The notes under the pieces were generated by a model, which was not told where the DNA came from, made no database searches, and saw only the letters and a list, made by a program, of their open reading frames with translations. DNA of 64,000 nt, taken from an uncultured virus (IMG/VR IMGVR_UViG_3300021473_000001) (taxonomy: Duplodnaviria; Heunggongvirae; Uroviricota; Caudoviricetes). Numbering within the stretch: the first letter of the stretch is position 1; each line of letters opens with the position of its first letter. The DNA lies in the IMG/VR virus record IMGVR_UViG_3300021473_000001. One strand, given 5' to 3'. A program made the translations under genes and the position numbers. This document shows, piece by piece, positions 1 to 64,000 of this stretch.

Positions 1-117
1 ATCTCTCATTGCATCTCTGTTCAGAGGATCACTTGTCTTCATCGAGTTAATCCATTGTTGAATTGACTCAACTAACATATATTCAACATTACGTGCCCTT
101 GATTTAGCATAAGGCAT
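1..117 (-). CDS. partial hypothetical protein (runs off left edge)
   Basis: Open frame MPYAKSRARNVEYMLVESIQQWINSMKTSDPLNRDAMRD, no stop before position 1; same strand as neighbours. Confidence 0.4.
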   Translation of the reverse strand, partial: MPYAKSRARNVEYMLVESIQQWINSMKTSDPLNRDAMRD

Positions 118-158
118 AAAATTAAATATCTCTTCTGACAAGTATACTTTCTTGAGTA

Positions 159-356
159 TTATTCTTCAATTAGTTTTAAAAGTTCGTCAACTGACACAAC
201 ATTAATCTCTCTGTAGTTAATCAATGTATTTTCTGCGATAGTTCTCTTTAGCCATTCCACTGAAATGTATTCCATATCGCTCTTATGGCCTCTCTCGGTG
301 CTACACCAATTGTTGTAGCCATTATGATCTACGTAGATATTTTTTAATTCATTCAT
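159..356 (-). CDS. hypothetical protein
   Basis: 65-aa ORF overlapping its neighbour in a tightly packed minus-strand run. Confidence 0.7.
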   Translation of the reverse strand: MNELKNIYVDHNGYNNWCSTERGHKSDMEYISVEWLKRTIAENTLINYREINVVSVDELLKLIEE

Positions 357-549
357 TTTGGTTGTTATTTTCTTTTAGTTCTACAGCTTTATCATTCCAC
401 GTTAGTGGCCGTCCAATAAGCTTCTCTATTGAACCTTTGGGGAGATAGACTATATCTTTATCAGATACCCATACATAACCAGTTTTTAAGGGTTTCTGAG
501 TTGTTATTAGTTCATCTCCATCCTCATCACACGCTACCCATGCACTCAT
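349..549 (-). CDS. small phage protein (AWVA..D.DG.E...LPKGSI.KLIGR.LTW type)
   Basis: 66-aa ORF; motif pattern recalled from small Bacteroidota-phage proteins; ATGA coupling to upstream gene. Confidence 0.75.
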   Translation of the reverse strand: MSAWVACDEDGDELITTQKPLKTGYVWVSDKDIVYLPKGSIEKLIGRPLTWNDKAVELKENNNQNE

Positions 550-779
550 GATTTCTTTTTATTAAGTTCAAACCATTCAATAATATTCACATCTACAAAA
601 TGAGAGTTCTTTAAAAGTTCAAAAACCTCAATTTCCGTATACATTCCATGTTGCCATTTAGCTTTAGCTTCAAGAGAGTTAGCACCATCAATAAACAGAT
701 TTCTATCATCTGTATTGTCACATTTACGTTTAGATTTTTCTTCTATTTTCTTTTCTAATTCTTCTTTTGTTGTTGTCAT
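546..779 (-). CDS. hypothetical protein (MYTE.EV...WFE.NKKK type)
   Basis: Start reassigned to ATG 779 (MTTTKEEL), TAATG-coupled to upstream stop; C-terminus resembles 6130..6354. Confidence 0.7.
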   Translation of the reverse strand: MTTTKEELEKKIEEKSKRKCDNTDDRNLFIDGANSLEAKAKWQHGMYTEIEVFELLKNSHFVDVNIIEWFELNKKKS

Positions 780-1000
780 TATTTCATTGAATTTAGTTCT
801 GTTAATACTTCTTTCCAATATGAGTTGTCTATATTCCATTCTCGCTTATATAGTGCAAGTATCTCTTCTACTGCAATAATTGCGCATTTCACCATTTGGT
901 CTGAGTGCATTGAAACAGGGATTGAATACTTTCCAAGTTTTTCATGATGAATAATATCCATTTTCTTTACCAGCTCTTCAGCCTTTGCTTTCGGGGTCAT
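779..1000 (-). CDS. small phage protein (MTPK.KA.EL...YW.EV..E type)
   Basis: 73-aa ORF coupled to neighbours. Confidence 0.75.
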   Translation of the reverse strand: MTPKAKAEELVKKMDIIHHEKLGKYSIPVSMHSDQMVKCAIIAVEEILALYKREWNIDNSYWKEVLTELNSMK

Positions 1001-1527
1001 GGTTGCTCCTTTCTTTCGGTTGGTGGTTGTGGAAGTGGTCTTGTTGGTTTTCGCCTATTATTGGCTTGTTCTTTTGTTGTTGACCACTTACAGTTTTCTT
1101 TATAATATCCATCTTCATTATCAATTCGATCAATTGAGTGGTTTATAGTTGTTGGGTTTCCCATATCACTAAAAAATGCTTCAAATGAATTTTTCCATTC
1201 CTCACATACGGTAATTCCTCTTCCTCCATACCATTTCCATTTATCTGATTTCGGATTAGTACATCTGTTTTTAATATTTTGCCAAATATTATAAACTTTA
1301 GCATTAGCCATGCCATGTATGGTATGATTTACAGCATTTCTGCAACCGCAACTTTTTGAAACTCCACGCACAATCTCGCATACATTTCTGATTGACTCTT
1401 TTCCACATTCACATTTACACAAATAATGTCTTTTCCTATATTTATCTGTATGTGAATATTTAACAATAGTCCAATAATTAAACGATTGCCCTTCTCTGTT
1501 AATTGCGTTATGTGCTATTCTGCTCAT
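997..1527 (-). CDS. HNH-type homing endonuclease
   Basis: C-x-C-x-CG, SKSCGC, W..IK.RC, YGGRGITVC..W, SIDRIDN..GY..ENC.W.T...QANNRR; start likely ATG 1527 (ATGA overlap). Confidence 0.88.
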   Translation of the reverse strand: MSRIAHNAINREGQSFNYWTIVKYSHTDKYRKRHYLCKCECGKESIRNVCEIVRGVSKSCGCRNAVNHTIHGMANAKVYNIWQNIKNRCTNPKSDKWKWYGGRGITVCEEWKNSFEAFFSDMGNPTTINHSIDRIDNEDGYYKENCKWSTTKEQANNRRKPTRPLPQPPTERKEQP

Positions 1528-1868
1528 TTCGTTGGATTTTTTGGAAGTGGTTGCCAATGAGTGACTTTTTCACTTGTATTGACTTCACAATCAAACTTTT
1601 TCACCCCATGTGCAACACTAACTGTAAAATCAATATCAATTAATCTATCTGGATGTATGGATTTAGAAGTGTCATCTATGATTACTAATACCTTTTCACC
1701 ATATTCTGGCAATCTCTCCTCAACATCTATCCACTCTATTTGATCTTCGATTTGGGAGCGATACCATTTAGCACCATCCATCCAGAAGAATCTAATCATT
1801 GATTGATTTGTGTTAGGGTATATCCTTTCTGCTTCTGCCCTGATTTGTTCATCTGTGACTGTTTTCAT
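1524..1868 (-). CDS. DUF551-like protein
   Basis: EWIDVEERLPE...VLV...VTHWQPLP signature; start reassigned to MKTVTDEQ. Confidence 0.8.
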   Translation of the reverse strand: MKTVTDEQIRAEAERIYPNTNQSMIRFFWMDGAKWYRSQIEDQIEWIDVEERLPEYGEKVLVIIDDTSKSIHPDRLIDIDFTVSVAHGVKKFDCEVNTSEKVTHWQPLPKNPTK

Positions 1869-1940
1869 TTGGTTTAAGTTTAATTTATTGCGTTTATACA
1901 TCTATTTTGGTGTGTTGTGGGCAATTGCGTGTAGCGATAA

Positions 1941-2663
1941 GTTATGCTCCATGCCTTAGTTCAGTTCTTCAATTTGAGTTTTGTGATGAAAAACAAAAAG
2001 AATTTCCCAACACACGTTATAAATCATGAATTTTATACGATATAACTTTTACACTATTACCACCCTTTAATCCACGTATCTCTTTTTCAGATATGAAGTT
2101 ATAATAATCATCTTTAAACGCATATACTAAATCATTAAAATCTATATTTTTTAATTTCAAATGACCAGTTATTAATATGTCAAAAATGTTTTCTTTATTA
2201 TCATTTCTAAAATCTGCATTTCCACCCCATATACTTCTTATTTCACTATCAAACGACCAATATTGTCCAACACCTTTATTTTTTTTTACATCATTCTTAA
2301 ATTCATTAATTTCACTCTCTAATAAGGTAATACTTCTATATACAATTAGTGTATCCTCATCAAACCATTCTATTTTATTAAAATATCCTTCTTCTGCCAT
2401 ATCCATGACATTTTTATCACTAAACCCATTATTAAGATATAATTGTTTCAATTTATCGGTATTTGTAAATTCTTTAGAGTTTTCATTAACAAACTGCTTA
2501 AAGTTCTTCACCTTATCAATCATTTCTCGTATCTCTTTACTCATAATTTTTTTCTTTATATATAAATATTCAATTTTAAAAAATCCACCCTAAAATTCTT
2601 TTTGTTTTTATTTCGTGTTTCAAATTAGCATTATCTGTTAATAAGTCGGCACGAGAGCATAAC
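1941..2663. mobile_element. attC-like gene cassette B (carries 2017..2544)
   Basis: Terminal inverted repeats GTTATGCTCCATGCC (1941) / GGCACGAGAGCATAAC (2648-2663); inner inverted AAAACAAAAAGAATTT blocks near both ends. Confidence 0.65.
2017..2544 (-). CDS. putative ADP-ribosyltransferase-like protein with myophage-type N-terminal peptide
   Basis: N-term MSKEIREMIDKVKNFKQFVNE; R-S-E-like motifs IVYRSI / QYWSFD / SEKEIR. Confidence 0.6.
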   Translation of the reverse strand: MSKEIREMIDKVKNFKQFVNENSKEFTNTDKLKQLYLNNGFSDKNVMDMAEEGYFNKIEWFDEDTLIVYRSITLLESEINEFKNDVKKNKGVGQYWSFDSEIRSIWGGNADFRNDNKENIFDILITGHLKLKNIDFNDLVYAFKDDYYNFISEKEIRGLKGGNSVKVISYKIHDL

Positions 2664-2750
2664 AACGTGTATATTCAAGTTTGCATCAACATTTGTGCAT
2701 AATTCAAAGTTTCTACACGCAAACCTGAAATATACACGCAACCGTTAGGT
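2657..2750. other. attC-like recombination hairpin
   Basis: GCATAAC...GTTAGGT core ends; arms CGTGTATATTCAAGTTTGC (2666-2684) / GCAAACCTGAAATATACACG (2719-2738) with one extrahelical base and one mismatch. Confidence 0.65.
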
Positions 2751-2993
2751 GCAATGCTAACCGACACTACCTGCTAATTTGTAGAATGTATTGACAATCT
2801 CTCTTTCGTTAGGTTCTAATTTTAAAACCTTGCTTGTTAGTTCTTCATATTCACCTGCATCGTGAACATCCGAATTATGATACATTACTTTTGTTTCTTT
2901 GTTTTTTACAACAATCTTTTGACCTGTGTTTTCGTCAATAAATTCAATTTTTAATTTCATATTTTAAAATTTGTGAGAAGCACTGCACCTAAC
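2744..2993. mobile_element. attC-like gene cassette A (carries 2757..2960)
   Basis: GTTAGGTGCAATGC (2744-2757) and GCACTGCACCTAAC (2980-2993) are 13/14 inverted repeats tightly bracketing one gene. Confidence 0.65.
2757..2960 (-). CDS. hypothetical cassette protein
   Basis: 67-aa ORF filling cassette A. Confidence 0.7.
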   Translation of the reverse strand: MKLKIEFIDENTGQKIVVKNKETKVMYHNSDVHDAGEYEELTSKVLKLEPNEREIVNTFYKLAGSVG

Positions 2994-3042
2994 AGCACAT
3001 AGGCAATAGTTGCCAGAAACTTCTCGGTTAATACGGTCATAA

Positions 3043-3552
3043 CTATTTCTTTTTAGATTGTAACATCATATTTAATCTTCCAATTATACTTCCATAGCAT
3101 TGAATCAACTCAGAATCAGAAACTAAGTCTAATCTAAGGTTAATTTCCTCAATCTCATCTCGCAACTCCTCTATCTCCCTAATAGGGATGGAGGGTTCAA
3201 CTTGTGCAATTTCTGCACTTGTTTCAACTGTTGGAGTGGAAAGGCTTTCCTTTATTTCAAGGATTTTATTTCTTGCATCAATCCCTTCTTGAACTCTCTT
3301 AGACTGCCACCCATGTACAGATAACATTACAGCACAATCATCTAACTCCTTTCCTAATAATGTAATATAATCGTTCATTGCATAGATAAGTGGCTCTAAT
3401 TGATCATCCCTCTTCGCCACTGCCAAAGCTGACTGCTGGGAGGCGAATTGGTGAATGGATTTTCCAAGTTTCACCCTAGCATTATTCGATAACAATATAT
3501 CAAAATCTGGCAATAATTCTGCAAGTATTTCCTCTGCTGTTTGATTTTTCAT
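3043..3552 (-). CDS. hypothetical protein
   Basis: 169-aa ORF. Confidence 0.75.
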   Translation of the reverse strand: MKNQTAEEILAELLPDFDILLSNNARVKLGKSIHQFASQQSALAVAKRDDQLEPLIYAMNDYITLLGKELDDCAVMLSVHGWQSKRVQEGIDARNKILEIKESLSTPTVETSAEIAQVEPSIPIREIEELRDEIEEINLRLDLVSDSELIQCYGSIIGRLNMMLQSKKK

Positions 3553-3555
3553 ATT

Positions 3556-3825
3556 TTAATTTTTTATCCTCAATCCAAATTCTTTATAAAACCATTCAAA
3601 TATTGATTCAGCTTTTGTTCTGTTACATTTGAATGTCTTCTTAGCTTCTTTAATACAATGATCTCTTAGGATATCATAATTTTTCCTTGAGATAGACCAA
3701 TGTTTTCTCCAATCTTCTTCGTCAATGACATCCACTCTTGTTTTTTCTATTAATACTAACAGAAAATCGAAGAAATGGAAGCCAATGTTTTGACGAGTTA
3801 TTTTAGTTAGATAAAGTGGTTCCAT
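3556..3825 (-). CDS. hypothetical protein
   Basis: 89-aa ORF TAATG-coupled to polB. Confidence 0.8.
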   Translation of the reverse strand: MEPLYLTKITRQNIGFHFFDFLLVLIEKTRVDVIDEEDWRKHWSISRKNYDILRDHCIKEAKKTFKCNRTKAESIFEWFYKEFGLRIKN

Positions 3826-5789
3826 TAGAACAATGTTAATTGATTACTTGATTCTACTTTATGTTTTCTTCCTTCATACAGGATTTTCATAACAATTCTA
3901 TTAGCTCTATCTATGTAATAGTTTCTATTAATGTTATCCATAGGATGATCTTTAGTGAGATGGTTACAAACAGTGGCTACCCAATCTCCTGCATCCACCT
4001 GACTAACAGCAACAGCATTAGTAGTACATTCAGCATTCTTGATCTTCAGGATCTTTTCTCCTTTCCAAGAGATATAATATCTAATTAGTTTATTGTAAAC
4101 ACTAATCTTTCCTGTCTCTCTGTTGTGTCCTTCATAATGAAAATCTTTACTAGCTTTTTGTCTCATGGCAAAGTCAAAAACATTACTATGATTGACAATA
4201 CTATCACTAATAGATATCCCGTGAACAAAATAATTACTAAGTGCGATTGGAACCACTCTAGCACTTTTATTTTTATGTAATTCGAAGTCAACCAGGAAAT
4301 CACCTTTTCTTTTAATTTCTCCATTTGTCTTAATTGCTAAATAATCATTTACTGTACTAAAAATAATTTTTGAATAGTCTGTCCTCTCAAGCTCATATTG
4401 TGTTAGATTCATCCACCAAGAGTTGATCTCTGTCATTTTATCTATCTTATCCTTAGGAATCATTACAGTAATACCATCTGTATTACATGATATAACAGGA
4501 ATCCCAGCAAGTTCATAAGCTTCAATAAGCATCATTAATGACAATTCACCTGTGATAGTAGTAAACATTGTAAGAAGTCTGTCAAACATCCAGCTAGACA
4601 TATCAGAACTCTTGCCATAAACACTATTAACAGCAAGCTTTAATGCTCCAACTATCCCTGCTATACGTTTATCTGTCTTTGCAAGAGGTTTAAGCTCCAA
4701 TCTCCTTTCAAACATCTTCTTATATCCCTTTAGGAATTCCTTTCCTAAATGCCCTGGATATTTGTTATTATTGATAATGATAGCTGGATAATATGACGAA
4801 ACATCCCAATCTATAATGAACAGATCTTCTGTAGCTTCAAATATCTTTGGAGTATTGACAGTATGAAGACCTCCTCTGGCAAATGTATATGTCTGACCGT
4901 AGAATTTAATTTCCTCTAAGAACTCATCTTTCATTGTCATACTTCTTCCTCTAATTTGCTTATGAAACTCTTTCATTTGAGGAGTTTTAAAAACTACATA
5001 TGGAGCTATACATTGCTTAACTAATATGACAGGACGAAATGTTCCTTTCTTTGGCAGATCTGAATAGCTAATTTGTTTCTCCTGGCAATAGAATTTCTTA
5101 ATCATTTCATCTCCTATCTTACTATCAGAATAGTTCAGACAGGGGATGCCAAATTCTATCTCTATATCTTGTCTCAATTGAATTTGATTATTGCCTTTAT
5201 ACAGAGGATGTTCTGTTTCACCTATTAAAACTTTATAAAATTCATAAAGTGCTTTTACGTCATTTTCACAATAATGAATCACTAATATACAATCTTCTTT
5301 AGTAATATCCTTTTTCTGAAAATCTATAGGAGTCTCTTCCAGATTTTCCATGTCCATCTCAAATTCTAGTCTTTTTAAGGAAACTATACGATTTTTATTA
5401 GAATAATGTGCTACTTCAAAAGGATCAATAGTCTTAAAACTTAATTCAACTTCTCTATAGTTAGGAAAAATATTATAATTAGAATTATCTATTGTATCTG
5501 CAGCAAGTTGAGAAATTATAGCACATATTTCTAAGTTTCCTTTTTCATTCCAATTTTCATAATTTCTGATTATAAACTCTAATACTTGAGTATCAAATCT
5601 CAATCCATTATAAAACACAAAATAATGATCTTCGTGTGATTCTATATATTTTACAAGCTTATCTAAATCATTCTTCCATTTAGATACTGCAAATCTATAC
5701 CACTTATCTTCCTGAGGATCGTAGCACACACATAAGAAAATCTCAAAATATGTTTCTAAATCTGCAATTATAACTGTAGGATTACTCAT
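3825..5789 (-). CDS. polB: family B DNA polymerase
   Basis: Exonuclease motifs DLET, YNGLRFD, YCENDV; polymerase motifs DWDVSSYYP, KLAVNSVYG, NTDG. Confidence 0.93.
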   Translation of the reverse strand: MSNPTVIIADLETYFEIFLCVCYDPQEDKWYRFAVSKWKNDLDKLVKYIESHEDHYFVFYNGLRFDTQVLEFIIRNYENWNEKGNLEICAIISQLAADTIDNSNYNIFPNYREVELSFKTIDPFEVAHYSNKNRIVSLKRLEFEMDMENLEETPIDFQKKDITKEDCILVIHYCENDVKALYEFYKVLIGETEHPLYKGNNQIQLRQDIEIEFGIPCLNYSDSKIGDEMIKKFYCQEKQISYSDLPKKGTFRPVILVKQCIAPYVVFKTPQMKEFHKQIRGRSMTMKDEFLEEIKFYGQTYTFARGGLHTVNTPKIFEATEDLFIIDWDVSSYYPAIIINNNKYPGHLGKEFLKGYKKMFERRLELKPLAKTDKRIAGIVGALKLAVNSVYGKSSDMSSWMFDRLLTMFTTITGELSLMMLIEAYELAGIPVISCNTDGITVMIPKDKIDKMTEINSWWMNLTQYELERTDYSKIIFSTVNDYLAIKTNGEIKRKGDFLVDFELHKNKSARVVPIALSNYFVHGISISDSIVNHSNVFDFAMRQKASKDFHYEGHNRETGKISVYNKLIRYYISWKGEKILKIKNAECTTNAVAVSQVDAGDWVATVCNHLTKDHPMDNINRNYYIDRANRIVMKILYEGRKHKVESSNQLTLF

Positions 5790-5791
5790 AA

Positions 5792-6133
5792 TTAAATAAG
5801 TTTTAGCGCAATTTCAATAGCTTCAGATAGGGTATGTACTGGTTGTCCAATGGTTCCAACAGACCAATCAAATGATGTAACGGAATGAGAATTCTCGACA
5901 ATCTTGATCTGCTTAATGTCACGAAACCAATCAATGGCTTGTCCCCATGTAGCAGCTCTCACTTCAGAATCATATTGATCCCATTCACAACTGCAATCTG
6001 CCTCAGAAGTTGTAATAACTTTTGAACATAACTTTGCTGAAGATGTACGTGTATATCCACAGATACAATCTTCAGCAAATCCTTTTTCTTCAAGCTTCTT
6101 CATAAGCTCAATTGGTACAAATAGATGTTTCAT
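5792..6133 (-). CDS. hypothetical protein
   Basis: 113-aa ORF; FV..EL..KL.EKGF..A.TW.QA.DWFR pattern of small phage proteins. Confidence 0.75.
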   Translation of the reverse strand: MKHLFVPIELMKKLEEKGFAEDCICGYTRTSSAKLCSKVITTSEADCSCEWDQYDSEVRAATWGQAIDWFRDIKQIKIVENSHSVTSFDWSVGTIGQPVHTLSEAIEIALKLI

Positions 6134-6354
6134 AATTTCTTTTTATTAAGTTCCCAAAATTCTTGAGGATCAAGATCAAATTCTGAAGCAGCAGCATAAG
6201 CTGAATAGATGAGTGATCTTACCTCACTGTCTGTATAGAGATCACTCATTTGTGCAATACCCCATGTAGCACCTATAAGCCATGAATCTTGAAATCGTGG
6301 ATCATCAGCATGACCTCTTGCTCTCTGTAGCATTGTTTCTTTTGTTGGTTTCAT
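6130..6354 (-). CDS. hypothetical protein, similar to 546..779
   Basis: LYTDSEV...FWELNKKK vs MYTEIEV...WFELNKKK. Confidence 0.7.
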   Translation of the reverse strand: MKPTKETMLQRARGHADDPRFQDSWLIGATWGIAQMSDLYTDSEVRSLIYSAYAAASEFDLDPQEFWELNKKKL

Positions 6355-6515
6355 AACTTTTTTGGTCTAATTCTAATTATAAACCCTATTCCCAATATTA
6401 TAAAATAATACAAGATAATGATGTTCTTGTGATGGATCCTTGAGATATGTATAACATCTCTTACAGGACATTTCTTTCTCCAGTGATTAACTAGATAAAT
6501 TACTTTTCTTTTCAT
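6351..6515 (-). CDS. small putative membrane protein (not in ORF track)
   Basis: 54 aa MKRKVIYLVNHW...IIILYYFIILGIGFII; ATGA coupling at 6351-6354. Confidence 0.55.
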   Translation of the reverse strand: MKRKVIYLVNHWRKKCPVRDVIHISRIHHKNIIILYYFIILGIGFIIRIRPKKL

Positions 6516-6532
6516 ATTCTAAAGGATTTAAT

Positions 6533-6569
6533 GTAAAAGTCCCTGTCATCTATTTAAGAGACAGGGACT
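6533..6569 (-). terminator. intrinsic terminator
   Basis: 10-bp stem AGTCCCTGTC/GACAGGGACT followed by T-run on minus strand. Confidence 0.6.
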
Positions 6570-6590
6570 ATAAATTTACTAATTTTTTTA

Positions 6591-6989
6591 TTATAATGGT
6601 CTAATAATTACTTTACTTTCTTCAATAATAGGAATTATAGCTCCATAATTATAAGCTACATCCTCTATTTCTATCTCTACACTTCCTTCATAATCCTTTA
6701 GAATAAGATTAATGTCTTTGAGCTCGATATCTCTGTATTCATCAGATTCTTCAGAAGGATCAAACCATCCTATTTGTTCAGGAGTGGCAAGCACAAGATC
6801 ATGTTCTCCCATTATATACATATCAACAGGAGCTCCATGTTTCTGAAAGAATTCTTCTGGATCATAATTAGCTTTGGTAATTTCAAACAGCTCAACAGTC
6901 TTGTCAGGATTAATTTTAACAAAACGCATTCCTATTTCAATTGTTAAAGGCTTATAGCTCTTTAACACAAGTTCTGCATTGTAATACAT
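6591..6989 (-). CDS. hypothetical protein
   Basis: 132-aa acidic ORF. Confidence 0.8.
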   Translation of the reverse strand: MYYNAELVLKSYKPLTIEIGMRFVKINPDKTVELFEITKANYDPEEFFQKHGAPVDMYIMGEHDLVLATPEQIGWFDPSEESDEYRDIELKDINLILKDYEGSVEIEIEDVAYNYGAIIPIIEESKVIIRPL

Positions 6990-6994
6990 TGGAG

Positions 6995-7177
6995 TTAATT
7001 AAAGTTTATAATACATGTGTCACCTTTAACTGTAGCTCTGCCAAGAGAATCAAGAACAATTGTTCTATTCTTAACAGAGATTACATAATGAGGTTGATAT
7101 TTTATTTCGAATCTGCCAGGTTTATGCATTAGCATAGCACAAATCATAACAACTATTGAATACTTCATTGTCTTCAT
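6995..7177 (-). CDS. small protein with hydrophobic N-terminus
   Basis: 60-aa ORF. Confidence 0.55.
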   Translation of the reverse strand: MKTMKYSIVVMICAMLMHKPGRFEIKYQPHYVISVKNRTIVLDSLGRATVKGDTCIINFN

Positions 7178-7185
7178 AAGGAATT

Positions 7186-7227
7186 AATAAAAGAATGGCC
7201 ACCAATCGGGCAGATCGATGACCATTC
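7186..7227 (-). terminator. intrinsic terminator closing the RNA cluster
   Basis: 15-bp stem GAATGGTCATCGATC/GATTGGTGGCCATTC (pairs fully, with G-U, only on minus strand) then TTTTATT. Confidence 0.75.
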
Positions 7228-7256
7228 AAACCTAACCTAAACCCAAAAAATGCGTG

Positions 7257-7321
7257 GAAGAGGGCTTTTTACTTATCCAGTGGGAAAACACCTTCATAAT
7301 AAAAAGTTTCCACCCCTCTTC
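7257..7321 (-). ncRNA. structured RNA with possible loop-bulge pseudoknot
   Basis: GAAGAGGG/CCCTCTTC and CTTTTTATT/AGTAAAAAG stems; bulge GTGGAAA nearly complementary to loop TTTCCCAC. Confidence 0.45.
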
Positions 7322-7325
7322 GATG

Positions 7326-7420
7326 TGGAGAATACAGGACTCGAACCTGTAACTACAGACTGTAGCAATTAAATAAATTAATTACAATAGCGTCCAGTTC
7401 TACCCTTGAACTAATTCCCC
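7326..7420 (-). tRNA. tRNA-like RNA with expanded anticodon arm (identity undetermined)
   Basis: Acceptor GGGGAAT/ATTCTCC+A, D arm GTTC-AAGGGTA-GAAC, T arm ACAGG-TTCGAGT-CCTGT; 31-nt anticodon-loop region containing a hairpin. Confidence 0.75.
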
Positions 7421-7426
7421 TAGAAA

Positions 7427-7536
7427 AAATCATTGCCCACTATCATCTCGTGCAAGCACTCCTCATATCTCTATGAAATCTATGCATTCGTGTGCGTCTG
7501 CTTATCAGGCGATTATCCCTGGCGTTGCAATGATTT
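7427..7536 (-). ncRNA. multi-stem structured RNA
   Basis: 10-bp closing stem AAATCATTGC/GCAATGATTT, inner GCAC/GTGC stem and TTTCATA-GAGA-TATGAGG GNRA hairpin. Confidence 0.5.
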
Positions 7537-7540
7537 AATT

Positions 7541-7768
7541 TTAAAACAAATTTAATTCTTTTTCTTCTTCTTCTTCAAGTTCATCACACATTTCATCATA
7601 ACACACTCCACATATTCCAGAGATGAGAAGTTCTCTTTCATCTGCTGATAAATTGGGACATATGTCTTGTATTAATCTACGTGGTCTCTTGCTTAATTCA
7701 GCTATTTGCTCTGCTGTAATATCTATTGAATGTTCTGAACTACATGTAATACATCTTATTTTTCTCAT
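7541..7768 (-). CDS. small Zn-finger-like protein
   Basis: CITC ... ERELLISGICGVC. Confidence 0.75.
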   Translation of the reverse strand: MRKIRCITCSSEHSIDITAEQIAELSKRPRRLIQDICPNLSADERELLISGICGVCYDEMCDELEEEEEKELNLF

Positions 7769-8319
7769 TTGAATTTTAGTTTTAACTCTTTTTGAATAAT
7801 AATTACTTTCAATCTCTCTACATAACCAGGATCTTCAGCATAATATTGAGACAAATAGCTGTAATATTCATCCTCTGTTTTAATGTTGGACAAATATGTG
7901 GCTGAGTAAAATGCTCTGTCATATACAGAATCCATCCAAGTATCATATATTGCATATTCATTATTTGTTCCTTTAGATATATGAATTCTCACATATGCCT
8001 GCTTCATGCCAAACAAATTTTTATTCTCAATGAATATTGAAGACTTAAATGAATGTGTTTCATGTATAGCCTGGGCCATTACAATATATGGAAAAGGAAA
8101 ATTCAAAGAGCTAATTAATTTAATTAACTTTTCTTCACTAAACTCATTACGCTGAGCTATAATTAACTTTGCTTCTCCTTCTATGAATATCTTTTTCTCA
8201 AAAGATAGGATTAATATCCATAGTCCTATTATTACAACAGCACACAATACATAAATCCACACATGTTCAGACCAGTTAACTCTTACAAATTCTAATGTAG
8301 ACTTATTAAATTTATACAT
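7765..8319 (-). CDS. GH73 glucosaminidase/muramidase with N-terminal TM helix
   Basis: AQAIHET...NLFGMK...Y.TW.DSV...YAEDPGY motifs; hydrophobic segment near the N-terminus. Confidence 0.82.
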   Translation of the reverse strand: MYKFNKSTLEFVRVNWSEHVWIYVLCAVVIIGLWILILSFEKKIFIEGEAKLIIAQRNEFSEEKLIKLISSLNFPFPYIVMAQAIHETHSFKSSIFIENKNLFGMKQAYVRIHISKGTNNEYAIYDTWMDSVYDRAFYSATYLSNIKTEDEYYSYLSQYYAEDPGYVERLKVIIIQKELKLKFK

Positions 8320-8332
8320 AGTAAGGATTTAG

Positions 8333-8551
8333 TTATTCCAATTCTTCTTCTGTAATGAGTGTAATTAGCTTTGAATACACTTCATTCTGAGCTATAGATT
8401 GTTTATCTATAGGAAGTGGATGTAAATTTAATCTGGAGGTATTTATCCAATCAAGAACATACCTGACATTTACATATTTGGTCTTATGACCAGTGGTATT
8501 AAATCTCATATCTTCTGATTGAGATTTATTCAAATAGACAAACTTTGACAT
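8333..8551 (-). CDS. hypothetical protein
   Basis: 72-aa ORF. Confidence 0.65.
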   Translation of the reverse strand: MSKFVYLNKSQSEDMRFNTTGHKTKYVNVRYVLDWINTSRLNLHPLPIDKQSIAQNEVYSKLITLITEEELE

Positions 8552-8552
8552 A

Positions 8553-8663
8553 TCATTTAAAGATTTGAACTAAGGCTGCTATTATTCCCATACCTATGAG
8601 TCCTATAAGACAATAGAATATAATTCTACTACTATCTGTCTCTCTGTCTTCTTGTGTACTCAT
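8553..8663 (-). CDS. small membrane protein (not in ORF track)
   Basis: 36 aa MSTQEDRETDSSRIIFYCLIGLIGMGIIAALVQIFK; fills the gap between neighbours. Confidence 0.6.
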   Translation of the reverse strand: MSTQEDRETDSSRIIFYCLIGLIGMGIIAALVQIFK

Positions 8664-8935
8664 CTTATCGATTTTAAGAGGTGTTTAACCATAGATAAAT
8701 GTATCTTGGCATCATATAGTTCTTTCTTAGCTTTAATGGCATACAGGGCTCCTATTGATGTCATAATTAGATCTACATTATCTATTTCGTCTTCCAAAGA
8801 TAATTGAAATCTCTCATCACTCAAATCCTTCTCTATTGATTGCTGAGCTGTATTAACAACAATTAGTTTAGTACCAACAGGAAGCTGATCTTGTGACCAG
8901 CTCCCCATATTCTTAGCAAATGATATATTATCCAT
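8660..8935 (-). CDS. hypothetical protein
   Basis: 91-aa ORF. Confidence 0.7.
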   Translation of the reverse strand: MDNISFAKNMGSWSQDQLPVGTKLIVVNTAQQSIEKDLSDERFQLSLEDEIDNVDLIMTSIGALYAIKAKKELYDAKIHLSMVKHLLKSIR

Positions 8936-9065
8936 TCTTCTCTTTTTTTAATTGTTCAACATCCTCTACCAGCTTCTCTACAATAGCAGTAATCATAGTT
9001 ATAGAAAACACCATGTCATTAATAAGCTTTGTTAATTTTTCTATTTTTACTTCTTCAATTTCCAT
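8928..9065 (-). CDS. small coiled-coil protein (not in ORF track)
   Basis: 45 aa MEIEEVKIEKLTKLINDMVFS...LKKEKNG. Confidence 0.55.
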   Translation of the reverse strand: MEIEEVKIEKLTKLINDMVFSITMITAIVEKLVEDVEQLKKEKNG

Positions 9066-9133
9066 ATGTTTAATAGGTTTTAAAGGATTTCGTCAAGGAG
9101 GGTCTCCCCTCCTATCAGAAAACCCAAAAGTTT

Positions 9134-9310
9134 TTAATTGAATGACAGTTCTAGCTGTCTATTTTTCTCTATCAAAAGGAGTAACCTTTTAGGAGCAAAT
9201 ACATATATTTGAGCAGATAGACGCTGCTCTTGTATTTCTTTCTCCATTTCTCTGGTATATACCAGACCACTTCTGCTTACTTTCTTGCTTGAATACAATT
9301 TCCTTCTCAT
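9134..9310 (-). CDS. hypothetical protein (not in ORF track)
   Basis: 58 aa MRRKLYSSKK...RQLELSFN. Confidence 0.55.
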   Translation of the reverse strand: MRRKLYSSKKVSRSGLVYTREMEKEIQEQRLSAQIYVFAPKRLLLLIEKNRQLELSFN

Positions 9311-9331
9311 TTCTTTTTGGGTTTTAAATTA

Positions 9332-9778
9332 TTAAAGGTCATAAATATATATGGGCACATCAATTGCCCTTTTAATCTTTGCTTCTATTATTGTCCAATT
9401 GCCTCCACTTAATCCAGCACCAAATCTAGGAGCATGAATTGTGCACTGATGCTTTGTTGCATATTCATTAACAGTAAGAAGACATTTATACAATGACATA
9501 TATCTGAGATTGACACCATTCTTATCACCCAACACTTGGGCAATCATATTGGCCACAATGATGTTATTTCTGTTCTCCTCATTGACTTGTATAAATTGCA
9601 CATCACCAAGAATGTGTCTCCTTTTGCGTCTGTAATAATATTCAGGCTGTTTCCATTTGTGTGAGAGTGAGCCTGTGAAGCCACCTCCCCAAGCTCCTTG
9701 ATTATTACACACATGTATAATAAGCTTGTTTCCAAATCCTGTAGGACAGGTAGCATCCCCTTTTAAATAATGTATCAT
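9332..9778 (-). CDS. macrodomain protein (Poa1p/TARG1/DarG-like ADP-ribose hydrolase)
   Basis: I.Y.KGDAT, IIHVCNN.G.WGGGF, IHAPRFGAGLSGG.W. Confidence 0.88.
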   Translation of the reverse strand: MIHYLKGDATCPTGFGNKLIIHVCNNQGAWGGGFTGSLSHKWKQPEYYYRRKRRHILGDVQFIQVNEENRNNIIVANMIAQVLGDKNGVNLRYMSLYKCLLTVNEYATKHQCTIHAPRFGAGLSGGNWTIIEAKIKRAIDVPIYIYDL

Positions 9779-10051
9779 AAATATATTTTTACATTAATAT
9801 AGCTTAAATATAAAAAAATACACAATCTCCATCAGAATATTCGCCTATATATCCTTAGAGACTGTGTATAGCACATTACAGTAGCTCAATTCAAAGACAG
9901 CCTACTATTACCCTCAGATGAAAACAGAAAATACATTGAAGCGACAATGTTTTTTATTTATGTAACAATATCATAAATGTACTTCCTACAATAAATGCAC
10001 ACCATCCTATTATGAAGATCCACATTAAGATCTCCTGAACTATTTTCTTTT

Positions 10052-10354
10052 TCATTGTACAAATGTATTATAGAATGGTCTCAATTGCACAATAGTGTCA
10101 CCTTTAGTAAACATAAATGACTCTTGATACAGATACACACCTGGTGAATCTACTATTTTCACCTTGAATAATGATATTGCAGGACGATAGTCCTTAATCT
10201 CTACGCTTTGTATAACTAAAAGCGTTTGTAACTTTGGTTTAGATGTTATTGTAACATCTCTTAACCTTCTACTACTAGGGCTCTCACATGATGTTAATAC
10301 AACAAGAGCAATACAAAACACAATGACCAATAGGCCAAATAAATTTCTGTTCAT
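10052..10354 (-). CDS. putative lipoprotein
   Basis: Signal peptide ending in lipobox-like LTSC. Confidence 0.7.
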   Translation of the reverse strand: MNRNLFGLLVIVFCIALVVLTSCESPSSRRLRDVTITSKPKLQTLLVIQSVEIKDYRPAISLFKVKIVDSPGVYLYQESFMFTKGDTIVQLRPFYNTFVQ

Positions 10355-10650
10355 AATTCTTTAGGATATAGAGTTAATATTTCAGGTATTTCAGGACAAA
10401 ACTTATGTTCCCAGCATTCTGATCCATCATATCTATCACGATCAGACCATGTACCATCAGTGTACCAAATTATACCAATTAGACTCTTGTCACCATAACC
10501 ATCAAGCTTATTCAAAAAGAAAGCAAGATTTGGTCCATGATAACCAACTTTGAGAATAAATTGTTCATGGTACTCCATTCCACAATAAATAATGGCACAT
10601 TTAACTGCTTTACCTTCTGTGTGTCTCAGAAATTCTTCTTTTGCATTCAT
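10351..10650 (-). CDS. hypothetical protein (NAK.EFL...G.IW..DGTW..R..YDGSE.W type)
   Basis: Start reassigned to MNAKEEF; the upstream extension overlaps a structured RNA. Confidence 0.75.
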   Translation of the reverse strand: MNAKEEFLRHTEGKAVKCAIIYCGMEYHEQFILKVGYHGPNLAFFLNKLDGYGDKSLIGIIWYTDGTWSDRDRYDGSECWEHKFCPEIPEILTLYPKEL

Positions 10651-10685
10651 AATAAATAAATGTTTAAATGGGTTTACAAATAAAA

Positions 10686-10779
10686 GAAGAATAGGAACGT
10701 ATTCCATGCCACTTTACTGTTTAGCATTGCTCATTTGATTGAGGGGCTCACACATCCTGTTAATTCAGGATTATTCTTC
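10686..10779 (-). ncRNA. multi-stem structured RNA
   Basis: Closing stem GAAGAATA/TATTCTTC; inner hairpins ATCCTG/CAGGAT and GGAA-TACG-TTCC; followed by T-run. Confidence 0.45.
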
Positions 10780-10782
10780 TAA

Positions 10783-10982
10783 ATCTCCTTATGCATTCAA
10801 TTGTAATATTGATATCCTTATATTCTCAGGATATGTTATCCACACCATCTTAAACAGTATTTAGTCGATACTTAATTCGGGGATCGTCAAAGCGATGCTA
10901 ACTCCTCGACAGGTTTCAACTGAGTCTATGGAAATATTACAACTGCTCACCCTTAGGAAGTGAGTTTTGATGCATTAAGATA
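10783..10982 (-). ncRNA. twister-ribozyme-like RNA with about 120-nt P5 insertion
   Basis: TCT-TAA-TGCA...CTCAC-TTCCTAAGG-GTGAG...13-bp P5 stem...TGCA-TA-AGGA-GA; P2, P4 and T1 (TCCT/AGGA) pairings present. Confidence 0.62.
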
Positions 10983-10983
10983 A

Positions 10984-11060
10984 AATAAGGCTGTCCATCC
11001 ACAATGAGCACGACATATTTCTATGTTCATCTCATCGTATGACATTTGTAGCACCTTATT
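10984..11060 (-). ncRNA. long hairpin with GAAA tetraloop
   Basis: AATAAGG/CCTTATT closing, TACGATGAG/CTCATTGTG, ACATA-GAAA-TATGT. Confidence 0.4.
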
Positions 11061-11063
11061 ACA

Positions 11064-11294
11064 TTAATCATCCTCTTCAAAGCTAAGATCATCCATCTCA
11101 TACTCAACAATGTTAATGAGATGATTGTGATCTTTATCTATGTCAATGAATGATTCTCCTCTTGTATCAGCTAATATAAGTCGATGCATAGCCTCAAAAG
11201 CAAGTCTCTGAGTAGAATAATACCTATGATGAACCATTTGAAATGGATTCTCATCATGAATAGTTCCCCAACACAATACAAATATCTTCTTCAT
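11064..11294 (-). CDS. hypothetical protein
   Basis: 76-aa ORF. Confidence 0.7.
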   Translation of the reverse strand: MKKIFVLCWGTIHDENPFQMVHHRYYSTQRLAFEAMHRLILADTRGESFIDIDKDHNHLINIVEYEMDDLSFEEDD

Positions 11295-11328
11295 AATTCT
11301 TATTTTAATGGATAAATAAATATAAAAT

Positions 11329-11355
11329 TAAGCAGTTTTACACATACTTAGGTGT
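11329..11355 (-). ncRNA. compact H-type pseudoknot
   Basis: ACAC-CTAAGTAT-GTGT-AAAAC-TGCTTA: S1 ACAC/GTGT, S2 TAAGTA/TGCTTA. Confidence 0.45.
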
Positions 11356-11362
11356 TGTAGAT

Positions 11363-12013
11363 TTATCTGGATTCTTCCCATTCGATCAGAGAATCATCCA
11401 TCAGCATTACACTAACTCTGTAACGCTTTGCTGTATGGTAAACAGTGGACATACGTCTTTGGTCATCACTCTCCTCCTTACCACAACTTTGTTTCCAAGT
11501 ATATAGAAACTTCTCTTCGATAGCTTTAATTGCTAAAGTTTCTGTTTCCTTGAGATACTCAGATTTGACTGACATATTTTCAGTCCTTGTTTCACCTAAA
11601 ATAACATTTCCATCAACTAGAGATACACGAATATATTCTCTTACCTCAATAGTTTTGTTATCATAGTTATTAGTTATTGTCAAAGTCTTATTGTCTGAAG
11701 ACAATGTAAAATTAACAGAGTTAGAAAAGGTATTACTAACCAACACCTTTTCTTGATATGTATCAAGGACTCTATGATGCCATTGATTATATCCAGCTGC
11801 TGCTAACATTTCAACAGCTTTTTTAGTTTCTTCTTTCAGATAAATATCTTCAGAAGAATTAAATTCTCTAGTTGTAGATCCATCTGACCATATGGAAACT
11901 ACATATTTGTAGTTCTTCTGTAAGAAGAAACTACCTGCCGTCCAATAAGGATCTTGCAGCATAGAGGTTTTCTCTGAAGAGATAAGCCTCAATTTCTTTA
12001 CTATTATTGCCAT
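11363..12013 (-). CDS. hypothetical protein
   Basis: 216-aa ORF. Confidence 0.8.
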   Translation of the reverse strand: MAIIVKKLRLISSEKTSMLQDPYWTAGSFFLQKNYKYVVSIWSDGSTTREFNSSEDIYLKEETKKAVEMLAAAGYNQWHHRVLDTYQEKVLVSNTFSNSVNFTLSSDNKTLTITNNYDNKTIEVREYIRVSLVDGNVILGETRTENMSVKSEYLKETETLAIKAIEEKFLYTWKQSCGKEESDDQRRMSTVYHTAKRYRVSVMLMDDSLIEWEESR

Positions 12014-12113
12014 AAAGCATTAAGTTTAAAAAGTAAAACAAATAACAAAAGAGAACGATTGCTCATACAACCTTCATCCCTCATAAGGACTATTCTCTCT
12101 TGGTGTTTTTTTT

Positions 12114-12515
12114 TTATACTAAAGGTGATGTTACAATAGTCACCTCTGTAATAGCTTCCCAGCCATCAAATACAAATTGAACTTTACCTTCTTCAAGTAA
12201 AATACGTTTGTTCTTAGCTTGTAACAGCCTTTTAGCTGGTGCAAATGGAAGTAATTGTTGTATCATCCCTATTGGTAAGACAATAGCTATCTCATCATAT
12301 TTGGAGACAAGCTCCTTCAAAGAACTCCAATGTCCCTCAAGAATATGATCTGCAACAGTTTCACCTTGTTCTGGTGCTACAGCTTCAAAAGCTACATGCA
12401 CGTTAGATGGTGAAGCTGATAGTTGAGTGATCTGAACTTTTCCAAATACTAATGCTAATGCATCCAATTGAGCCTGGCTCATTGCATGTCTTGATAACCA
12501 AAGAATATTTTTCAT
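12114..12515 (-). CDS. Csx16/Csx20-like protein (candidate ring nuclease)
   Basis: Start MKNILWLSRH; SRH.MS..Q, IVLP..M, KR...E....F.F..W pattern. Confidence 0.55.
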   Translation of the reverse strand: MKNILWLSRHAMSQAQLDALALVFGKVQITQLSASPSNVHVAFEAVAPEQGETVADHILEGHWSSLKELVSKYDEIAIVLPIGMIQQLLPFAPAKRLLQAKNKRILLEEGKVQFVFDGWEAITEVTIVTSPLV

Positions 12516-13054
12516 AATAATTGTAAGAGTTCCACACTTGAGGAGCTCTAAAAGCTTTGGGTTTGTAGAAAACATGAGAATCGAACTCACATACACTCTA
12601 ATGAATGCATAACCATTATTCCTTATCTAAAGGACATCTATGCAATACATATGCATATATTACACAAAATATATCAATGATACTATAATGACATATACAT
12701 ACATAATATGTTAATATAGCATTGGAAAGCTATATTTATTGCATGATTTAAGATTTTGAGGATATCCAAGAGTCAATAAATAGGCTATGACGTGTACTTC
12801 TACCCCTCTTTTGACCCTCAAGACTAACGGAATCTTGACATCGATATATTAAAATTCTCGGGGTGAACTTTTATTTATATGATAAAAGTCATACTCTTGG
12901 GTTAATATATCATTAGTTGCTATATAATTGCTGAGATAACCCACCCAACTGTACGAATTCTTCGTTTATTTACCCACCCTTACATATATTTTTTTGTTTG
13001 CGTAAGCAATGTGTTTGCGTTAGCTTTGTGCTTCCCTTGCACGAATGATCAATT

Positions 13055-13088
13055 AAAAAGCAACACTCCCCTTGCGAGGAATGTTGCT
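13055..13088 (-). terminator. intrinsic terminator
   Basis: Stem AGCAACA...TGTTGCT followed by TTTT on minus strand, just after stop of 13100..13462. Confidence 0.7.
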
Positions 13089-13099
13089 GTGGTCACCAT

Positions 13100-13462
13100 T
13101 TAGACAATTGTCTTTGCTCTTGCTAATGGATCAAGTGTGGTTGTACTGCTATAACTTGCAAGTAGCTCTTCTGCCATCTTGTCTGCAATCTCTGTTTCAA
13201 GGCTTGCCATTAGCATATCCTGTAATGTTAGGAATGCTGATTTGGCTTCCCAACGCTGATATTCCTGATCATTCTTGTCTGTGCGTGTCTCTTCATCGCA
13301 TAATGCAAACAGTTTTGGGATCTTGTCTACCTCTGTGTCCTTGTCAATGCCAAGACTCTTTAGCATATTCTCCCCAATGAAAAACTTTTGGCCTGCAGCG
13401 TTGAAGCCTGTGAATCTACCCTCTGCTGAAAATAACCCTCTGTGAATCGTTACTCGTTTCAT
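13100..13462 (-). CDS. hypothetical protein, first gene of the left arm
   Basis: Start reassigned to MKRVTIHRG after an A-rich leader. Confidence 0.75.
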   Translation of the reverse strand: MKRVTIHRGLFSAEGRFTGFNAAGQKFFIGENMLKSLGIDKDTEVDKIPKLFALCDEETRTDKNDQEYQRWEAKSAFLTLQDMLMASLETEIADKMAEELLASYSSTTTLDPLARAKTIV

Positions 13463-13713
13463 TTTGTTTTTTGTTTTTTGTTTATTAATAATGATGACCA
13501 AGGGGAATACCCCACACTGGTAAATCGTTGGGGGGGTTTTTTGATGGTGTAGTCCCAATCAACACTCACACAAATAATATGGAAGGAGGGGAGTCATTTT
13601 CCCCTACAGTCTTAGGGGGGAGTTTCTAACCAGGAAGATTAAAAAATCAAAAAACTATTTCTTATCTCCAGGAATAAATTCTTTTTCCCAAATTTATCAT
13701 GGTAAAAAATAAT

Positions 13714-13732
13714 TAAATTTGTTATATCTTTG
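13714..13732 (+). promoter_or_regulatory. Bacteroidota sigma-A type -7 elements
   Basis: TAAATTTG (13714) and TATCTTTG (13725) match TAnnTTTG, shortly upstream of the first plus-strand gene. Confidence 0.55.
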
Positions 13733-13751
13733 TAAGAGATAAAACTAAATA

Positions 13752-14102
13752 ATGGCCAACAAGATTATTTTACAAAAGTTAAGCTTCCAGAATGAGGACA
13801 ATTATGTATTAGCGGAGAGGTATTATAATGTGCTTTCTGCTTTGAATAATTTGAAGCTTACACAGAGAGAGGTGCAACTCATAGCTTTTACAGCTGTACG
13901 TGGGAACATGTCGTATGCTAATGTTAAGGAGGAGTTTTGTAAGAAGTATGAGAGCTCTAGTCCTACGATAAGCAATATTGTTTCCAAGCTAAAGAAGATG
14001 GGAATTTTTATTAAGGAGGGAGGGAAGATAAAGGTGGTTCCTATGATACAGTTAAATTTTGCTTTGAATATTAAGTTGGAAATAAATCTTACACATGGAT
14101 AA
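13752..14102 (+). CDS. winged-helix/HTH DNA-binding protein
   Basis: LTQREVQL...SSPTISNIVSKLKKMGIFIK. Confidence 0.7.
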   Translation: MANKIILQKLSFQNEDNYVLAERYYNVLSALNNLKLTQREVQLIAFTAVRGNMSYANVKEEFCKKYESSSPTISNIVSKLKKMGIFIKEGGKIKVVPMIQLNFALNIKLEINLTHG

Positions 14103-14445
14103 GCCTGTTAGTCTTTCTGTAAAACAGTTTATTATTCGCAAGATGGCTGTTTCATTGATGACTCCTGAGAAGACAATTGAGGCTGTGATTAATCATCAGT
14201 TTAATACAATGCTGGAAGCTACAAAGATGGTGAATAGTATGGAGCTTTCTGGGTTTGGTAGATTTTTCTTTAGTGATATAAAAGCTAAGAGGATGTTAAA
14301 GAGATCTTTGGAGAATAAAGAGTTGTATGAAGGGCTTCTGTTACAGACCCTCTCAACACAGAGAAGAAATAATATAGAGGCGAAGCTTAAGAATGTTACA
14401 TGTATTATTAAAAATCTTAATGAAAAGATCAATGAAACTCTCTGA
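14095..14445 (+). CDS. HU/IHF-like protein
   Basis: SMELSGFGRF motif. Confidence 0.6.
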   Translation: MDKPVSLSVKQFIIRKMAVSLMTPEKTIEAVINHQFNTMLEATKMVNSMELSGFGRFFFSDIKAKRMLKRSLENKELYEGLLLQTLSTQRRNNIEAKLKNVTCIIKNLNEKINETL

Positions 14446-14722
14446 GATATATGAAGGTTGGCGTAATCATTTGATTCCTCCTTCTATTCTAAAGGATAAG
14501 ATAGAGAGGATACATATTAGGAGGATGGAGGTATGTAAGATTTGTCCACTTAATTCTGTTAACAATCCACAGGCTAGTTGGCTCTTACAGATGTATGAAC
14601 ATTGTACAGAGTGTGGATGTCCTCTTATGCAGAAGACAAAGTGTTTGTCTTGTTCATGTGGAATAAAAAGTTGGAAGGCTGTGCTGACAGAAGAGCAGGA
14701 AGAACATGTTAATTCGAAATAA
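14432..14722 (+). CDS. Cys-rich Zn-binding protein
   Basis: Start MKLSEIYEGW; CKICP...HCTECGCPL..KT.C..C.C. Confidence 0.75.
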   Translation: MKLSEIYEGWRNHLIPPSILKDKIERIHIRRMEVCKICPLNSVNNPQASWLLQMYEHCTECGCPLMQKTKCLSCSCGIKSWKAVLTEEQEEHVNSK

Positions 14723-14726
14723 GACG

Positions 14727-14942
14727 ATGAAACAGATTAGATTGAGGAAGATTCCTCTGGAATCATTCATTGATACATTGATTGATCTTTATGAAAATGG
14801 GGTCTTGTATGTTGATATTATAGGAGATCCTGGAGAAAACATAGATAGGGTTGGTATATATGTTAAGGATGAATATATGGATGATCCAAAACTCCTGAAT
14901 AAGAATATTACAGATGATGATATAAACCAATTATTAAATTGA
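14727..14942 (+). CDS. hypothetical protein
   Basis: Start reassigned to MKQIRL. Confidence 0.7.
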   Translation: MKQIRLRKIPLESFIDTLIDLYENGVLYVDIIGDPGENIDRVGIYVKDEYMDDPKLLNKNITDDDINQLLN

Positions 14943-14943
14943 T

Positions 14944-15129
14944 ATGAACAATTCACAAACACAGGATGCATTTGCAACCATTAGGGAACTTGCAGCTTTG
15001 GCTGCTACAGAGAACATTGCACAAGTAAATAGAGAGAAGGTAAATGAGCTAATCAACAATTTGCTGACAAAGATTGTTGCCCCAGCTGTACAGAAGTTGA
15101 CAGCTGCCTCTTCAGGATTAAAACTATAA
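14944..15129 (+). CDS. hypothetical protein
   Basis: 61-aa ORF in tight operon. Confidence 0.7.
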   Translation: MNNSQTQDAFATIRELAALAATENIAQVNREKVNELINNLLTKIVAPAVQKLTAASSGLKL

Positions 15130-15131
15130 TC

Positions 15132-15446
15132 ATGGCAGTAGCAAAGAAAAGTATATTTATTTCTACGGAGCTTGATTGGGCCGAACAACAACTTCTGACA
15201 TGGAGAGGATATATCAATGCCAATCCTTTTGAACATCTGAAGGATAGGATAGAGTGGAAACCAATAGCCAGGGGAGGAACAATGCCTATGGTTGTTGCTT
15301 CTATAGAGCAACAGGGAAAGTTTATTCAGGATACAATGAAGAACTATCTTTCTCTTTTGGAAGTAGTGAATACACTTCGTGAAAAAGAGGAAGCCAAAAA
15401 AGAGGCCAGAGGTAAAGGTGAAGTACCACATAGAATGCAGAGATAA
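15132..15446 (+). CDS. hypothetical protein, possible terminase small subunit
   Basis: 104-aa helical ORF TAATG-coupled to TerL; role inferred from position only. Confidence 0.6.
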   Translation: MAVAKKSIFISTELDWAEQQLLTWRGYINANPFEHLKDRIEWKPIARGGTMPMVVASIEQQGKFIQDTMKNYLSLLEVVNTLREKEEAKKEARGKGEVPHRMQR

Positions 15447-17476
15447 TGGAAATCAAGAGTACAGAATTCTTCAGGAATATGAAGAGTCTTCCTCCTCCAG
15501 GAACTAATGAGTTTAATCAACTTATTAAATGGGAGGAAGAAAAGATTAAAGGAGGAATTTCTGTCAATGGGATTTTCTTTAGTGGATGGTTGTATTGGCA
15601 TTTGAATCATTGGAAGATAAGGCTTGATCAACAGGATGAGCATGGAAATGATATTAGGGTGGAAAGCTATCCAGATTTACGTGACAATGAGTGGATTAGA
15701 GCAGAAGCGTTGGAGCAGTGTAGGATAGAGAAGAAGGGATATATGGAGGTTGGAGGTAGACAGGGAGGCAAGAGTGAGATGGAAGCTTCCTATTTTGGTA
15801 TGAATGCCATAATGTTTGCCAATACACAGAATGTTATTGTATGTGGAAATGACAATGACCTTTCCCTTTTAAAGGATAAAGTGGATTTTGGATTAAAAAA
15901 TTTGTGGGAAGGAATTAATATACCACGTTTAGATAAGACATGGAGACTCAACCAGATTAGGCTGGGATATAAGAAACCTAGTGGAGATGATGAGGTGTGG
16001 AGTTACATTGTTATTCGTAATGCAAACGATGGTCGCAACACTGAGGTTGCAGCTGGTACCACAGCAAGGACATTTATAATGGATGAGGTAGGGAAGTATC
16101 CATTTGCTTCTTCTTTTAAAGCAGCTGAACCTGCGTTTAAAGGAAAGTTTGGATGGAGAGCTGTTCCTATTCTTGTGGGAACAGGAGGATCATTTGAAAA
16201 TGGCAGGGATGCAGAAAACTTCTTCTACAATCCAGATGCCAATAATTTTTTGGCTTATGAATATGAAGGAACAAAAACAAAGAGTGCATTGTTCTTGTCA
16301 GGACTTTACAGACAGGATTGTAAAGTGGAGATTCCTTTATATCAATGGCTTGAACAGGAACGTGGAATAACAATACCAGATCATCGTGAACTTTCAAAAA
16401 TATTGATATATGCTTCTGATAAAGAGAAAGCTACAGCATTAATAGAACAGGAAAGACTTGCAGCAAAGACAAATCCTGACAGAGCTCTCTATTTAAAACA
16501 GAAAATGTATTATCCTCTGACAGTTGAGGAATGTTTCTTAAGAGATCAGAATAATATCTTTGATACAGAAGCTGCTAAGCGTCAGAAGTTTAGACTTCAG
16601 GAAAGAGAAAGAACAGGAACTCCTGTTATTCTTTTACATGATGGAGAAAAAATTATACACGAGTTTACAGACAAACAACCCATAAGTAATTTTCCATTAC
16701 GAAGTTCAGATGAGAAAGATGCTCCTGTTATTATTTATGAGTTCCCTGTAGAATCTCCTCCTTATGGATTGTATGTTGCAGGAGTTGACCCTTACAGACA
16801 AGGACAGAGTGCCTATAGTTCTTCCTTAGGATCTGTATACATATATAAGAGGATGCATGATATTGCTGGTGAGAAGTATCAGGATATGTTTGTGGCTTCT
16901 TATTGTGCCAGGCCAGAGAAGAAAGATACATGGGAAGAACAGGCCAGATATTTAATTAAGTATTATAATGCTCGTACTCTCTGTGAGAATGATGATATCT
17001 CATTCATAGAATACATGAAAGCCAAAGGAGATGGACATTATCTGGAGAAACAACCTCAGTGGTTAATGGAAATTGTTCCTAATACAACTGTTAAAAGAGA
17101 ATATGGTATACATCGTAGCGCACAGAAAATAATTGATTACCTTCACAACTGTTTTAAGAAGTATATGGAAGAGATCATATACACAGAAAAAGATGACAAT
17201 GGAGTAGTTGTACGAGAACTCACAGGCATAACTAAAATATTTGATCCTGTTCTCCTTGAGGAAGTAATTCAATATGATGAGGATGGTAACTTTGATAGAA
17301 TCATTGCTGCTGAACTTGCCATTGCTCAAGCTATGAGAATGGATCCAATCATGGGACGAGTAGGGGGATCAAGTGATCCAAGGGTAACCTCGATGTTTAC
17401 AAAAAGACCAAAGGCTCAATTATTCGCAGAATCCAGAGGAATATTTAACAGACCAAAACATAAACTATTTTCATAA
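15446..17476 (+). CDS. terL: terminase large subunit
   Basis: Walker A GGRQGGKS, Walker B FIMDEVG, coupling GTGG, RNase H-like YVAGVDPY, C-terminal NFDRIIA. Confidence 0.95.
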   Translation: MEIKSTEFFRNMKSLPPPGTNEFNQLIKWEEEKIKGGISVNGIFFSGWLYWHLNHWKIRLDQQDEHGNDIRVESYPDLRDNEWIRAEALEQCRIEKKGYMEVGGRQGGKSEMEASYFGMNAIMFANTQNVIVCGNDNDLSLLKDKVDFGLKNLWEGINIPRLDKTWRLNQIRLGYKKPSGDDEVWSYIVIRNANDGRNTEVAAGTTARTFIMDEVGKYPFASSFKAAEPAFKGKFGWRAVPILVGTGGSFENGRDAENFFYNPDANNFLAYEYEGTKTKSALFLSGLYRQDCKVEIPLYQWLEQERGITIPDHRELSKILIYASDKEKATALIEQERLAAKTNPDRALYLKQKMYYPLTVEECFLRDQNNIFDTEAAKRQKFRLQERERTGTPVILLHDGEKIIHEFTDKQPISNFPLRSSDEKDAPVIIYEFPVESPPYGLYVAGVDPYRQGQSAYSSSLGSVYIYKRMHDIAGEKYQDMFVASYCARPEKKDTWEEQARYLIKYYNARTLCENDDISFIEYMKAKGDGHYLEKQPQWLMEIVPNTTVKREYGIHRSAQKIIDYLHNCFKKYMEEIIYTEKDDNGVVVRELTGITKIFDPVLLEEVIQYDEDGNFDRIIAAELAIAQAMRMDPIMGRVGGSSDPRVTSMFTKRPKAQLFAESRGIFNRPKHKLFS

Positions 17477-18051
17477 TGAGAAAAACAGGATCAGAAGAAA
17501 AGATATATGGTGTTGGTTTTATGGGAACGGGAAAGTATAAATCTAGAAATAAAACAGGACACACAAAAGAATATAATGCTTGGGCAGCTATGTTACAAAG
17601 GTGTTATGATGATAAACTTCATATAAGACACCCTTCTTATAAAGATTGTACAATGTGTGAAGAATGGTTAAATTTCCAAAATTTTGCTAAATGGTTTACT
17701 ATTAATAATATAGAAGGTTGCCAATTAGATAAAGATTTACTCATAAAAGGAAATAAAATTTACTCTCCTGAAACTTGTTGTTTTGTTCCACAAGAAATTA
17801 ATCTTGCACTTATAAAACCAATGAATAAAAGAGAATATCCTTTAGGTGTATATAAACATCGTGATAAATTTGTTAGTCATATTAAGGTAAATAAAGTATC
17901 TACATATAAAGGAATTTTTTCAACAATAACAGAAGCAGCAGAATGTTATAAGAGAGAAAAGGAAAAACAACTGTTAAATTTGGCAATGAAATACAAATAT
18001 GTAATTTCAAATGCTACTTATGATGCTTTATTAAATTATGAAATAACTTAA
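17476..18051 (+). CDS. HNH-like homing endonuclease with AP2-like C-terminus
   Basis: W..MLQRCY, C.MCEEWLNFQNFA.W, QLDKDLL..GNKIYSPETCCFVP.EIN, YPLGV. Confidence 0.85.
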   Translation: MRKTGSEEKIYGVGFMGTGKYKSRNKTGHTKEYNAWAAMLQRCYDDKLHIRHPSYKDCTMCEEWLNFQNFAKWFTINNIEGCQLDKDLLIKGNKIYSPETCCFVPQEINLALIKPMNKREYPLGVYKHRDKFVSHIKVNKVSTYKGIFSTITEAAECYKREKEKQLLNLAMKYKYVISNATYDALLNYEIT

Positions 18052-18062
18052 ATTTCACTACC

Positions 18063-20642
18063 ATGATAATTCGCTACACAAAGGATGCCACTATTAGATA
18101 TGCATACCTTAACATCTTTCCAGATCAGTTCAAAACAGAGAAAGAAAAGATGGATGAAAGTTGGGTGAAGAACACAATGGATTACTTTGCTAATAAGGCA
18201 TATTCTGAGTATGTAAAGAATCGTGATACGTTTGTAAAGAACTATGATCTTATGAAGGGTATCCTTCGTCCAGAGGATTTCTATCAGGAACGTGATGTAA
18301 AAAACTTTACAGAAATGCTGGAAGCAGATCTTAGCCTTCCTTCCTATGTAAAGATGTATTCTATTGTTACCACTCCTGTTAATGAACTTATAGGAGAGAT
18401 CTCTAAACGTCCTGATAGCATTAAGGTAAAAGCCTATGATGATAATTCCAAGGCAGAAGAGTTAGAGTTTAAAACAGATCTCCTTCAGAAATATGTATTA
18501 CAGCAGGCCAAGCAAAAGATCTTGGAGAAAGCTGCAATGGAAGGCCAGGAGATCAATGATGAAGATCTTGAGAAAATGTCTATGGATGAGGTGAAGGATC
18601 AACTTGATTCTTACACATCGATTGCTGAGAAATGGAGTAATCATCAACTCACATGTGCTAAGGTAGAGTTTAATATTAAAGAGAAGAGTGAAGATGCTTT
18701 TAGAGATATGCTCATATCTGCCAGAGAGTTCTATCATATATATGAAGACAACTCTAAGACAGGATTTAATATTGAGGTGGCTAATCCTAAGAACACATGG
18801 TTTTTAACAACTCCTGACAGGAAGTTTATTTCAGATACAACAGGTAGGGCACAGGGAGCATATGCTGCTGGAACAGTGCAAGTTATGGAACTCTCAGAGA
18901 TTATTGAGACATTCCCAGATCTTACAAAAGAAGAGATAGATCATCTAAGAAGTTCTCTACAGGATTATGGATTGATCAATGTGCGTGAATCTAATCTTGG
19001 TAATCCTAATGCACCTGAGGGTATTGACTCTGTACAATATGATACATATGATCCAGCCATTCTCCAAACAAGGATGATGATTGAGAGTGAAATGAAAGAG
19101 AACAATGATGGACTAAAAGACTTTCTTGGCCTTACATCTAATGTCTCTTCCTTTGGATATAAGTATGTGGTGGTTAGGGGATATTGGATCTCTAAGAAAA
19201 AGATTGGTAAGATCATATATATAGATGAGATGGGCAATGATCAGTCTATGCTTGTTGATGAGAATTATAAAAGCAAGACTATTCCTACACAACAATCTCT
19301 TGAATGGGGATGGATAAATCAATGGTATCAGGGAAATAAGATTGGCCCAGATATCTATCATCTAAAACCCTATGACCTTCTACCATATTGTCCCATCATA
19401 GGAATAACATATGAGGTAAAGAATACAGAAGCCAAGAGTCTTGTAGATCTGATGAAACCTTTCCAGGTGTTGTACAATGTCTGCATGAATCAACTATATC
19501 AACTCCTTGAGAAAGAGATAGGTAAGGTACAACTGATGTCACTCAGACACATTCCTATTCCTAAAGATGGTGATGCACAAGATGCTTTGGATATATGGGA
19601 ATTGGAAGCACGTAAGAGGGGAGTGGTATTTATAGATGACTCTCCAGAGAATTTAAAAGCTCCTTCAAGTTTTAATCAGTTTACAGCTCTTGATCTCACA
19701 CGTACACAGGAGATACAAGCTAGATACACATTAGCACAACAACTAAAGAATGAATGTTGGGAACTAGTAGGTCTTTCCAAACAAAGAATGGGATCTGTAG
19801 CTGCCAGTGAATCTGCAACAGGAGTAAACAATGCTGTCTCACAATCCTATTCACAAACAGAACCTCTATTCATTGCACATGAATATGTTTCCCTACAACT
19901 ATATCAGGCCATCATTGATGCTGCCTTATATATAGAGAGTGCAAAACCACAGAGTACGCTTGCCTATGTAACATCTGAAGGAGAATCTGCATTTGTACAG
20001 GTGAATGGTTCTGATCTTAGATTTAGGGATTTAAAAGTGTTTCCAACAAATCGTCCAGAGGATACACAAGTATTTAATGAACTTCGTCAGCTTGCTCAAC
20101 CTTTCATGCAGAATGGTGGAAGTCTATATGAGGTTACAGAACTCTATACAACAAAGAGTATTAGAGCAATGCAGAAGACCTTTAAAGAGCAGAGAGATAG
20201 ACAGTTGGCTATGCAAGATCAACAGATGCAACAGAAACAACAAGAGTTGCAACAACAACAACAGCAGGCTCAGGCTCAAATGGAACAGGCTGCACAAGAA
20301 CATCAGTCAGATCTTGCACATGAGGATTATCAGAAGGAACTTGATAGAATTAACAAAAAAGAGATTGCTCTTATTGCTGCTGAATCAAAAGGAGCTCTTG
20401 CAGATATTGATCAAAACCAAGTTCCTGATGTACTTGAAATTAGTAAACTTGCACATGAACAAAGTAAAGCTTCTAAAGATTATAGTCTCAAGATGGCAGA
20501 TATAGCAAGTAAAAGTTCTCAGAGTATGCAAAAACTTCAAGTGGAGAGAGAAAAACTTCAAGTGACTCGTGAGAATATGCAAAATGATATACAGATAGCA
20601 AAAATTAATGCAAGTAATCGAGCTAACAAAACTAAAAAATAA
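18063..20642 (+). CDS. portal protein
   Basis: 859 aa after TerL; SLVDLMKPFQ.LYN, Gln-rich coiled-coil C-terminus typical of crAss-like portals. Confidence 0.88.
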   Translation: MIIRYTKDATIRYAYLNIFPDQFKTEKEKMDESWVKNTMDYFANKAYSEYVKNRDTFVKNYDLMKGILRPEDFYQERDVKNFTEMLEADLSLPSYVKMYSIVTTPVNELIGEISKRPDSIKVKAYDDNSKAEELEFKTDLLQKYVLQQAKQKILEKAAMEGQEINDEDLEKMSMDEVKDQLDSYTSIAEKWSNHQLTCAKVEFNIKEKSEDAFRDMLISAREFYHIYEDNSKTGFNIEVANPKNTWFLTTPDRKFISDTTGRAQGAYAAGTVQVMELSEIIETFPDLTKEEIDHLRSSLQDYGLINVRESNLGNPNAPEGIDSVQYDTYDPAILQTRMMIESEMKENNDGLKDFLGLTSNVSSFGYKYVVVRGYWISKKKIGKIIYIDEMGNDQSMLVDENYKSKTIPTQQSLEWGWINQWYQGNKIGPDIYHLKPYDLLPYCPIIGITYEVKNTEAKSLVDLMKPFQVLYNVCMNQLYQLLEKEIGKVQLMSLRHIPIPKDGDAQDALDIWELEARKRGVVFIDDSPENLKAPSSFNQFTALDLTRTQEIQARYTLAQQLKNECWELVGLSKQRMGSVAASESATGVNNAVSQSYSQTEPLFIAHEYVSLQLYQAIIDAALYIESAKPQSTLAYVTSEGESAFVQVNGSDLRFRDLKVFPTNRPEDTQVFNELRQLAQPFMQNGGSLYEVTELYTTKSIRAMQKTFKEQRDRQLAMQDQQMQQKQQELQQQQQQAQAQMEQAAQEHQSDLAHEDYQKELDRINKKEIALIAAESKGALADIDQNQVPDVLEISKLAHEQSKASKDYSLKMADIASKSSQSMQKLQVEREKLQVTRENMQNDIQIAKINASNRANKTKK

Positions 20643-20654
20643 TCAATTTAATTA
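20640..20654. promoter_or_regulatory. palindromic operator-like site (degenerate)
   Basis: TAATCAATTTAATTA, one mismatch to TAATCA-N3-TGATTA. Confidence 0.4.
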
Positions 20655-20770
20655 AAAAGGCAAATATTAAAGCTATATTATGTACAAAAGTTTATAAAAT
20701 ATGCTAAAATATGTTGTATTCTAATGATCTTTAATTTACTTTTACTCTATAACCACATAATAAACTACAT

Positions 20771-21979
20771 ATGGCAGATAATTTTGATAGTCCATCATTC
20801 AACTTTGGTATTGAAAATACTATGGAGATGGGAATGGGAAATGCAGAACTTTTAAGTGATCTTCTTGGATCTGAAACAGCAACATCTAATCCTGAGGATC
20901 TTGAACCAATTGTAAAAGAAGTAGAACCTGTTGCTCCTACTTCTAAAAAAGCTGCACCAAAGACAGTGATTCCCAAAGAACCAGAAGAAGAGGTTGTTGA
21001 TCAAGATCTTATTGCAGGATTTTTAGAAGAATCTGAAGAGACTAAGACAGAACCTATTAAAGAAGAAAAGGTCAATGAAGAAGAAGAGGAGGATGATGAC
21101 ACTCCCACTTCTCAATTTAGTGCATTATCACGAGACTTATTAAGACTTGGGGTATTTACAAATGAAGAAGGTGTTGAAGATGTTGAGATCAAGACTCCTG
21201 AAGAATTTCTGGAAAGGTTTAAAACTGAAAAACAGAAAGGTGCAGGAGAAATTGTTAACAACTTCATTGGTCAATTTGGAGAAGATTATCAGAAAGCATT
21301 CAATGCCATATATGTGAATGGTGTGGATCCAAAAGAATATTTTGGAACATATAATAAAATAGTAAATTTTGCTGAACTTGATCTATCTGTTGAAGACAAT
21401 CAAGTAGCTGTAATGAGACAAGCGTTAACTGATCAAGGGTTTGAACCTGAAGATGTTACAACAGAAGTTGACAGACTTAAGAATTATGGTGATCTTGAAA
21501 CAGTAGCTGCAAAGCATCACAAAGTCTTGGTAAAACGAGAAGCAGTGAAACTTCAAGAACTAGAACAACAAGCAGGGCAAGAATTACAACAAAAAAATGC
21601 AATTAAAAATCAGTACATCCAGAATGTCAATACCATTCTTCAAGAGAAACTGAAAACTAAAGAGTTTGATGGTATCCCCATCAATCCCAAATTAGTAAAT
21701 GAACTACAAGACTTCCTCCTGGTTGATAAATATAAGACAGCATCGGGTGAAACCTTAACAGATTTTGATCGTGCCATCTTAGAAATGAAAAGACCTGAGA
21801 ACCATGCACAAAAAATAAAGGTTGCATTGCTTCTTAAGCTCCTTGAAAAAGATCCTACGTTATCCACTATTCAACAATCAGGCGTAACTAAGAAGTCTGA
21901 TAAGTTGTTTACAGAGTTTGCAAGACAGACAACGAAAGAAAAACCTGTTCAAGGTAAAGCTAATTCATGGTTTCAATAA
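20771..21979 (+). CDS. putative capsid scaffolding protein
   Basis: Acidic N-half, coiled C-half, between portal and MCP. Confidence 0.7.
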   Translation: MADNFDSPSFNFGIENTMEMGMGNAELLSDLLGSETATSNPEDLEPIVKEVEPVAPTSKKAAPKTVIPKEPEEEVVDQDLIAGFLEESEETKTEPIKEEKVNEEEEEDDDTPTSQFSALSRDLLRLGVFTNEEGVEDVEIKTPEEFLERFKTEKQKGAGEIVNNFIGQFGEDYQKAFNAIYVNGVDPKEYFGTYNKIVNFAELDLSVEDNQVAVMRQALTDQGFEPEDVTTEVDRLKNYGDLETVAAKHHKVLVKREAVKLQELEQQAGQELQQKNAIKNQYIQNVNTILQEKLKTKEFDGIPINPKLVNELQDFLLVDKYKTASGETLTDFDRAILEMKRPENHAQKIKVALLLKLLEKDPTLSTIQQSGVTKKSDKLFTEFARQTTKEKPVQGKANSWFQ

Positions 21980-21999
21980 TTAATTAAAAATTTTACACA

Positions 22000-23562
22000 A
22001 TGCCTATTCAAACAATCCCAGGAGTAACTGGATTCACGTATGCTCGTATCGCTTCAATGGATAAGCGAGCTGTTGGTAAACTTACTGACACGAACCACCT
22101 GGAATCATTTCACAGCACAGAACCTGCTGACTATGACAAGAAGATCATCTCTTTGTACACTCAGAGTTCTTTGTACAGTAATGACTTCCTGGACATGATC
22201 AACAAAAGCACACCTTATTATATCGATAATAATAGTGATGCTTGGAAATGGCAAATTGCTGTTCCTTACAAATTTCCTAAAATCATTGACATTCCTCTGT
22301 CTACACAGAACACAATGGACAATGGTAAGGTAGGTATTGATGGACAGGAATTTTCATTAATCTTAGATACTAATGAGTTCTCTCAGAACGCTATTGTTGC
22401 TGTAGGTTCTCGTCAGTATGGCCCTCGTTTCTACGTTATTAAAGATCCAGTTCCTTGGAATGCAGGGTATCTTTATTCGTTCACACTTGTATCTGACAAT
22501 CCTATCGTAGACTTTGTAACTTCCACATTCCTGAAAGTTGGTCTTGAGCTGGAACTTGTTGATGCAGCTATTGGTGAATTCGATCAGAACCTTTTAGGTC
22601 TTCCTCGTTTGGGTGAGCAGATCACTATGTTTGAATCTCTTGGTTCTGCATATGGATATGAGCACAAAATTACTGAGTGGGCTGATGATAGGACTATGAG
22701 AGATGCATCAGGAAAACCTCTTGATATCTTGGTTTATGCTCCTCAGCGCAGGAATCAACTTCCACTCACAAGGAACGATGTTAAATGGGAGCCATTTATT
22801 GAGTTCTGGATGCGTAAATCAATGCTTGAGTTGAAAGTTAAACGTATGATCTGGTCTAAACCAGGTACTGTTAAAACAGCTGGTAGCAAGCAAGAATTGA
22901 AACGTACATCTGCTGGTGTTTATCATCGTATGCGTTTCAATGGTAACTATACTCCTTACAATCGTGGTGAGTTTAGTGCTAACTTACTTCGTTCTGTATT
23001 TGGTGATCTCTTCTATAGAAGGGTGGATGTTAAAGATCGTAGGGTCAAAATGTACACCAATGAAGCTGGGTTTGATGTATTCCAACAGGCTTTGAAGAAT
23101 GACGCTCTCAACAGTGGTCTGACATTCATGGCTGATTCTGGAAATCGTTACATGCAGGGAGAAGGCCAACACATCACATATAACTTTGCATTCGATGCAA
23201 TGGTTACTCGTGAAACTGGTCGTATTGAACTGATCCACTTGAAAGAACTTGATCTGCCACAAACCAATCTTGAGTTTGGTCAGAATAAGAAAAGTACTCC
23301 TGTCTTTATGGTATTTGATGTATCTCCTATGAGCGATGGTTCAATGGTGAATAACATCAGAGAAGTAAGACTCAAAGGTGCTCCTTCTATGACTTGGGGT
23401 TATATCGATGGTACTCGTCACCACTTAGGTTTTGCTAAATCTCAGGGTATGAGTTCTGCTAACAAATTCCCAGGATACGAGATCTGGATGAAAGACCGTT
23501 GTGATGTATTCATTGAAGATTTGTCTCGTACAGTCTTGATTGAAGAAGTACCACAGTTCTAG
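22000..23562 (+). CDS. major capsid protein (crAss-like)
   Basis: 520 aa at the canonical position after the scaffold; GKLTD.NHL N-terminus; codon bias of a highly expressed gene; hairpin downstream. Confidence 0.88.
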   Translation: MPIQTIPGVTGFTYARIASMDKRAVGKLTDTNHLESFHSTEPADYDKKIISLYTQSSLYSNDFLDMINKSTPYYIDNNSDAWKWQIAVPYKFPKIIDIPLSTQNTMDNGKVGIDGQEFSLILDTNEFSQNAIVAVGSRQYGPRFYVIKDPVPWNAGYLYSFTLVSDNPIVDFVTSTFLKVGLELELVDAAIGEFDQNLLGLPRLGEQITMFESLGSAYGYEHKITEWADDRTMRDASGKPLDILVYAPQRRNQLPLTRNDVKWEPFIEFWMRKSMLELKVKRMIWSKPGTVKTAGSKQELKRTSAGVYHRMRFNGNYTPYNRGEFSANLLRSVFGDLFYRRVDVKDRRVKMYTNEAGFDVFQQALKNDALNSGLTFMADSGNRYMQGEGQHITYNFAFDAMVTRETGRIELIHLKELDLPQTNLEFGQNKKSTPVFMVFDVSPMSDGSMVNNIREVRLKGAPSMTWGYIDGTRHHLGFAKSQGMSSANKFPGYEIWMKDRCDVFIEDLSRTVLIEEVPQF

Positions 23563-23597
23563 GATTCTTTTTTGGTTCATATATTTGTGATTTTCTT

Positions 23598-23634
23598 GAA
23601 GAGACTCCCTTAGATTGCTAAGGGAACTCTTCTT
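23598..23634 (+). terminator. hairpin after MCP
   Basis: GAAGAG..TCCCTTAG-ATTG-CTAAGGGA.CTCTTC; weak U-tail. Confidence 0.55.
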
Positions 23635-23642
23635 GAAAAATA

Positions 23643-23688
23643 GGGATGATAAGGTAAAAGCTTAGAGGAGTTCGTTCTCCACATCTCA
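23643..23688 (+). ncRNA. mini tRNA-like three-way junction
   Basis: GGGATG/CATCTC closing stem, TAAG-GTAAAAG-CTTA hairpin, GGAG-TTCGTT-CTCC T-arm-like hairpin. Confidence 0.4.
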
Positions 23689-23717
23689 CTGGTTAAACCA
23701 ACATAATAAAACTACGT

Positions 23718-24686
23718 ATGGGCAAGATTGGCAAGATTTCAGTAATCAAAAGAGATTACAACAACTCTCAGTTACAAACTATGCAAGGTGGACTTGCAGC
23801 TAGAGGTATGACAAGAGTTCCTGGAACAGGAGTTTTTAAATTTCCTTATAAGGAACTAGATGGTAAGTATAGGACAGGATTAGATGTGGATGCTGCTTAC
23901 ATCAGACGAATTGGGGATCCTTTAGAAAAGGAACTTGAAATAGAACGTGTAAAAGCATTACGTGCAAGACTTGAAGAAGCTCTTGGAGATATTGATCTAG
24001 GTCCTCGTTCAACTTTCTGGAACTATGGATTATCAACTTCTACTGAAGACCAACAACATGTACAACTTGTTAAACTAATAGATGGTGATAATATATTTGA
24101 TCTCTCTGTTCCTTTTCAAGAATTAGCTTTTTCATGGCTTAGGGTACATCCTACTATTGCTTCAAGTCTTCAAGCGTATGAACGTGGTGAATATCCTGCA
24201 GATACACAATATTATGTAGCTGATGACGAGATTGAAACTGCTATTATATACAAGAAGAAACAACTGGTTAATAAGGCTATTGCAAAATTCGATGGACTTA
24301 GTAATGAGAAGAAACGTAAGGTGGCAAGATTACTGGGACTACCAGTTACAGAAGATTCAAAAGAAGACTCTGTATACAATCTGGTAGATAATGTGCTTAA
24401 ACAAACAGAATTCAAAACTGGTAAATACCAGGGACTCTCTCCAATTGAAGTGTTCTCTAGGTTTGCTGATATGAAAGATGACTTGCTCCATATAAAAGAT
24501 CTTGTTAAACAAGCTGTATCACATTCTATCTATAGGATCAAACCAAATGGTAAAGTGTATGAAGGGGAGTTTGAAATATCAAAAGATGAAGATGATCTTG
24601 TAAGATTTCTCATAGATGAAGATCATCAAGATGAGTTAATAATTTTAGAAGGTAAGTTAAAAACTAAGAAAATAGCTGCAGTATGA
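23718..24686 (+). CDS. crAss-like head-module protein following MCP
   Basis: 322-aa ORF; synteny. Confidence 0.75.
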   Translation: MGKIGKISVIKRDYNNSQLQTMQGGLAARGMTRVPGTGVFKFPYKELDGKYRTGLDVDAAYIRRIGDPLEKELEIERVKALRARLEEALGDIDLGPRSTFWNYGLSTSTEDQQHVQLVKLIDGDNIFDLSVPFQELAFSWLRVHPTIASSLQAYERGEYPADTQYYVADDEIETAIIYKKKQLVNKAIAKFDGLSNEKKRKVARLLGLPVTEDSKEDSVYNLVDNVLKQTEFKTGKYQGLSPIEVFSRFADMKDDLLHIKDLVKQAVSHSIYRIKPNGKVYEGEFEISKDEDDLVRFLIDEDHQDELIILEGKLKTKKIAAV

Positions 24687-25414
24687 TACAAGTAGATAGT
24701 TTATTATATAAGATTGACCAGAAACTAAATAAGCTATCTACTAATGAGCATCAGCAGATTCAACTTGAGGATAAAATATTAGCTCTTAACGAAGCTCAAC
24801 TCAAATTGATCAAACAGAAGATGGATGGCACACCAACAGCTTCTGGTCTTGGAATGGACTCTTTTAAAAAAAGATATGAAGACTTACAAAATTTAATAGA
24901 ATTGTATGAAAATCATCCACTTTTATTAACTTTGGACAATCCTGAACTACACAAGTGGACAACATCAATTGTAAACATCTTTCCACCCTACATGTTCTAT
25001 GTAGACAGTTACTTATTGGCTGATAAAGGTAGATGTAAGAATAGAAGAATATGGATAAACAGGGATCTGGCTGGTCATGGAGATCTTCAGTTTTTACTGA
25101 ACAATGATCATTACAAACCTTCCTTTGAATATCAAGAGACTTTCAACTTTATTTCTTCTAATGAACTTGCAATATTTACAGATGGAACCTTCATACCAAC
25201 TGCCTTATACTTATCGTATGTTCGATATCCTGTATACATAGATAAAGTAGGGTATGTTAAATTTGATGGCACTCCTTCTACAAATCAAGACTGTGAACTA
25301 AAAAACTACTTAGAAGATGAACTTCTGGATTTGACAGTACAAAATCTGGCAATGTATACAGAAAATGCTTCAGCAGTTCAAAGTGCTCAGTTCAGGATAC
25401 AAACAAATGAATAA
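24683..25414 (+). CDS. putative ring/adaptor structural protein
   Basis: LNEAQ..LIK, YVRYP, CEL..YLEDEL.DL.V pattern; synteny. Confidence 0.7.
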   Translation: MIQVDSLLYKIDQKLNKLSTNEHQQIQLEDKILALNEAQLKLIKQKMDGTPTASGLGMDSFKKRYEDLQNLIELYENHPLLLTLDNPELHKWTTSIVNIFPPYMFYVDSYLLADKGRCKNRRIWINRDLAGHGDLQFLLNNDHYKPSFEYQETFNFISSNELAIFTDGTFIPTALYLSYVRYPVYIDKVGYVKFDGTPSTNQDCELKNYLEDELLDLTVQNLAMYTENASAVQSAQFRIQTNE

Positions 25415-25453
25415 TGTTCTTTTCTTTTTTTATAAATTTAAAAATTACGCAAA

Positions 25454-26599
25454 ATGTCTGATTTTTCAAAGACTACTCTGTTCGTAGTGCCAGTGGGGAA
25501 CACCCTCCCTAGCTCTGACTCTACACAAGATCTCCTTGCTGGTCAAGTGGGGATCTTTCTTAACACCTATGCTGTAGCAACTACAATGAATATTGCTGCT
25601 GCTCCTTATTTCTACATTGCTCAAGGTCGTGTAAACACGTATCTGCAAGGTAGTAAACGCTCTGACAAAATCAAAGGCTGTGCCACAACTGGTTGCAAAA
25701 CCAATGTAGTTGAATGGTACAAAGTCTCTGGTTGTCCTACTCCTATTAATCAGATTACTGATGTAACTGATTGGAATGTTAAATGTGGTGATGTGGTCAC
25801 TCTTACAATTCGTGGATTCTCTAGTTACTTGGAGACATTGTATTTCAATGGTTTTACACGTTCAGTAACTGTTCAGGCTCCTTGCTGTGATTGTGATGGT
25901 AACCCATGTATCAATGTTGATGAGAGTGATCTTATTGATGCTTTGATTCTTAAGTTGAATGCTGCTGCTCCTGACTTCTTAGGTGGAGATACCACTGGTA
26001 CAAACCCAGACAACATTCGTTTGAGCCAGTTCTACACATTCACAAATGTAGGAGGAACTATTCTTCGTATCGAAGGGAAACCTTTAACTAAGTATGGCCA
26101 ACCTTGTGATGTCGCTGCTTTTCCTTGGGAATATGATAAGTTGAGATTCAGAACATTTGTATATTCTGGTCCTGCAACTACAGCTGACTTCATTGTTGAT
26201 GACAACTGCAACATCGTTGCTGAGGCAACTATCACCCAGCAGTCATCTTATGCCACTGGTACTTCTGCAGAAATTGCTCAACTTGAGAAGAACTTCTACA
26301 GTTATCAAGCTGGTTACCTGAAACATCTGTACAGGATTGCTGGTTATAATCCTAACTTTGAAAGTTGGGTTGCTGCCAATTCAGCTTATGATACATACTA
26401 TATTAAGTTCAAAGATATGGATGTATCTGCTGAAACCTGGGGTGACTATATCATCGAAGACAGCACAGTGATTATTGCTGCTATTTCAGGAAGTGCAGCT
26501 GCTACCGCTATTGAACTTGTATTAGAAGCTGCCCTTGGTACTGTTCTTGATGACAGTCTTTGTATTACAACTTCTACTACGACTACTGGAAGAGCCTAG
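25454..26599 (+). CDS. abundant structural protein (auxiliary capsid protein candidate)
   Basis: 381 aa, Cys-rich, MCP-like codon bias, terminator downstream, short TTSTTTT tail. Confidence 0.7.
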   Translation: MSDFSKTTLFVVPVGNTLPSSDSTQDLLAGQVGIFLNTYAVATTMNIAAAPYFYIAQGRVNTYLQGSKRSDKIKGCATTGCKTNVVEWYKVSGCPTPINQITDVTDWNVKCGDVVTLTIRGFSSYLETLYFNGFTRSVTVQAPCCDCDGNPCINVDESDLIDALILKLNAAAPDFLGGDTTGTNPDNIRLSQFYTFTNVGGTILRIEGKPLTKYGQPCDVAAFPWEYDKLRFRTFVYSGPATTADFIVDDNCNIVAEATITQQSSYATGTSAEIAQLEKNFYSYQAGYLKHLYRIAGYNPNFESWVAANSAYDTYYIKFKDMDVSAETWGDYIIEDSTVIIAAISGSAAATAIELVLEAALGTVLDDSLCITTSTTTTGRA

Positions 26600-26621
26600 T
26601 ATAAGAGTCTAAATATAAACC

Positions 26622-26672
26622 TATGCCAGAGGAAAAGAGGATAAACTCAAGATCCTCTGGCATATTTATTTT
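26622..26672 (+). terminator. intrinsic terminator
   Basis: 12-bp stem TATGCCAGAGGA/TCCTCTGGCATA followed by TTTATTTT. Confidence 0.75.
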
Positions 26673-26679
26673 AAATAAT

Positions 26680-27246
26680 ATGACAACTCTTAAATTAGAT
26701 ATACTTGTAGTTCCTACATATAACACTAAGACTTTAGGAATAGCTGATGCTTCAGTATATCCTACAGATCCTCCTGTTGTAAGTGCTCCTACTATTGAGA
26801 TAACAGTTCCTGGATTTAATTCTGTAGTTCTTCCATTTGTTCCTCAGGATTTTAATGTATATACATCCAGTACATTAGAACTAACCTCTCCACTAGATCC
26901 TTACTTACCTCTTCCTGATGGTGTTTATTTCATAAAATACTCAGTTGCTCCTGCATATGAGAATTATGTAGAAAGATCTATTATGAGAGTTGAACAATTA
27001 CAGGAGAAGTTTGATAATGCATTTATGAAGCTTGATATGATGGAATGTGACAGGGCAATTAAGATGCAATCAAAGGTTGATCTCACTACAATCTATTTCT
27101 TCATTTCTGGGGCTATAGCAGCAGCAAATAACTGTGCAATTGTTGAAGCTAACAAATTGTATGCTCAGGCAAATAAGATGCTAGATCAGTTCATAAATAA
27201 CAATTGTGGATGCTCTGGTAATAATTATCTTGTTAACTTTCATTAG
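26680..27246 (+). CDS. structural protein
   Basis: Start reassigned to MTTLKLD (upstream ATG lies in the terminator); LPDGVY.IKYS motif. Confidence 0.75.
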   Translation: MTTLKLDILVVPTYNTKTLGIADASVYPTDPPVVSAPTIEITVPGFNSVVLPFVPQDFNVYTSSTLELTSPLDPYLPLPDGVYFIKYSVAPAYENYVERSIMRVEQLQEKFDNAFMKLDMMECDRAIKMQSKVDLTTIYFFISGAIAAANNCAIVEANKLYAQANKMLDQFINNNCGCSGNNYLVNFH

Positions 27247-27248
27247 TC

Positions 27249-27353
27249 ATGGCAACTTGTAAAATATGTAATATACGTGTGGGCTGTGGATGCCAATTAG
27301 TAAATGGTATGTGTTCTGCTTGTAATGCAGCAGCACAACAAAACAATAAATAA
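27249..27353 (+). CDS. 34-aa Cys-rich micro-protein (not in ORF track)
   Basis: MATCKICNIRVGCGCQLVNGMCSACNAAAQQNNK; fills the gap with 2-nt spacers on both sides. Confidence 0.7.
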   Translation: MATCKICNIRVGCGCQLVNGMCSACNAAAQQNNK

Positions 27354-27355
27354 TC

Positions 27356-28651
27356 ATGCTAACTCCAAGGCTTACAAATTGTATAGAGTGTGATAGTATT
27401 CCTACTCTATTGGAAGAGATTAGTTGTACTATAACTAGTATGGCAAAGAGATTATATAACAATACAATCTTTATGCTTAATCTACAAATAGATAGCACTG
27501 GTATGTTTGATCTTTTGAACTACCAAAGAATTTTAATATATAAATATTGTAATCCTGAGTATGCTGGAGAGTTTACAATTCCCATGATTGCCAGTAAAGT
27601 AAGACGATATACATCAGGATCTACACATACAGTAACAACATTTCCTAACACTACAACAACATCTACATCTACATCAACAAGTACTAGTACATCTACCAGC
27701 ACAAGTACAAGTACATCAACAAGTACAAGTACAACAACAAGCACTTCTACATCTACTAGTACATCTACATCAACTAGTACTTCTACATCTACAAGCACAT
27801 CTACAAGTACTAGTACATCTACAAGTACGAGTACATCATCAACCTCTACAAGTAGTTCGACATCAACTAGTACTTCTACTAGTACAAGCACTAGTACTTC
27901 AACATCAACAAGTAGTTCAACAAGTAGTTCAACAAGCACTTCTACATCTAGTACAAGTACATCAACGTCTACAAGTACTTCTACTTCTACATCTAGTACA
28001 AGTACATCAACTACTAGTAGTACTTCTACCACTACTACTAGCACTACCACTACACTTCTAATTACTGAATTTGGATTGTATAATGCTTATGCTCTGCCTA
28101 CAATCGCTAATACAGATTGGCATGTTCCTACTCATTTAGAATATGATGCATTATGTACAGCTGTGGGTGGAGCTGCTACAGCTGCTATACAATTAAAAGA
28201 ATCAGGTACTATTTATTGGAATACTAATAACGGTCTAAATACTTACGGATTTAATGGTAGAGGAACAGGCTATCGTAATAGCACTCCTGAATTTGCAAAT
28301 ATTAAACAAATAGGTATACTTTGGTGTTCTGATCCAAATGGACCAAGTCAATATGCGATGAGTTACGATGATTTTAATCCAGAGGTAACTACTACTGGAG
28401 GGGCATCATATGATACTGGTTTAGGTATACGTTTAGTAAAAGATTCTACAATATTAAATCCAGGAGAAACAAGTACATATGTAGGTAACGATGGTCAAGT
28501 TTATGCTACAATTTGTATTGGTACACAAGAATGGTTATCCCAAGAATTAAAAGAAACAGAATTGATAGATCATACTCCAATTCCATTAGTTCAGGATGGA
28601 CCTACTTGGATTACAATGACTACTCCAGCAAGATGTTATTATGCTACATAA
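27356..28651 (+). CDS. virion protein: N-domain + (TS)n tether + circularly permuted Fib_succ_major-like domain
   Basis: LYN.YA, WHVPT..EY, GF...G.R, G..IRLVKD, then DGQVY.TI.IGTQ.W. Confidence 0.8.
   Translation: MLTPRLTNCIECDSIPTLLEEISCTITSMAKRLYNNTIFMLNLQIDSTGMFDLLNYQRILIYKYCNPEYAGEFTIPMIASKVRRYTSGSTHTVTTFPNTTTTSTSTSTSTSTSTSTSTSTSTSTSTTTSTSTSTSTSTSTSTSTSTSTSTSTSTSTSTSTSSTSTSSSTSTSTSTSTSTSTSTSTSSSTSSSTSTSTSSTSTSTSTSTSTSTSSTSTSTTSSTSTTTTSTTTTLLITEFGLYNAYALPTIANTDWHVPTHLEYDALCTAVGGAATAAIQLKESGTIYWNTNNGLNTYGFNGRGTGYRNSTPEFANIKQIGILWCSDPNGPSQYAMSYDDFNPEVTTTGGASYDTGLGIRLVKDSTILNPGETSTYVGNDGQVYATICIGTQEWLSQELKETELIDHTPIPLVQDGPTWITMTTPARCYYAT
27650..28053 (+). repeat. (Thr-Ser)n coding repeat
   Basis: About 135 consecutive T/S codons with varied synonymous codons. 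Confidence 0.95.
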
Positions 28652-28669
28652 TTTAAAACTGATATAAAA

Positions 28670-29824
28670 ATGAGCTGTCAAAATTGTTTTAATGGATGTG
28701 CTGAGATAGTCTCAGACAGATGTGTTAGATATACAGGGATTGATATCCCTTCCTTAGGAATAAGTACAGGAGATCCTCTTTCTAGTATTGAGCAATCTCT
28801 TTCTACATTTTTGATAAGTGCCCTCAATGGAACAGGCATACATCCTGTAATCGATCCAGATATAATTTGCAATCTGGTTGGAGGATACCTTCCAGTTTGT
28901 GAAGATCCCACAATTGTAGATTTTATAAATGCACTAATTAAAGCTACATGTGATCTACAGGAACAAGTTATAGTACTTGATGAAGCAGTTGCTACAATTG
29001 AAGCAGATTATACTCTTCCAGTAAATTGTTTGGCAGCAGTCATTCCTTCTTCAGGCACACATGACATTCTTCAAGCAGTAATTGTAAAACTTTGTGCAAC
29101 AAGTGCTACATTGACAGCTCTTTCGTTAAGTCTCTCTACAAATTATTCAAGTAATGGTGCTGAACTGGATGCATATATTGCTAACTATTTAGCTACTCAT
29201 GGAGCTAGTACAACATTGATGAGTAATAAAATGATTCCTAATGTAGCATATCCTTATTTTGGAAATATTACAAATTTCAATGCAAATGGTGAAGGAACAG
29301 GAGATTGGATAAAAGTTTATCTCTGCAATGGTTATCTTGGTAAGACTCCTGATATGAGAGGAAGAGTTCCTGTATCTGCAACATATACTAGTATTGGTAC
29401 ACCAATTACAGATCCTGTTGTTCTTCCTGGAGGATTTAATCCTAATTATATAGTAGGAGGACCATTGTATGGTGTTAATTCTATAATTATTGATGCCACT
29501 ACAGTTCCAAATCATACACATACAGCTACAGCCACAGCTTCACAAGCTTCTCACTCTCATTATGAATTTGCTACTAATGCTTATGGTGGTACAAATGCAA
29601 AAGCTACACCTAGTACATATGTAACTGTTTCTAAAGGTTGGAATGGTCCTACATCATATGAATTAGAAGGCAATATTACAACTGCTAGTATAGGAAAAAC
29701 TAATACTGAAATTCCTGCAATCACTGTAAATAGCATAACTATTGCTCCTACAATTAATGGTGGAAATGCTCATTCAAATATTCAACCTAGTATTGCTTCT
29801 TACTACATTATGTATATTCCGTAA
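28670..29824 (+). CDS. tail fibre/spike with tail-collar domain
   Basis: Cys-rich N-term; LCNG...PDMRGRVPV; HTH/HSH motifs; C-term AHSNIQPS....YIM. Confidence 0.8.
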   Translation: MSCQNCFNGCAEIVSDRCVRYTGIDIPSLGISTGDPLSSIEQSLSTFLISALNGTGIHPVIDPDIICNLVGGYLPVCEDPTIVDFINALIKATCDLQEQVIVLDEAVATIEADYTLPVNCLAAVIPSSGTHDILQAVIVKLCATSATLTALSLSLSTNYSSNGAELDAYIANYLATHGASTTLMSNKMIPNVAYPYFGNITNFNANGEGTGDWIKVYLCNGYLGKTPDMRGRVPVSATYTSIGTPITDPVVLPGGFNPNYIVGGPLYGVNSIIIDATTVPNHTHTATATASQASHSHYEFATNAYGGTNAKATPSTYVTVSKGWNGPTSYELEGNITTASIGKTNTEIPAITVNSITIAPTINGGNAHSNIQPSIASYYIMYIP

Positions 29825-29827
29825 ATT

Positions 29828-30226
29828 ATGAAATACAATATAATAGGTGCTTTTGCTGTCCCCACTGAGGCATGTGGATGTAATGATCCATGTAGTACTC
29901 ATTGTATTATATCTGATAATGTAACATATGTTGGACCAAATCTTTCATGTACAGATATACGAAATAATAGTAATCTAACTTTGGCTCTTGAGAAAATAGA
30001 TGCTAAAATATGTGAACTATTTGATATGTATCATAGTCTCACTTGCACACTTGAAGGAAGTGTTTCAGAAATACCAAGTACATCTACAAGTACAAGTACA
30101 TCAACCAGTACTTCTACATCTACAAGTACATCAACCAGTACTTCTACATCAACTAGTTCTACAACAACCAGTACTACAACACCTATACCAGTGTGTGGGA
30201 TAGAGGGTAATGCAAATGAACTCTAA
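29828..30226 (+). CDS. small Cys-rich structural protein with (TS)n and two C-x-I/L-x-G-x-A/V-x-E-I/L tags
   Basis: V.Y.GPNL.C segment resembles N-term of 28670; CTLEGSVSEI and terminal CGIEGNANEL. Confidence 0.75.
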   Translation: MKYNIIGAFAVPTEACGCNDPCSTHCIISDNVTYVGPNLSCTDIRNNSNLTLALEKIDAKICELFDMYHSLTCTLEGSVSEIPSTSTSTSTSTSTSTSTSTSTSTSTSTSSTTTSTTTPIPVCGIEGNANEL

Positions 30227-30260
30227 ATTAATATAGTTAACATTATTAAAAAATAACAAA

Positions 30261-31112
30261 ATGGATATAAATGTAAGATTAACAGCTACTGGTGTAGATA
30301 CAGGACCTACCTTTGAAGTAAAATATTGGGATACTGACACTTCTACTTTTACAGTACTTGCTCCTGCTCAAAGTAAAGCATCATTAATTGCTATAGCTGG
30401 AGTAGATTACCCTGCAATTCCTACCACTGCAACGTTTGTTAGAATAACTTCCATAGGAGTTTGTACAACTCTTATAGATTTACCTATAAATAGTACTACA
30501 ACCAGTACCAGTACATCAACTAGTACAAGTACATCAACCAGTACTTCTACATCAACGAGTACAAGTACATCAACCAGTACAAGTACTTCTACGTCAACAA
30601 GTACTTCCACTAGTACAAGTACTTCTACGTCAACAAGTACTAGTACTTCCACATCAACAAGTACTAGTACTTCCACATCAACAAGTACTAGTACTTCCAC
30701 TAGTACAAGTACCTCTACTAGTACATCAACGTCTACTAGTACAACAACAAGTACAACTACGACTGCTTTACCTAATGAAGTAGCGTTATATCTTAACTCT
30801 TTCACTATTGGAAATCCATTAACTGATAGAGCTAATTATAATTTTGATGTTAAGAATGGTACTGCTAGTAATGAGAATATTAAAGTTAGAGTTTCTAATG
30901 TTACCTTAGGATCAGGAACGACTCTTATAAATTTAGTTCCTTCTGTTTCTACTGCAGGAACTGTACAAAACTATACAGGTATAACATCTACATTTGGTGT
31001 AACAAATATACCTGGAAATACTTTTCTTGTTGAATTTAGTATAGATGGTGGTGTTACATGGGGTGGGATAGTATACTTATCAGCAGCCTCTACGTTTGAT
31101 TATCCAGTTTAA
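30261..31112 (+). CDS. structural protein: N-terminal Cys domain + (TS)n + beta-rich C-domain
   Basis: N-domain alignable with N-term of 39183..40046; about 90-aa TS tract. Confidence 0.8.
   Translation: MDINVRLTATGVDTGPTFEVKYWDTDTSTFTVLAPAQSKASLIAIAGVDYPAIPTTATFVRITSIGVCTTLIDLPINSTTTSTSTSTSTSTSTSTSTSTSTSTSTSTSTSTSTSTSTSTSTSTSTSTSTSTSTSTSTSTSTSTSTSTSTSTSTSTSTSTSTTTSTTTTALPNEVALYLNSFTIGNPLTDRANYNFDVKNGTASNENIKVRVSNVTLGSGTTLINLVPSVSTAGTVQNYTGITSTFGVTNIPGNTFLVEFSIDGGVTWGGIVYLSAASTFDYPV
30492..30763 (+). repeat. (Thr-Ser)n coding repeat
   Basis: TS dipeptide tract with local 24-bp DNA duplications. Confidence 0.95.
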
Positions 31113-31142
31113 AACGTCTTGGTTTGTTGGTTTCCAAGATGT

Positions 31143-31177
31143 CTCCCCCAGGTGTAAGCTTGGGGGAGTTCTTCTTT
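31143..31177 (+). terminator. intrinsic terminator
   Basis: CTCCCCCAGG-TGTAAG-CTTGGGGGAG + TTCTTCTTT; second hairpin just upstream (31114-31142). Confidence 0.75.
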
Positions 31178-31178
31178 C

Positions 31179-31225
31179 TAATCAATCTGATTATAATAAG
31201 TTGTTGTAAATAACCAATTTGATTA
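31179..31225. promoter_or_regulatory. paired palindromic operator-like sites
   Basis: TAATCAATCTGATTA (31179) and TAACCAATTTGATTA (31211). Confidence 0.55.
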
Positions 31226-31307
31226 ATACACTATTGATAAAGTCTTTATAAAAATATATCTTTACTGCAAATTGATCTAAAATTTTTAGTTTAATTAAAC
31301 TGGTAAG

Positions 31308-31814
31308 ATGAAAAAACCTTACGAGAGAGAAAAGAATGCTATTTGTGGCATATATGAAATCTACAACATTATAGATGGTAAAGTATATATTGGACAAGCT
31401 GTAGATATATTTAAAAGAAAAGTTTCTCATTTTAAAATGTTAGAAGAAGATTGTCATTATAATAAACATTTACAAAGAGCATTTAATAAATATGGTAAGG
31501 AATGTTTTAAATTTCAGATACTTGAAGAATGTGAAGAAGTTGAGTTAAATAGTAGAGAAGTTTATAATATAGAAATATTTGATAGTTTTTATACTGGATA
31601 TAATCAGACTTTGGGCGGAGATGGACTAGTTGGTAGAAAATGGAATAGTAATCAACACGATACTATGTCTATAAAAATGAAGGGTAATAGTTATGGAATA
31701 GGAAATAAATCTCATATAGGATTAACTCATCCTCAAGAAATAAAAGATAAAATAAGTAGTTCTCTTTTAGGTAGAAAAAGAGGTAAATATAAAACAAAAA
31801 AAAATGACAGGTAG
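31308..31814 (+). CDS. GIY-YIG homing endonuclease (NUMOD3-like tail)
   Basis: GIYEI.N...GKVYIGQ, HYNKHLQRAFNKYG, GYNQTLGG, H..EIK.KIS. Confidence 0.92.
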   Translation: MKKPYEREKNAICGIYEIYNIIDGKVYIGQAVDIFKRKVSHFKMLEEDCHYNKHLQRAFNKYGKECFKFQILEECEEVELNSREVYNIEIFDSFYTGYNQTLGGDGLVGRKWNSNQHDTMSIKMKGNSYGIGNKSHIGLTHPQEIKDKISSSLLGRKRGKYKTKKNDR

Positions 31815-32529
31815 AGAACTTGTAAGTAGTGTAAGATCAATGCACAAGTTGATCTCCACCGACACATTAATAACAGATCGGGCAATTTTTGCAGAATGTA
31901 AACAAAATGCAATGTTATTAATAAAACGAGAGTTAGATAAAAGAAAACTCTGGGCCACTGATACAGTGTTTACCACTCTACCTTGCTTAGAGATGTGTGA
32001 AGTCTCTATTTCTGAATGTTGTGATTATGTAGATCCCTGTTCCATAGCACGTAGCAAATACAAACTACCACGTATATCTGAAGGAAACTATCAATATGTC
32101 ATTCAAGGTGTATATTCTATAAATGCAATGAGTGGTCAAGGAAAGAAGGTTAAAGAAATCACTATTAATAGATATGCCAATCTTCTAAAACTTCCTATCA
32201 TCAAGAAGGAAGAATACTTCTGGGTTAGTAATGACTATCTATATATTACTAATCCAATGATACAAGCTGTAAGAATTGCAGCTTTATTTGAGGAAGATAT
32301 TCCAAGTGAACTTAGGTATCCTGAATGTGGATGTGGAATTCCTAGTGTTTCAGATGAGGATTGGTGTAAAAATCCTTTAGATAGAGAATCATTTGTTCCT
32401 GGATATCTAGAGAAGCAAGTACTAGAACTTACTTCACAAAAATTACTTAGCACATATTTTAGAATTAAGTCAGATCTTACTCAGGATAACATTGATGGTC
32501 AGGCCCCCAATACACCAAATTTAAAATAA
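31804..32529 (+). CDS. putative ring/tail structural protein
   Basis: 241-aa Cys-containing ORF; crAss-like synteny. Confidence 0.7.
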   Translation: MTGRELVSSVRSMHKLISTDTLITDRAIFAECKQNAMLLIKRELDKRKLWATDTVFTTLPCLEMCEVSISECCDYVDPCSIARSKYKLPRISEGNYQYVIQGVYSINAMSGQGKKVKEITINRYANLLKLPIIKKEEYFWVSNDYLYITNPMIQAVRIAALFEEDIPSELRYPECGCGIPSVSDEDWCKNPLDRESFVPGYLEKQVLELTSQKLLSTYFRIKSDLTQDNIDGQAPNTPNLK

Positions 32530-33006
32530 GTGAGAACTAAGGTTGGTTGGCGAAGTGGAAGTAGAGATAATTACATTAATTTCTGTAAGAATAATATATT
32601 CATAAGACTTACATATGATGAATGGAGAAATATTGTTTATACATTTAATGAATCATTTAGAGAATACATATTAGAGACAGGAGACAAAGCTAAACTTCCT
32701 TTTGGAATTGGTGAGTTTTCTATTAATAAAAAGAAAAGAAAAAAAATAGTTACTCACGATGGAAAAGAGAAGCTTAATCTTCCTGTCGATTGGCAAAAAA
32801 CAAAAGCAAAAGGTAAACTTATATACAATTTCAACTACCATACAGAGGGATTTTTCTTTGGATGGATGTGGTTTAGACAAACTGCAAGATTTAAACATGC
32901 TAATTTCTGGTATTTTAAAGCTTGTAGAAATACTTCCAGACTTTTGTCGCACTATTTAAAAACTAATGATCAGTATCAGCATCTATATAATGAATGGAAA
33001 CATTAA
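32530..33006 (+). CDS. IHF/HU-like protein (GTG start)
   Basis: KLPFGIGEFSI.K; position before tail genes as in crAss-like phages. Confidence 0.7.
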   Translation: MRTKVGWRSGSRDNYINFCKNNIFIRLTYDEWRNIVYTFNESFREYILETGDKAKLPFGIGEFSINKKKRKKIVTHDGKEKLNLPVDWQKTKAKGKLIYNFNYHTEGFFFGWMWFRQTARFKHANFWYFKACRNTSRLLSHYLKTNDQYQHLYNEWKH

Positions 33007-33009
33007 GCT

Positions 33010-33975
33010 ATGTCATACTACTATCGCTACGAATTTATAACACCAGAGATTGTTTATTCAACTGTTAAAGAAGAGTTAAAAAGCTACTTCGATTCGGGAG
33101 CAGTAGATGATCTTATGTTTCCTACCTACTTAGATAAGTGCTTGAGGAAACTTGGTAGATCCTCCTATGTAATATCTGAAGGAGCTTTATGCATTGAAGA
33201 CTTTGAAGCTAGACTTCCAGATAATTTTCATGCTGTAAGAGAAGCTTGGGCATGTACTGAAGAACAAGGTAGACCTTACCAAACACCAAATTCTTTTTAT
33301 TCACAAACTTTCTCTACTACTATTCAGGTATCTCCATTAACAATAGGTGGTAAACCTTGCAATAGTCATCGTTGCCCAGATCCTAATTGTGTAGAGTGTA
33401 TGCCAGAGATAATACAAGCTGTATACAAGACAAATCACTCAATCCCAAGATCTTATAGAAGACAGTATTTACTTAAACCAGGAAATCTCTCTGCAAGAAA
33501 ACATTGTGATGTAGATTATAATAATGCTTGGCAGTTTTATCAACCAGCTCCTGTTATTAATGAGTTTACTCCTGGAGGTGCTGCTCGTGATTCATTTGAT
33601 GTTAGAGATAATAAGTTTGTCACAAATTTCAGATCTGGAATAGTTCATCTTGTATTCTATGCAACAGAATATGATCAGGTAGGTAATCAAATGATTCCAG
33701 ACAACTATCGTGTTAGAGAATATGTAGAAGCATTCATTAAATACAAAGTATTTGAGACTCTTACAAATCAAATAAATGATGAAACCTTTCAACAACTACA
33801 ACAGAAGTTAGTTTATTACAAACAACTTTCTGATGAAGCTTTCATCATGGCCATGATTGAGATTAAGAAGCAAGATGTATATGCAAAGCAAAGAAGGATC
33901 AGACAAGATCTAAATCGTTTCAATATGTATGAACTACCAAATCGTACTAACAGATATGGTAGAAGACGTAATTAA
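33010..33975 (+). CDS. tail tubular/ring protein
   Basis: A.LPDNF, TNF..G.V.L.FY......GN.MIPD; immediately before the muzzle gene. Confidence 0.7.
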   Translation: MSYYYRYEFITPEIVYSTVKEELKSYFDSGAVDDLMFPTYLDKCLRKLGRSSYVISEGALCIEDFEARLPDNFHAVREAWACTEEQGRPYQTPNSFYSQTFSTTIQVSPLTIGGKPCNSHRCPDPNCVECMPEIIQAVYKTNHSIPRSYRRQYLLKPGNLSARKHCDVDYNNAWQFYQPAPVINEFTPGGAARDSFDVRDNKFVTNFRSGIVHLVFYATEYDQVGNQMIPDNYRVREYVEAFIKYKVFETLTNQINDETFQQLQQKLVYYKQLSDEAFIMAMIEIKKQDVYAKQRRIRQDLNRFNMYELPNRTNRYGRRRN

Positions 33976-33984
33976 TTAAGACAA

Positions 33985-36900
33985 ATGGCTGAACAGGAAC
34001 AAGGTAATATAAAACAAGAGTATAATAATGCTACAGTTGGTCTTAACATGGACCAAACTCCTAATCAAATTAAGAAAGGGAGTCTCACATATGCGTTAAA
34101 TGCTGCTGTTGAAAATTTTGATGCTAACGCTGTTAACTATCAAAATGAAGAAGGTAATGAATTTTGTCTTTCATTTCCTAAAGATCTTGTATTAATTGGT
34201 GAACATTTTATTCAAGAGAAAGACAAGCATATTTTCTTTTTAACTAATCCCTATACAGGAGCTAGTCAGATTGGATATATGGATCATAATGATTGTGGCT
34301 ATCATGTTTTAGTAAATGCACCATGTCTCAATTTTAATATTAACTATCCTATTCAAAAGTGTGTTCACAAGATTACAAATTGTGGTACAGAGATATATTG
34401 GACAGATGCACTTAATCCTAGAAGATATCTGGACATTGATGATATTCCTAAAATACTAAAATCAGGAAGTCCTTTTTGTAATCCTGAATTTACAGATGAT
34501 GTAGATTGTAATCAATTGAAGATTCAACCTAATTTCTCTATTCCTTCACTTTTAGTTTCTAATATTGTGTCTGGTGGTAATCTAATCTCTGGAACATATC
34601 AATTTGCTATACAATATTGTGATGGTCAGAGTAATCCATATACATCATACTATTCAATTACAAATCCTACACCTATTGTAGACATTCATATTACTTCCGT
34701 AAATTTTAACTATCCTGTTGGAAAGTCTATTATAATTGATGTAACTAATCTAGATGGTACAGGACAATTTCAATACTTTAATCTTGCTGTTCTTAAAACT
34801 ATTAATGGGATTACTTCTGTAGAACTAGTTGGTACATATTATATTGATGCCATCTCACAACAAATTACCTACACAGGACAAGATGTTAGTACTATCAAGT
34901 TAGCAATCAATGATATCTTTGAAAAGTATCCATATTATGATATTGCTGGAGATGTAACTACTGCTCAAGATATTCTTATTTGGGATGACCTTATTTCTAT
35001 CGACAGGATCAACTATCAACAAATTGCAAGTCAGATTACTCTACAATGGGAAACATGGAGAATCCCAGCTACAGAAAGTTATGCTAATGAAGAAAATGCT
35101 ACAAATCTTAGAGGATATCTTAGAGATGAAATCTATCCTTTTGAAATAGTCTTTTTACTTAAGAATGGAAAACAGACAGATGGATTTCATATTCCTGGAA
35201 GAATCAAAGGTCTTAATGAAATGCTACCTGATGTTCCTGATACAAATTCTGATTTTATTGGAAATCCTGATTATATTAGTGGAGGAGTAGGATATTCTCC
35301 ATATTGGAAAATATATAATACAGCATCTACTATAGGTTATTCACCAACTTATACAAATTCTGCTAGTTATAAAGGACCCTATCAAACTGGTGAATTTGCA
35401 TATTGGGAATCAACAGAAGAATATCCTTGTAATATAGAATTATGGGGAGATCTTGCTGGTCAAAAGATTAGACATCATAAATTTCCTGATGTACTTGTTA
35501 GTCCTATTTTTGAGACAAAAACATTCGTATCTGCTAGTACTATGACTATGGGAAATGATGCAATGTTTCCCATTGGTGTACATGTTGACGCTACTCAAAT
35601 TATCAGACTCATCCAAATGTCATCCTTAACAGATGATCAGAAGGATCAGATTGTAGAGTTTAAAATTGTAAGAGGGGATAGAGGAACCAATAAATCTATT
35701 GTAGCAAAAGGTATTTTAAGAAATGTTGGAGAATATGAAAGAGATCAACAGAAGTATTATTATCCTAACTATCCATACAATGATCTTAGAGAAGATCCTT
35801 TCTTGACAAAGACAAACAATGCATATACTCAACTCTGCAATGTATACAATGTACAACCTACACTACTTGTAACAGATCCTTTAGGTGGTCCTAACTATTT
35901 GGATTATCAATACATGGATTGTAATACAAACATCCAAGGTGTAAAACGACTTACATCTATTGATACTATTGAAATTTGTTCAACATCTGCTCCTGTTATA
36001 TTAAGTCCAGCTACTGGTATAGTAGGACTTGCTAATTATGATATATGGAGAATTAATAATAGTAGTGTTTTTGGAAATGTTACTGTAGGATGGGAAGATC
36101 CTATTATAGGATACACAACATATGAACTTTGTTCTACTGGAATAGGATGTAATAAGAATTTAACAATTAATGTTGTTAGAGGTACTTATCCTCAACGGGT
36201 AGCAGGAGCAGCAACTTTTGATTCTTCATTTATTAGTGCAGTTAATTCTTCTATTAATTGTGGAACAGCTTCTCAACAGCCTGCAGTATCTGATAAACTT
36301 AGACAAATTTTTAATTCTCCAGAGACTTCCTTTGGACAACCTTTTCTAGGAGATATTCTTAAATTAGAAAGTGTTATATATGGATCTGGTAGAGCTCACT
36401 TTACAGAGGTTAAAGATAATGCTAGATATAGACTTATCACAGAAGATGCTCAAAGAAAAGCTCTTGATAGTTCTAATACCATAGGTAATCTAACAAGTCC
36501 ATTTGATGGTACTGCTATGTTTACTACTTATCAAGCATATCTTCAGATATATATCAATGGTATTACCAGACGAAACTTTGCATATTCATTTAATTCAATA
36601 GCTGATTATAATTACAATTCAAGTATTCAAAATAATATTGGAGTAAAACAAAGAACTCTTGATATAGCAAGATACTTAATCCCAGGAGTGCAGAATGTAG
36701 GAGATATTCATGATATTAATAATTACAATCGTGAAAGTTCTATATTCTTAAAAACAGTAAAGGATACTCCTTTTCCAAGTGATAGTCCTAGTATTAATTC
36801 CTCAGGAATTCCTATAGTTACAGACTATTCCAGATTTACTATATCTGAAATAGGTAAATGTAGTATTCCAGGAAATGATACAGATATTAATGTCATCTCC

Positions 36901-39171
36901 TATTATGCTTCTATCAAGAATCAGATAGTTAATCAATGGGGACAGATCTATTCATATAACACTATTGATACAGGGTTTCAAAAACTCTTAGCTAATTCAG
37001 GAGGAGGTACAGTATTTGGTGGTGATACATTTATTGGAAGATTTACATTTAAAACTAAACTTCCATTCTTTATTGGCAATAGAGTTAATGCAGCTGATGA
37101 TAGTGATATATTTTATGATGAGATTGGTAATATTGCCTATCCAAAATATTGGCACTCAGCTAGGTCTATTCAAAAGGATTATATGTCAAATGGTGGACTA
37201 TTATCAAATATCATTTCATACAAAGCTCACAATTTTGATTGCCCTAATAATCTTATAGCTCAACCTATAACTAGTACATCTACCAGTACAAGTTCTACAA
37301 CAAGTACTACATCTACAATATTATCAGGAGAAACTACAAACAGTAATACATTGATGTACTACGATGGATATTTCTATATGTTTGCATATGGTATTCCAAG
37401 TTTCTATTGTGAGAGTTCTTATAATCTTGATCTTCGTCAGGCATTCAATAATAGAGAAGGTGAATTCTGGCCACATGTAAGTTCTGGTATTCCTGATAAT
37501 TGGGTACAAGAAACATTTGTTCCAATTGTTCAGGATAATACATATTACTATAATACTACTTTCTCCAAACAAAATAAAGAGAATATATTTACACATCTTC
37601 CTGTAGATTGGAACCAACCTTGTCATACATATTATCCATTTAGAGCTGTCTATTCTGATCATCAGGAAGGAAACGCTGATTTGAAAGTTAATGCCTGGTT
37701 GTCTTACAGAGCTACTTCTTTATATGACTTTCCACAAAACTTTGGAAAACTTACATCTTTAGATGGAATACAGAATAGAGCTATTCTGGCAAGATTTGAA
37801 AACAAGACATTATTATATGATAACTTGTTAACAATCGATACTAGTAATCCACAAGCTGCATATGTAGGAAATCCAAGATTATTTGAGAATCCTCCTATTG
37901 ATTTTGCTGAAACAGACCTTGGATATATTGGAGCTCAACATAAAATGTTATTAAAGATTCCACAGGGACAGATAACATTAGATGCTAAGAGAGGTCAGAT
38001 CTTTTTAATTGCTGGTAGAGAAGCTGTAGATCTTGCTGGATTTGGATCAGGAATGAATAGATTCTTTACAGACCACCTAGCGTTTGAAATCCTAAGGTAT
38101 TATCCAGAAGTGGATGTTGACAACAACTTTACTGGTGTAGGTCTTCATGGGGTCTACGATTCAAAATATGACAGGGTTATTATTACTAAGTTAGATTATA
38201 TTCCCCATCCTGAATATGCCAGTAGTATTAAGTATAATGCTATAACACGTATTTTCTATTTGGAGGAAAATGTTATAAATTTTGTAAGAAAGACTCCTGT
38301 AGAATTAACAGATGGTACATATTTCTGTAATAAGAGTTGGACACTTTCATATAATATGAATACTAAGAGTTGGATCTCATTTCACTCTTATATTCCTAAT
38401 TGGTATATAGCTGAGAATAATTTCTTCTATTCTGGTCTTAATAATTGTTGTGATGATTTTGAATTTGAATTCATTACAGGAATTCCTGTTCCTAATACCA
38501 CTACAACAACGACAACAACAACGAGTACTTCTACTACCACTTCTACTTCTACGTCTACATCTACTTCTACTACCACATCTACTAGTACTAGTACAACAAG
38601 TAGTACTACTACCACAACTACAACTATATATTGTAATGTAGAAGCATCTAAAGAGTTTCAGAAGGATGATTGTATTCCACCAGAAATTGGTAGTCTATAT
38701 ACTTATACCATTCCACCATGTATATATACATCAATTACTTCTCAGGCAGATGCAGATGCTCTAGCTTGGATAGATATTGCTACAAATGGTCAGAGTCGTG
38801 CAAATTCTTTTGGATACTGTTATACTACTACTACTACTACTACAAGTACTTCAACTAGTACATCTACCTCAACATCAACTAGTACAAGTACCTCAACATC
38901 AACAAGTACCTCAACATCAACAAGTACCTCAACATCAACTAGTACATCTACCTCAACATCAACTAGTACAAGTACCTCAACATCAACAAGTACCTCAACA
39001 TCAACAAGTACCTCAACATCAACAAGTACCTCAACATCAACAAGTACCTCAACATCAACTAGTACATCTACCTCAACATCAACCAGTACAAGTACCTCAA
39101 CATCAACCAGTACAAGTACTACAACATCTATACCAATGTGTGAAATAATTGGTGTAGCAGATGAGATCTAA
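33985..39171 (+). CDS. tail stabilisation/muzzle protein (N-terminal part) with TS tethers, DUF5977-like domain and C-terminal Cys tag
   Basis: GLNMD...ALNA, IYWTD..NPRR..D, IRHHKFPD, FGGDTFI, SWTLSY......WISFHSY.P; FQKDDC...GS...YTS..SQADAD...NGQ..AN..G.C. Confidence 0.82.
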   Translation: MAEQEQGNIKQEYNNATVGLNMDQTPNQIKKGSLTYALNAAVENFDANAVNYQNEEGNEFCLSFPKDLVLIGEHFIQEKDKHIFFLTNPYTGASQIGYMDHNDCGYHVLVNAPCLNFNINYPIQKCVHKITNCGTEIYWTDALNPRRYLDIDDIPKILKSGSPFCNPEFTDDVDCNQLKIQPNFSIPSLLVSNIVSGGNLISGTYQFAIQYCDGQSNPYTSYYSITNPTPIVDIHITSVNFNYPVGKSIIIDVTNLDGTGQFQYFNLAVLKTINGITSVELVGTYYIDAISQQITYTGQDVSTIKLAINDIFEKYPYYDIAGDVTTAQDILIWDDLISIDRINYQQIASQITLQWETWRIPATESYANEENATNLRGYLRDEIYPFEIVFLLKNGKQTDGFHIPGRIKGLNEMLPDVPDTNSDFIGNPDYISGGVGYSPYWKIYNTASTIGYSPTYTNSASYKGPYQTGEFAYWESTEEYPCNIELWGDLAGQKIRHHKFPDVLVSPIFETKTFVSASTMTMGNDAMFPIGVHVDATQIIRLIQMSSLTDDQKDQIVEFKIVRGDRGTNKSIVAKGILRNVGEYERDQQKYYYPNYPYNDLREDPFLTKTNNAYTQLCNVYNVQPTLLVTDPLGGPNYLDYQYMDCNTNIQGVKRLTSIDTIEICSTSAPVILSPATGIVGLANYDIWRINNSSVFGNVTVGWEDPIIGYTTYELCSTGIGCNKNLTINVVRGTYPQRVAGAATFDSSFISAVNSSINCGTASQQPAVSDKLRQIFNSPETSFGQPFLGDILKLESVIYGSGRAHFTEVKDNARYRLITEDAQRKALDSSNTIGNLTSPFDGTAMFTTYQAYLQIYINGITRRNFAYSFNSIADYNYNSSIQNNIGVKQRTLDIARYLIPGVQNVGDIHDINNYNRESSIFLKTVKDTPFPSDSPSINSSGIPIVTDYSRFTISEIGKCSIPGNDTDINVISYYASIKNQIVNQWGQIYSYNTIDTGFQKLLANSGGGTVFGGDTFIGRFTFKTKLPFFIGNRVNAADDSDIFYDEIGNIAYPKYWHSARSIQKDYMSNGGLLSNIISYKAHNFDCPNNLIAQPITSTSTSTSSTTSTTSTILSGETTNSNTLMYYDGYFYMFAYGIPSFYCESSYNLDLRQAFNNREGEFWPHVSSGIPDNWVQETFVPIVQDNTYYYNTTFSKQNKENIFTHLPVDWNQPCHTYYPFRAVYSDHQEGNADLKVNAWLSYRATSLYDFPQNFGKLTSLDGIQNRAILARFENKTLLYDNLLTIDTSNPQAAYVGNPRLFENPPIDFAETDLGYIGAQHKMLLKIPQGQITLDAKRGQIFLIAGREAVDLAGFGSGMNRFFTDHLAFEILRYYPEVDVDNNFTGVGLHGVYDSKYDRVIITKLDYIPHPEYASSIKYNAITRIFYLEENVINFVRKTPVELTDGTYFCNKSWTLSYNMNTKSWISFHSYIPNWYIAENNFFYSGLNNCCDDFEFEFITGIPVPNTTTTTTTTTSTSTTTSTSTSTSTSTTTSTSTSTTSSTTTTTTTIYCNVEASKEFQKDDCIPPEIGSLYTYTIPPCIYTSITSQADADALAWIDIATNGQSRANSFGYCYTTTTTTTSTSTSTSTSTSTSTSTSTSTSTSTSTSTSTSTSTSTSTSTSTSTSTSTSTSTSTSTSTSTSTSTSTSTSTSTSTSTSTSTSTSTSTSTSTSTTTSIPMCEIIGVADEI
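38824..39129 (+). repeat. (Thr-Ser)n tract with near-perfect 18/24-bp DNA tandem units
   Basis: ACCTCAACATCA joined by ACAAGT or ACTAGTACA(TCT/AGT). Confidence 0.95.
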
Positions 39172-39182
39172 ATTAATATGAT

Positions 39183-40046
39183 ATGTCAAAGACGATAATT
39201 ATAAAGCTTACAAAAGCAAGTACTAAAGTTGGTCCTTTCACAATAAATGATGAATGGGGAATTATCATAGCTACTGATGTATCTATACACACTCTTATTC
39301 AAGGTATAAGTTATGAGGTAAACGATAATGTTGAATTAATTACATTAACTTCTACAGGAGATTGTAAGACAGTAAAAACAATGAGTATTACTACAATATC
39401 TCCTTTAGAAATGGTTAACACACCATTTGTATCAACTAGAACAGCTTGTCTGTGGAGGCATTTAGTTAGTAACTCTTTTAATTCTTATTATGGTGTCATT
39501 GCTCCTTATATCATTGAATATCCTATCTCCACTTTACCCAATACAGAGATCCTTCAGAACATCAAAAGTTATGATAAAGTATGGAAATATATACCTGATA
39601 CGACAGGGGTATTTTCTTATACCAGCAAGGTTCTCATTGATAATCAATACTTTAATAAATTAATAATTTATAATAGTCAACAATGTACAGGACTATTAGA
39701 ATTGGTTCCCAAACCAAAAAATAACTTGCAGGCGTACAATGCATATCCTATCTATAAAGCTAATAGCAAGGTTATTATATACACAAAAAGCGATGATTTC
39801 TATCAACTGAATAATTTTGTAGATGCAGTAAAAGACAGAAGTGTTCCAATTGCCATAACCAGTTGTGAGAGCCTTTCCTACGATGGAATATTAAACCAGG
39901 CAAATATGCAATATGGAAACAGAAGTTTTGTAAAAAGTCCTCTTAGAGCGAAAGATTGTAAAATAAGATGGACTCTTGACAACGATAGTTCGATTCACAT
40001 TGTATCTCAACTTATTATAACTTCAAGTCAAATTAGTTATAAATAA
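39183..40046 (+). CDS. N-terminal Cys domain + probable C-terminal part of the muzzle/stabilisation protein
   Basis: LWRH...YYG...PYIIE, FNK.IIYN.QQCTG.L.L after a domain similar to the 30261 N-terminus. Confidence 0.72.
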   Translation: MSKTIIIKLTKASTKVGPFTINDEWGIIIATDVSIHTLIQGISYEVNDNVELITLTSTGDCKTVKTMSITTISPLEMVNTPFVSTRTACLWRHLVSNSFNSYYGVIAPYIIEYPISTLPNTEILQNIKSYDKVWKYIPDTTGVFSYTSKVLIDNQYFNKLIIYNSQQCTGLLELVPKPKNNLQAYNAYPIYKANSKVIIYTKSDDFYQLNNFVDAVKDRSVPIAITSCESLSYDGILNQANMQYGNRSFVKSPLRAKDCKIRWTLDNDSSIHIVSQLIITSSQISYK

Positions 40047-40100
40047 ATTAGATAATTATAAGAAAAAAACGTATATTTATAGATTTAAATTTATAAATAT

Positions 40101-40760
40101 ATGAAAACAAGGATCGCTTATGTAGAAGGTAGTAAAATTGGGGAATGTTTATTTATTAAGGACATAGAACCTCAAATTTATTTTAGTAAGAGTAAAGAAA
40201 GATATTTATATAGAAGACAGGGATTGTTTAAATGTGTATGTGGAAAAGAGTTTAAGGCAGTTATATGTAGTTTAAAGAATAGAAATACTAAATCTTGTGG
40301 ATGCTACATGCGATGGAAAACAGGGCAACAAGGACTTAAGAATACAACACATGGTTTACATAAACATCCCTTGTATTATATCTGGTGTGCAATGTTGCAC
40401 AGATGTAATAATGTAAAAAATAAACATTATAAAGATTATGGAGAACGAGGAATCAAATTGTGTGAAAGATGGTGTGATATTAATAATTTTATTGAAGATA
40501 TGTATTTAACATACAGTCCAGGGCTAGAAATAGATAGAATAGATAATGCTGGAAATTATGAACTATCTAATTGTAGATGGATAACAAGAAAAGAAAATTG
40601 TAACAATAGAAGAAGTAATCGAATAATCGAATATAAAGGAGTAATAAAAAATATGAAACAGTGGTCAGAATCTTTAAATATTCCATACAATATATTAATG
40701 TATAGATTAAATAATTGGGGTGTTGAAAAGACATTCACTTCTCAAATATCATACAAATGA
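40101..40760 (+). CDS. HNH-type homing endonuclease
   Basis: C.CG, KSCGC, W..M..RC, YG.RGI..C.RW, EIDRIDN.GNY...NCRW. Confidence 0.88.
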   Translation: MKTRIAYVEGSKIGECLFIKDIEPQIYFSKSKERYLYRRQGLFKCVCGKEFKAVICSLKNRNTKSCGCYMRWKTGQQGLKNTTHGLHKHPLYYIWCAMLHRCNNVKNKHYKDYGERGIKLCERWCDINNFIEDMYLTYSPGLEIDRIDNAGNYELSNCRWITRKENCNNRRSNRIIEYKGVIKNMKQWSESLNIPYNILMYRLNNWGVEKTFTSQISYK

Positions 40761-43525
40761 AAGGTTGGTTAGATGCTTATGAAGAGTCTCCAAAGATTCT
40801 TCAAGAGAGTTACAATAATATTGGGGTAGCCAATAGTACTATTGGATTAAACACTAACGAAAGTCCTGCAATAATAAATAATTTAAACAAGTGGCTTACA
40901 ACAACTCCACAAGGTCAAGAATATTTTGCAATGCACGATGCTGGTTTAAATCCTAAAAAACAATCAATAAAACAAACACTTGACGATTTAGATGTTTCTG
41001 ATTACACCAAATCTGAAATGGTTAAAAGAGTTACTGCTAATAAAACTAACATAACTGACTCTACTAAGTTATTAAAATTAATAAACTTAAATCAGTTAGG
41101 AGGTAACCCAAATTATGAAAATATAGATAAAGAATGGGTTCATGAATCCCCAATAGCAATGGCAGATAAATCTTCAAAAAAGATTGGTGCAGAGAGAGGG
41201 CTTACCCCTATTGAAATACGTAAGTTAAGGGATCAGAAGTTTAAAGAAATACAGAACTCTTCCTATGGAAAAAAATTTAGAACACAAGGTGTATCTAATA
41301 GAGAATATTTTAACCCAATGCTTAATGAAATAGGTTTACATGAACAAGATAGTAAAAGGGGGGCTGGGTTAAATAAGATTCCTCCAGATATAAGTGAGTA
41401 TAGCCATGCTTATAGAAATAAACAAGAAGGTTCTGAGATTATTTCTGGGATATCTAGTTGGATTAAACATCCATATTTTACAGCCAAAGGACAACAGGAA
41501 ACATATAACATCCCTGGACAAATGGAGTATGACACACACAAAGCTGTTGCTCCAATTCTTAATGATTATTTTCAAGGGAATATACCAATAGATAAAATAA
41601 AATTAGCAATAGATTCAAAAAGAAAAGAATTAAGTAAACTTAATTCTGGTGGTAAGATGCATGAGCATCAACCAAACTTCAATAACTCCTCTGTGTCTAT
41701 TCCTAAGGATTTTGTAGGACAAGGATACAATACAAAGGGTAGGAATTGGTCTCCTGCATGGGGGGGCCAGTTTGAAAATGGTGGTAGTATGCCTCAAGAT
41801 AGTATTAAAGAATCTATCTTTAATAAATATCCTGCATTAAAGAATTTAGGAGATGTTACAATAAAACCAGATACTACATTTACAAGAGAAAAAACTGGTG
41901 TAGGAGATATTGAATACTTTTCTCCAGAACAAGATTCAATTAGATATGATAATTATACTGTAGGACATCCTAAACTAGGTACTCATGGTATTATATATAA
42001 TCCAAAAGATAATAATGAACAGAGTATCATGTTAGATATGCTTCATGGAATGAAAAATTCTGATTCTACTTATTCTAAATTACGAGAAAATGTAGCAAAT
42101 GCATATAAAAATAGTGATTTCAATAATGAATTTGAACATGATTATAAAACTGGTGCAGGAGATGCTGGAAGTAAAGATGGAAAAGATCAAGCATGGAGTA
42201 ACTGGGTTGATGGTCAGATAAGAGGATTACTATTTAAAGGTACCCCTGAAGAATTTGAAAAATCACGTTACTGGCCAGATGCAAGAAAAACATATCTACA
42301 AGATCCTAAAATAAAAGAATCATTTGGTAAACTAGAAAACTATATAAATACTGGTAAATCTACAATGCAGATGGGTGGTAGTATGCCAGGATCTGTAGGA
42401 TTCACATACGCACGTACAGGATCAACACCATCTGAAGGAAAACATGCAAAGAAGACAATGCCTTCTGCTCAAGGTGGGGAACAAATTCAACCACAAATTC
42501 TACAGAATTTTGAAGAATTCAGAAACTCTCCAGAAGGTAAATTCCAATTTGAGAACATGGAACGTAATAGAATTGCTAAGAAGAGTTCTGGAAGAGTTGA
42601 TTATTCTGATATTGATCCTATAACAGATATTGCTCTTCCTCTTGCAGGAATTGCTGGTACAGTAGGAAAACAGGCAATTAAACAAGGAGCAAAAAAAATA
42701 GGGAAATATCTTACAGAAGAGACAGCTTTAAAGAATACTTATAAAATAAATCCTTTAGCGTTTAAAGCAAATCCTGAAGCATATTATAGAATGCTTGGAG
42801 AAAAAGGATATGATGATGCATTGCAAAGTGGTGTAATTAAATCTAAAAAACCACATGCTTATCCAGAACCTTATTTTGGTAAAGGTAGAATATTAGATGG
42901 TGATTATTCTACACCTGGTAGTGGGGGAAGAAACCCTCAAACAGGAGAAAAATATGTATCTAAAGGATATGGGGGTCCATATATGGTGGAGTCAAAAGCA
43001 AAAATGAAAGGTGTAGGAAGTACAGCAAACGATAAAGATTTAATGATTGCTACCCCTAACGAATCTTTAGATATGTTAAACCCAAATTATACTTTTTATA
43101 AACAAAATTGGTTACAAGGATATAAAGAAATTCCTAAACAAGAGAATGGTGGAGAAATTCCTATAGCACAGAATGGACAAGAAATGTCATTCTATCAAGA
43201 GGGACTAGATTGGTTGCCTAGAAGTATGCAATTAGGAGGAATAGTTCAAGATAATAATGGCTATTGGAATCCTGATAATTGGGGAAATCCTGTAGAGATA
43301 GATAGCCCATATATTACCATGAAAGGGGTTAATCAACCTCTTCTAGGAGTATCTGATACTGGAGACAAGAAAATGATGCTTCCAGGAAAAGACTATAAAT
43401 TTAAGGGTAAAAAGGTACAAGAATTCCCTGTGTCAAAAAATGGAAATCAATTACAAAAATTGGATCAACTTACTAATTTTAATAACTTTGGTCAATCTTC
43501 TAAATGGCTAGAAAAATATAAATAA
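40757..43525 (+). CDS. virion cargo-type polyprotein with xxGG-delimited variable domains
   Basis: Repeated GG motifs (NQLGG, LNSGG, FENGG, MQMGG, AQGG, QENGG, MQLGG); WL(D/E).Y at both ends; position between muzzle and RNAP. Confidence 0.7.
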   Translation: MKGWLDAYEESPKILQESYNNIGVANSTIGLNTNESPAIINNLNKWLTTTPQGQEYFAMHDAGLNPKKQSIKQTLDDLDVSDYTKSEMVKRVTANKTNITDSTKLLKLINLNQLGGNPNYENIDKEWVHESPIAMADKSSKKIGAERGLTPIEIRKLRDQKFKEIQNSSYGKKFRTQGVSNREYFNPMLNEIGLHEQDSKRGAGLNKIPPDISEYSHAYRNKQEGSEIISGISSWIKHPYFTAKGQQETYNIPGQMEYDTHKAVAPILNDYFQGNIPIDKIKLAIDSKRKELSKLNSGGKMHEHQPNFNNSSVSIPKDFVGQGYNTKGRNWSPAWGGQFENGGSMPQDSIKESIFNKYPALKNLGDVTIKPDTTFTREKTGVGDIEYFSPEQDSIRYDNYTVGHPKLGTHGIIYNPKDNNEQSIMLDMLHGMKNSDSTYSKLRENVANAYKNSDFNNEFEHDYKTGAGDAGSKDGKDQAWSNWVDGQIRGLLFKGTPEEFEKSRYWPDARKTYLQDPKIKESFGKLENYINTGKSTMQMGGSMPGSVGFTYARTGSTPSEGKHAKKTMPSAQGGEQIQPQILQNFEEFRNSPEGKFQFENMERNRIAKKSSGRVDYSDIDPITDIALPLAGIAGTVGKQAIKQGAKKIGKYLTEETALKNTYKINPLAFKANPEAYYRMLGEKGYDDALQSGVIKSKKPHAYPEPYFGKGRILDGDYSTPGSGGRNPQTGEKYVSKGYGGPYMVESKAKMKGVGSTANDKDLMIATPNESLDMLNPNYTFYKQNWLQGYKEIPKQENGGEIPIAQNGQEMSFYQEGLDWLPRSMQLGGIVQDNNGYWNPDNWGNPVEIDSPYITMKGVNQPLLGVSDTGDKKMMLPGKDYKFKGKKVQEFPVSKNGNQLQKLDQLTNFNNFGQSSKWLEKYK

Positions 43526-43526
43526 C

Positions 43527-44168
43527 ATGAATTTTAAAACTTGTAAACTTTGTAAGAAAAATTTATCAATTGATAGTTTTTGGAAGAATCCAAGTATTAA
43601 AGATGGTTATTTTAATAAATGTAAAATATGTGCTGCTAAAATAAGAAATATAAACGTTTTAAAAGAACAAAAATATTTAAATGATAATCTTTGGACATGT
43701 TCTACATGTAACATTACACTTCCTTTAACTATTGAAAATTTCCATAAAAGAAATGATTCTAGTACAGGATTTCAACATAGATGTAAGAAGTGTGTAATGA
43801 AAGACCCTCTTAGATATAATAGATATAGTGATAGTGAAAATTTACAACTTTATATAAAAGATATATTAAATGGAATCAAATCAAGATCTCGAACTAAAAA
43901 TTTAAAATTTGAGCTAACTGTGGAATTTTTAATAGATATGTTCAATAATCAAAATGGAGAATGTGCAATTTCAAAAGAAAAAATGACATACATTAGATCT
44001 AAAGGAAGAATACAAACTAATATAAGTGTCGATAAAATTAATCCTTCTTTAGGATATACAAAAGATAATGTACAGTTACTTTGTGTTATAATCAATATTA
44101 TGAAAAGTAATCTATCAATGTCTGAACTAAAACATTTTTGTAATTTAATACTAAAACACAATGACTAA
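43527..44168 (+). CDS. Cys-rich HNH-like endonuclease
   Basis: Two C..C...F......CK.C repeats; Q.G.CAIS, SVDKI....GY.KDNVQL.C...N.MK. Confidence 0.82.
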   Translation: MNFKTCKLCKKNLSIDSFWKNPSIKDGYFNKCKICAAKIRNINVLKEQKYLNDNLWTCSTCNITLPLTIENFHKRNDSSTGFQHRCKKCVMKDPLRYNRYSDSENLQLYIKDILNGIKSRSRTKNLKFELTVEFLIDMFNNQNGECAISKEKMTYIRSKGRIQTNISVDKINPSLGYTKDNVQLLCVIINIMKSNLSMSELKHFCNLILKHND

Positions 44169-47100
44169 AGATATGATTCTTAAGATATCTAAAGCTAAAG
44201 ATATCAATGACTTCTACAAGAAATATCCTTCAGAAGAAGCATTTATGAAAGTTCATGGTAAAGAGTTCAAAAAAGCTCAACAAGGTTTAAACATAATGAG
44301 TGGAGCTTTGCAGGATGTATCTGGACAAGCACGTAACATTGGTGGTGATCTTACTAGACAAGATAATCTACAAATGATGCAAGGTAAAGGATTTTCTCCT
44401 ATATCTGTATCAGCTCTTCAAAACCAGCAACTTGCTTCTTCGACTTCTCCTACATCTAAAGGAGGACCTGATCTTAGTATGTTAGCTGGACCTGCCTCAG
44501 GAATAGTAAAAGGAGTTATGGCATTCAAAGAAGAACAAGATGAAAAGGATAGAGCAGAACAAAGTCTTGCTGTTAGTAATGTTCAATTAGATGCTTCCAG
44601 AACAAAAGACATTGACATCAATCGTCAAATGGCAGACAACATGACTAAAAAAAGAAAAGCCATGATGCCTGTAAATACAGGTGAAGAGTTTTTTCCTATC
44701 TATGGAGCAGGAACAAATCCTCTTGCTAAAGATGGTGCATTGTTAAATAGAGTAGGAGGAAATCCTACAGAGATTCAAAACACATATTATCCTAATGATA
44801 TATACTCAGATGGGGGTTTTGAACCACTCAATGATAGTCAAATTAAAAACTACTATTATGGAGGAGGTATACCTAAAGCACAGGCTGGATTTATGAGTTA
44901 TTTAAAAGGTGCTGGAAGTGCTGATCTTAGTCAGGCAGCTGGTATGGCTTTTGGTAATAATGCTGGTTCACAAATGGGAAAAGGTCTAGGAGATGCAGCA
45001 AAAATGATTCCTGGAATAGGTCCTATTGCAGGAGCATTAGCTGCTCCAGTACTTAGTGCAATTGGTGGAGGTATTGATCAATTGTGGGGTCCTGCAGGAA
45101 AGATTAAAAAAGCTAATAAAGTTACTGATCAAAATGTAGGGATGATGGGTATGCAAGGAATGGGTAAAGGGATTCAACAACAGAATTCATCATTTATGGA
45201 AGATGGTGGATGGGTATCTCATGATTGGCTTCCACAAGTGATTACCAATTTTGGTGAACATTCAATGAGATCTCTGATGAGACCAGATCCTACAATGGAT
45301 ACATTGAGAGCTGGTGGACATTTACAAAGATATACTCCTCCTTCAGAAGAAGCTATGCAGACTTATGCTATGGGTGGTGATCTTAAAACTCACTGGGGAG
45401 GACATGCAGAAACTATGTCACAAAATCCTTATCTACCTGAAGGAGGAGAGACAGTCATGTTTAGAGGAAACTCTCATGATGAGTCTGATGGAAGAGGTAA
45501 TACAGGAATTGGTGTAACTTATGGTGATAATCCTGTAGAAGTAGAAAGAGGTGAGCCTGCTATGAAGTTACAAGATGGTGGATCCCCAGATTCTAGTCTT
45601 GTAGTATTTGGTAATTTGAAGATACCAAATGAATATGTGTCTATACTTGGAGATGATAAAGCTAAAGGTATGAAGTTTAAAAGTTATGTGACAGATTTGT
45701 CCAAGACAGAAGCCAAGCAAAATAAGACTATTGACAAAGCATCGTCTTATCTAGAGGATTTTGATCCAAGATCATCTTTCGAAAAACTTACAATGGCATC
45801 TCAACAAGCAAATATATTAGGTGCTAACATGACATTAAAAGATATTGCAGGAAAGAAACAAAAAGCTGCAGATCTTCAACAGGCCATTAATGATACAGCT
45901 AAAGAGAATGGATATGAAGCTGATGCTCTTGCAAGAGGTCAGATTAAATATGCTAAGAAAGGAATTACTATTGCACAAAATGGTGATAGAGCATCTTGGG
46001 ATATTCCTGGAAGAATTGGAGATTGGACTGATGAAAATATATTTAATCCAATTGGTAATAAACTTGGTGAATTTTATCAAAACAATACTTCTGAAAATAC
46101 TAGAAATGCAATTAGTTCAATAGGACAATTCTTAAGCGATTTAAATAATGCTCCTGTAGATAGAACTGCGAGACCAGGTTCTGTATATGCAGAACGTCCT
46201 ATGTATACTGGCGTTGCTCCAGCACCAGCATTAGCAGTAGTTAAAGGAGGTAAAGCAGCAACTGCAGTAGCAACAGAAGTAACAGAAGCTATGGAAGCAG
46301 CAAAGAAATTAACAGCAGAAGCAAAACTAGCAGCAGAAGCAATTAGAGTAGGTAAAAAAAGTAAAAAAGCTATAGCAGCAGCAGAGAAATTAGCAGCAGA
46401 AGCAAGAGCAGCAGAAGTAAAAGCCAAAGGACTTACTCCAGGAGTAAATTTAGAGGGAAAATCTTCAACAGTAAAAAATCGTTCTTCAATGAGTCCAATA
46501 ACAAAAGGTATATTAAAAGGTGCAGGTGTTGCATCTGTCATTGGCATAGGATCACATTATAATAAGAAAAATGAACAATCAAAACCTTTAAGTAAAGATC
46601 CTAGTAAATATACAATTCCTGGTGCAGTTCTTCCAACATATAATGATTCAATTAAACCTTCTTCTGTTCCTTCTACTAATAAGGGTAATCCTTTATATAA
46701 TCGTATGCAAGATACATTTAATCAAGAGAGAAAAGGATTTGAATATGGTGGAGAAATTGCTCAAGGTGGTGACTCAGTTGCATGGAAACCTATTTGGGCA
46801 ACTACCCCTATATATTTACCTTGGGATCAAAGTACCAATTCAAGAATACCAGGATTAACAGATGCTGAAAAAATGACAGATGCTGAAATAGCTGCTGCTC
46901 AAAAAAAGCAATCAATTAAACCTAGTGGTAAAAAAGCTACAACTATAAAAAAAGCTGATCCATTACCAGTAATTGATCCATTAGCAGGAGTAATTAATCC
47001 ATTAGGAGAAGACATTAATCTTCCTCAATATGATTTTGATGTTTCTGGTATGAATCCTGAATATTTACCTTATAAACAAACTCGTAAAGAATTTCCTTGG

Positions 47101-47835
47101 CAGCAATTAATGGGTGAGGTTTTACCTTATCTCAGACCAAGTGATGATGAAGAGTTAGATCCAAGACAATTGATGGGAGAAATGTATGCTCTTTCTAATA
47201 ATCAACAGGAACCAGTTTATGCACAAGGATTCAATCCTCAATTAACTACTCCTTATGATATATCTATGCAGGATGTTCTAAATAAGAATCAAGCTGATTT
47301 TAGAGCTGCCCAAAGAACTATGGGATATAACCCAGCAGCTCAGGCCAATCTTGCTGCTCAACAGTATCAGGCTAATCAAGGGGTGTTAGGTGATCAATTT
47401 AGAGCAAACCAGGAGATGCAGAATAAAACATATGCTCAGAATAGACAATTGATGGATCAGGCTCAAATGACCAATCTTGGAATATTCTCTCAACAGGCAG
47501 ATAAGCAATCCCAGGCTAAGAGTAATACAAAAGCTCAAATACAGGCTGCCCTGCAATCTATTAGTGCTAAGATGTTGGAGAATGAAGCTAAGAATAAAGA
47601 ACTTAAGACTTACGAGAATCTCTACAACTATCGATTTGGTAATGATCAAAGGGCTCAAAACTGGAATCCTATGGCTCAATTCAATATGGCAGGAAATGCT
47701 AGAAATAATACTGCTGTTCCTCAAGGATTCGAAGCTACATATAAACAACTCCCTGATGGTAGTTATGAAGTAGATAAGTATACAAAGAAAAAAGAAAAAA
47801 GTAAAAATGGATCAATCGTAAAATTGTTTAAATAA
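44161..47835 (+). CDS. virion cargo/ejection protein with GG motifs and TM-like Gly/Ala segments
   Basis: YYYGG, MEDGG, YAMGG, LQDGG, FEYGG, AQGG; GNSH..S...G.GV, VEVE.GE; Gln/Asn-rich C-terminus. Confidence 0.72.
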   Translation: MTKDMILKISKAKDINDFYKKYPSEEAFMKVHGKEFKKAQQGLNIMSGALQDVSGQARNIGGDLTRQDNLQMMQGKGFSPISVSALQNQQLASSTSPTSKGGPDLSMLAGPASGIVKGVMAFKEEQDEKDRAEQSLAVSNVQLDASRTKDIDINRQMADNMTKKRKAMMPVNTGEEFFPIYGAGTNPLAKDGALLNRVGGNPTEIQNTYYPNDIYSDGGFEPLNDSQIKNYYYGGGIPKAQAGFMSYLKGAGSADLSQAAGMAFGNNAGSQMGKGLGDAAKMIPGIGPIAGALAAPVLSAIGGGIDQLWGPAGKIKKANKVTDQNVGMMGMQGMGKGIQQQNSSFMEDGGWVSHDWLPQVITNFGEHSMRSLMRPDPTMDTLRAGGHLQRYTPPSEEAMQTYAMGGDLKTHWGGHAETMSQNPYLPEGGETVMFRGNSHDESDGRGNTGIGVTYGDNPVEVERGEPAMKLQDGGSPDSSLVVFGNLKIPNEYVSILGDDKAKGMKFKSYVTDLSKTEAKQNKTIDKASSYLEDFDPRSSFEKLTMASQQANILGANMTLKDIAGKKQKAADLQQAINDTAKENGYEADALARGQIKYAKKGITIAQNGDRASWDIPGRIGDWTDENIFNPIGNKLGEFYQNNTSENTRNAISSIGQFLSDLNNAPVDRTARPGSVYAERPMYTGVAPAPALAVVKGGKAATAVATEVTEAMEAAKKLTAEAKLAAEAIRVGKKSKKAIAAAEKLAAEARAAEVKAKGLTPGVNLEGKSSTVKNRSSMSPITKGILKGAGVASVIGIGSHYNKKNEQSKPLSKDPSKYTIPGAVLPTYNDSIKPSSVPSTNKGNPLYNRMQDTFNQERKGFEYGGEIAQGGDSVAWKPIWATTPIYLPWDQSTNSRIPGLTDAEKMTDAEIAAAQKKQSIKPSGKKATTIKKADPLPVIDPLAGVINPLGEDINLPQYDFDVSGMNPEYLPYKQTRKEFPWQQLMGEVLPYLRPSDDEELDPRQLMGEMYALSNNQQEPVYAQGFNPQLTTPYDISMQDVLNKNQADFRAAQRTMGYNPAAQANLAAQQYQANQGVLGDQFRANQEMQNKTYAQNRQLMDQAQMTNLGIFSQQADKQSQAKSNTKAQIQAALQSISAKMLENEAKNKELKTYENLYNYRFGNDQRAQNWNPMAQFNMAGNARNNTAVPQGFEATYKQLPDGSYEVDKYTKKKEKSKNGSIVKLFK

Positions 47836-47837
47836 TC

Positions 47838-47875
47838 TAATCAACTTGATTATATTAAATTACTTAAACTGATTA
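47838..47875. promoter_or_regulatory. paired palindromic operator-like sites
   Basis: TAATCAACTTGATTA (47838) and degenerate TACTTAAACTGATTA (47861). Confidence 0.55.
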
Positions 47876-47881
47876 AGTCTC

Positions 47882-47912
47882 TTGCAACTCTTAACAATTT
47901 CTATTAAATTTG
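47882..47912 (+). promoter_or_regulatory. Bacteroidota sigma-A promoter
   Basis: TTG-N20-TAAATTTG, 13 nt before ATG 47926. Confidence 0.6.
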
Positions 47913-47925
47913 AAATTTAAACGCT

Positions 47926-50541
47926 ATGGCTTCCTACACAGATAAAATGCTTCCGTTCAATCCATACATACAACAGTTACCTGTTGATGCTATGGTTAAA
48001 GTTGGTATGGAGAAACAGAGACGTTATGATGAGGGTGTTCAAAAGATACAAACTCAGATAGATAATGTTGCTGGTCTTGATATTGCAAAAGATTCGCATA
48101 AAGAATATCTACAGTCTAAACTTAATGAGTTAGGTGATAACCTTAAAACAGTAGCAGCTGGAGATTTTTCCAACTATCAATTAACAAATTCTGTAGCAGG
48201 AATGACTTCTCAAATTGTTAAAGATCCTGTTATTCAAAGTGCTGTATATTCTACTCAAATAATTAGGAAAGGTCAAAAAGAATTAGAAGCTGCTAGAAAA
48301 GAAGGAAAATCTTCTATTAACAATGAGACAGATTGGAATAGTAAAGTTTCTAGTTTCTTAGACAATCCTGATTTAAAAGCAACGTTTAATGGTAGATATG
48401 TACCATATACAGATATTTCAGCAAAGCTTAACAAACTTGCTAAAGATATGGAGAGTATCGAATATAGTTACGATCAACCATATAAAACTAACGCAGATGG
48501 ATCACTAAGATATTTTCTTCCTCCAGATAAAAATGGAAATAGAACTGAGACTACTAAAGATGATACTAAAGGAGCACCTATAATTGATGATGCTATGAAA
48601 AGTATTACAACGAAAGGTAAGTCTGCTCAGACTATTCTTAATGCTTTTTATACAAATCTCACAGCAGATGATGAAGTTCAATTAAATATTGATGCAGCTT
48701 ATCATTATAAGAATGCTACTCCAGATAGTTTAAAGGGTGTAGTTACTTCAACGTATGATCTTCAGAAGAAACAACTAAATGCACATATTACAGAACTTGG
48801 AGTAATGTTAAAATCTCCAAAACTTTCTGATACAGACAAAGCAACTGTACAAGCAAAATATAACACACTAACTGCTAAACTTAGTAGTGGTGAACTTGAG
48901 AAAGAAATGGAAACTCAATTAAGACAATTGCAAGATCCTAACACTTTCCAAAGTTTTAAAAATAAAGTATACACTCAACAATATTTAACTGATCTTGCAC
49001 AAAATAATTCTACTCAATCATATAAAGAAGAATTAAAAAATAATCCATATGCTCAACTGAATATGGAGAAACAAAAGTTTCAGTTTGATATTAATAAGGA
49101 AAATACTAGGATTGCTGAAAAAAATGCTGCTCTTAAATGGGAGGGGTTTAAATTTCAACAAAACTATGAACAGAAAGAAAAAATTAGACTATCTAAAGGA
49201 GGAAGTGAACCTATCACAATTCCTGGGGGAGTTCGTACAGATGTAGCACCAGTTACATCTGTTACAATAACTGATAGAATATTAGCTACTGAACAAGCAA
49301 GAAAAATACAAGATGCTGATTTTCTTAGTAAAAACAAAGAGTATACTAAAGCACAATTAGATGTTATTGCAGCCAACTTTGATAAAAATCCAAACACTGC
49401 TGATGTAAAAGATAATGATCTAAGGATATATTTAGAGAGACGAAGAAATCTGGATCATGAGATGATGCGTGATGCTCAACTTCGAAAGGGAGCTTTAGAC
49501 CAAAGTGCTGGAGTTGATGAACAAATTGATAGAATTTTAAAAACTGAAGTAGGTATTGTAGATGGTAATGGTAGAGAGATATATACTGCTGAGGAATTAT
49601 ATACTCTTGGGAAAGATCTTGAAAGTTTTGAAAGAAATATTCCTGGTACAAATATTCCTTTACCAGCATTTTCCTATGATGAAGCAAGTGTTATGAAAAA
49701 GTTTGCTGGTACAAAATATGAATCTCTGGCAAGAGCTTTTGTTAAATACAGAGATCATCAACCAGTTACGGCACAAGAAAAATTAATTTTAAATAGAGCA
49801 TTAAGTCTTTCAAATCATTTTGGTGGAACTGTTGGTAAATTAGTTGATCAGAAATTTCAAATAGAATCTGATTATCTGGCTACGAAGACTCCAGATTATC
49901 AAACTTGGTCAGGCACATTAGATAAGAATAATAAAGATGACATGCGTAGAATAGATGCTTTAATATCTGATTCAATAAATCCTAAAGAGGGGGGATTAGA
50001 TAGTGAGCGTATGACAGATTGGAATGGTGCCACAGTTACAACGTGGAAGAATGATCCTAAGATTAAAGATTTAGACTATAGGATAGTTAAAAATTATGAT
50101 GGCTCTGGTCAATTCATAGTTCAACATGGAAAAGAACAACAGATAATACCATTAACTGCTGAAAAGTTCAATGCCTATTTTCCAAAATATGCTGAGATAA
50201 ATCCTGTTACACAAATTAAAAGCATAATTACCAAATCCCCTACAAGTAGTACAAATGTTATGCGAAAAGGAGATCCTACTAATGCAGCATTTACAGGAAG
50301 TAATCTTCCTATGTTAAAAGGTACTAACTACGAATCAAAAGTAAGGTATGATGTAGAAGGAGCAACTAGTTTTCCTGGAGGACCTATCGATAGTTATCAG
50401 ATAAGAGTATATGTAGTAGATGATAAAGGACTCTGGCATCAGAGTGTTATAAATCAACGAGGATATTTAACAGATACTCAAATACAAGAGAAGATTAATG
50501 GTATTGGAATGGAGATAGTTAATTATGTATTAAAACAATAG
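47926..50541 (+). CDS. virion-associated protein preceding the RNAP (cargo/ejection)
   Basis: 871 aa; N-term F.PYIQ.LP...M..VG..KQ.RYD; synteny. Confidence 0.75.
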   Translation: MASYTDKMLPFNPYIQQLPVDAMVKVGMEKQRRYDEGVQKIQTQIDNVAGLDIAKDSHKEYLQSKLNELGDNLKTVAAGDFSNYQLTNSVAGMTSQIVKDPVIQSAVYSTQIIRKGQKELEAARKEGKSSINNETDWNSKVSSFLDNPDLKATFNGRYVPYTDISAKLNKLAKDMESIEYSYDQPYKTNADGSLRYFLPPDKNGNRTETTKDDTKGAPIIDDAMKSITTKGKSAQTILNAFYTNLTADDEVQLNIDAAYHYKNATPDSLKGVVTSTYDLQKKQLNAHITELGVMLKSPKLSDTDKATVQAKYNTLTAKLSSGELEKEMETQLRQLQDPNTFQSFKNKVYTQQYLTDLAQNNSTQSYKEELKNNPYAQLNMEKQKFQFDINKENTRIAEKNAALKWEGFKFQQNYEQKEKIRLSKGGSEPITIPGGVRTDVAPVTSVTITDRILATEQARKIQDADFLSKNKEYTKAQLDVIAANFDKNPNTADVKDNDLRIYLERRRNLDHEMMRDAQLRKGALDQSAGVDEQIDRILKTEVGIVDGNGREIYTAEELYTLGKDLESFERNIPGTNIPLPAFSYDEASVMKKFAGTKYESLARAFVKYRDHQPVTAQEKLILNRALSLSNHFGGTVGKLVDQKFQIESDYLATKTPDYQTWSGTLDKNNKDDMRRIDALISDSINPKEGGLDSERMTDWNGATVTTWKNDPKIKDLDYRIVKNYDGSGQFIVQHGKEQQIIPLTAEKFNAYFPKYAEINPVTQIKSIITKSPTSSTNVMRKGDPTNAAFTGSNLPMLKGTNYESKVRYDVEGATSFPGGPIDSYQIRVYVVDDKGLWHQSVINQRGYLTDTQIQEKINGIGMEIVNYVLKQ

Positions 50542-50543
50542 AT

Positions 50544-53500
50544 ATGCCAATCTTTGACAATGAACTTATAAATAATGTTTCGAATCGTGGAGCTGCTCCT
50601 GAAACACCTTATTTAGGATCACCTGATACATTGGAAGTTAATCTTAATCTTAATCCAGTAGAAGGTAGCATGTCTACTCAAACAGACACTCTTAGTAGAC
50701 AAGGTATGTCTATTGATGAGATGTCAAATACAAACACTCCACAAAAAGCTCCTACGTTTAATTCTCCTATGGAAGTAATTCCAAGGTCTGAACTTCTTGC
50801 TAATCAAAAATATCCAATATATCAAAGAGGTGTAGATCTTGAAAATATTTATGGACTACAACAAAGTTGGACTTCTAAACTAGGGAATGGTGTTGTTAAA
50901 ATGGCAGCTACTGGAATTGGTACATTTGCTCAGAGTTTTGCTACAATCCCAAATACTATATCAGCAATTCAGAATGGTAAATTCTCAGAACTATCAGGAG
51001 ATCCTGATGGATTTGAAGGATCTATTGATAACTGGTTAAAAAATATTGAGAATAAGTTTCCTAACTATTATACCAGATATGAAAAACTACATCCTTTTAA
51101 ATCAGCTGTACCTTTTACAGAAGGATCAGCTAATTTCTGGGGAGATATGGTTATTAAGAATCTAGGTTTTACAATTGGTGCGATTGGTGGAGCTTTAGCT
51201 CAGGATGCAATTATTGGAGCATTGACATCAGGAATAGGAACTCCTGCTACAATTAGTTCTCAAGTAGGAAAAGCTTCTTTGTATTTAAACAAACTCTTTA
51301 CAGGAACCAATGATGTTGAGAAAGCTCTTGAGGTAGGAGCAAATCTTGCCAAAGGAACACAACAACTACTTACTGTTCAAAGACTTGGAGAAATGGCTGC
51401 TGTTGTAAAAGTAGGTAGTGCATTACGTTGGGGATTAAATATATATGGATCAGCCAGAACAGAAGCTGGTGTAGAAGCTAGAGATGGATATCGTCAAATT
51501 AAAGAGAACTTAGTTCAACAGTATCAACTTGAACATCCTGGCGAGGATATGACTCCTGAAGAACTTCAGGAAATAGAAAATTATGCTACAGATGGTATGA
51601 ATACCAGGTTTGGTATTAACATGGCTCTACTCACTGTATCTAATGCTATTCAGTTTGATAATCTATTTAGGGCATTTAATAAAGTATCTCCTAAAACTAT
51701 TACTGGTACACTAAGTAAGAAGATAGCTGATGCTGGTAAGATAGGACTTGTAAAAGATTCAATAGATACATTTGAGAAAAAAGTAGCTACTACAGTAGGT
51801 GGTAAGTTGTGGGATACAGTTAAGCCTGCCCTACCCACTATGTTTTCTGAAGGAGTATATGAAGAAGGTGGACAGTATGCTGCTGAACGTGGAACTTATA
51901 ATTATTACACAAGAAAATATAAAGATTTAAAAGATCCAAACAATAGAACAAATTGGGACTCAGTAAATGAAACAGTTAATTCTACATTAACTGGACTAGC
52001 TGATCAATTTGGTACTACAGAAGGTATTCAAAATATGTTCATTGGTGCTATTACAGCTATGATAACTGGTGCTGGAATGAGTGTCATAGATCGTATGGCA
52101 GGTAAAAGTCCAAGTAAAAGACTTGATGCCACTGTAAATATGTTAAATCAACATGGTCTTACAGGAACTCTTGGTGATAAATATACAGATACTCTGACTA
52201 CAGTAGGGATAACAAAAGATATGGAAGATGCTGTCAAAACTGGAGATATCTATAAGTATAAGAATTTAAAACAAGATCTATTTTTCAGTTATGTAACCTC
52301 ACGTATTCCTTCAGGAATGCATGATATAACAATAGATCAACTTAACATGCTCAAAGATCTTAAGAAAGAAGATTTTGAACAGACCTTTGGAATGGATTTT
52401 AATCAGTCAAGTAAGAAAAGTGTAGATAGTTATGTAGACTCACTTATAAATGAAGCGAATAATATTAAAAAGACTGTTGATAGTTTGAATGCTACATTTA
52501 TAAATCCATTTAATTATGATGTGAAAGCTGAGAGTGGTTCACTTGCATGGATTGAAAATCAAAAATACAATACATTTAATTCCTGGAAAACAGATCTTGC
52601 ATATTATGCAAGTGTTGCTCCAAATAATAAAAGTAGAATTGAATCAATTGGTCAAGAATTAATTAAAGTAGATCCTTTACTTAATACAGAGATTCTTTCT
52701 AAAGTTATGAACGCTGAATCTTTGAAAGACTTAATCAAAGATTATGAAGAGCAAGCTAAACAATTAGATGAAGCAATTGCTTTAACTACTATCTATAAAG
52801 ACAAAAAAGTTCTTATCAAAAAAAGTGAAGCATTTCGTAGTATGGCTCAGCGAATTGGTCTTGCTTTAGAAAAAGATCATGATGTAGAGTCATTCACTAA
52901 GATATTAAATTTTGAACTGAATAATCAAGATGCTACACAACCTCCAGTTATTTCTACTGACAAGGCTCTTGATTTAATGATCTATGGTAAGGATATTAAT
53001 AGACTTAATTATCAGAGAGAAACTGCTTCTGATATATATGATAAACTATCTAATAGTGAAGGACTTGACAAATATTTTGAGCAGGCTTTAAAGATGGCTC
53101 AAGAAGTACCAGAAGAAGAAGCAGAAGTTGTTCCTATTAAACATGTGTTTAAAAATAGAGCAGGAGAAGATGAAGAGTTATCACTTGATAGAGAGTATGA
53201 AGCAGAAAAACCTAAAGAGGTTAAACCTGTTAAGTCAGGACAACAATGGAAAGTTACTAATCCTATTACAGGAGTAGCATTAGTTTATCCTACTAAAGAA
53301 GATGCTCAGGATGCTGCTAATGATATAAATGAAAAAGCAACTGCTGCATCTAAAGTAAAGATCATAAAACTCAATCCTGATGGTACTGTAAAGGTAGAAG
53401 ATCAGGATGGAATCATTCGTGATATTTCTTTAGATAAACTGAAAGGCTTTGCAAAGATTCAGACAGAGCAAGAGAAATTAATGAAGGATAAGGAGAGCAT

Positions 53501-56500
53501 TGATAATGAACTGAAAAACTTGAATATTGCTTCTGGAGGTATCAATGCAGGAGATCCTACCAATGAATCAACTGGAGAAGAAGGTCTACGTAAGGATGTA
53601 TGGATCTTTCATAAATCAGGCATAACAGAATCTGAACAATATGAAGATCCTACTAAATCACAACCTCATGTAACCAGAAGTAGAGTCTTTCTGAATAATG
53701 CAAAGAAGTTCAAGAATAGAAATAATATGGGAGTTATTCTTGTTACTCCTAATAATGAAGAAGCACTAGGACTTAAAGGACTTACTCAATTATCATATAA
53801 GGCCACTGATGCAGAAGCTGCTACAGCTGAATTTAAAGCAATTGTAAGAAATTTAGAAAAAGGTTTTATAGCACAGGTATTTGTTATTACAGAAAAAGAT
53901 AGCGAGGGTAAATCTAAGGATTACTTTGTCAATATAAATGGTGACAAATTAACTGATACACCAATAGGTCCACGTACTGATAGCATTTTAGATAGAGTCA
54001 TCTTTCAAACAATGCCTAGCACTTCATTAATAACTTCTAAAGGTGGCAATAGAGCAAGAACTGGACAGGAAGCACAGTTTGAAGAGAATGCTAAAGCTTG
54101 GGCTGCTAAACGAGTAGACATTTTTAATTATAATGATCAATATAAAATTGAGAAATTTGTTATATCAAGAGGAATTCCTAAACAAAATATAACACTAGTT
54201 GCTGGTAAAACTATATATGAAAAGAATCATGTAGGTGGAATTTTAGTTGATGAAGATAACATAGCAACAAATGTTATATTGATTGCTATTTCATCTGAAG
54301 GAAAAGTTAACCATCAAGGACAGAACATTCCTTTTTCAGATGGAAGACCTGTGTTGCAGGATGGAGATACTCTACAGTTTTTAAACAATAATAAGTTTTC
54401 ATCAAACCAAGCTCTGGCTATTTTTGAAGTAATTCAAAAGTTTACTAATGATATTATTAGTCAAAGTAAAGCTGGTACAAAAATAAAGTTTAACACAGAA
54501 TATACAAATTTTCTAAAGAATGTGTTGTTTTTCAGTACAGTTGCCAAGAATGATTCAAATAATCAATTCTTTGTCAATACATCTGATATGACTATTTCTA
54601 TAGGAAAGAAACCATTTGCCTTAACAAAACTAGCTGAAAACAAAGATGCAATACTTGATCTCATTGGTAAAGCATATCACAATGTCAATGGTAAAACATT
54701 AAAAGATGAATTTAATAATTCTTTTAAAGAGTATTATGTTGAGAATGGTATTTTAAAAAGTGATAGAATATGGTTTAATTATCAAATTTATCTATTGTCA
54801 TCTAAGAATCCTGATGGTACTGTAAGGAATATAGATAATACTCCTCTTACAACTAGTGTTGCCAAACCTACAACATTAGTACCTTATTCATTTGAGCAGA
54901 AATATGCTACAATGGTTGATTTTGATATTCCTGTCAAGGTTGTTAAGAAGGATGTTAAATCTACAACTGTTAGAATTGGAAATTACATACTTGATAATTC
55001 AGTAAATAATTATCCTCTTGCGAATAATAAGTCTTTGGATTTTAAAGGAACTGTTGAAAATGGAAAAATTGAAGTTGAGATTATTGATAATGATAAACTT
55101 AAAGAACTTATTGATACTCCTGCTACTGTAAGAATAGCTATTACAACATTAGACAAAGAAGGTGAAGATGTATCTGGAGCGTCAGATATGACTAAACCAC
55201 AAGTTGAAAGAGATGTTATTATTAAGAAGCTTGTTAAACAGTTCATGAAGAACTATATTGAGGCCAATTTAATTATATTACAAAAAGAGAAAGCAGCTAA
55301 ACCAGAAGAAAAAGTAAAACAACCAGAACAAAAAGTAGAAAGTACAATTGATCTTGCACTTGTTGAAACATTTATAAATAGTTTAGGAACAGTAATATCT
55401 ACAAGAGGTGTTAAAGCATTGTTGGCAACTATGAAAGATGGTACTGTTACAGAAGTTAATGTAAAAAAGGAATTAAAGATTACAAGTAATATAGCAGAAA
55501 TTACAAAAAAGATCAATGCATATTTAGCTACATTTTCTCAACCAGAAGTTAAAGAAGAAGTTAAAGAAGAAGTCAAACAGAAAATTTCTGAAAAACCTAT
55601 TGTATCAACTGAGGTTGCCTTACTTAAGGTTCTTAAAGATTTTGTAGATGATGAATATACACCTACTCAAATTAATCAATTACTTGCATCAGTGATGCCT
55701 AATGGTAAAGTTGATCCTGAAGAGATTATAACTATTCTTCCCGATGTTGAAGGATTATCAACTGCAAAGTATCTATCTGAAGAGATATTTAAAGCACTTC
55801 CCCATCTTACACCTACGAAAACATCTAAGATTACAGGAAAAGTAACAAGAGATAAAGATAGTAAACCTGATAGTGAATTTAGAAAAGTAGGAACCCTTGA
55901 AGCTGGTAAACAAAGGTTAACAGATAAAGAACTTGAACTATTTAAGCAATGGATGGCAGCATATCTTCCTAATATGCCATATCAAGTCTTGGACAATATC
56001 ATCAATACCGTTGATGATGAGGAAGCCTGGGGTGTATTTGAAAATGGTGTCATAAAGTTCTATAAAAAATCAATCAGAGGAACTGAATATCATGAAGTAG
56101 GAGAAGGTATTTGGAAAGCTTTTCTTACTCCTGAGGAACGACAAGCTTTGATTGATGAATTTAGAAACAGTGCAGGATCTTTTGTAGATAGACAGAGTGG
56201 TAAGACTTATAAAAAAGATGATCCTCAGGTTAGTGATTTCATGATCAAAGAAAGAATTATGGATGACTTTGCTGAGTTTCAACTTGGTAAACTTCCTGCA
56301 AGATCTTTGGGAGAAAGAGTTCTTAGATTCTTTAGAGCTATAATAGATTTTTTTAAAACCTTTGGTAAAGACCCTTCATTAAAGACCAGTCTGTTTGAAG
56401 CAATTAATACAGGTGAATTTAAGAATAGAGTTATATCTGAGAAAACAAAATTAGAAACTGCTGAATATAGTAAAGTAGAAAATATGTCAGATACTGCTGT

Positions 56501-59500
56501 AGCTCAGTATGTCCAGGATATGACCATACGTGCTATCCAAGCTATCTTTGGCAGTAACAATAAGAAAGCATTGTTTGATCCAGAAAAAGTTACTGGTCAG
56601 CAAATATATGATGTAATTAAGGAACAATACATTGATGATGAAATATATTATGAGGAACTTACTCCTGCTAGATTCAAACAGATCTTTCTTAGAACTAAAG
56701 ATATCATTCGTACATTAGGAATAAATCTTAATGAGGAAAACTTTACAGATATAAACGATGGTGGTACAGAGAATAGAAGTTATGCTCCAGAACCATTTAG
56801 TACAGATTGGAAAACCTATTCTCCCTATGCTATTAGAATTGTGAGTGCTACGCTTCCTCAAGCTGAAGCATTAAATCAGGAAGGTGATAAACCGATGAAT
56901 CTTCCTAAACTGCTAAGATCAAGTATAGCAGATGGTTATCTTATAAATAATTTTAGTAAAGTGTTTGCAACACTGTTAGATAGATTTTCAAACACTTCAA
57001 GTGTAAAACGAGTTACCCAAAAATTAGAAGCACTGGCAAGAAAAGATTCAAATTATATCAGATTATTTACACGTTTAGGTGGAGATTTAAAGAGTGGTAC
57101 TATTCCTTTTCAGGATTTTAAAGCAGAAGATTGGAGACTATTTGTTAATTTCTATCAAACTTTTACTAAGCAACATCCTGAGGCTCTTATACAATTTGTT
57201 AGTGATGGTGATGTATATACAGCTCGTGCTGATCAATTTCGTGCTTCTAAGCAAATCCAACAGCGATGGTTTGAAATGATGAAGAGTATTGCTGCAGAAC
57301 CTACTTCCATACTTACAAGAGTAAAAGCTGTATACAAGGTTAAAAAACTTGATGCAAAAATTAATCCTCTTGCGAATGGAACTTTTGATGTAGTAGATTA
57401 TGCTGGCGATGTCTTTAATTATAAGACAGAGAAAGAAGCAAAAGCTGCTGCTATCAGATTAAGTTTTCCTGTAAAAACAGCTAACGAGATGATTGACTTT
57501 CTCAATGCTATTGGTATAGGACTTACGTTGCAGGACTACTTTAGAATGAATGCTGATCAGAAAAAAAGTTTTGAAATAGCTACTTCACGGATTAGAGAAT
57601 ATATTCAAAAAGTTCCAGAGATAGGATCTATCAAGGGTAAAATTTTAGGAATCAATGGTCCTCTTAATATCTTAGCTAACATATGGGTTAATATCAATGA
57701 TCCTCATCAGGAAAACACACACATTAATGTTGATGGTACAGTTAGTCAAAATTATGCTGAGAACAATGTAGCTTCTGTATTTGCTAATGACTTCAATGAA
57801 TCAGGTAGTCGTGATAAACTCATTGAATCAAAACCTGAACTTAATGATGTATTCTCAAGGAATAGCATTGTTCTGAAAAAAGGAGGATTGTTCTTTAATG
57901 AAAAAGGTGTTCAGATCAAAGACCTTAATATATCATATATACAGGGTAGAAAAATTGTTGATAAAAATAAAGGAACTAGTATAGCTAAAGTTGGTCTGGG
58001 AGATAGAATAAGTATGGAAATAAACCAGAACTTAAATGGTAACTATTACGTTCTTGTTCCTGCTGATACATCTACGGAATGGATGATCAATCTTGGTAAT
58101 TCTATTCTCTTCTCACAGATACAGAATAAAAAAGCTTCAAAAAGTATTCATTCTACTTTTAGAGGATATCTAACAGATGAGATTGCTCTGGCTCTTGACT
58201 ATGATAATAGGGAGTCTTTAAAAGCTGTTGGTGATAAGGCTAAACAACTTCGTTTCTTCAAGGATATACTTGGTAACTATTCTCCTAAAACACTTGAAGG
58301 TATCAATGCTTTAATCCATGATAATTCTACACAAGTTAAAATTGAAGCATACGTTGATGAACACATCAAAGATATAAATAGTGCTGTTGATCAGTTTATT
58401 AATGATACAGTTAGTGAGACTAAAGAGTTGTTAATCAAAACTGGTCAGATTACATTTGACAATAAAAGTGATACATACAGTTATAAAAATTTAGAGACTA
58501 CAAACTTTCAAGGACTTGATAATAAGATTAATAAACTCAAACTATCTCAAGAAGAATTGAATCAAATTCTAATGTTTGTAAATACAAATTATATAATCAA
58601 CAACATTGAACTTCATAAGATCATGTTTGGTGATCCTTATCAGTTTGATGTTATTGATGGTAGATTAGATGAGACAAAACGTATCAAATCATTCTTATCC
58701 CCAAGACGTACAACATTCAATACTGATGAGTTTAATACATTTTTAAATCAAGAATACAACACTGTAGATGGAATTCATCTTCAAGCTTCTGATTATAATA
58801 CTCCTGGAGAATTAGGTTATCATTTACATAAGAATTATGCTACTACTGTTACAGTGGCAGATATAAAGTTAAAGCATGAGTTTTATCAGAAAGCTTATGA
58901 TGAGACTGATGGTTTTTCTATTATAATGGATAATACATATAGAGAAGTTAAGACTAAGAATGGTCAATGGACTACTAAAGCTGAAATATGGCATCAGTGG
59001 CAAATGGCTTACACAAGACAGAATATACCAGGATATAAATATATCAGTGAAGCGTTAAAAGCTCACGATATACAGCTCTTAAAAAGACCTGAACCTAATT
59101 ATGTCACTGAGGTAATGAAACCTATTGTATCAGGTGTAAAAGCCAATGAAACACAGATCAATCTAGTCTTAGATAAAATGTCTCAGATGCCTGTTTACTT
59201 TAAGATGGTCCAGGGAACCAATCTTGAGAAACTTTATACAAAGATGTGGAAAGAGAGTATTGACTATGTTGTATTTGCAAGTGCCAGAAAGGTAGGAGCT
59301 GAGAATGTACATAGTCTTTATAAGAATGGACAATTTAATGAAGAAGAGTTTGCAGATGATACAATCATCCAAGTACCTTGGAAAGCTTATGGTATTCAAG
59401 TGGAAAATAGTTATGAACATTCGCATGAACAAACCAGAGGATCTCAGATTACTAAAATAGCCAGTCTTGATTTTTTCAACAATGGTGTTGCCAGTTCTCC

Positions 59501-62500
59501 TGAAGCTCAAGCTGAATATGATCGTAATGTAGATTTTCTTAATAAAATACATGAACATGCATATCAAAGATTACTCAAAAAATTAGGAATCATTGATGAA
59601 GGTAAAGGACAATTTAGACTTGAAGATCCTAAAGCTATTTCAGAATCTCTTGAATATGAAATGTTAAGAAGGAAAGTATCTGAAAATGTAAAAGATACTA
59701 TTCGTTTAGATAAGAATGATCAATTTGCAATGCCTTTTGAAGCTTCTCCTGCATATAGACAGATCAGAGATATTCTATATTCAATGATCAACAAAAATCT
59801 AATTTCTTTAAAGACGAGTGGAGGTCCTAAAGTTCAAGTACCTGTTACTCTCTGGGAGAATGCTAAAGAAGGAAGAGGACTTGTTAAAAAGACTAAAACA
59901 GGTTATGAAAAAGTTACCAGGGAAGTATACGAAGCAATGTCTGCTGCAGATAAAAAGAATGTAAGACTTACTAGTGATACTCTTAAATTTTATACCAGAG
60001 AAGATCGTTATTGCGAAGTCTTGTTACCTCACTGGTTTAAAGATAGTTTTAACAAAAAGAGATTTCCTACAGATGAATCTATTCTTAATTATCTGAATAC
60101 ACCAGAAGGACAGAAGATTTTAACAGGTATAGGATTTCGTATTCCTACACAATCCATGTCATCTATTGAAGTGTTTAGGGTTAAAGGGTTCTTAGATAAA
60201 TCTATGGGAGATACTATTGTAGTTCCTTCAGAAATTGTAGCAAAGGCTGGATCTGACTTCGATATTGACAAAATGAACACCTATCTCAAATCAGTCTATG
60301 TTGATGAGAGGGGAGATGTAAAACTTGTTGAATATCAAGGATCTGAAGAAGAAACTAAGAAATTCTTTAGTGATGTATTTTCTCGTACTATTCTATTTGA
60401 TATCAAAAAGATAATGAAATATGATGAGTTTAGAGGTACATTGTTGGATATCTTTAAATTGCTTGAATCATCTGAAACTATTAACATTGAAGACAATATA
60501 GATCTTCTGGAAGATGAAGATTATGATTTTTATGAAAATCATGAAAGGATGATCAATGAAATCATCAATCAAGCTAATGAGCAAGATCTTAAACCATCTG
60601 AATATATCACTGCACAGATTAATCGATTATTAGGAAAAAGGAAAGAGTTAACAGAAGAACTACTTGATGCAGCACTACGAGAAGAGTTTGTTGAAAGTAT
60701 GTATAGAAAATCTTTAGAGAATGGATATTATGATTCTCTGGAGAAATTAATAACTCTTCCTGAAAACTTTGATAGACTTATGGCTCCTGTTGATGATGCT
60801 GGTTTAAAACAGGATGCAGCTGATTTAGATACATGGAGAAATCAATCTGAGTCTGGAATCAAGAATAGACTGCTTAACAGAAACTATATGACTTCTTTAA
60901 GGAACTCATTTGTTATGGCTAAGAAGTGGATTGGTATTGCTGCTGTAAATATTACTGGTCAAAGTCTTACACAGAAGTTTAGAGCATTTATTGATCCAGA
61001 AAGATTCAAAGCTTTAGATGAATCAGATAGAGTTGTATTAGGTGATGGAAAGGTGTTGCTTCCTCACAATACAATTAATGGTTATATATCTATGTCTGGA
61101 ACAAAGACACAAGATGGAAGAGATCAATACATTTCTGATAGACTCTCTGGATATGCTACAGCATTTGTTGATGTAGCTAAAGATCCATACATCATGAAGA
61201 TTATTAGTTCTGATCTTGCACTTGGTACATTTATGTTCTTAGAGAGAATTGGTTGTGGTAAGAATACTGTATTATTTATGAATCAGCCAGTAATTCTCAA
61301 CTATCTGGCACATCTTGATAGTAAAGGATCTAGATTTTTATTTAATAGTAGTGTACAGGATGATTTTCTTAAACTTAACTATCCAACTAGTAAGAAAGCA
61401 TTAGAGAATGCAACTGTTGCTATAAATAGTCTTCAGAGTAATATTGAAAAGTTTGCTGCTAAAGGTTTTGTAGCTAATGATATAGAAAATGCTGAACAGC
61501 GTGTGATCCTTACTGAATTCTTGAAGTATGCTAAAATGGCTGAGTTCAGTTTTGAAATGACTCAAGCCACAAACTATGACACTACGAGGTTTACTAACTC
61601 TGATTCATTCTCAAGGAAGAAGACAAAGACAGAAATAGCAAAGGAGATAAACATATTCTCAGATGTAGAGAATATGATGAAATATAGTCACATAGGTAAA
61701 CAAAAAGAATTGTTAGACTATGCTATGTCAAGTATGGGAGCTATACTTAAACTAGAAGAAAATCGCTTCAAAGAGATTACTAAGAAAGTAATGAGGACTT
61801 ATGAACATATGAAGTACATAAGTGCTGATAGTTTTGATAAAATAGCCAGCAAGGTTAAAGCTTCATTCCTGGATTATATTATACAAATGGACCCCACTCT
61901 TAATTTGCGTGATAAAATTTACGAACTTACAGTGGGACCAAACTCTATAGCTAATCAAATTGAAGCTGCTAAATTAAAATATCCTGATGTTCAGATATTA
62001 CAAGATTTTGAAACTAGAACATCTGAAAGAGCTGATGGAGCTAAAGGTGTACAATTAAAAGTCAATCTCAAGGAAGCATATGATGAGGATATGTACACTG
62101 ACTTCATGAGAGAGTTGAGAGATATAGATCCTGTGTTATATAACAACTTAGTTGATTATGCTCTTCTTCAAGGAACATATCAAACATCTATGAGTTTCAA
62201 AAACATCATTCCTTTGGAAGATTATGCAGCAAAGGTCAAACCTATCATTGATAGATTAAATATTTCTGATGAATTGGAAGCATTTGCAAATGGTGTATTC
62301 CAGAGAGCTAATTGGAAAGATGATGATATTGTTCCAATATTCGTTCCAAAATATTTCGAAGAACATAGTGATGAGGATGATTATGGTAATCTTTTAACTA
62401 ATTATTTCACATACAATCTTCCTAAAATACCAAAGATACCAAAAGGAATTAGTGAAGCAGAAAAACAACAACGTAAAGAAGAAAATCACAAACTCAGTCG

Positions 62501-64000
62501 TGATAGACGTATCATATTGATTAATCCAAAATACAACTTCCTAGAGAGTAAGCATGACTTTATCAAGATCCCAAGGAAGATAGCTATTTCAGATGACAAT
62601 TATATTGACTTCTTAGATAATTGGACTATCACTGGATATGAGTTTGGACAGATGAAGGCCAAAGGTGATCTTTCAATCAAAGAATACTATGGCTATCAGA
62701 AGCTTAGAGATCTCCAAGGAAATCCTGTTGTTGATGCTGAAGGCTCTTTTATCTACAAGCAGGTTAATCTTCTAGGTGATGGTAATCTTACAACAGAATT
62801 CTATCCTGATGATAGAGCATCTGTCATTGACAATGGTACAGCTAAAGTAGGTCAAACTGGTGACGCTATTGATAAAGCTGTAATTGCTAATGTTAATAGC
62901 AAACTTACATACGAATTGGATATTGAACGTAAGATCTCTGAAACGTATGAAGATAATAAAGAAGTTCAAGATAAGTTGAATAAGTTATTAGATTGGGCTA
63001 AAGAAAGTAAAAAAGCAAATGCGTTACTTCCTATAGATTTTCTGGATGATAGTGTTAAACTTCCTATCATAGCATCATTTAAAGAACGATATGATGCATT
63101 GCAAAAAGATACCTATGTTTCTTTTGCAGTAGAGTACAAAAAGATCCATCTCTATGCTAAAAAGGCAGAAATAGTAGATGCTTGGGACGTTTATAATAAT
63201 CAATTAAAAACCAAGTTTAACAATGATGTCTATGTAGCATTTAAGAATGCTATAATCAATAATACAACATCTGTTGCTAAACCTGAACCTGTAGCTACTC
63301 CTACTCCACAACAGTCTGGTCAAAGAGAATATACTCCAGAGAACATCACATCATTGAAATCTAATGAAGTGTTTGTATTTGGTAGTAATGAAGGTACTTC
63401 GAAAGGAGGACCACAAACTCATGGTAAAGGAGCTGCTTTATTAGCTAAACAAAAGTTTGGAGCTATACAGGGACAGGCTAGAGGTTTGCAAGGGCAGTCT
63501 TATGCAGTAGTTACTAAGAAACATTGGGATGTTGAAAAATCATCCACTCTTCAGGAAATATTAGCTGAATTAGAAGAAATGAATCAATTTGCTTATAAAC
63601 ATCCTGATAAAAAGTTGTTGGTTACAAAACTAGGAAGTTCTCTTGCTGGATATAGTATATCTGAAATAAAAAATTTATTTAAAGAACTTAACGAATATGA
63701 AGGTATTGCAGATAATATAATTCTTCCTAAGGAATATGAAGTAAGAGATGAAGTTCCTATTCAAAAGAAAGAAGAAATTCCTTCAGAGCCAGTTGAGACT
63801 GGTATAGCTGGTGATGCTGTATATAGATACTATGGTAGAGAATACTTTATTCACACTTTAGATGGGAAAGCTATTGATGTCGAAGGATATAAGGGTAAGA
63901 ATGTTGACAAGCAGAAATTGATGGATGCTTTCAATAAAGATCCTAACATCGATCCTCAGAATAATAAACCTTTCCAGCAACTACCAGATCTTGGACAAGA
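50544..64000 (+). CDS. giant virion RNA polymerase polyprotein (3' truncated, >4,480 aa)
   Basis: ATG 50544 shares frame with GFRIPTQ and GSDFDIDK (60249-60272), HEVGE (56091) and VFVFGSN (about 63370); absent from the ORF track, consistent with no stop inside the window. Confidence 0.9.
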   Translation, partial: MPIFDNELINNVSNRGAAPETPYLGSPDTLEVNLNLNPVEGSMSTQTDTLSRQGMSIDEMSNTNTPQKAPTFNSPMEVIPRSELLANQKYPIYQRGVDLENIYGLQQSWTSKLGNGVVKMAATGIGTFAQSFATIPNTISAIQNGKFSELSGDPDGFEGSIDNWLKNIENKFPNYYTRYEKLHPFKSAVPFTEGSANFWGDMVIKNLGFTIGAIGGALAQDAIIGALTSGIGTPATISSQVGKASLYLNKLFTGTNDVEKALEVGANLAKGTQQLLTVQRLGEMAAVVKVGSALRWGLNIYGSARTEAGVEARDGYRQIKENLVQQYQLEHPGEDMTPEELQEIENYATDGMNTRFGINMALLTVSNAIQFDNLFRAFNKVSPKTITGTLSKKIADAGKIGLVKDSIDTFEKKVATTVGGKLWDTVKPALPTMFSEGVYEEGGQYAAERGTYNYYTRKYKDLKDPNNRTNWDSVNETVNSTLTGLADQFGTTEGIQNMFIGAITAMITGAGMSVIDRMAGKSPSKRLDATVNMLNQHGLTGTLGDKYTDTLTTVGITKDMEDAVKTGDIYKYKNLKQDLFFSYVTSRIPSGMHDITIDQLNMLKDLKKEDFEQTFGMDFNQSSKKSVDSYVDSLINEANNIKKTVDSLNATFINPFNYDVKAESGSLAWIENQKYNTFNSWKTDLAYYASVAPNNKSRIESIGQELIKVDPLLNTEILSKVMNAESLKDLIKDYEEQAKQLDEAIALTTIYKDKKVLIKKSEAFRSMAQRIGLALEKDHDVESFTKILNFELNNQDATQPPVISTDKALDLMIYGKDINRLNYQRETASDIYDKLSNSEGLDKYFEQALKMAQEVPEEEAEVVPIKHVFKNRAGEDEELSLDREYEAEKPKEVKPVKSGQQWKVTNPITGVALVYPTKEDAQDAANDINEKATAASKVKIIKLNPDGTVKVEDQDGIIRDISLDKLKGFAKIQTEQEKLMKDKESIDNELKNLNIASGGINAGDPTNESTGEEGLRKDVWIFHKSGITESEQYEDPTKSQPHVTRSRVFLNNAKKFKNRNNMGVILVTPNNEEALGLKGLTQLSYKATDAEAATAEFKAIVRNLEKGFIAQVFVITEKDSEGKSKDYFVNINGDKLTDTPIGPRTDSILDRVIFQTMPSTSLITSKGGNRARTGQEAQFEENAKAWAAKRVDIFNYNDQYKIEKFVISRGIPKQNITLVAGKTIYEKNHVGGILVDEDNIATNVILIAISSEGKVNHQGQNIPFSDGRPVLQDGDTLQFLNNNKFSSNQALAIFEVIQKFTNDIISQSKAGTKIKFNTEYTNFLKNVLFFSTVAKNDSNNQFFVNTSDMTISIGKKPFALTKLAENKDAILDLIGKAYHNVNGKTLKDEFNNSFKEYYVENGILKSDRIWFNYQIYLLSSKNPDGTVRNIDNTPLTTSVAKPTTLVPYSFEQKYATMVDFDIPVKVVKKDVKSTTVRIGNYILDNSVNNYPLANNKSLDFKGTVENGKIEVEIIDNDKLKELIDTPATVRIAITTLDKEGEDVSGASDMTKPQVERDVIIKKLVKQFMKNYIEANLIILQKEKAAKPEEKVKQPEQKVESTIDLALVETFINSLGTVISTRGVKALLATMKDGTVTEVNVKKELKITSNIAEITKKINAYLATFSQPEVKEEVKEEVKQKISEKPIVSTEVALLKVLKDFVDDEYTPTQINQLLASVMPNGKVDPEEIITILPDVEGLSTAKYLSEEIFKALPHLTPTKTSKITGKVTRDKDSKPDSEFRKVGTLEAGKQRLTDKELELFKQWMAAYLPNMPYQVLDNIINTVDDEEAWGVFENGVIKFYKKSIRGTEYHEVGEGIWKAFLTPEERQALIDEFRNSAGSFVDRQSGKTYKKDDPQVSDFMIKERIMDDFAEFQLGKLPARSLGERVLRFFRAIIDFFKTFGKDPSLKTSLFEAINTGEFKNRVISEKTKLETAEYSKVENMSDTAVAQYVQDMTIRAIQAIFGSNNKKALFDPEKVTGQQIYDVIKEQYIDDEIYYEELTPARFKQIFLRTKDIIRTLGINLNEENFTDINDGGTENRSYAPEPFSTDWKTYSPYAIRIVSATLPQAEALNQEGDKPMNLPKLLRSSIADGYLINNFSKVFATLLDRFSNTSSVKRVTQKLEALARKDSNYIRLFTRLGGDLKSGTIPFQDFKAEDWRLFVNFYQTFTKQHPEALIQFVSDGDVYTARADQFRASKQIQQRWFEMMKSIAAEPTSILTRVKAVYKVKKLDAKINPLANGTFDVVDYAGDVFNYKTEKEAKAAAIRLSFPVKTANEMIDFLNAIGIGLTLQDYFRMNADQKKSFEIATSRIREYIQKVPEIGSIKGKILGINGPLNILANIWVNINDPHQENTHINVDGTVSQNYAENNVASVFANDFNESGSRDKLIESKPELNDVFSRNSIVLKKGGLFFNEKGVQIKDLNISYIQGRKIVDKNKGTSIAKVGLGDRISMEINQNLNGNYYVLVPADTSTEWMINLGNSILFSQIQNKKASKSIHSTFRGYLTDEIALALDYDNRESLKAVGDKAKQLRFFKDILGNYSPKTLEGINALIHDNSTQVKIEAYVDEHIKDINSAVDQFINDTVSETKELLIKTGQITFDNKSDTYSYKNLETTNFQGLDNKINKLKLSQEELNQILMFVNTNYIINNIELHKIMFGDPYQFDVIDGRLDETKRIKSFLSPRRTTFNTDEFNTFLNQEYNTVDGIHLQASDYNTPGELGYHLHKNYATTVTVADIKLKHEFYQKAYDETDGFSIIMDNTYREVKTKNGQWTTKAEIWHQWQMAYTRQNIPGYKYISEALKAHDIQLLKRPEPNYVTEVMKPIVSGVKANETQINLVLDKMSQMPVYFKMVQGTNLEKLYTKMWKESIDYVVFASARKVGAENVHSLYKNGQFNEEEFADDTIIQVPWKAYGIQVENSYEHSHEQTRGSQITKIASLDFFNNGVASSPEAQAEYDRNVDFLNKIHEHAYQRLLKKLGIIDEGKGQFRLEDPKAISESLEYEMLRRKVSENVKDTIRLDKNDQFAMPFEASPAYRQIRDILYSMINKNLISLKTSGGPKVQVPVTLWENAKEGRGLVKKTKTGYEKVTREVYEAMSAADKKNVRLTSDTLKFYTREDRYCEVLLPHWFKDSFNKKRFPTDESILNYLNTPEGQKILTGIGFRIPTQSMSSIEVFRVKGFLDKSMGDTIVVPSEIVAKAGSDFDIDKMNTYLKSVYVDERGDVKLVEYQGSEEETKKFFSDVFSRTILFDIKKIMKYDEFRGTLLDIFKLLESSETINIEDNIDLLEDEDYDFYENHERMINEIINQANEQDLKPSEYITAQINRLLGKRKELTEELLDAALREEFVESMYRKSLENGYYDSLEKLITLPENFDRLMAPVDDAGLKQDAADLDTWRNQSESGIKNRLLNRNYMTSLRNSFVMAKKWIGIAAVNITGQSLTQKFRAFIDPERFKALDESDRVVLGDGKVLLPHNTINGYISMSGTKTQDGRDQYISDRLSGYATAFVDVAKDPYIMKIISSDLALGTFMFLERIGCGKNTVLFMNQPVILNYLAHLDSKGSRFLFNSSVQDDFLKLNYPTSKKALENATVAINSLQSNIEKFAAKGFVANDIENAEQRVILTEFLKYAKMAEFSFEMTQATNYDTTRFTNSDSFSRKKTKTEIAKEINIFSDVENMMKYSHIGKQKELLDYAMSSMGAILKLEENRFKEITKKVMRTYEHMKYISADSFDKIASKVKASFLDYIIQMDPTLNLRDKIYELTVGPNSIANQIEAAKLKYPDVQILQDFETRTSERADGAKGVQLKVNLKEAYDEDMYTDFMRELRDIDPVLYNNLVDYALLQGTYQTSMSFKNIIPLEDYAAKVKPIIDRLNISDELEAFANGVFQRANWKDDDIVPIFVPKYFEEHSDEDDYGNLLTNYFTYNLPKIPKIPKGISEAEKQQRKEENHKLSRDRRIILINPKYNFLESKHDFIKIPRKIAISDDNYIDFLDNWTITGYEFGQMKAKGDLSIKEYYGYQKLRDLQGNPVVDAEGSFIYKQVNLLGDGNLTTEFYPDDRASVIDNGTAKVGQTGDAIDKAVIANVNSKLTYELDIERKISETYEDNKEVQDKLNKLLDWAKESKKANALLPIDFLDDSVKLPIIASFKERYDALQKDTYVSFAVEYKKIHLYAKKAEIVDAWDVYNNQLKTKFNNDVYVAFKNAIINNTTSVAKPEPVATPTPQQSGQREYTPENITSLKSNEVFVFGSNEGTSKGGPQTHGKGAALLAKQKFGAIQGQARGLQGQSYAVVTKKHWDVEKSSTLQEILAELEEMNQFAYKHPDKKLLVTKLGSSLAGYSISEIKNLFKELNEYEGIADNIILPKEYEVRDEVPIQKKEEIPSEPVETGIAGDAVYRYYGREYFIHTLDGKAIDVEGYKGKNVDKQKLMDAFNKDPNIDPQNNKPFQQLPDLGQ

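Follow-up and report, generated by a model that had tools for sequence, protein, structure and literature searches.

Split muzzle and fibre proteins with a shared N-terminal domain in the tail-appendage module of an uncultured crassvirus

In the tail-appendage module of an uncultured crassvirus, a muzzle protein is divided between two open reading frames and a fibre is laid out as a second pair of genes, and each downstream piece starts at Met1 with a domain of one family, here called DOM. On balance, we consider it probable that the tail-appendage proteins of these phages are beads on Thr/Ser strings, split into separate pieces, and that DOM is the head by which such pieces are re-attached. 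Crassviruses are among the most abundant phages, and to our knowledge the assembly and diversification of their fibres are poorly known. The new elements are (i) a large protein module, DOM, which is absent from Pfam and PHROGs and comprises 2021 cluster representatives, (ii) a conserved short motif on scaffold proteins, and (iii) a fixed split of a conserved muzzle protein, at which cysteine covariation predicts specific inter-chain disulfides. If DOM is a docking head, it would explain the exchange of receptor-binding heads in these phages and would put a small natural protein–protein, possibly peptide–protein, coupling pair on offer.

Results

Organization of the tail-appendage module

We analysed a stretch of 64,000 nucleotides (the window; position 1 is its first letter), in which all features described here lie on the + strand. 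We assign the region to an uncultured crassvirus, as its tail-appendage module. A fibre-like protein (27356..28651), composed of an N-terminal part, a 135-aa Thr/Ser linker (27650-28054) and a Fib_succ_major head (PF09603, E 1e-10), provides context for the beads-on-a-string design. The adjoining tail fibre or tail protein (28670..29824; phrog_8763 tail protein, E 1.9e-8) is in synteny with the ~370-aa '..YYI.YIP' gene of relatives. ORF A (29828..30226) and ORF B (30261..31112) follow, and a GIY-YIG homing endonuclease gene (31308..31814) separates this fibre block from tail ring protein 2 (31804..32529; PF25702, E 6.1e-15). Beyond tail ring protein 1 (33010..33975; PF24228, E 4.7e-9) lie ORF C (33985-39171, 1728 aa) and ORF D. 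An HNH homing endonuclease gene (40101..40760) is inserted behind ORF D, and the two have an identical ending, SQISYK. A DNA search of 29828-31112 against the phage collection gave no match, and a Pfam scan of 25 further window ORFs found no glycosyltransferases among them.

The two gene pairs are built from similar parts. ORF A, the 132-aa scaffold piece of the fibre that we call fibre 3, has an N-terminus homologous to the fibre-3 proteins of relatives. It consists of a 72-aa N-terminal anchor, an internal tag, CTLEGSVSEI (30044..30073), placed between the folded anchor and the linker, a Thr/Ser linker at residues 84-118 (30077..30181) and, preceded by ...TTTPIPV and followed by the stop, a C-terminal tag, CGIEGNANEL (30194..30223). 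ORF B comprises a DOM (30261-30494), a Thr/Ser linker (30492-30764) and a head of ~115 aa. In ORF C, the muzzle N-part core (33985..38439), which aligns with unsplit muzzles as far as '..FFYSGL', is continued by an extension (38440..39171) that contains NNCC..FEFEF, a Thr/Ser linker (38497-38625), a DUF5977 domain (38629-38820), a second Thr/Ser linker (38824-39129) and, after ...TTTSIPM and directly before the stop, the tag CEIIGVADEI (39139-39168). ORF D starts with a DOM (residues 1 to ~71; 39183..39395), and its muzzle C-part (39396..40046) runs from a low-confidence linker through '..TAC-LWRH..' to a C-terminal region resembling gp44 of phicrAss001. The intergenic gaps measure 34 nt between ORF A and ORF B and 11 nt between ORF C and ORF D. 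An earlier reading of this DNA from its sequence alone (the sequence-only reading) had reported two genes ending in (TS)n plus a 10-aa Cys tag, a third, internal copy at 30044, and a single Cys in each tag and in each of the domains heading the next genes; in all of these, sequences and coordinates were found as claimed.

DOM is a large family of N-terminal domains

DOM is an Ig/FN3-like domain of ~72 aa that belongs to a large family and carries one invariant Cys. A profile derived from 102 sequences, all from outside the window, matches ORF D (E 1.2e-15) and ORF B (E 1.6e-11) and nothing else among 478 six-frame window segments. The claim that the genes starting at 30261 and 39183 begin with homologous domains thereby holds on window-free grounds, where direct BLASTP between the two DOMs is weak (E 0.03). 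Among the best 150 of the 2021 matching cluster representatives, the domain begins at residues 1-6 in 149 and none is internal; the ATG coincides with profile position 1 in 142 of 145 DOM genes. Over 104 aligned sequences the mean column identity is 62%, while the heads vary, and the Cys column, located near the last hairpin, is invariant. None of the 104 members matches Pfam or PHROGs, and an ESM Atlas search retrieved viral hypothetical clusters only. No Lys or Glu occurs in the columns that are at least 90% conserved across the 104 sequences. In ORF B, the DOM Cys is the only Cys of the protein, and DOM is the only candidate anchor.

By prediction, DOM folds unaided into an Ig/FN3-like sandwich: its AF2 model comprises six strands at a pLDDT of 88.6, a confident value that cannot, however, prove the fold to be complete. 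Foldseek with DOM alone returned nothing at E <= 0.001. Fold comparison describes a generic sandwich with tied rows at Z 5-7, which carries no information on function; the best non-muzzle match is the C-terminal domain of a T9SS substrate (8gl8_D, Z 6.7), with FN3 domains tied at 6.0, and SpyCatcher complexes (Z 5.5-5.8, tied with ordinary FN3) and strand-swapped FN3 are also present. We rejected a T9SS substrate C-terminal domain as the identity of DOM: the folds are alike, but DOM is N-terminal in 142/145 genes. The family further includes 'tiny' DOM proteins of 83-104 aa that carry no cargo, and the docking-head role gives no account of them.

ORF C and ORF D are two pieces of one muzzle protein

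The N-terminus of ORF C matches crAss_MUZ (Pfam PF25731) with 95.6 bits against a cut-off of 27 (E 3e-27), and its core matches phrog_37948 (E 5.5e-99) and is 37% identical to residues 1025-1455 of an unsplit muzzle, P0001 (E 6e-86). Residues 72-285 of ORF D match the C-terminal end of single-ORF muzzles, with 27% identity to P0001 1445-1652 (E 5e-21). Since the alignment of ORF C ends at the same point of the unsplit muzzles where the match of ORF D lies, the two ORFs constitute one crassvirus muzzle protein, cut inside a loop of 3-5 residues. In seven closer unsplit muzzles the break point reads 'FYSG, 3-5 aa, W.H' and DOM is absent from it. In this phage the muzzle is not a single chain: its two ORFs lie in different frames and are separated by stops. 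The upstream piece carries the extension with its linkers, DUF5977 and tag, and the downstream piece starts with DOM.

The modelled residues 95-282 of ORF D superpose on residues 1242-1370 of phicrAss001 gp44 (Z 8.2, rmsd 2.8 Å over 125 residues), and the C-part is the equivalent of the C-terminal ~130 residues of gp44. gp44 was not retrieved when ORF C and ORF D were searched by sequence against the PDB; the relation emerged only by fold comparison.

We collected 350 ORF D-like proteins, the best 120 of which are 285-305 aa long at 99-100% coverage. To judge from these sequences, the muzzle split is fixed in the lineage. The gap upstream of ORF D homologues ranges from -1 to 29 nt, and the upstream ends are unrelated. 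Only 4 of 80 muzzle N-parts end in a tag, the ORF D homologues in the other 76/80 following a tagless end, and 37 of 52 muzzle N-parts lack a tag altogether. Tags are therefore dispensable for split muzzles and, as shown below, for DOM loci.

Cysteines at the break covary. In all 24 distinct pairs with 'CC' after the muzzle core, a Cys precedes LWRH, and in all 9 with a single Cys after the core, none does (33/33 overall); the Cys counts on both sides of the break are equal in 32 of the 33 pairs. Unsplit muzzle relatives have no Cys at this point. As sequence covariation, this points to putative disulfide stapling at the split itself, although a division into two clades, and not recurrent change, could also account for the pattern. 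The predicted links would join 'CC' to the Cys before LWRH and, in addition, to the DOM Cys.

ORF A and ORF B match a fibre that is fused in some relatives and split in others

Relatives encode the fibre counterpart of ORF A and ORF B as one protein in some cases and in pieces in others. The fibre heads of two loci, L086 and L098, are 71% identical (E 4e-57); in L098 the head is covalently attached, and in L086 it sits on a DOM-headed protein behind a tag-terminated fibre. The ORF A/ORF B pair is present without a tag at a further syntenic locus (L005). Complex prediction for ORF A (132 aa) with the DOM of ORF B, run without controls, gave scores of 0.15 and 0.04 against a mark of 0.32, values that carry no weight for binding or against it.

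The tag is a motif of scaffold proteins and its terminal copies share a cassette

Across relatives, the tag is a conserved Cys motif of 10-12 aa that occurs on scaffold proteins only, namely fibres and the muzzle extension. One to four copies are located at the border of folded anchor and linker or where one linker meets another. Of 84 tags, 10 lie <=3 aa from the C-terminus; the other 74 are internal, often in tandem. The internal tag of ORF A, at the junction of anchor and Thr/Ser linker, occupies the site that is usual in relatives. Mostly, tags directly follow the '..NQL.ICCP' end of a heptad-like segment in 1-3 tandem copies, and in 15 of 80 contexts a linker flanks them on either side and folded parts are distant. 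The fixed residues of 45 distinct tags show synonymous variation, and the tag context is that of a short linear motif. Non-DOM proteins account for 52 of the 53 distinct tag-bearing proteins. The sole tag on a DOM protein (L019) is a doubtful case, a chance match of the relaxed regex, which also yields an evident chance match in the portal protein at 19389. The strict regex, composed only after the copies had been seen, finds three copies in the window, more than expected by chance: 200 shuffles gave 0.14 on average and never more than 1.

The ends of ORF A and ORF C have 52 of 65 nt in common (80%; 30170..30234 and its paralogue 39115..39179), a likeness that spans the end of the linker, the tag, the stop and 8 nt beyond, where DNA similarity ceases. 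The 11-mer TAAATTAATAT occurs in exact copy in the window only at these two stops. We conclude that a linker-tag-stop cassette was copied between the two gene ends, and because of this shared sequence the two terminal tags are not independent events.

Tag and DOM co-occur in part of the loci

Among loci sampled around DOM or fibre genes, with some contigs entered twice, tags are absent from all 41 loci that have one DOM gene and present in 48 of 52 that have two and in 11 of 11 that have three. All type II DOMs (68/68) and no type I DOM (0/46) lie in tag-bearing loci, and this co-occurrence has no exception among 117 DOM genes of types I and II. Counted on well-supported branches, the association of tags with extra DOM genes comes down to three independent contrasts (p 0.25), and it may be mere physical linkage within one recombining block. 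Because DOM is present in 41 tagless loci and 37/52 muzzle N-parts are tagless, the tag cannot be the general partner of DOM.

A DOM gene comes next in 10 of 10 cases in which a tag lies <=3 aa from the C-terminus, which follows from the conserved order of fibre 3 and then a DOM gene in loci that were chosen through DOM; only 11 of 145 DOM genes directly follow a tag-ended gene. A Cys within the last 10 aa is found in 67 of 105 distinct linker-bearing proteins directly upstream of a DOM gene versus 74 of 177 others, an enrichment that is confounded by family membership and is thus unusable as evidence.

Discussion

In the reading that we favour, structural proteins of the tail are repeatedly broken into separately translated pieces, and DOM would be the head through which such a piece is re-attached to its upstream-encoded scaffold, an attachment probably locked by a disulfide through the lone DOM Cys. 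The two muzzle pieces would be held together by the native muzzle fold and by the Cys residues flanking the break, with no part played by the distal tag. In phicrAss001, disulfides are known to link tail proteins (PMC10172136). For the tag, we tentatively suggest that it is an extra docking peptide for DOM-headed proteins and not a missing strand of DOM. It is possible, if rather doubtful, that one abundant lineage among the uncultured crassviruses makes use of natural peptide–domain docking, in which tags and Cys motifs at anchor ends are the sites and DOM is the receptor; the invariant Cys of DOM would then lock the complex by a disulfide once the particle has left the cell. If this docking is real, essential tail proteins such as the muzzle can be split, and receptor-binding heads on Thr/Ser tethers can be swapped or multiplied by recombination in linker DNA.

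The sequence-only reading had assigned a more intimate role to the tag, as a C-terminal beta-strand that completes the incomplete domain of the next gene in the manner of donor-strand or tag-catcher systems and so rejoins split proteins. Both gene pairs of the window, the DOM gene behind each of the ten C-terminal tags, the alternating, strand-like sequence pattern of the tag, the single conserved Cys on either side and the generic sandwich matches that involve SpyCatcher complexes or strand-swapped FN3 (Z 5.5-5.8) agree with it. DOM is nevertheless confidently predicted in the absence of the tag (pLDDT 88.6, with the reservation that AF2 cannot prove completeness), and it is often found without tags; these two findings, the one in silico and the other in part, go against a strand needed by the domain. 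Nor is pairing across gene boundaries the rule: 74/84 tags are internal and often tandem, tag-ended genes precede only 11/145 DOM genes and 4/80 ORF D homologues, and the ORF A/ORF B pair of L005 has no tag. A donor strand is not available to every DOM, given 41 of 41 single-DOM loci and 76/80 ORF D homologues without one, the adjacency in 10/10 cases results from conserved gene order in loci selected for DOM, both terminal tags of the window are copies of one cassette, and DOM offers no conserved Lys or Glu for an isopeptide bond. We regard strand donation as very improbable. What survives of the proposal is its idea of exchangeable domains on tethers and of split proteins, borne out by the muzzle and by the shared head of L086 and L098; tag-DOM pairing across boundaries as a rule does not. 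Production of a single polypeptide from each pair, by frameshifting, read-through, bypass or splicing, would be in line with the short gaps (34 and 11 nt) and with TAAATTAATAT conserved at both stops, but it is next to inconceivable, considering that the frame change differs (+1 from A to B, -1 from C to D), that stops close the downstream frame just before each ATG and that the gaps are far too short for an intron. Likewise, ORF D homologues start -1 to 29 nt behind upstream ends that are unrelated, the ATG is at profile position 1 in 142/145 genes, and none of the best 150 of 2021 family members has an internal DOM. We also considered a split intein. An N-intein begins with Cys and a C-intein ends in Asn followed by Ser, Thr or Cys, and further hallmarks are a block B TxxH motif and a HINT-sized fold. 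The tags do begin with Cys, and the sequence after the domain reads ..LPIN|S in ORF B and ..MVN|T in ORF D, at positions that are not conserved family columns; tag and domain total ~87 aa. We rejected a split intein on account of the lack of His in the ORF B domain, the Ig/FN3-like fold and the internal position of 74/84 tags.

A different possibility is that tag and DOM are unrelated. The tag would then be an inter-chain staple that knots chains together by oligomerisation or disulfides where the flexible arms of trimeric fibres and of the hexameric muzzle begin or end, DOM proteins would have other attachment sites, such as the muzzle core or, in fibre 3, the anchor or coiled coil, and the adjacency in the window would stem from conserved gene order and from cassette copying by recombination in (TS)n-coding repeats. 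The position of most tags directly behind '..NQL.ICCP' of a heptad-like segment in 1-3 tandem copies, the occurrence of DOM without tags and the cassette copied between two gene ends speak for a staple, as does the Cys parity at the muzzle break, which puts the likely partner Cys of DOM at the base of the extension and not in the distal tag. However, tags between two linkers (15/80) or at the end of long linkers fit a docking peptide better, type II DOMs and tags co-occur without exception (68/68 versus 0/46 for type I), and tags are never on DOM proteins save for one doubtful case in 53; we judge the staple unlikely. As proposed for many phage Ig-like domains, DOM might alternatively face outward and bind a glycan or protein of the host surface, with the pieces fixed by other parts. 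Its generic Ig/FN3 sandwich, whose best non-muzzle match comes from the T9SS of Bacteroidota (8gl8_D, Z 6.7), and the existence of tiny DOM-only proteins are compatible with such a role. Against it, DOM is at the extreme N-terminus (142/145) and the variable heads are at the far end of the linker, the usual polarity being anchor first and receptor-binding tip last; ORF B lacks any other part that could serve as its anchor, conservation is high in DOM (62% mean column identity) whereas the heads vary, and a single invariant Cys would suit an intermolecular bond. Host binding by DOM is accordingly quite improbable to us, and re-attachment through DOM remains the reading that we carry into the comparison below.

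Comparison with known systems

In SpyTag/SpyCatcher, derived from split CnaB2, and in the donor-strand complexes of the chaperone–usher pathway, a small beta-sandwich is combined with a short peptide in trans, and the reactive Lys and catalytic Glu are conserved in the domain of split CnaB2. SpyCatcher is among the fold matches of DOM (Z 5.5-5.8) but is tied with ordinary FN3, and DOM differs from both systems in the absence of a conserved Lys or Glu, in its predicted ability to fold unaided and in a tag that is mostly internal and often absent. In the cellulosome, a scaffold with repeated docking sites and Thr/Ser/Pro-rich linkers receives cargo proteins that carry one docking module each. 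The likeness to cohesin–dockerin is a design analogy only, with tag and DOM on separate proteins (52/53); there is no homology, the scaffold site here would be a peptide of 10-12 aa and the cargo module an Ig-like domain, and Ca-binding dockerin repeats are lacking.

Phage G7C gp63.1/gp66 reportedly form a branched receptor-binding complex through N-terminal domains. TSP1-4 of phage CBA120 are likewise assembled into a branched receptor-binding complex through their N-terminal domains (PMC8825819). Separately encoded receptor-binding proteins that sit on N-terminal modules and have exchangeable distal heads are the feature in common, though only as a candidate in the present phage; the domain family appears to be a different one, and what stands out here is the combination of flexible Thr/Ser tethers with a short scaffold motif and a single conserved Cys. 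No docking domains of CBA120 or G7C appear among the DOM fold matches listed by Foldseek and fold comparison. The Pseudomonas podophage A1002, a podovirus with a split tail-tip function that is unrelated to the present crassvirus, divides its nozzle (tail-tip) function between separate proteins (PMC13730344).

In the literature we found no description of the tag, DOM or a split muzzle; the Extended Data of the phicrAss001 study (PMC10172136) could bear on muzzle variants. The closest counterpart is the phicrAss001 muzzle gp44 (PDB 7QOK/7QOL; Bayfield et al. 2023), and that study reports that the length of the muzzle varies through insertions, which it places in the crass and IG2 domains and not at the present split site, and that the tail is stabilised by disulfides (PMC10172136). 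The likeness lies in the match of ORF C to crAss_MUZ and in the superposition of the ORF D C-part on gp44 1242-1370. Whereas gp44 is one chain, the muzzle described here is cut in a loop and bears an extension on its first piece and an extra N-terminal domain on its second.

Tag-ended genes and the genes behind them

The window derives from a crassvirus; genes for terminase, portal and major head protein were found, Pfam identifies ring protein 2 (PF25702) and ring protein 1 (PF24228), and ORF C (33985–39171, 1728 aa) is a muzzle protein (PF25731 at 95.6 bits) with DUF5977 at residues 1549–1612. ORF C ends in a Thr/Ser run (linker) followed by SIPM and the 10-aa Cys motif CEIIGVADEI (the tag). 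In ORF A (29828–30226, 132 aa), the closing Thr/Ser run is followed by PIPV and CGIEGNANEL, and a third copy, CTLEGSVSEI at 30044, is internal to this ORF. These gene ends and the internal copy had been picked out in the sequence-only reading, and we confirm their sequences and positions. The strict tag motif, derived from the window's own copies, matches three times in the window versus a mean of 0.14 over 200 shuffles.

ORF B starts at 30261, 34 nt behind ORF A, and ORF D at 39183, 11 nt behind ORF C. Both had been said to begin with a similar domain, here called DOM (~72 aa). Direct comparison of the two N-termini reveals a weak likeness (E 0.03); a profile of 102 sequences, all from other phages, run on 478 six-frame window segments bears the claim out, retrieving ORF D (E 1.2e-15), ORF B (E 1.6e-11) and no others. 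The ends of ORF A and ORF C have 52 of 65 nt in common, spanning the last linker codons, the tag, the stop and 8 bases, so that the two terminal tags of the window are not independent. This likeness stops 8 bases past the stop codon, the DOM-coding DNA of ORF B and ORF D is unrelated, and exact matches to TAAATTAATAT are confined to the stops of ORF A and ORF C. A single linker-tag-stop cassette appears to have been copied, which placed the tag at both gene ends.

Relatives from viral metagenome contigs keep the gene order 187-aa protein, fibre 1, ~370-aa protein, fibre 2 and fibre 3, followed by one to three DOM-headed genes and then ring 2, ring 1 and muzzle; ORF A is the fibre-3 homologue. 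Many structural proteins stop within a Thr linker plus 2–4 residues (..TTTTTTTLP, ..TTTTTTIP, ..TTTTLSPG; e.g. L094 4134–5996, L093 6700–7245), an odd site for a protein to end. Behind ORF D lies an HNH endonuclease gene (40101–40760), whose last six residues, SQISYK, are those of ORF D (end at 40020–40046) in differing codons and whose stop codon runs into the start of the following gene at 40757. The ORF D homologue of locus L003 directly abuts that following gene (ORF end and next start both at 4867). The endonuclease gene seems to have entered the 3′ end of ORF D, carrying a recoded copy of that end. Inside the structural module are three more free-standing endonuclease genes: an HNH one flanked by the terminase and portal genes (17476–18051), a GIY-YIG gene (31308–31814) and an endonuclease VII/HNH-like gene (43527–44168). 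An open reading frame of >4485 codons (50544–63998) continues past the window end.

The DOM family

A nine-sequence DOM profile searched against 1.84 billion proteins retrieved 2021 cluster representatives at E ≤ 0.001; among the 150 of these matches listed, 149 have DOM starting at residues 1–6, and one has it starting at residue 24. All of 104 DOM sequences share Gly47 and Cys68, and searches of Pfam-A and PHROGs at E ≤ 0.01 returned no match for any of the 104; the DOM Cys is the sole Cys of ORF B (283 residues). The AF2 model of ORF B residues 1–78, built from an input of just nine sequences, is a six-stranded sandwich (pLDDT 88.6, pTM 0.74). Foldseek on DOM alone returned no match at E ≤ 0.001, and VIA structure comparison gave Z 5–6.7 for a T9SS substrate C-terminal domain, FN3 and SpyCatcher, all tied; matches to the predicted fold are generic. 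For residues 4–70 of the ORF D model (39192–39392), the top non-muzzle match is 8gl8_D (Z 6.7, rmsd 2.4 Å, 65 aa; tied with FN3), from a Flavobacterium translocon complex, where it is the C-terminal domain of a type 9 secretion substrate. Crassvirus hosts are Bacteroidota, and given these hosts the likeness of the modelled DOM to a T9SS substrate domain is a lead only.

DOM falls into two subtypes, and the window has a type I-like DOM in ORF B and one of the ORF D type in ORF D. 'Tiny' DOM proteins of 83–104 aa consist of DOM, some Thr residues and two or three others, without cargo (among others L086 7665–7916, L089 3799–4056, L098 6903–7184); in tagless loci such a protein is the sole DOM gene. 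In locus L006 (3111–6713), a tandem pair of DOM genes follows a Fib_succ_major-like linker protein; because these surroundings are unlike a crassvirus tail module, DOM may extend past the crassvirus lineage.

Split muzzle, split fibre and the cysteines at the break

ORF D residues 72–285 match the C-terminal end of single-ORF muzzles from two GenBank phages, one annotated as muzzle protein. The core of ORF C can be aligned on one of these muzzles as far as residue 1455, and ORF D picks up at ~1461. Seven closer unsplit muzzles have 1501–1727 aa, the six strongest being 41–51% identical to the ORF D C-part; in the three of the seven inspected, the junction reads 'FYSG', 3–5 residues and 'W.H', without DOM. 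For ORF D, the top structural match of an AF2 model (pLDDT 68.8) is the phicrAss001 muzzle, the single-chain protein gp44: model residues 95–282 superimpose on gp44 residues 1242–1370 (Z 8.2, rmsd 2.8 Å, 125 residues). This gp44 region is located past the IG2/crass insertion at residues 318–1021 (PMC10172136). Among 350 ORF D-like proteins, the best 120 have 285–305 aa at 99–100% coverage, and viral contigs hold 439 ORF D relatives. The muzzle split is fixed in the lineage. A 16-residue Thr/Ser run lies within the muzzle core (37270–37317), where an unsplit cyanophage muzzle has unrelated sequence.

Fibre 3 of locus L098 has its own linker with a 124-aa head; that of L086 ends behind its tag (99 aa), and the head is on the next-encoded, DOM-headed protein. 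The two heads are 71% identical (E 4e-57), and the fibre has the same fused/split relation as the muzzle.

In each of the 32 distinct muzzle N-parts, a Cys lies no more than 20 residues past the core, and 24 of them have 'CC'; directly ahead of [LVI]W.H, a Cys is present in 36 of the 47 distinct ORF D homologues. Across 33 distinct pairs, 'CC' occurs with the Cys ahead of [LVI]W.H (24/24) and a single Cys with none (9/9); for 32 of the 33, the Cys number past the core equals that in the ORF D N-terminal part (DOM and junction). The window itself falls in the CC/C class (NNCC..; ..TAC-LWRH), and in unsplit relatives both places lack a Cys. We read this pattern as inter-chain disulfides at the muzzle split, of which one probably joins the DOM Cys to the base of the extension and not to the distal tag. 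Alternatively, it may stem from two clades, or the bonds may join neighbouring subunits. In phicrAss001, disulfide links among tail proteins are on record (PMC10172136).

The tag motif

In the first 86 sources, the strict motif was found at 84 places (74 internal, 10 within three residues of the C-terminus). A slightly relaxed motif gives 125 matches in called plus-strand ORFs (245,521 residues) versus one in minus-strand control segments (109,623 residues). The canonical tag is C-x-F-T-G-x-A-N-E/Q-L, mostly with Pro next. Fibre 3 carries it in 1–3 tandem copies between the '..NQL.ICCP' end of a heptad-like segment, to our reading a putative coiled coil, and the linker; in fibre 2 it is also found flanked by two linkers. 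Muzzle extensions and the window have a second variant, whose position 3 is Leu or Ile. Codons vary at the fixed residues of 45 distinct canonical tags (Phe TTT 31, TTC 14; Leu TTA 18, CTT 15), so the conserved entity is the peptide. Among 53 distinct tag-bearing proteins, 52 are non-DOM proteins, the lone exception looking like a chance match, and two, both from the window, have the tag between linker and end. The L003 muzzle extension has four tandem tag-like repeats (1309–1470; CALEGTGEII, CDLDGTGIIL, CKLIGEGDVL, CILIGEGETF) directly behind its first linker, followed by ~700 residues of more domains.

Do tag and DOM belong together?

We somewhat favour DOM as a head that re-attaches a separately translated piece to a scaffold protein whose gene lies upstream. 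Native fold and local disulfides would keep the muzzle pieces together, fibre heads would be kept on via DOM, and the tag would be a short linear motif on the scaffold side. That read-through or splicing joins the gene pairs is scarcely credible; among 145 DOM genes in 84 sources, 142 have ATG at profile position 1, and open codons upstream number at most 37. The pairing of a tag end with a domain in the next gene, as the sequence-only reading had it, does not hold as a rule: 11 of 145 DOM genes lie behind a tag-ended gene and 58 behind another DOM gene, a tag-ended ORF precedes 4 of the 80 homologues of ORF D (~8 if read more loosely), and 37 of 52 muzzle N-parts are without any tag. In the syntenic locus L005, the ORF A/ORF B pair is present and its first gene has neither linker nor tag. 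The mechanism proposed with that pairing, a tag strand completing an incomplete DOM fold, finds little support and is improbable.

Co-occurrence speaks for a tag–DOM link. In the 106 sources, none of the 41 with a lone DOM gene carries a tag, as against 48 of the 52 that have two DOM genes and all 11 that have three. After filtering, 54 of 92 loci have a tag and at least two DOM genes, 37 have neither and one has two DOM genes without tag. Type I occurs in tag-bearing (58) and tagless (46) loci; type II is restricted to tag-bearing loci (68 versus 0). For all these co-occurrence counts the caveats are that loci were chosen via DOM or fibre 3, that some contigs entered twice and that tags and type II genes adjoin each other. 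On the best tree of fibre-3 N-termini, the tag state switches 12 times, with only three switches forced by well-supported branches; the three independent contrasts are all concordant (p 0.25). Tentatively, and at less than even confidence, the tag may give additional DOM proteins, mainly type II, further sites to dock. The main rival reading, the tag as an inter-chain staple with no relation to DOM, we regard as unlikely.

Comparison with known systems

As candidate classes, a tag-catcher domain, a donor-strand system and a split intein each failed on at least one tested feature. No description of the DOM family, the tag motif, the fixed muzzle split or the Cys covariation was found in the literature searched, in Pfam or in PHROGs, and no homology was found to branched receptor-binding complexes or cohesin–dockerin systems. 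The arrangement is nevertheless like that of branched receptor-binding complexes, which assemble via N-terminal modules, and, by analogy only, like that of cohesin–dockerin systems.
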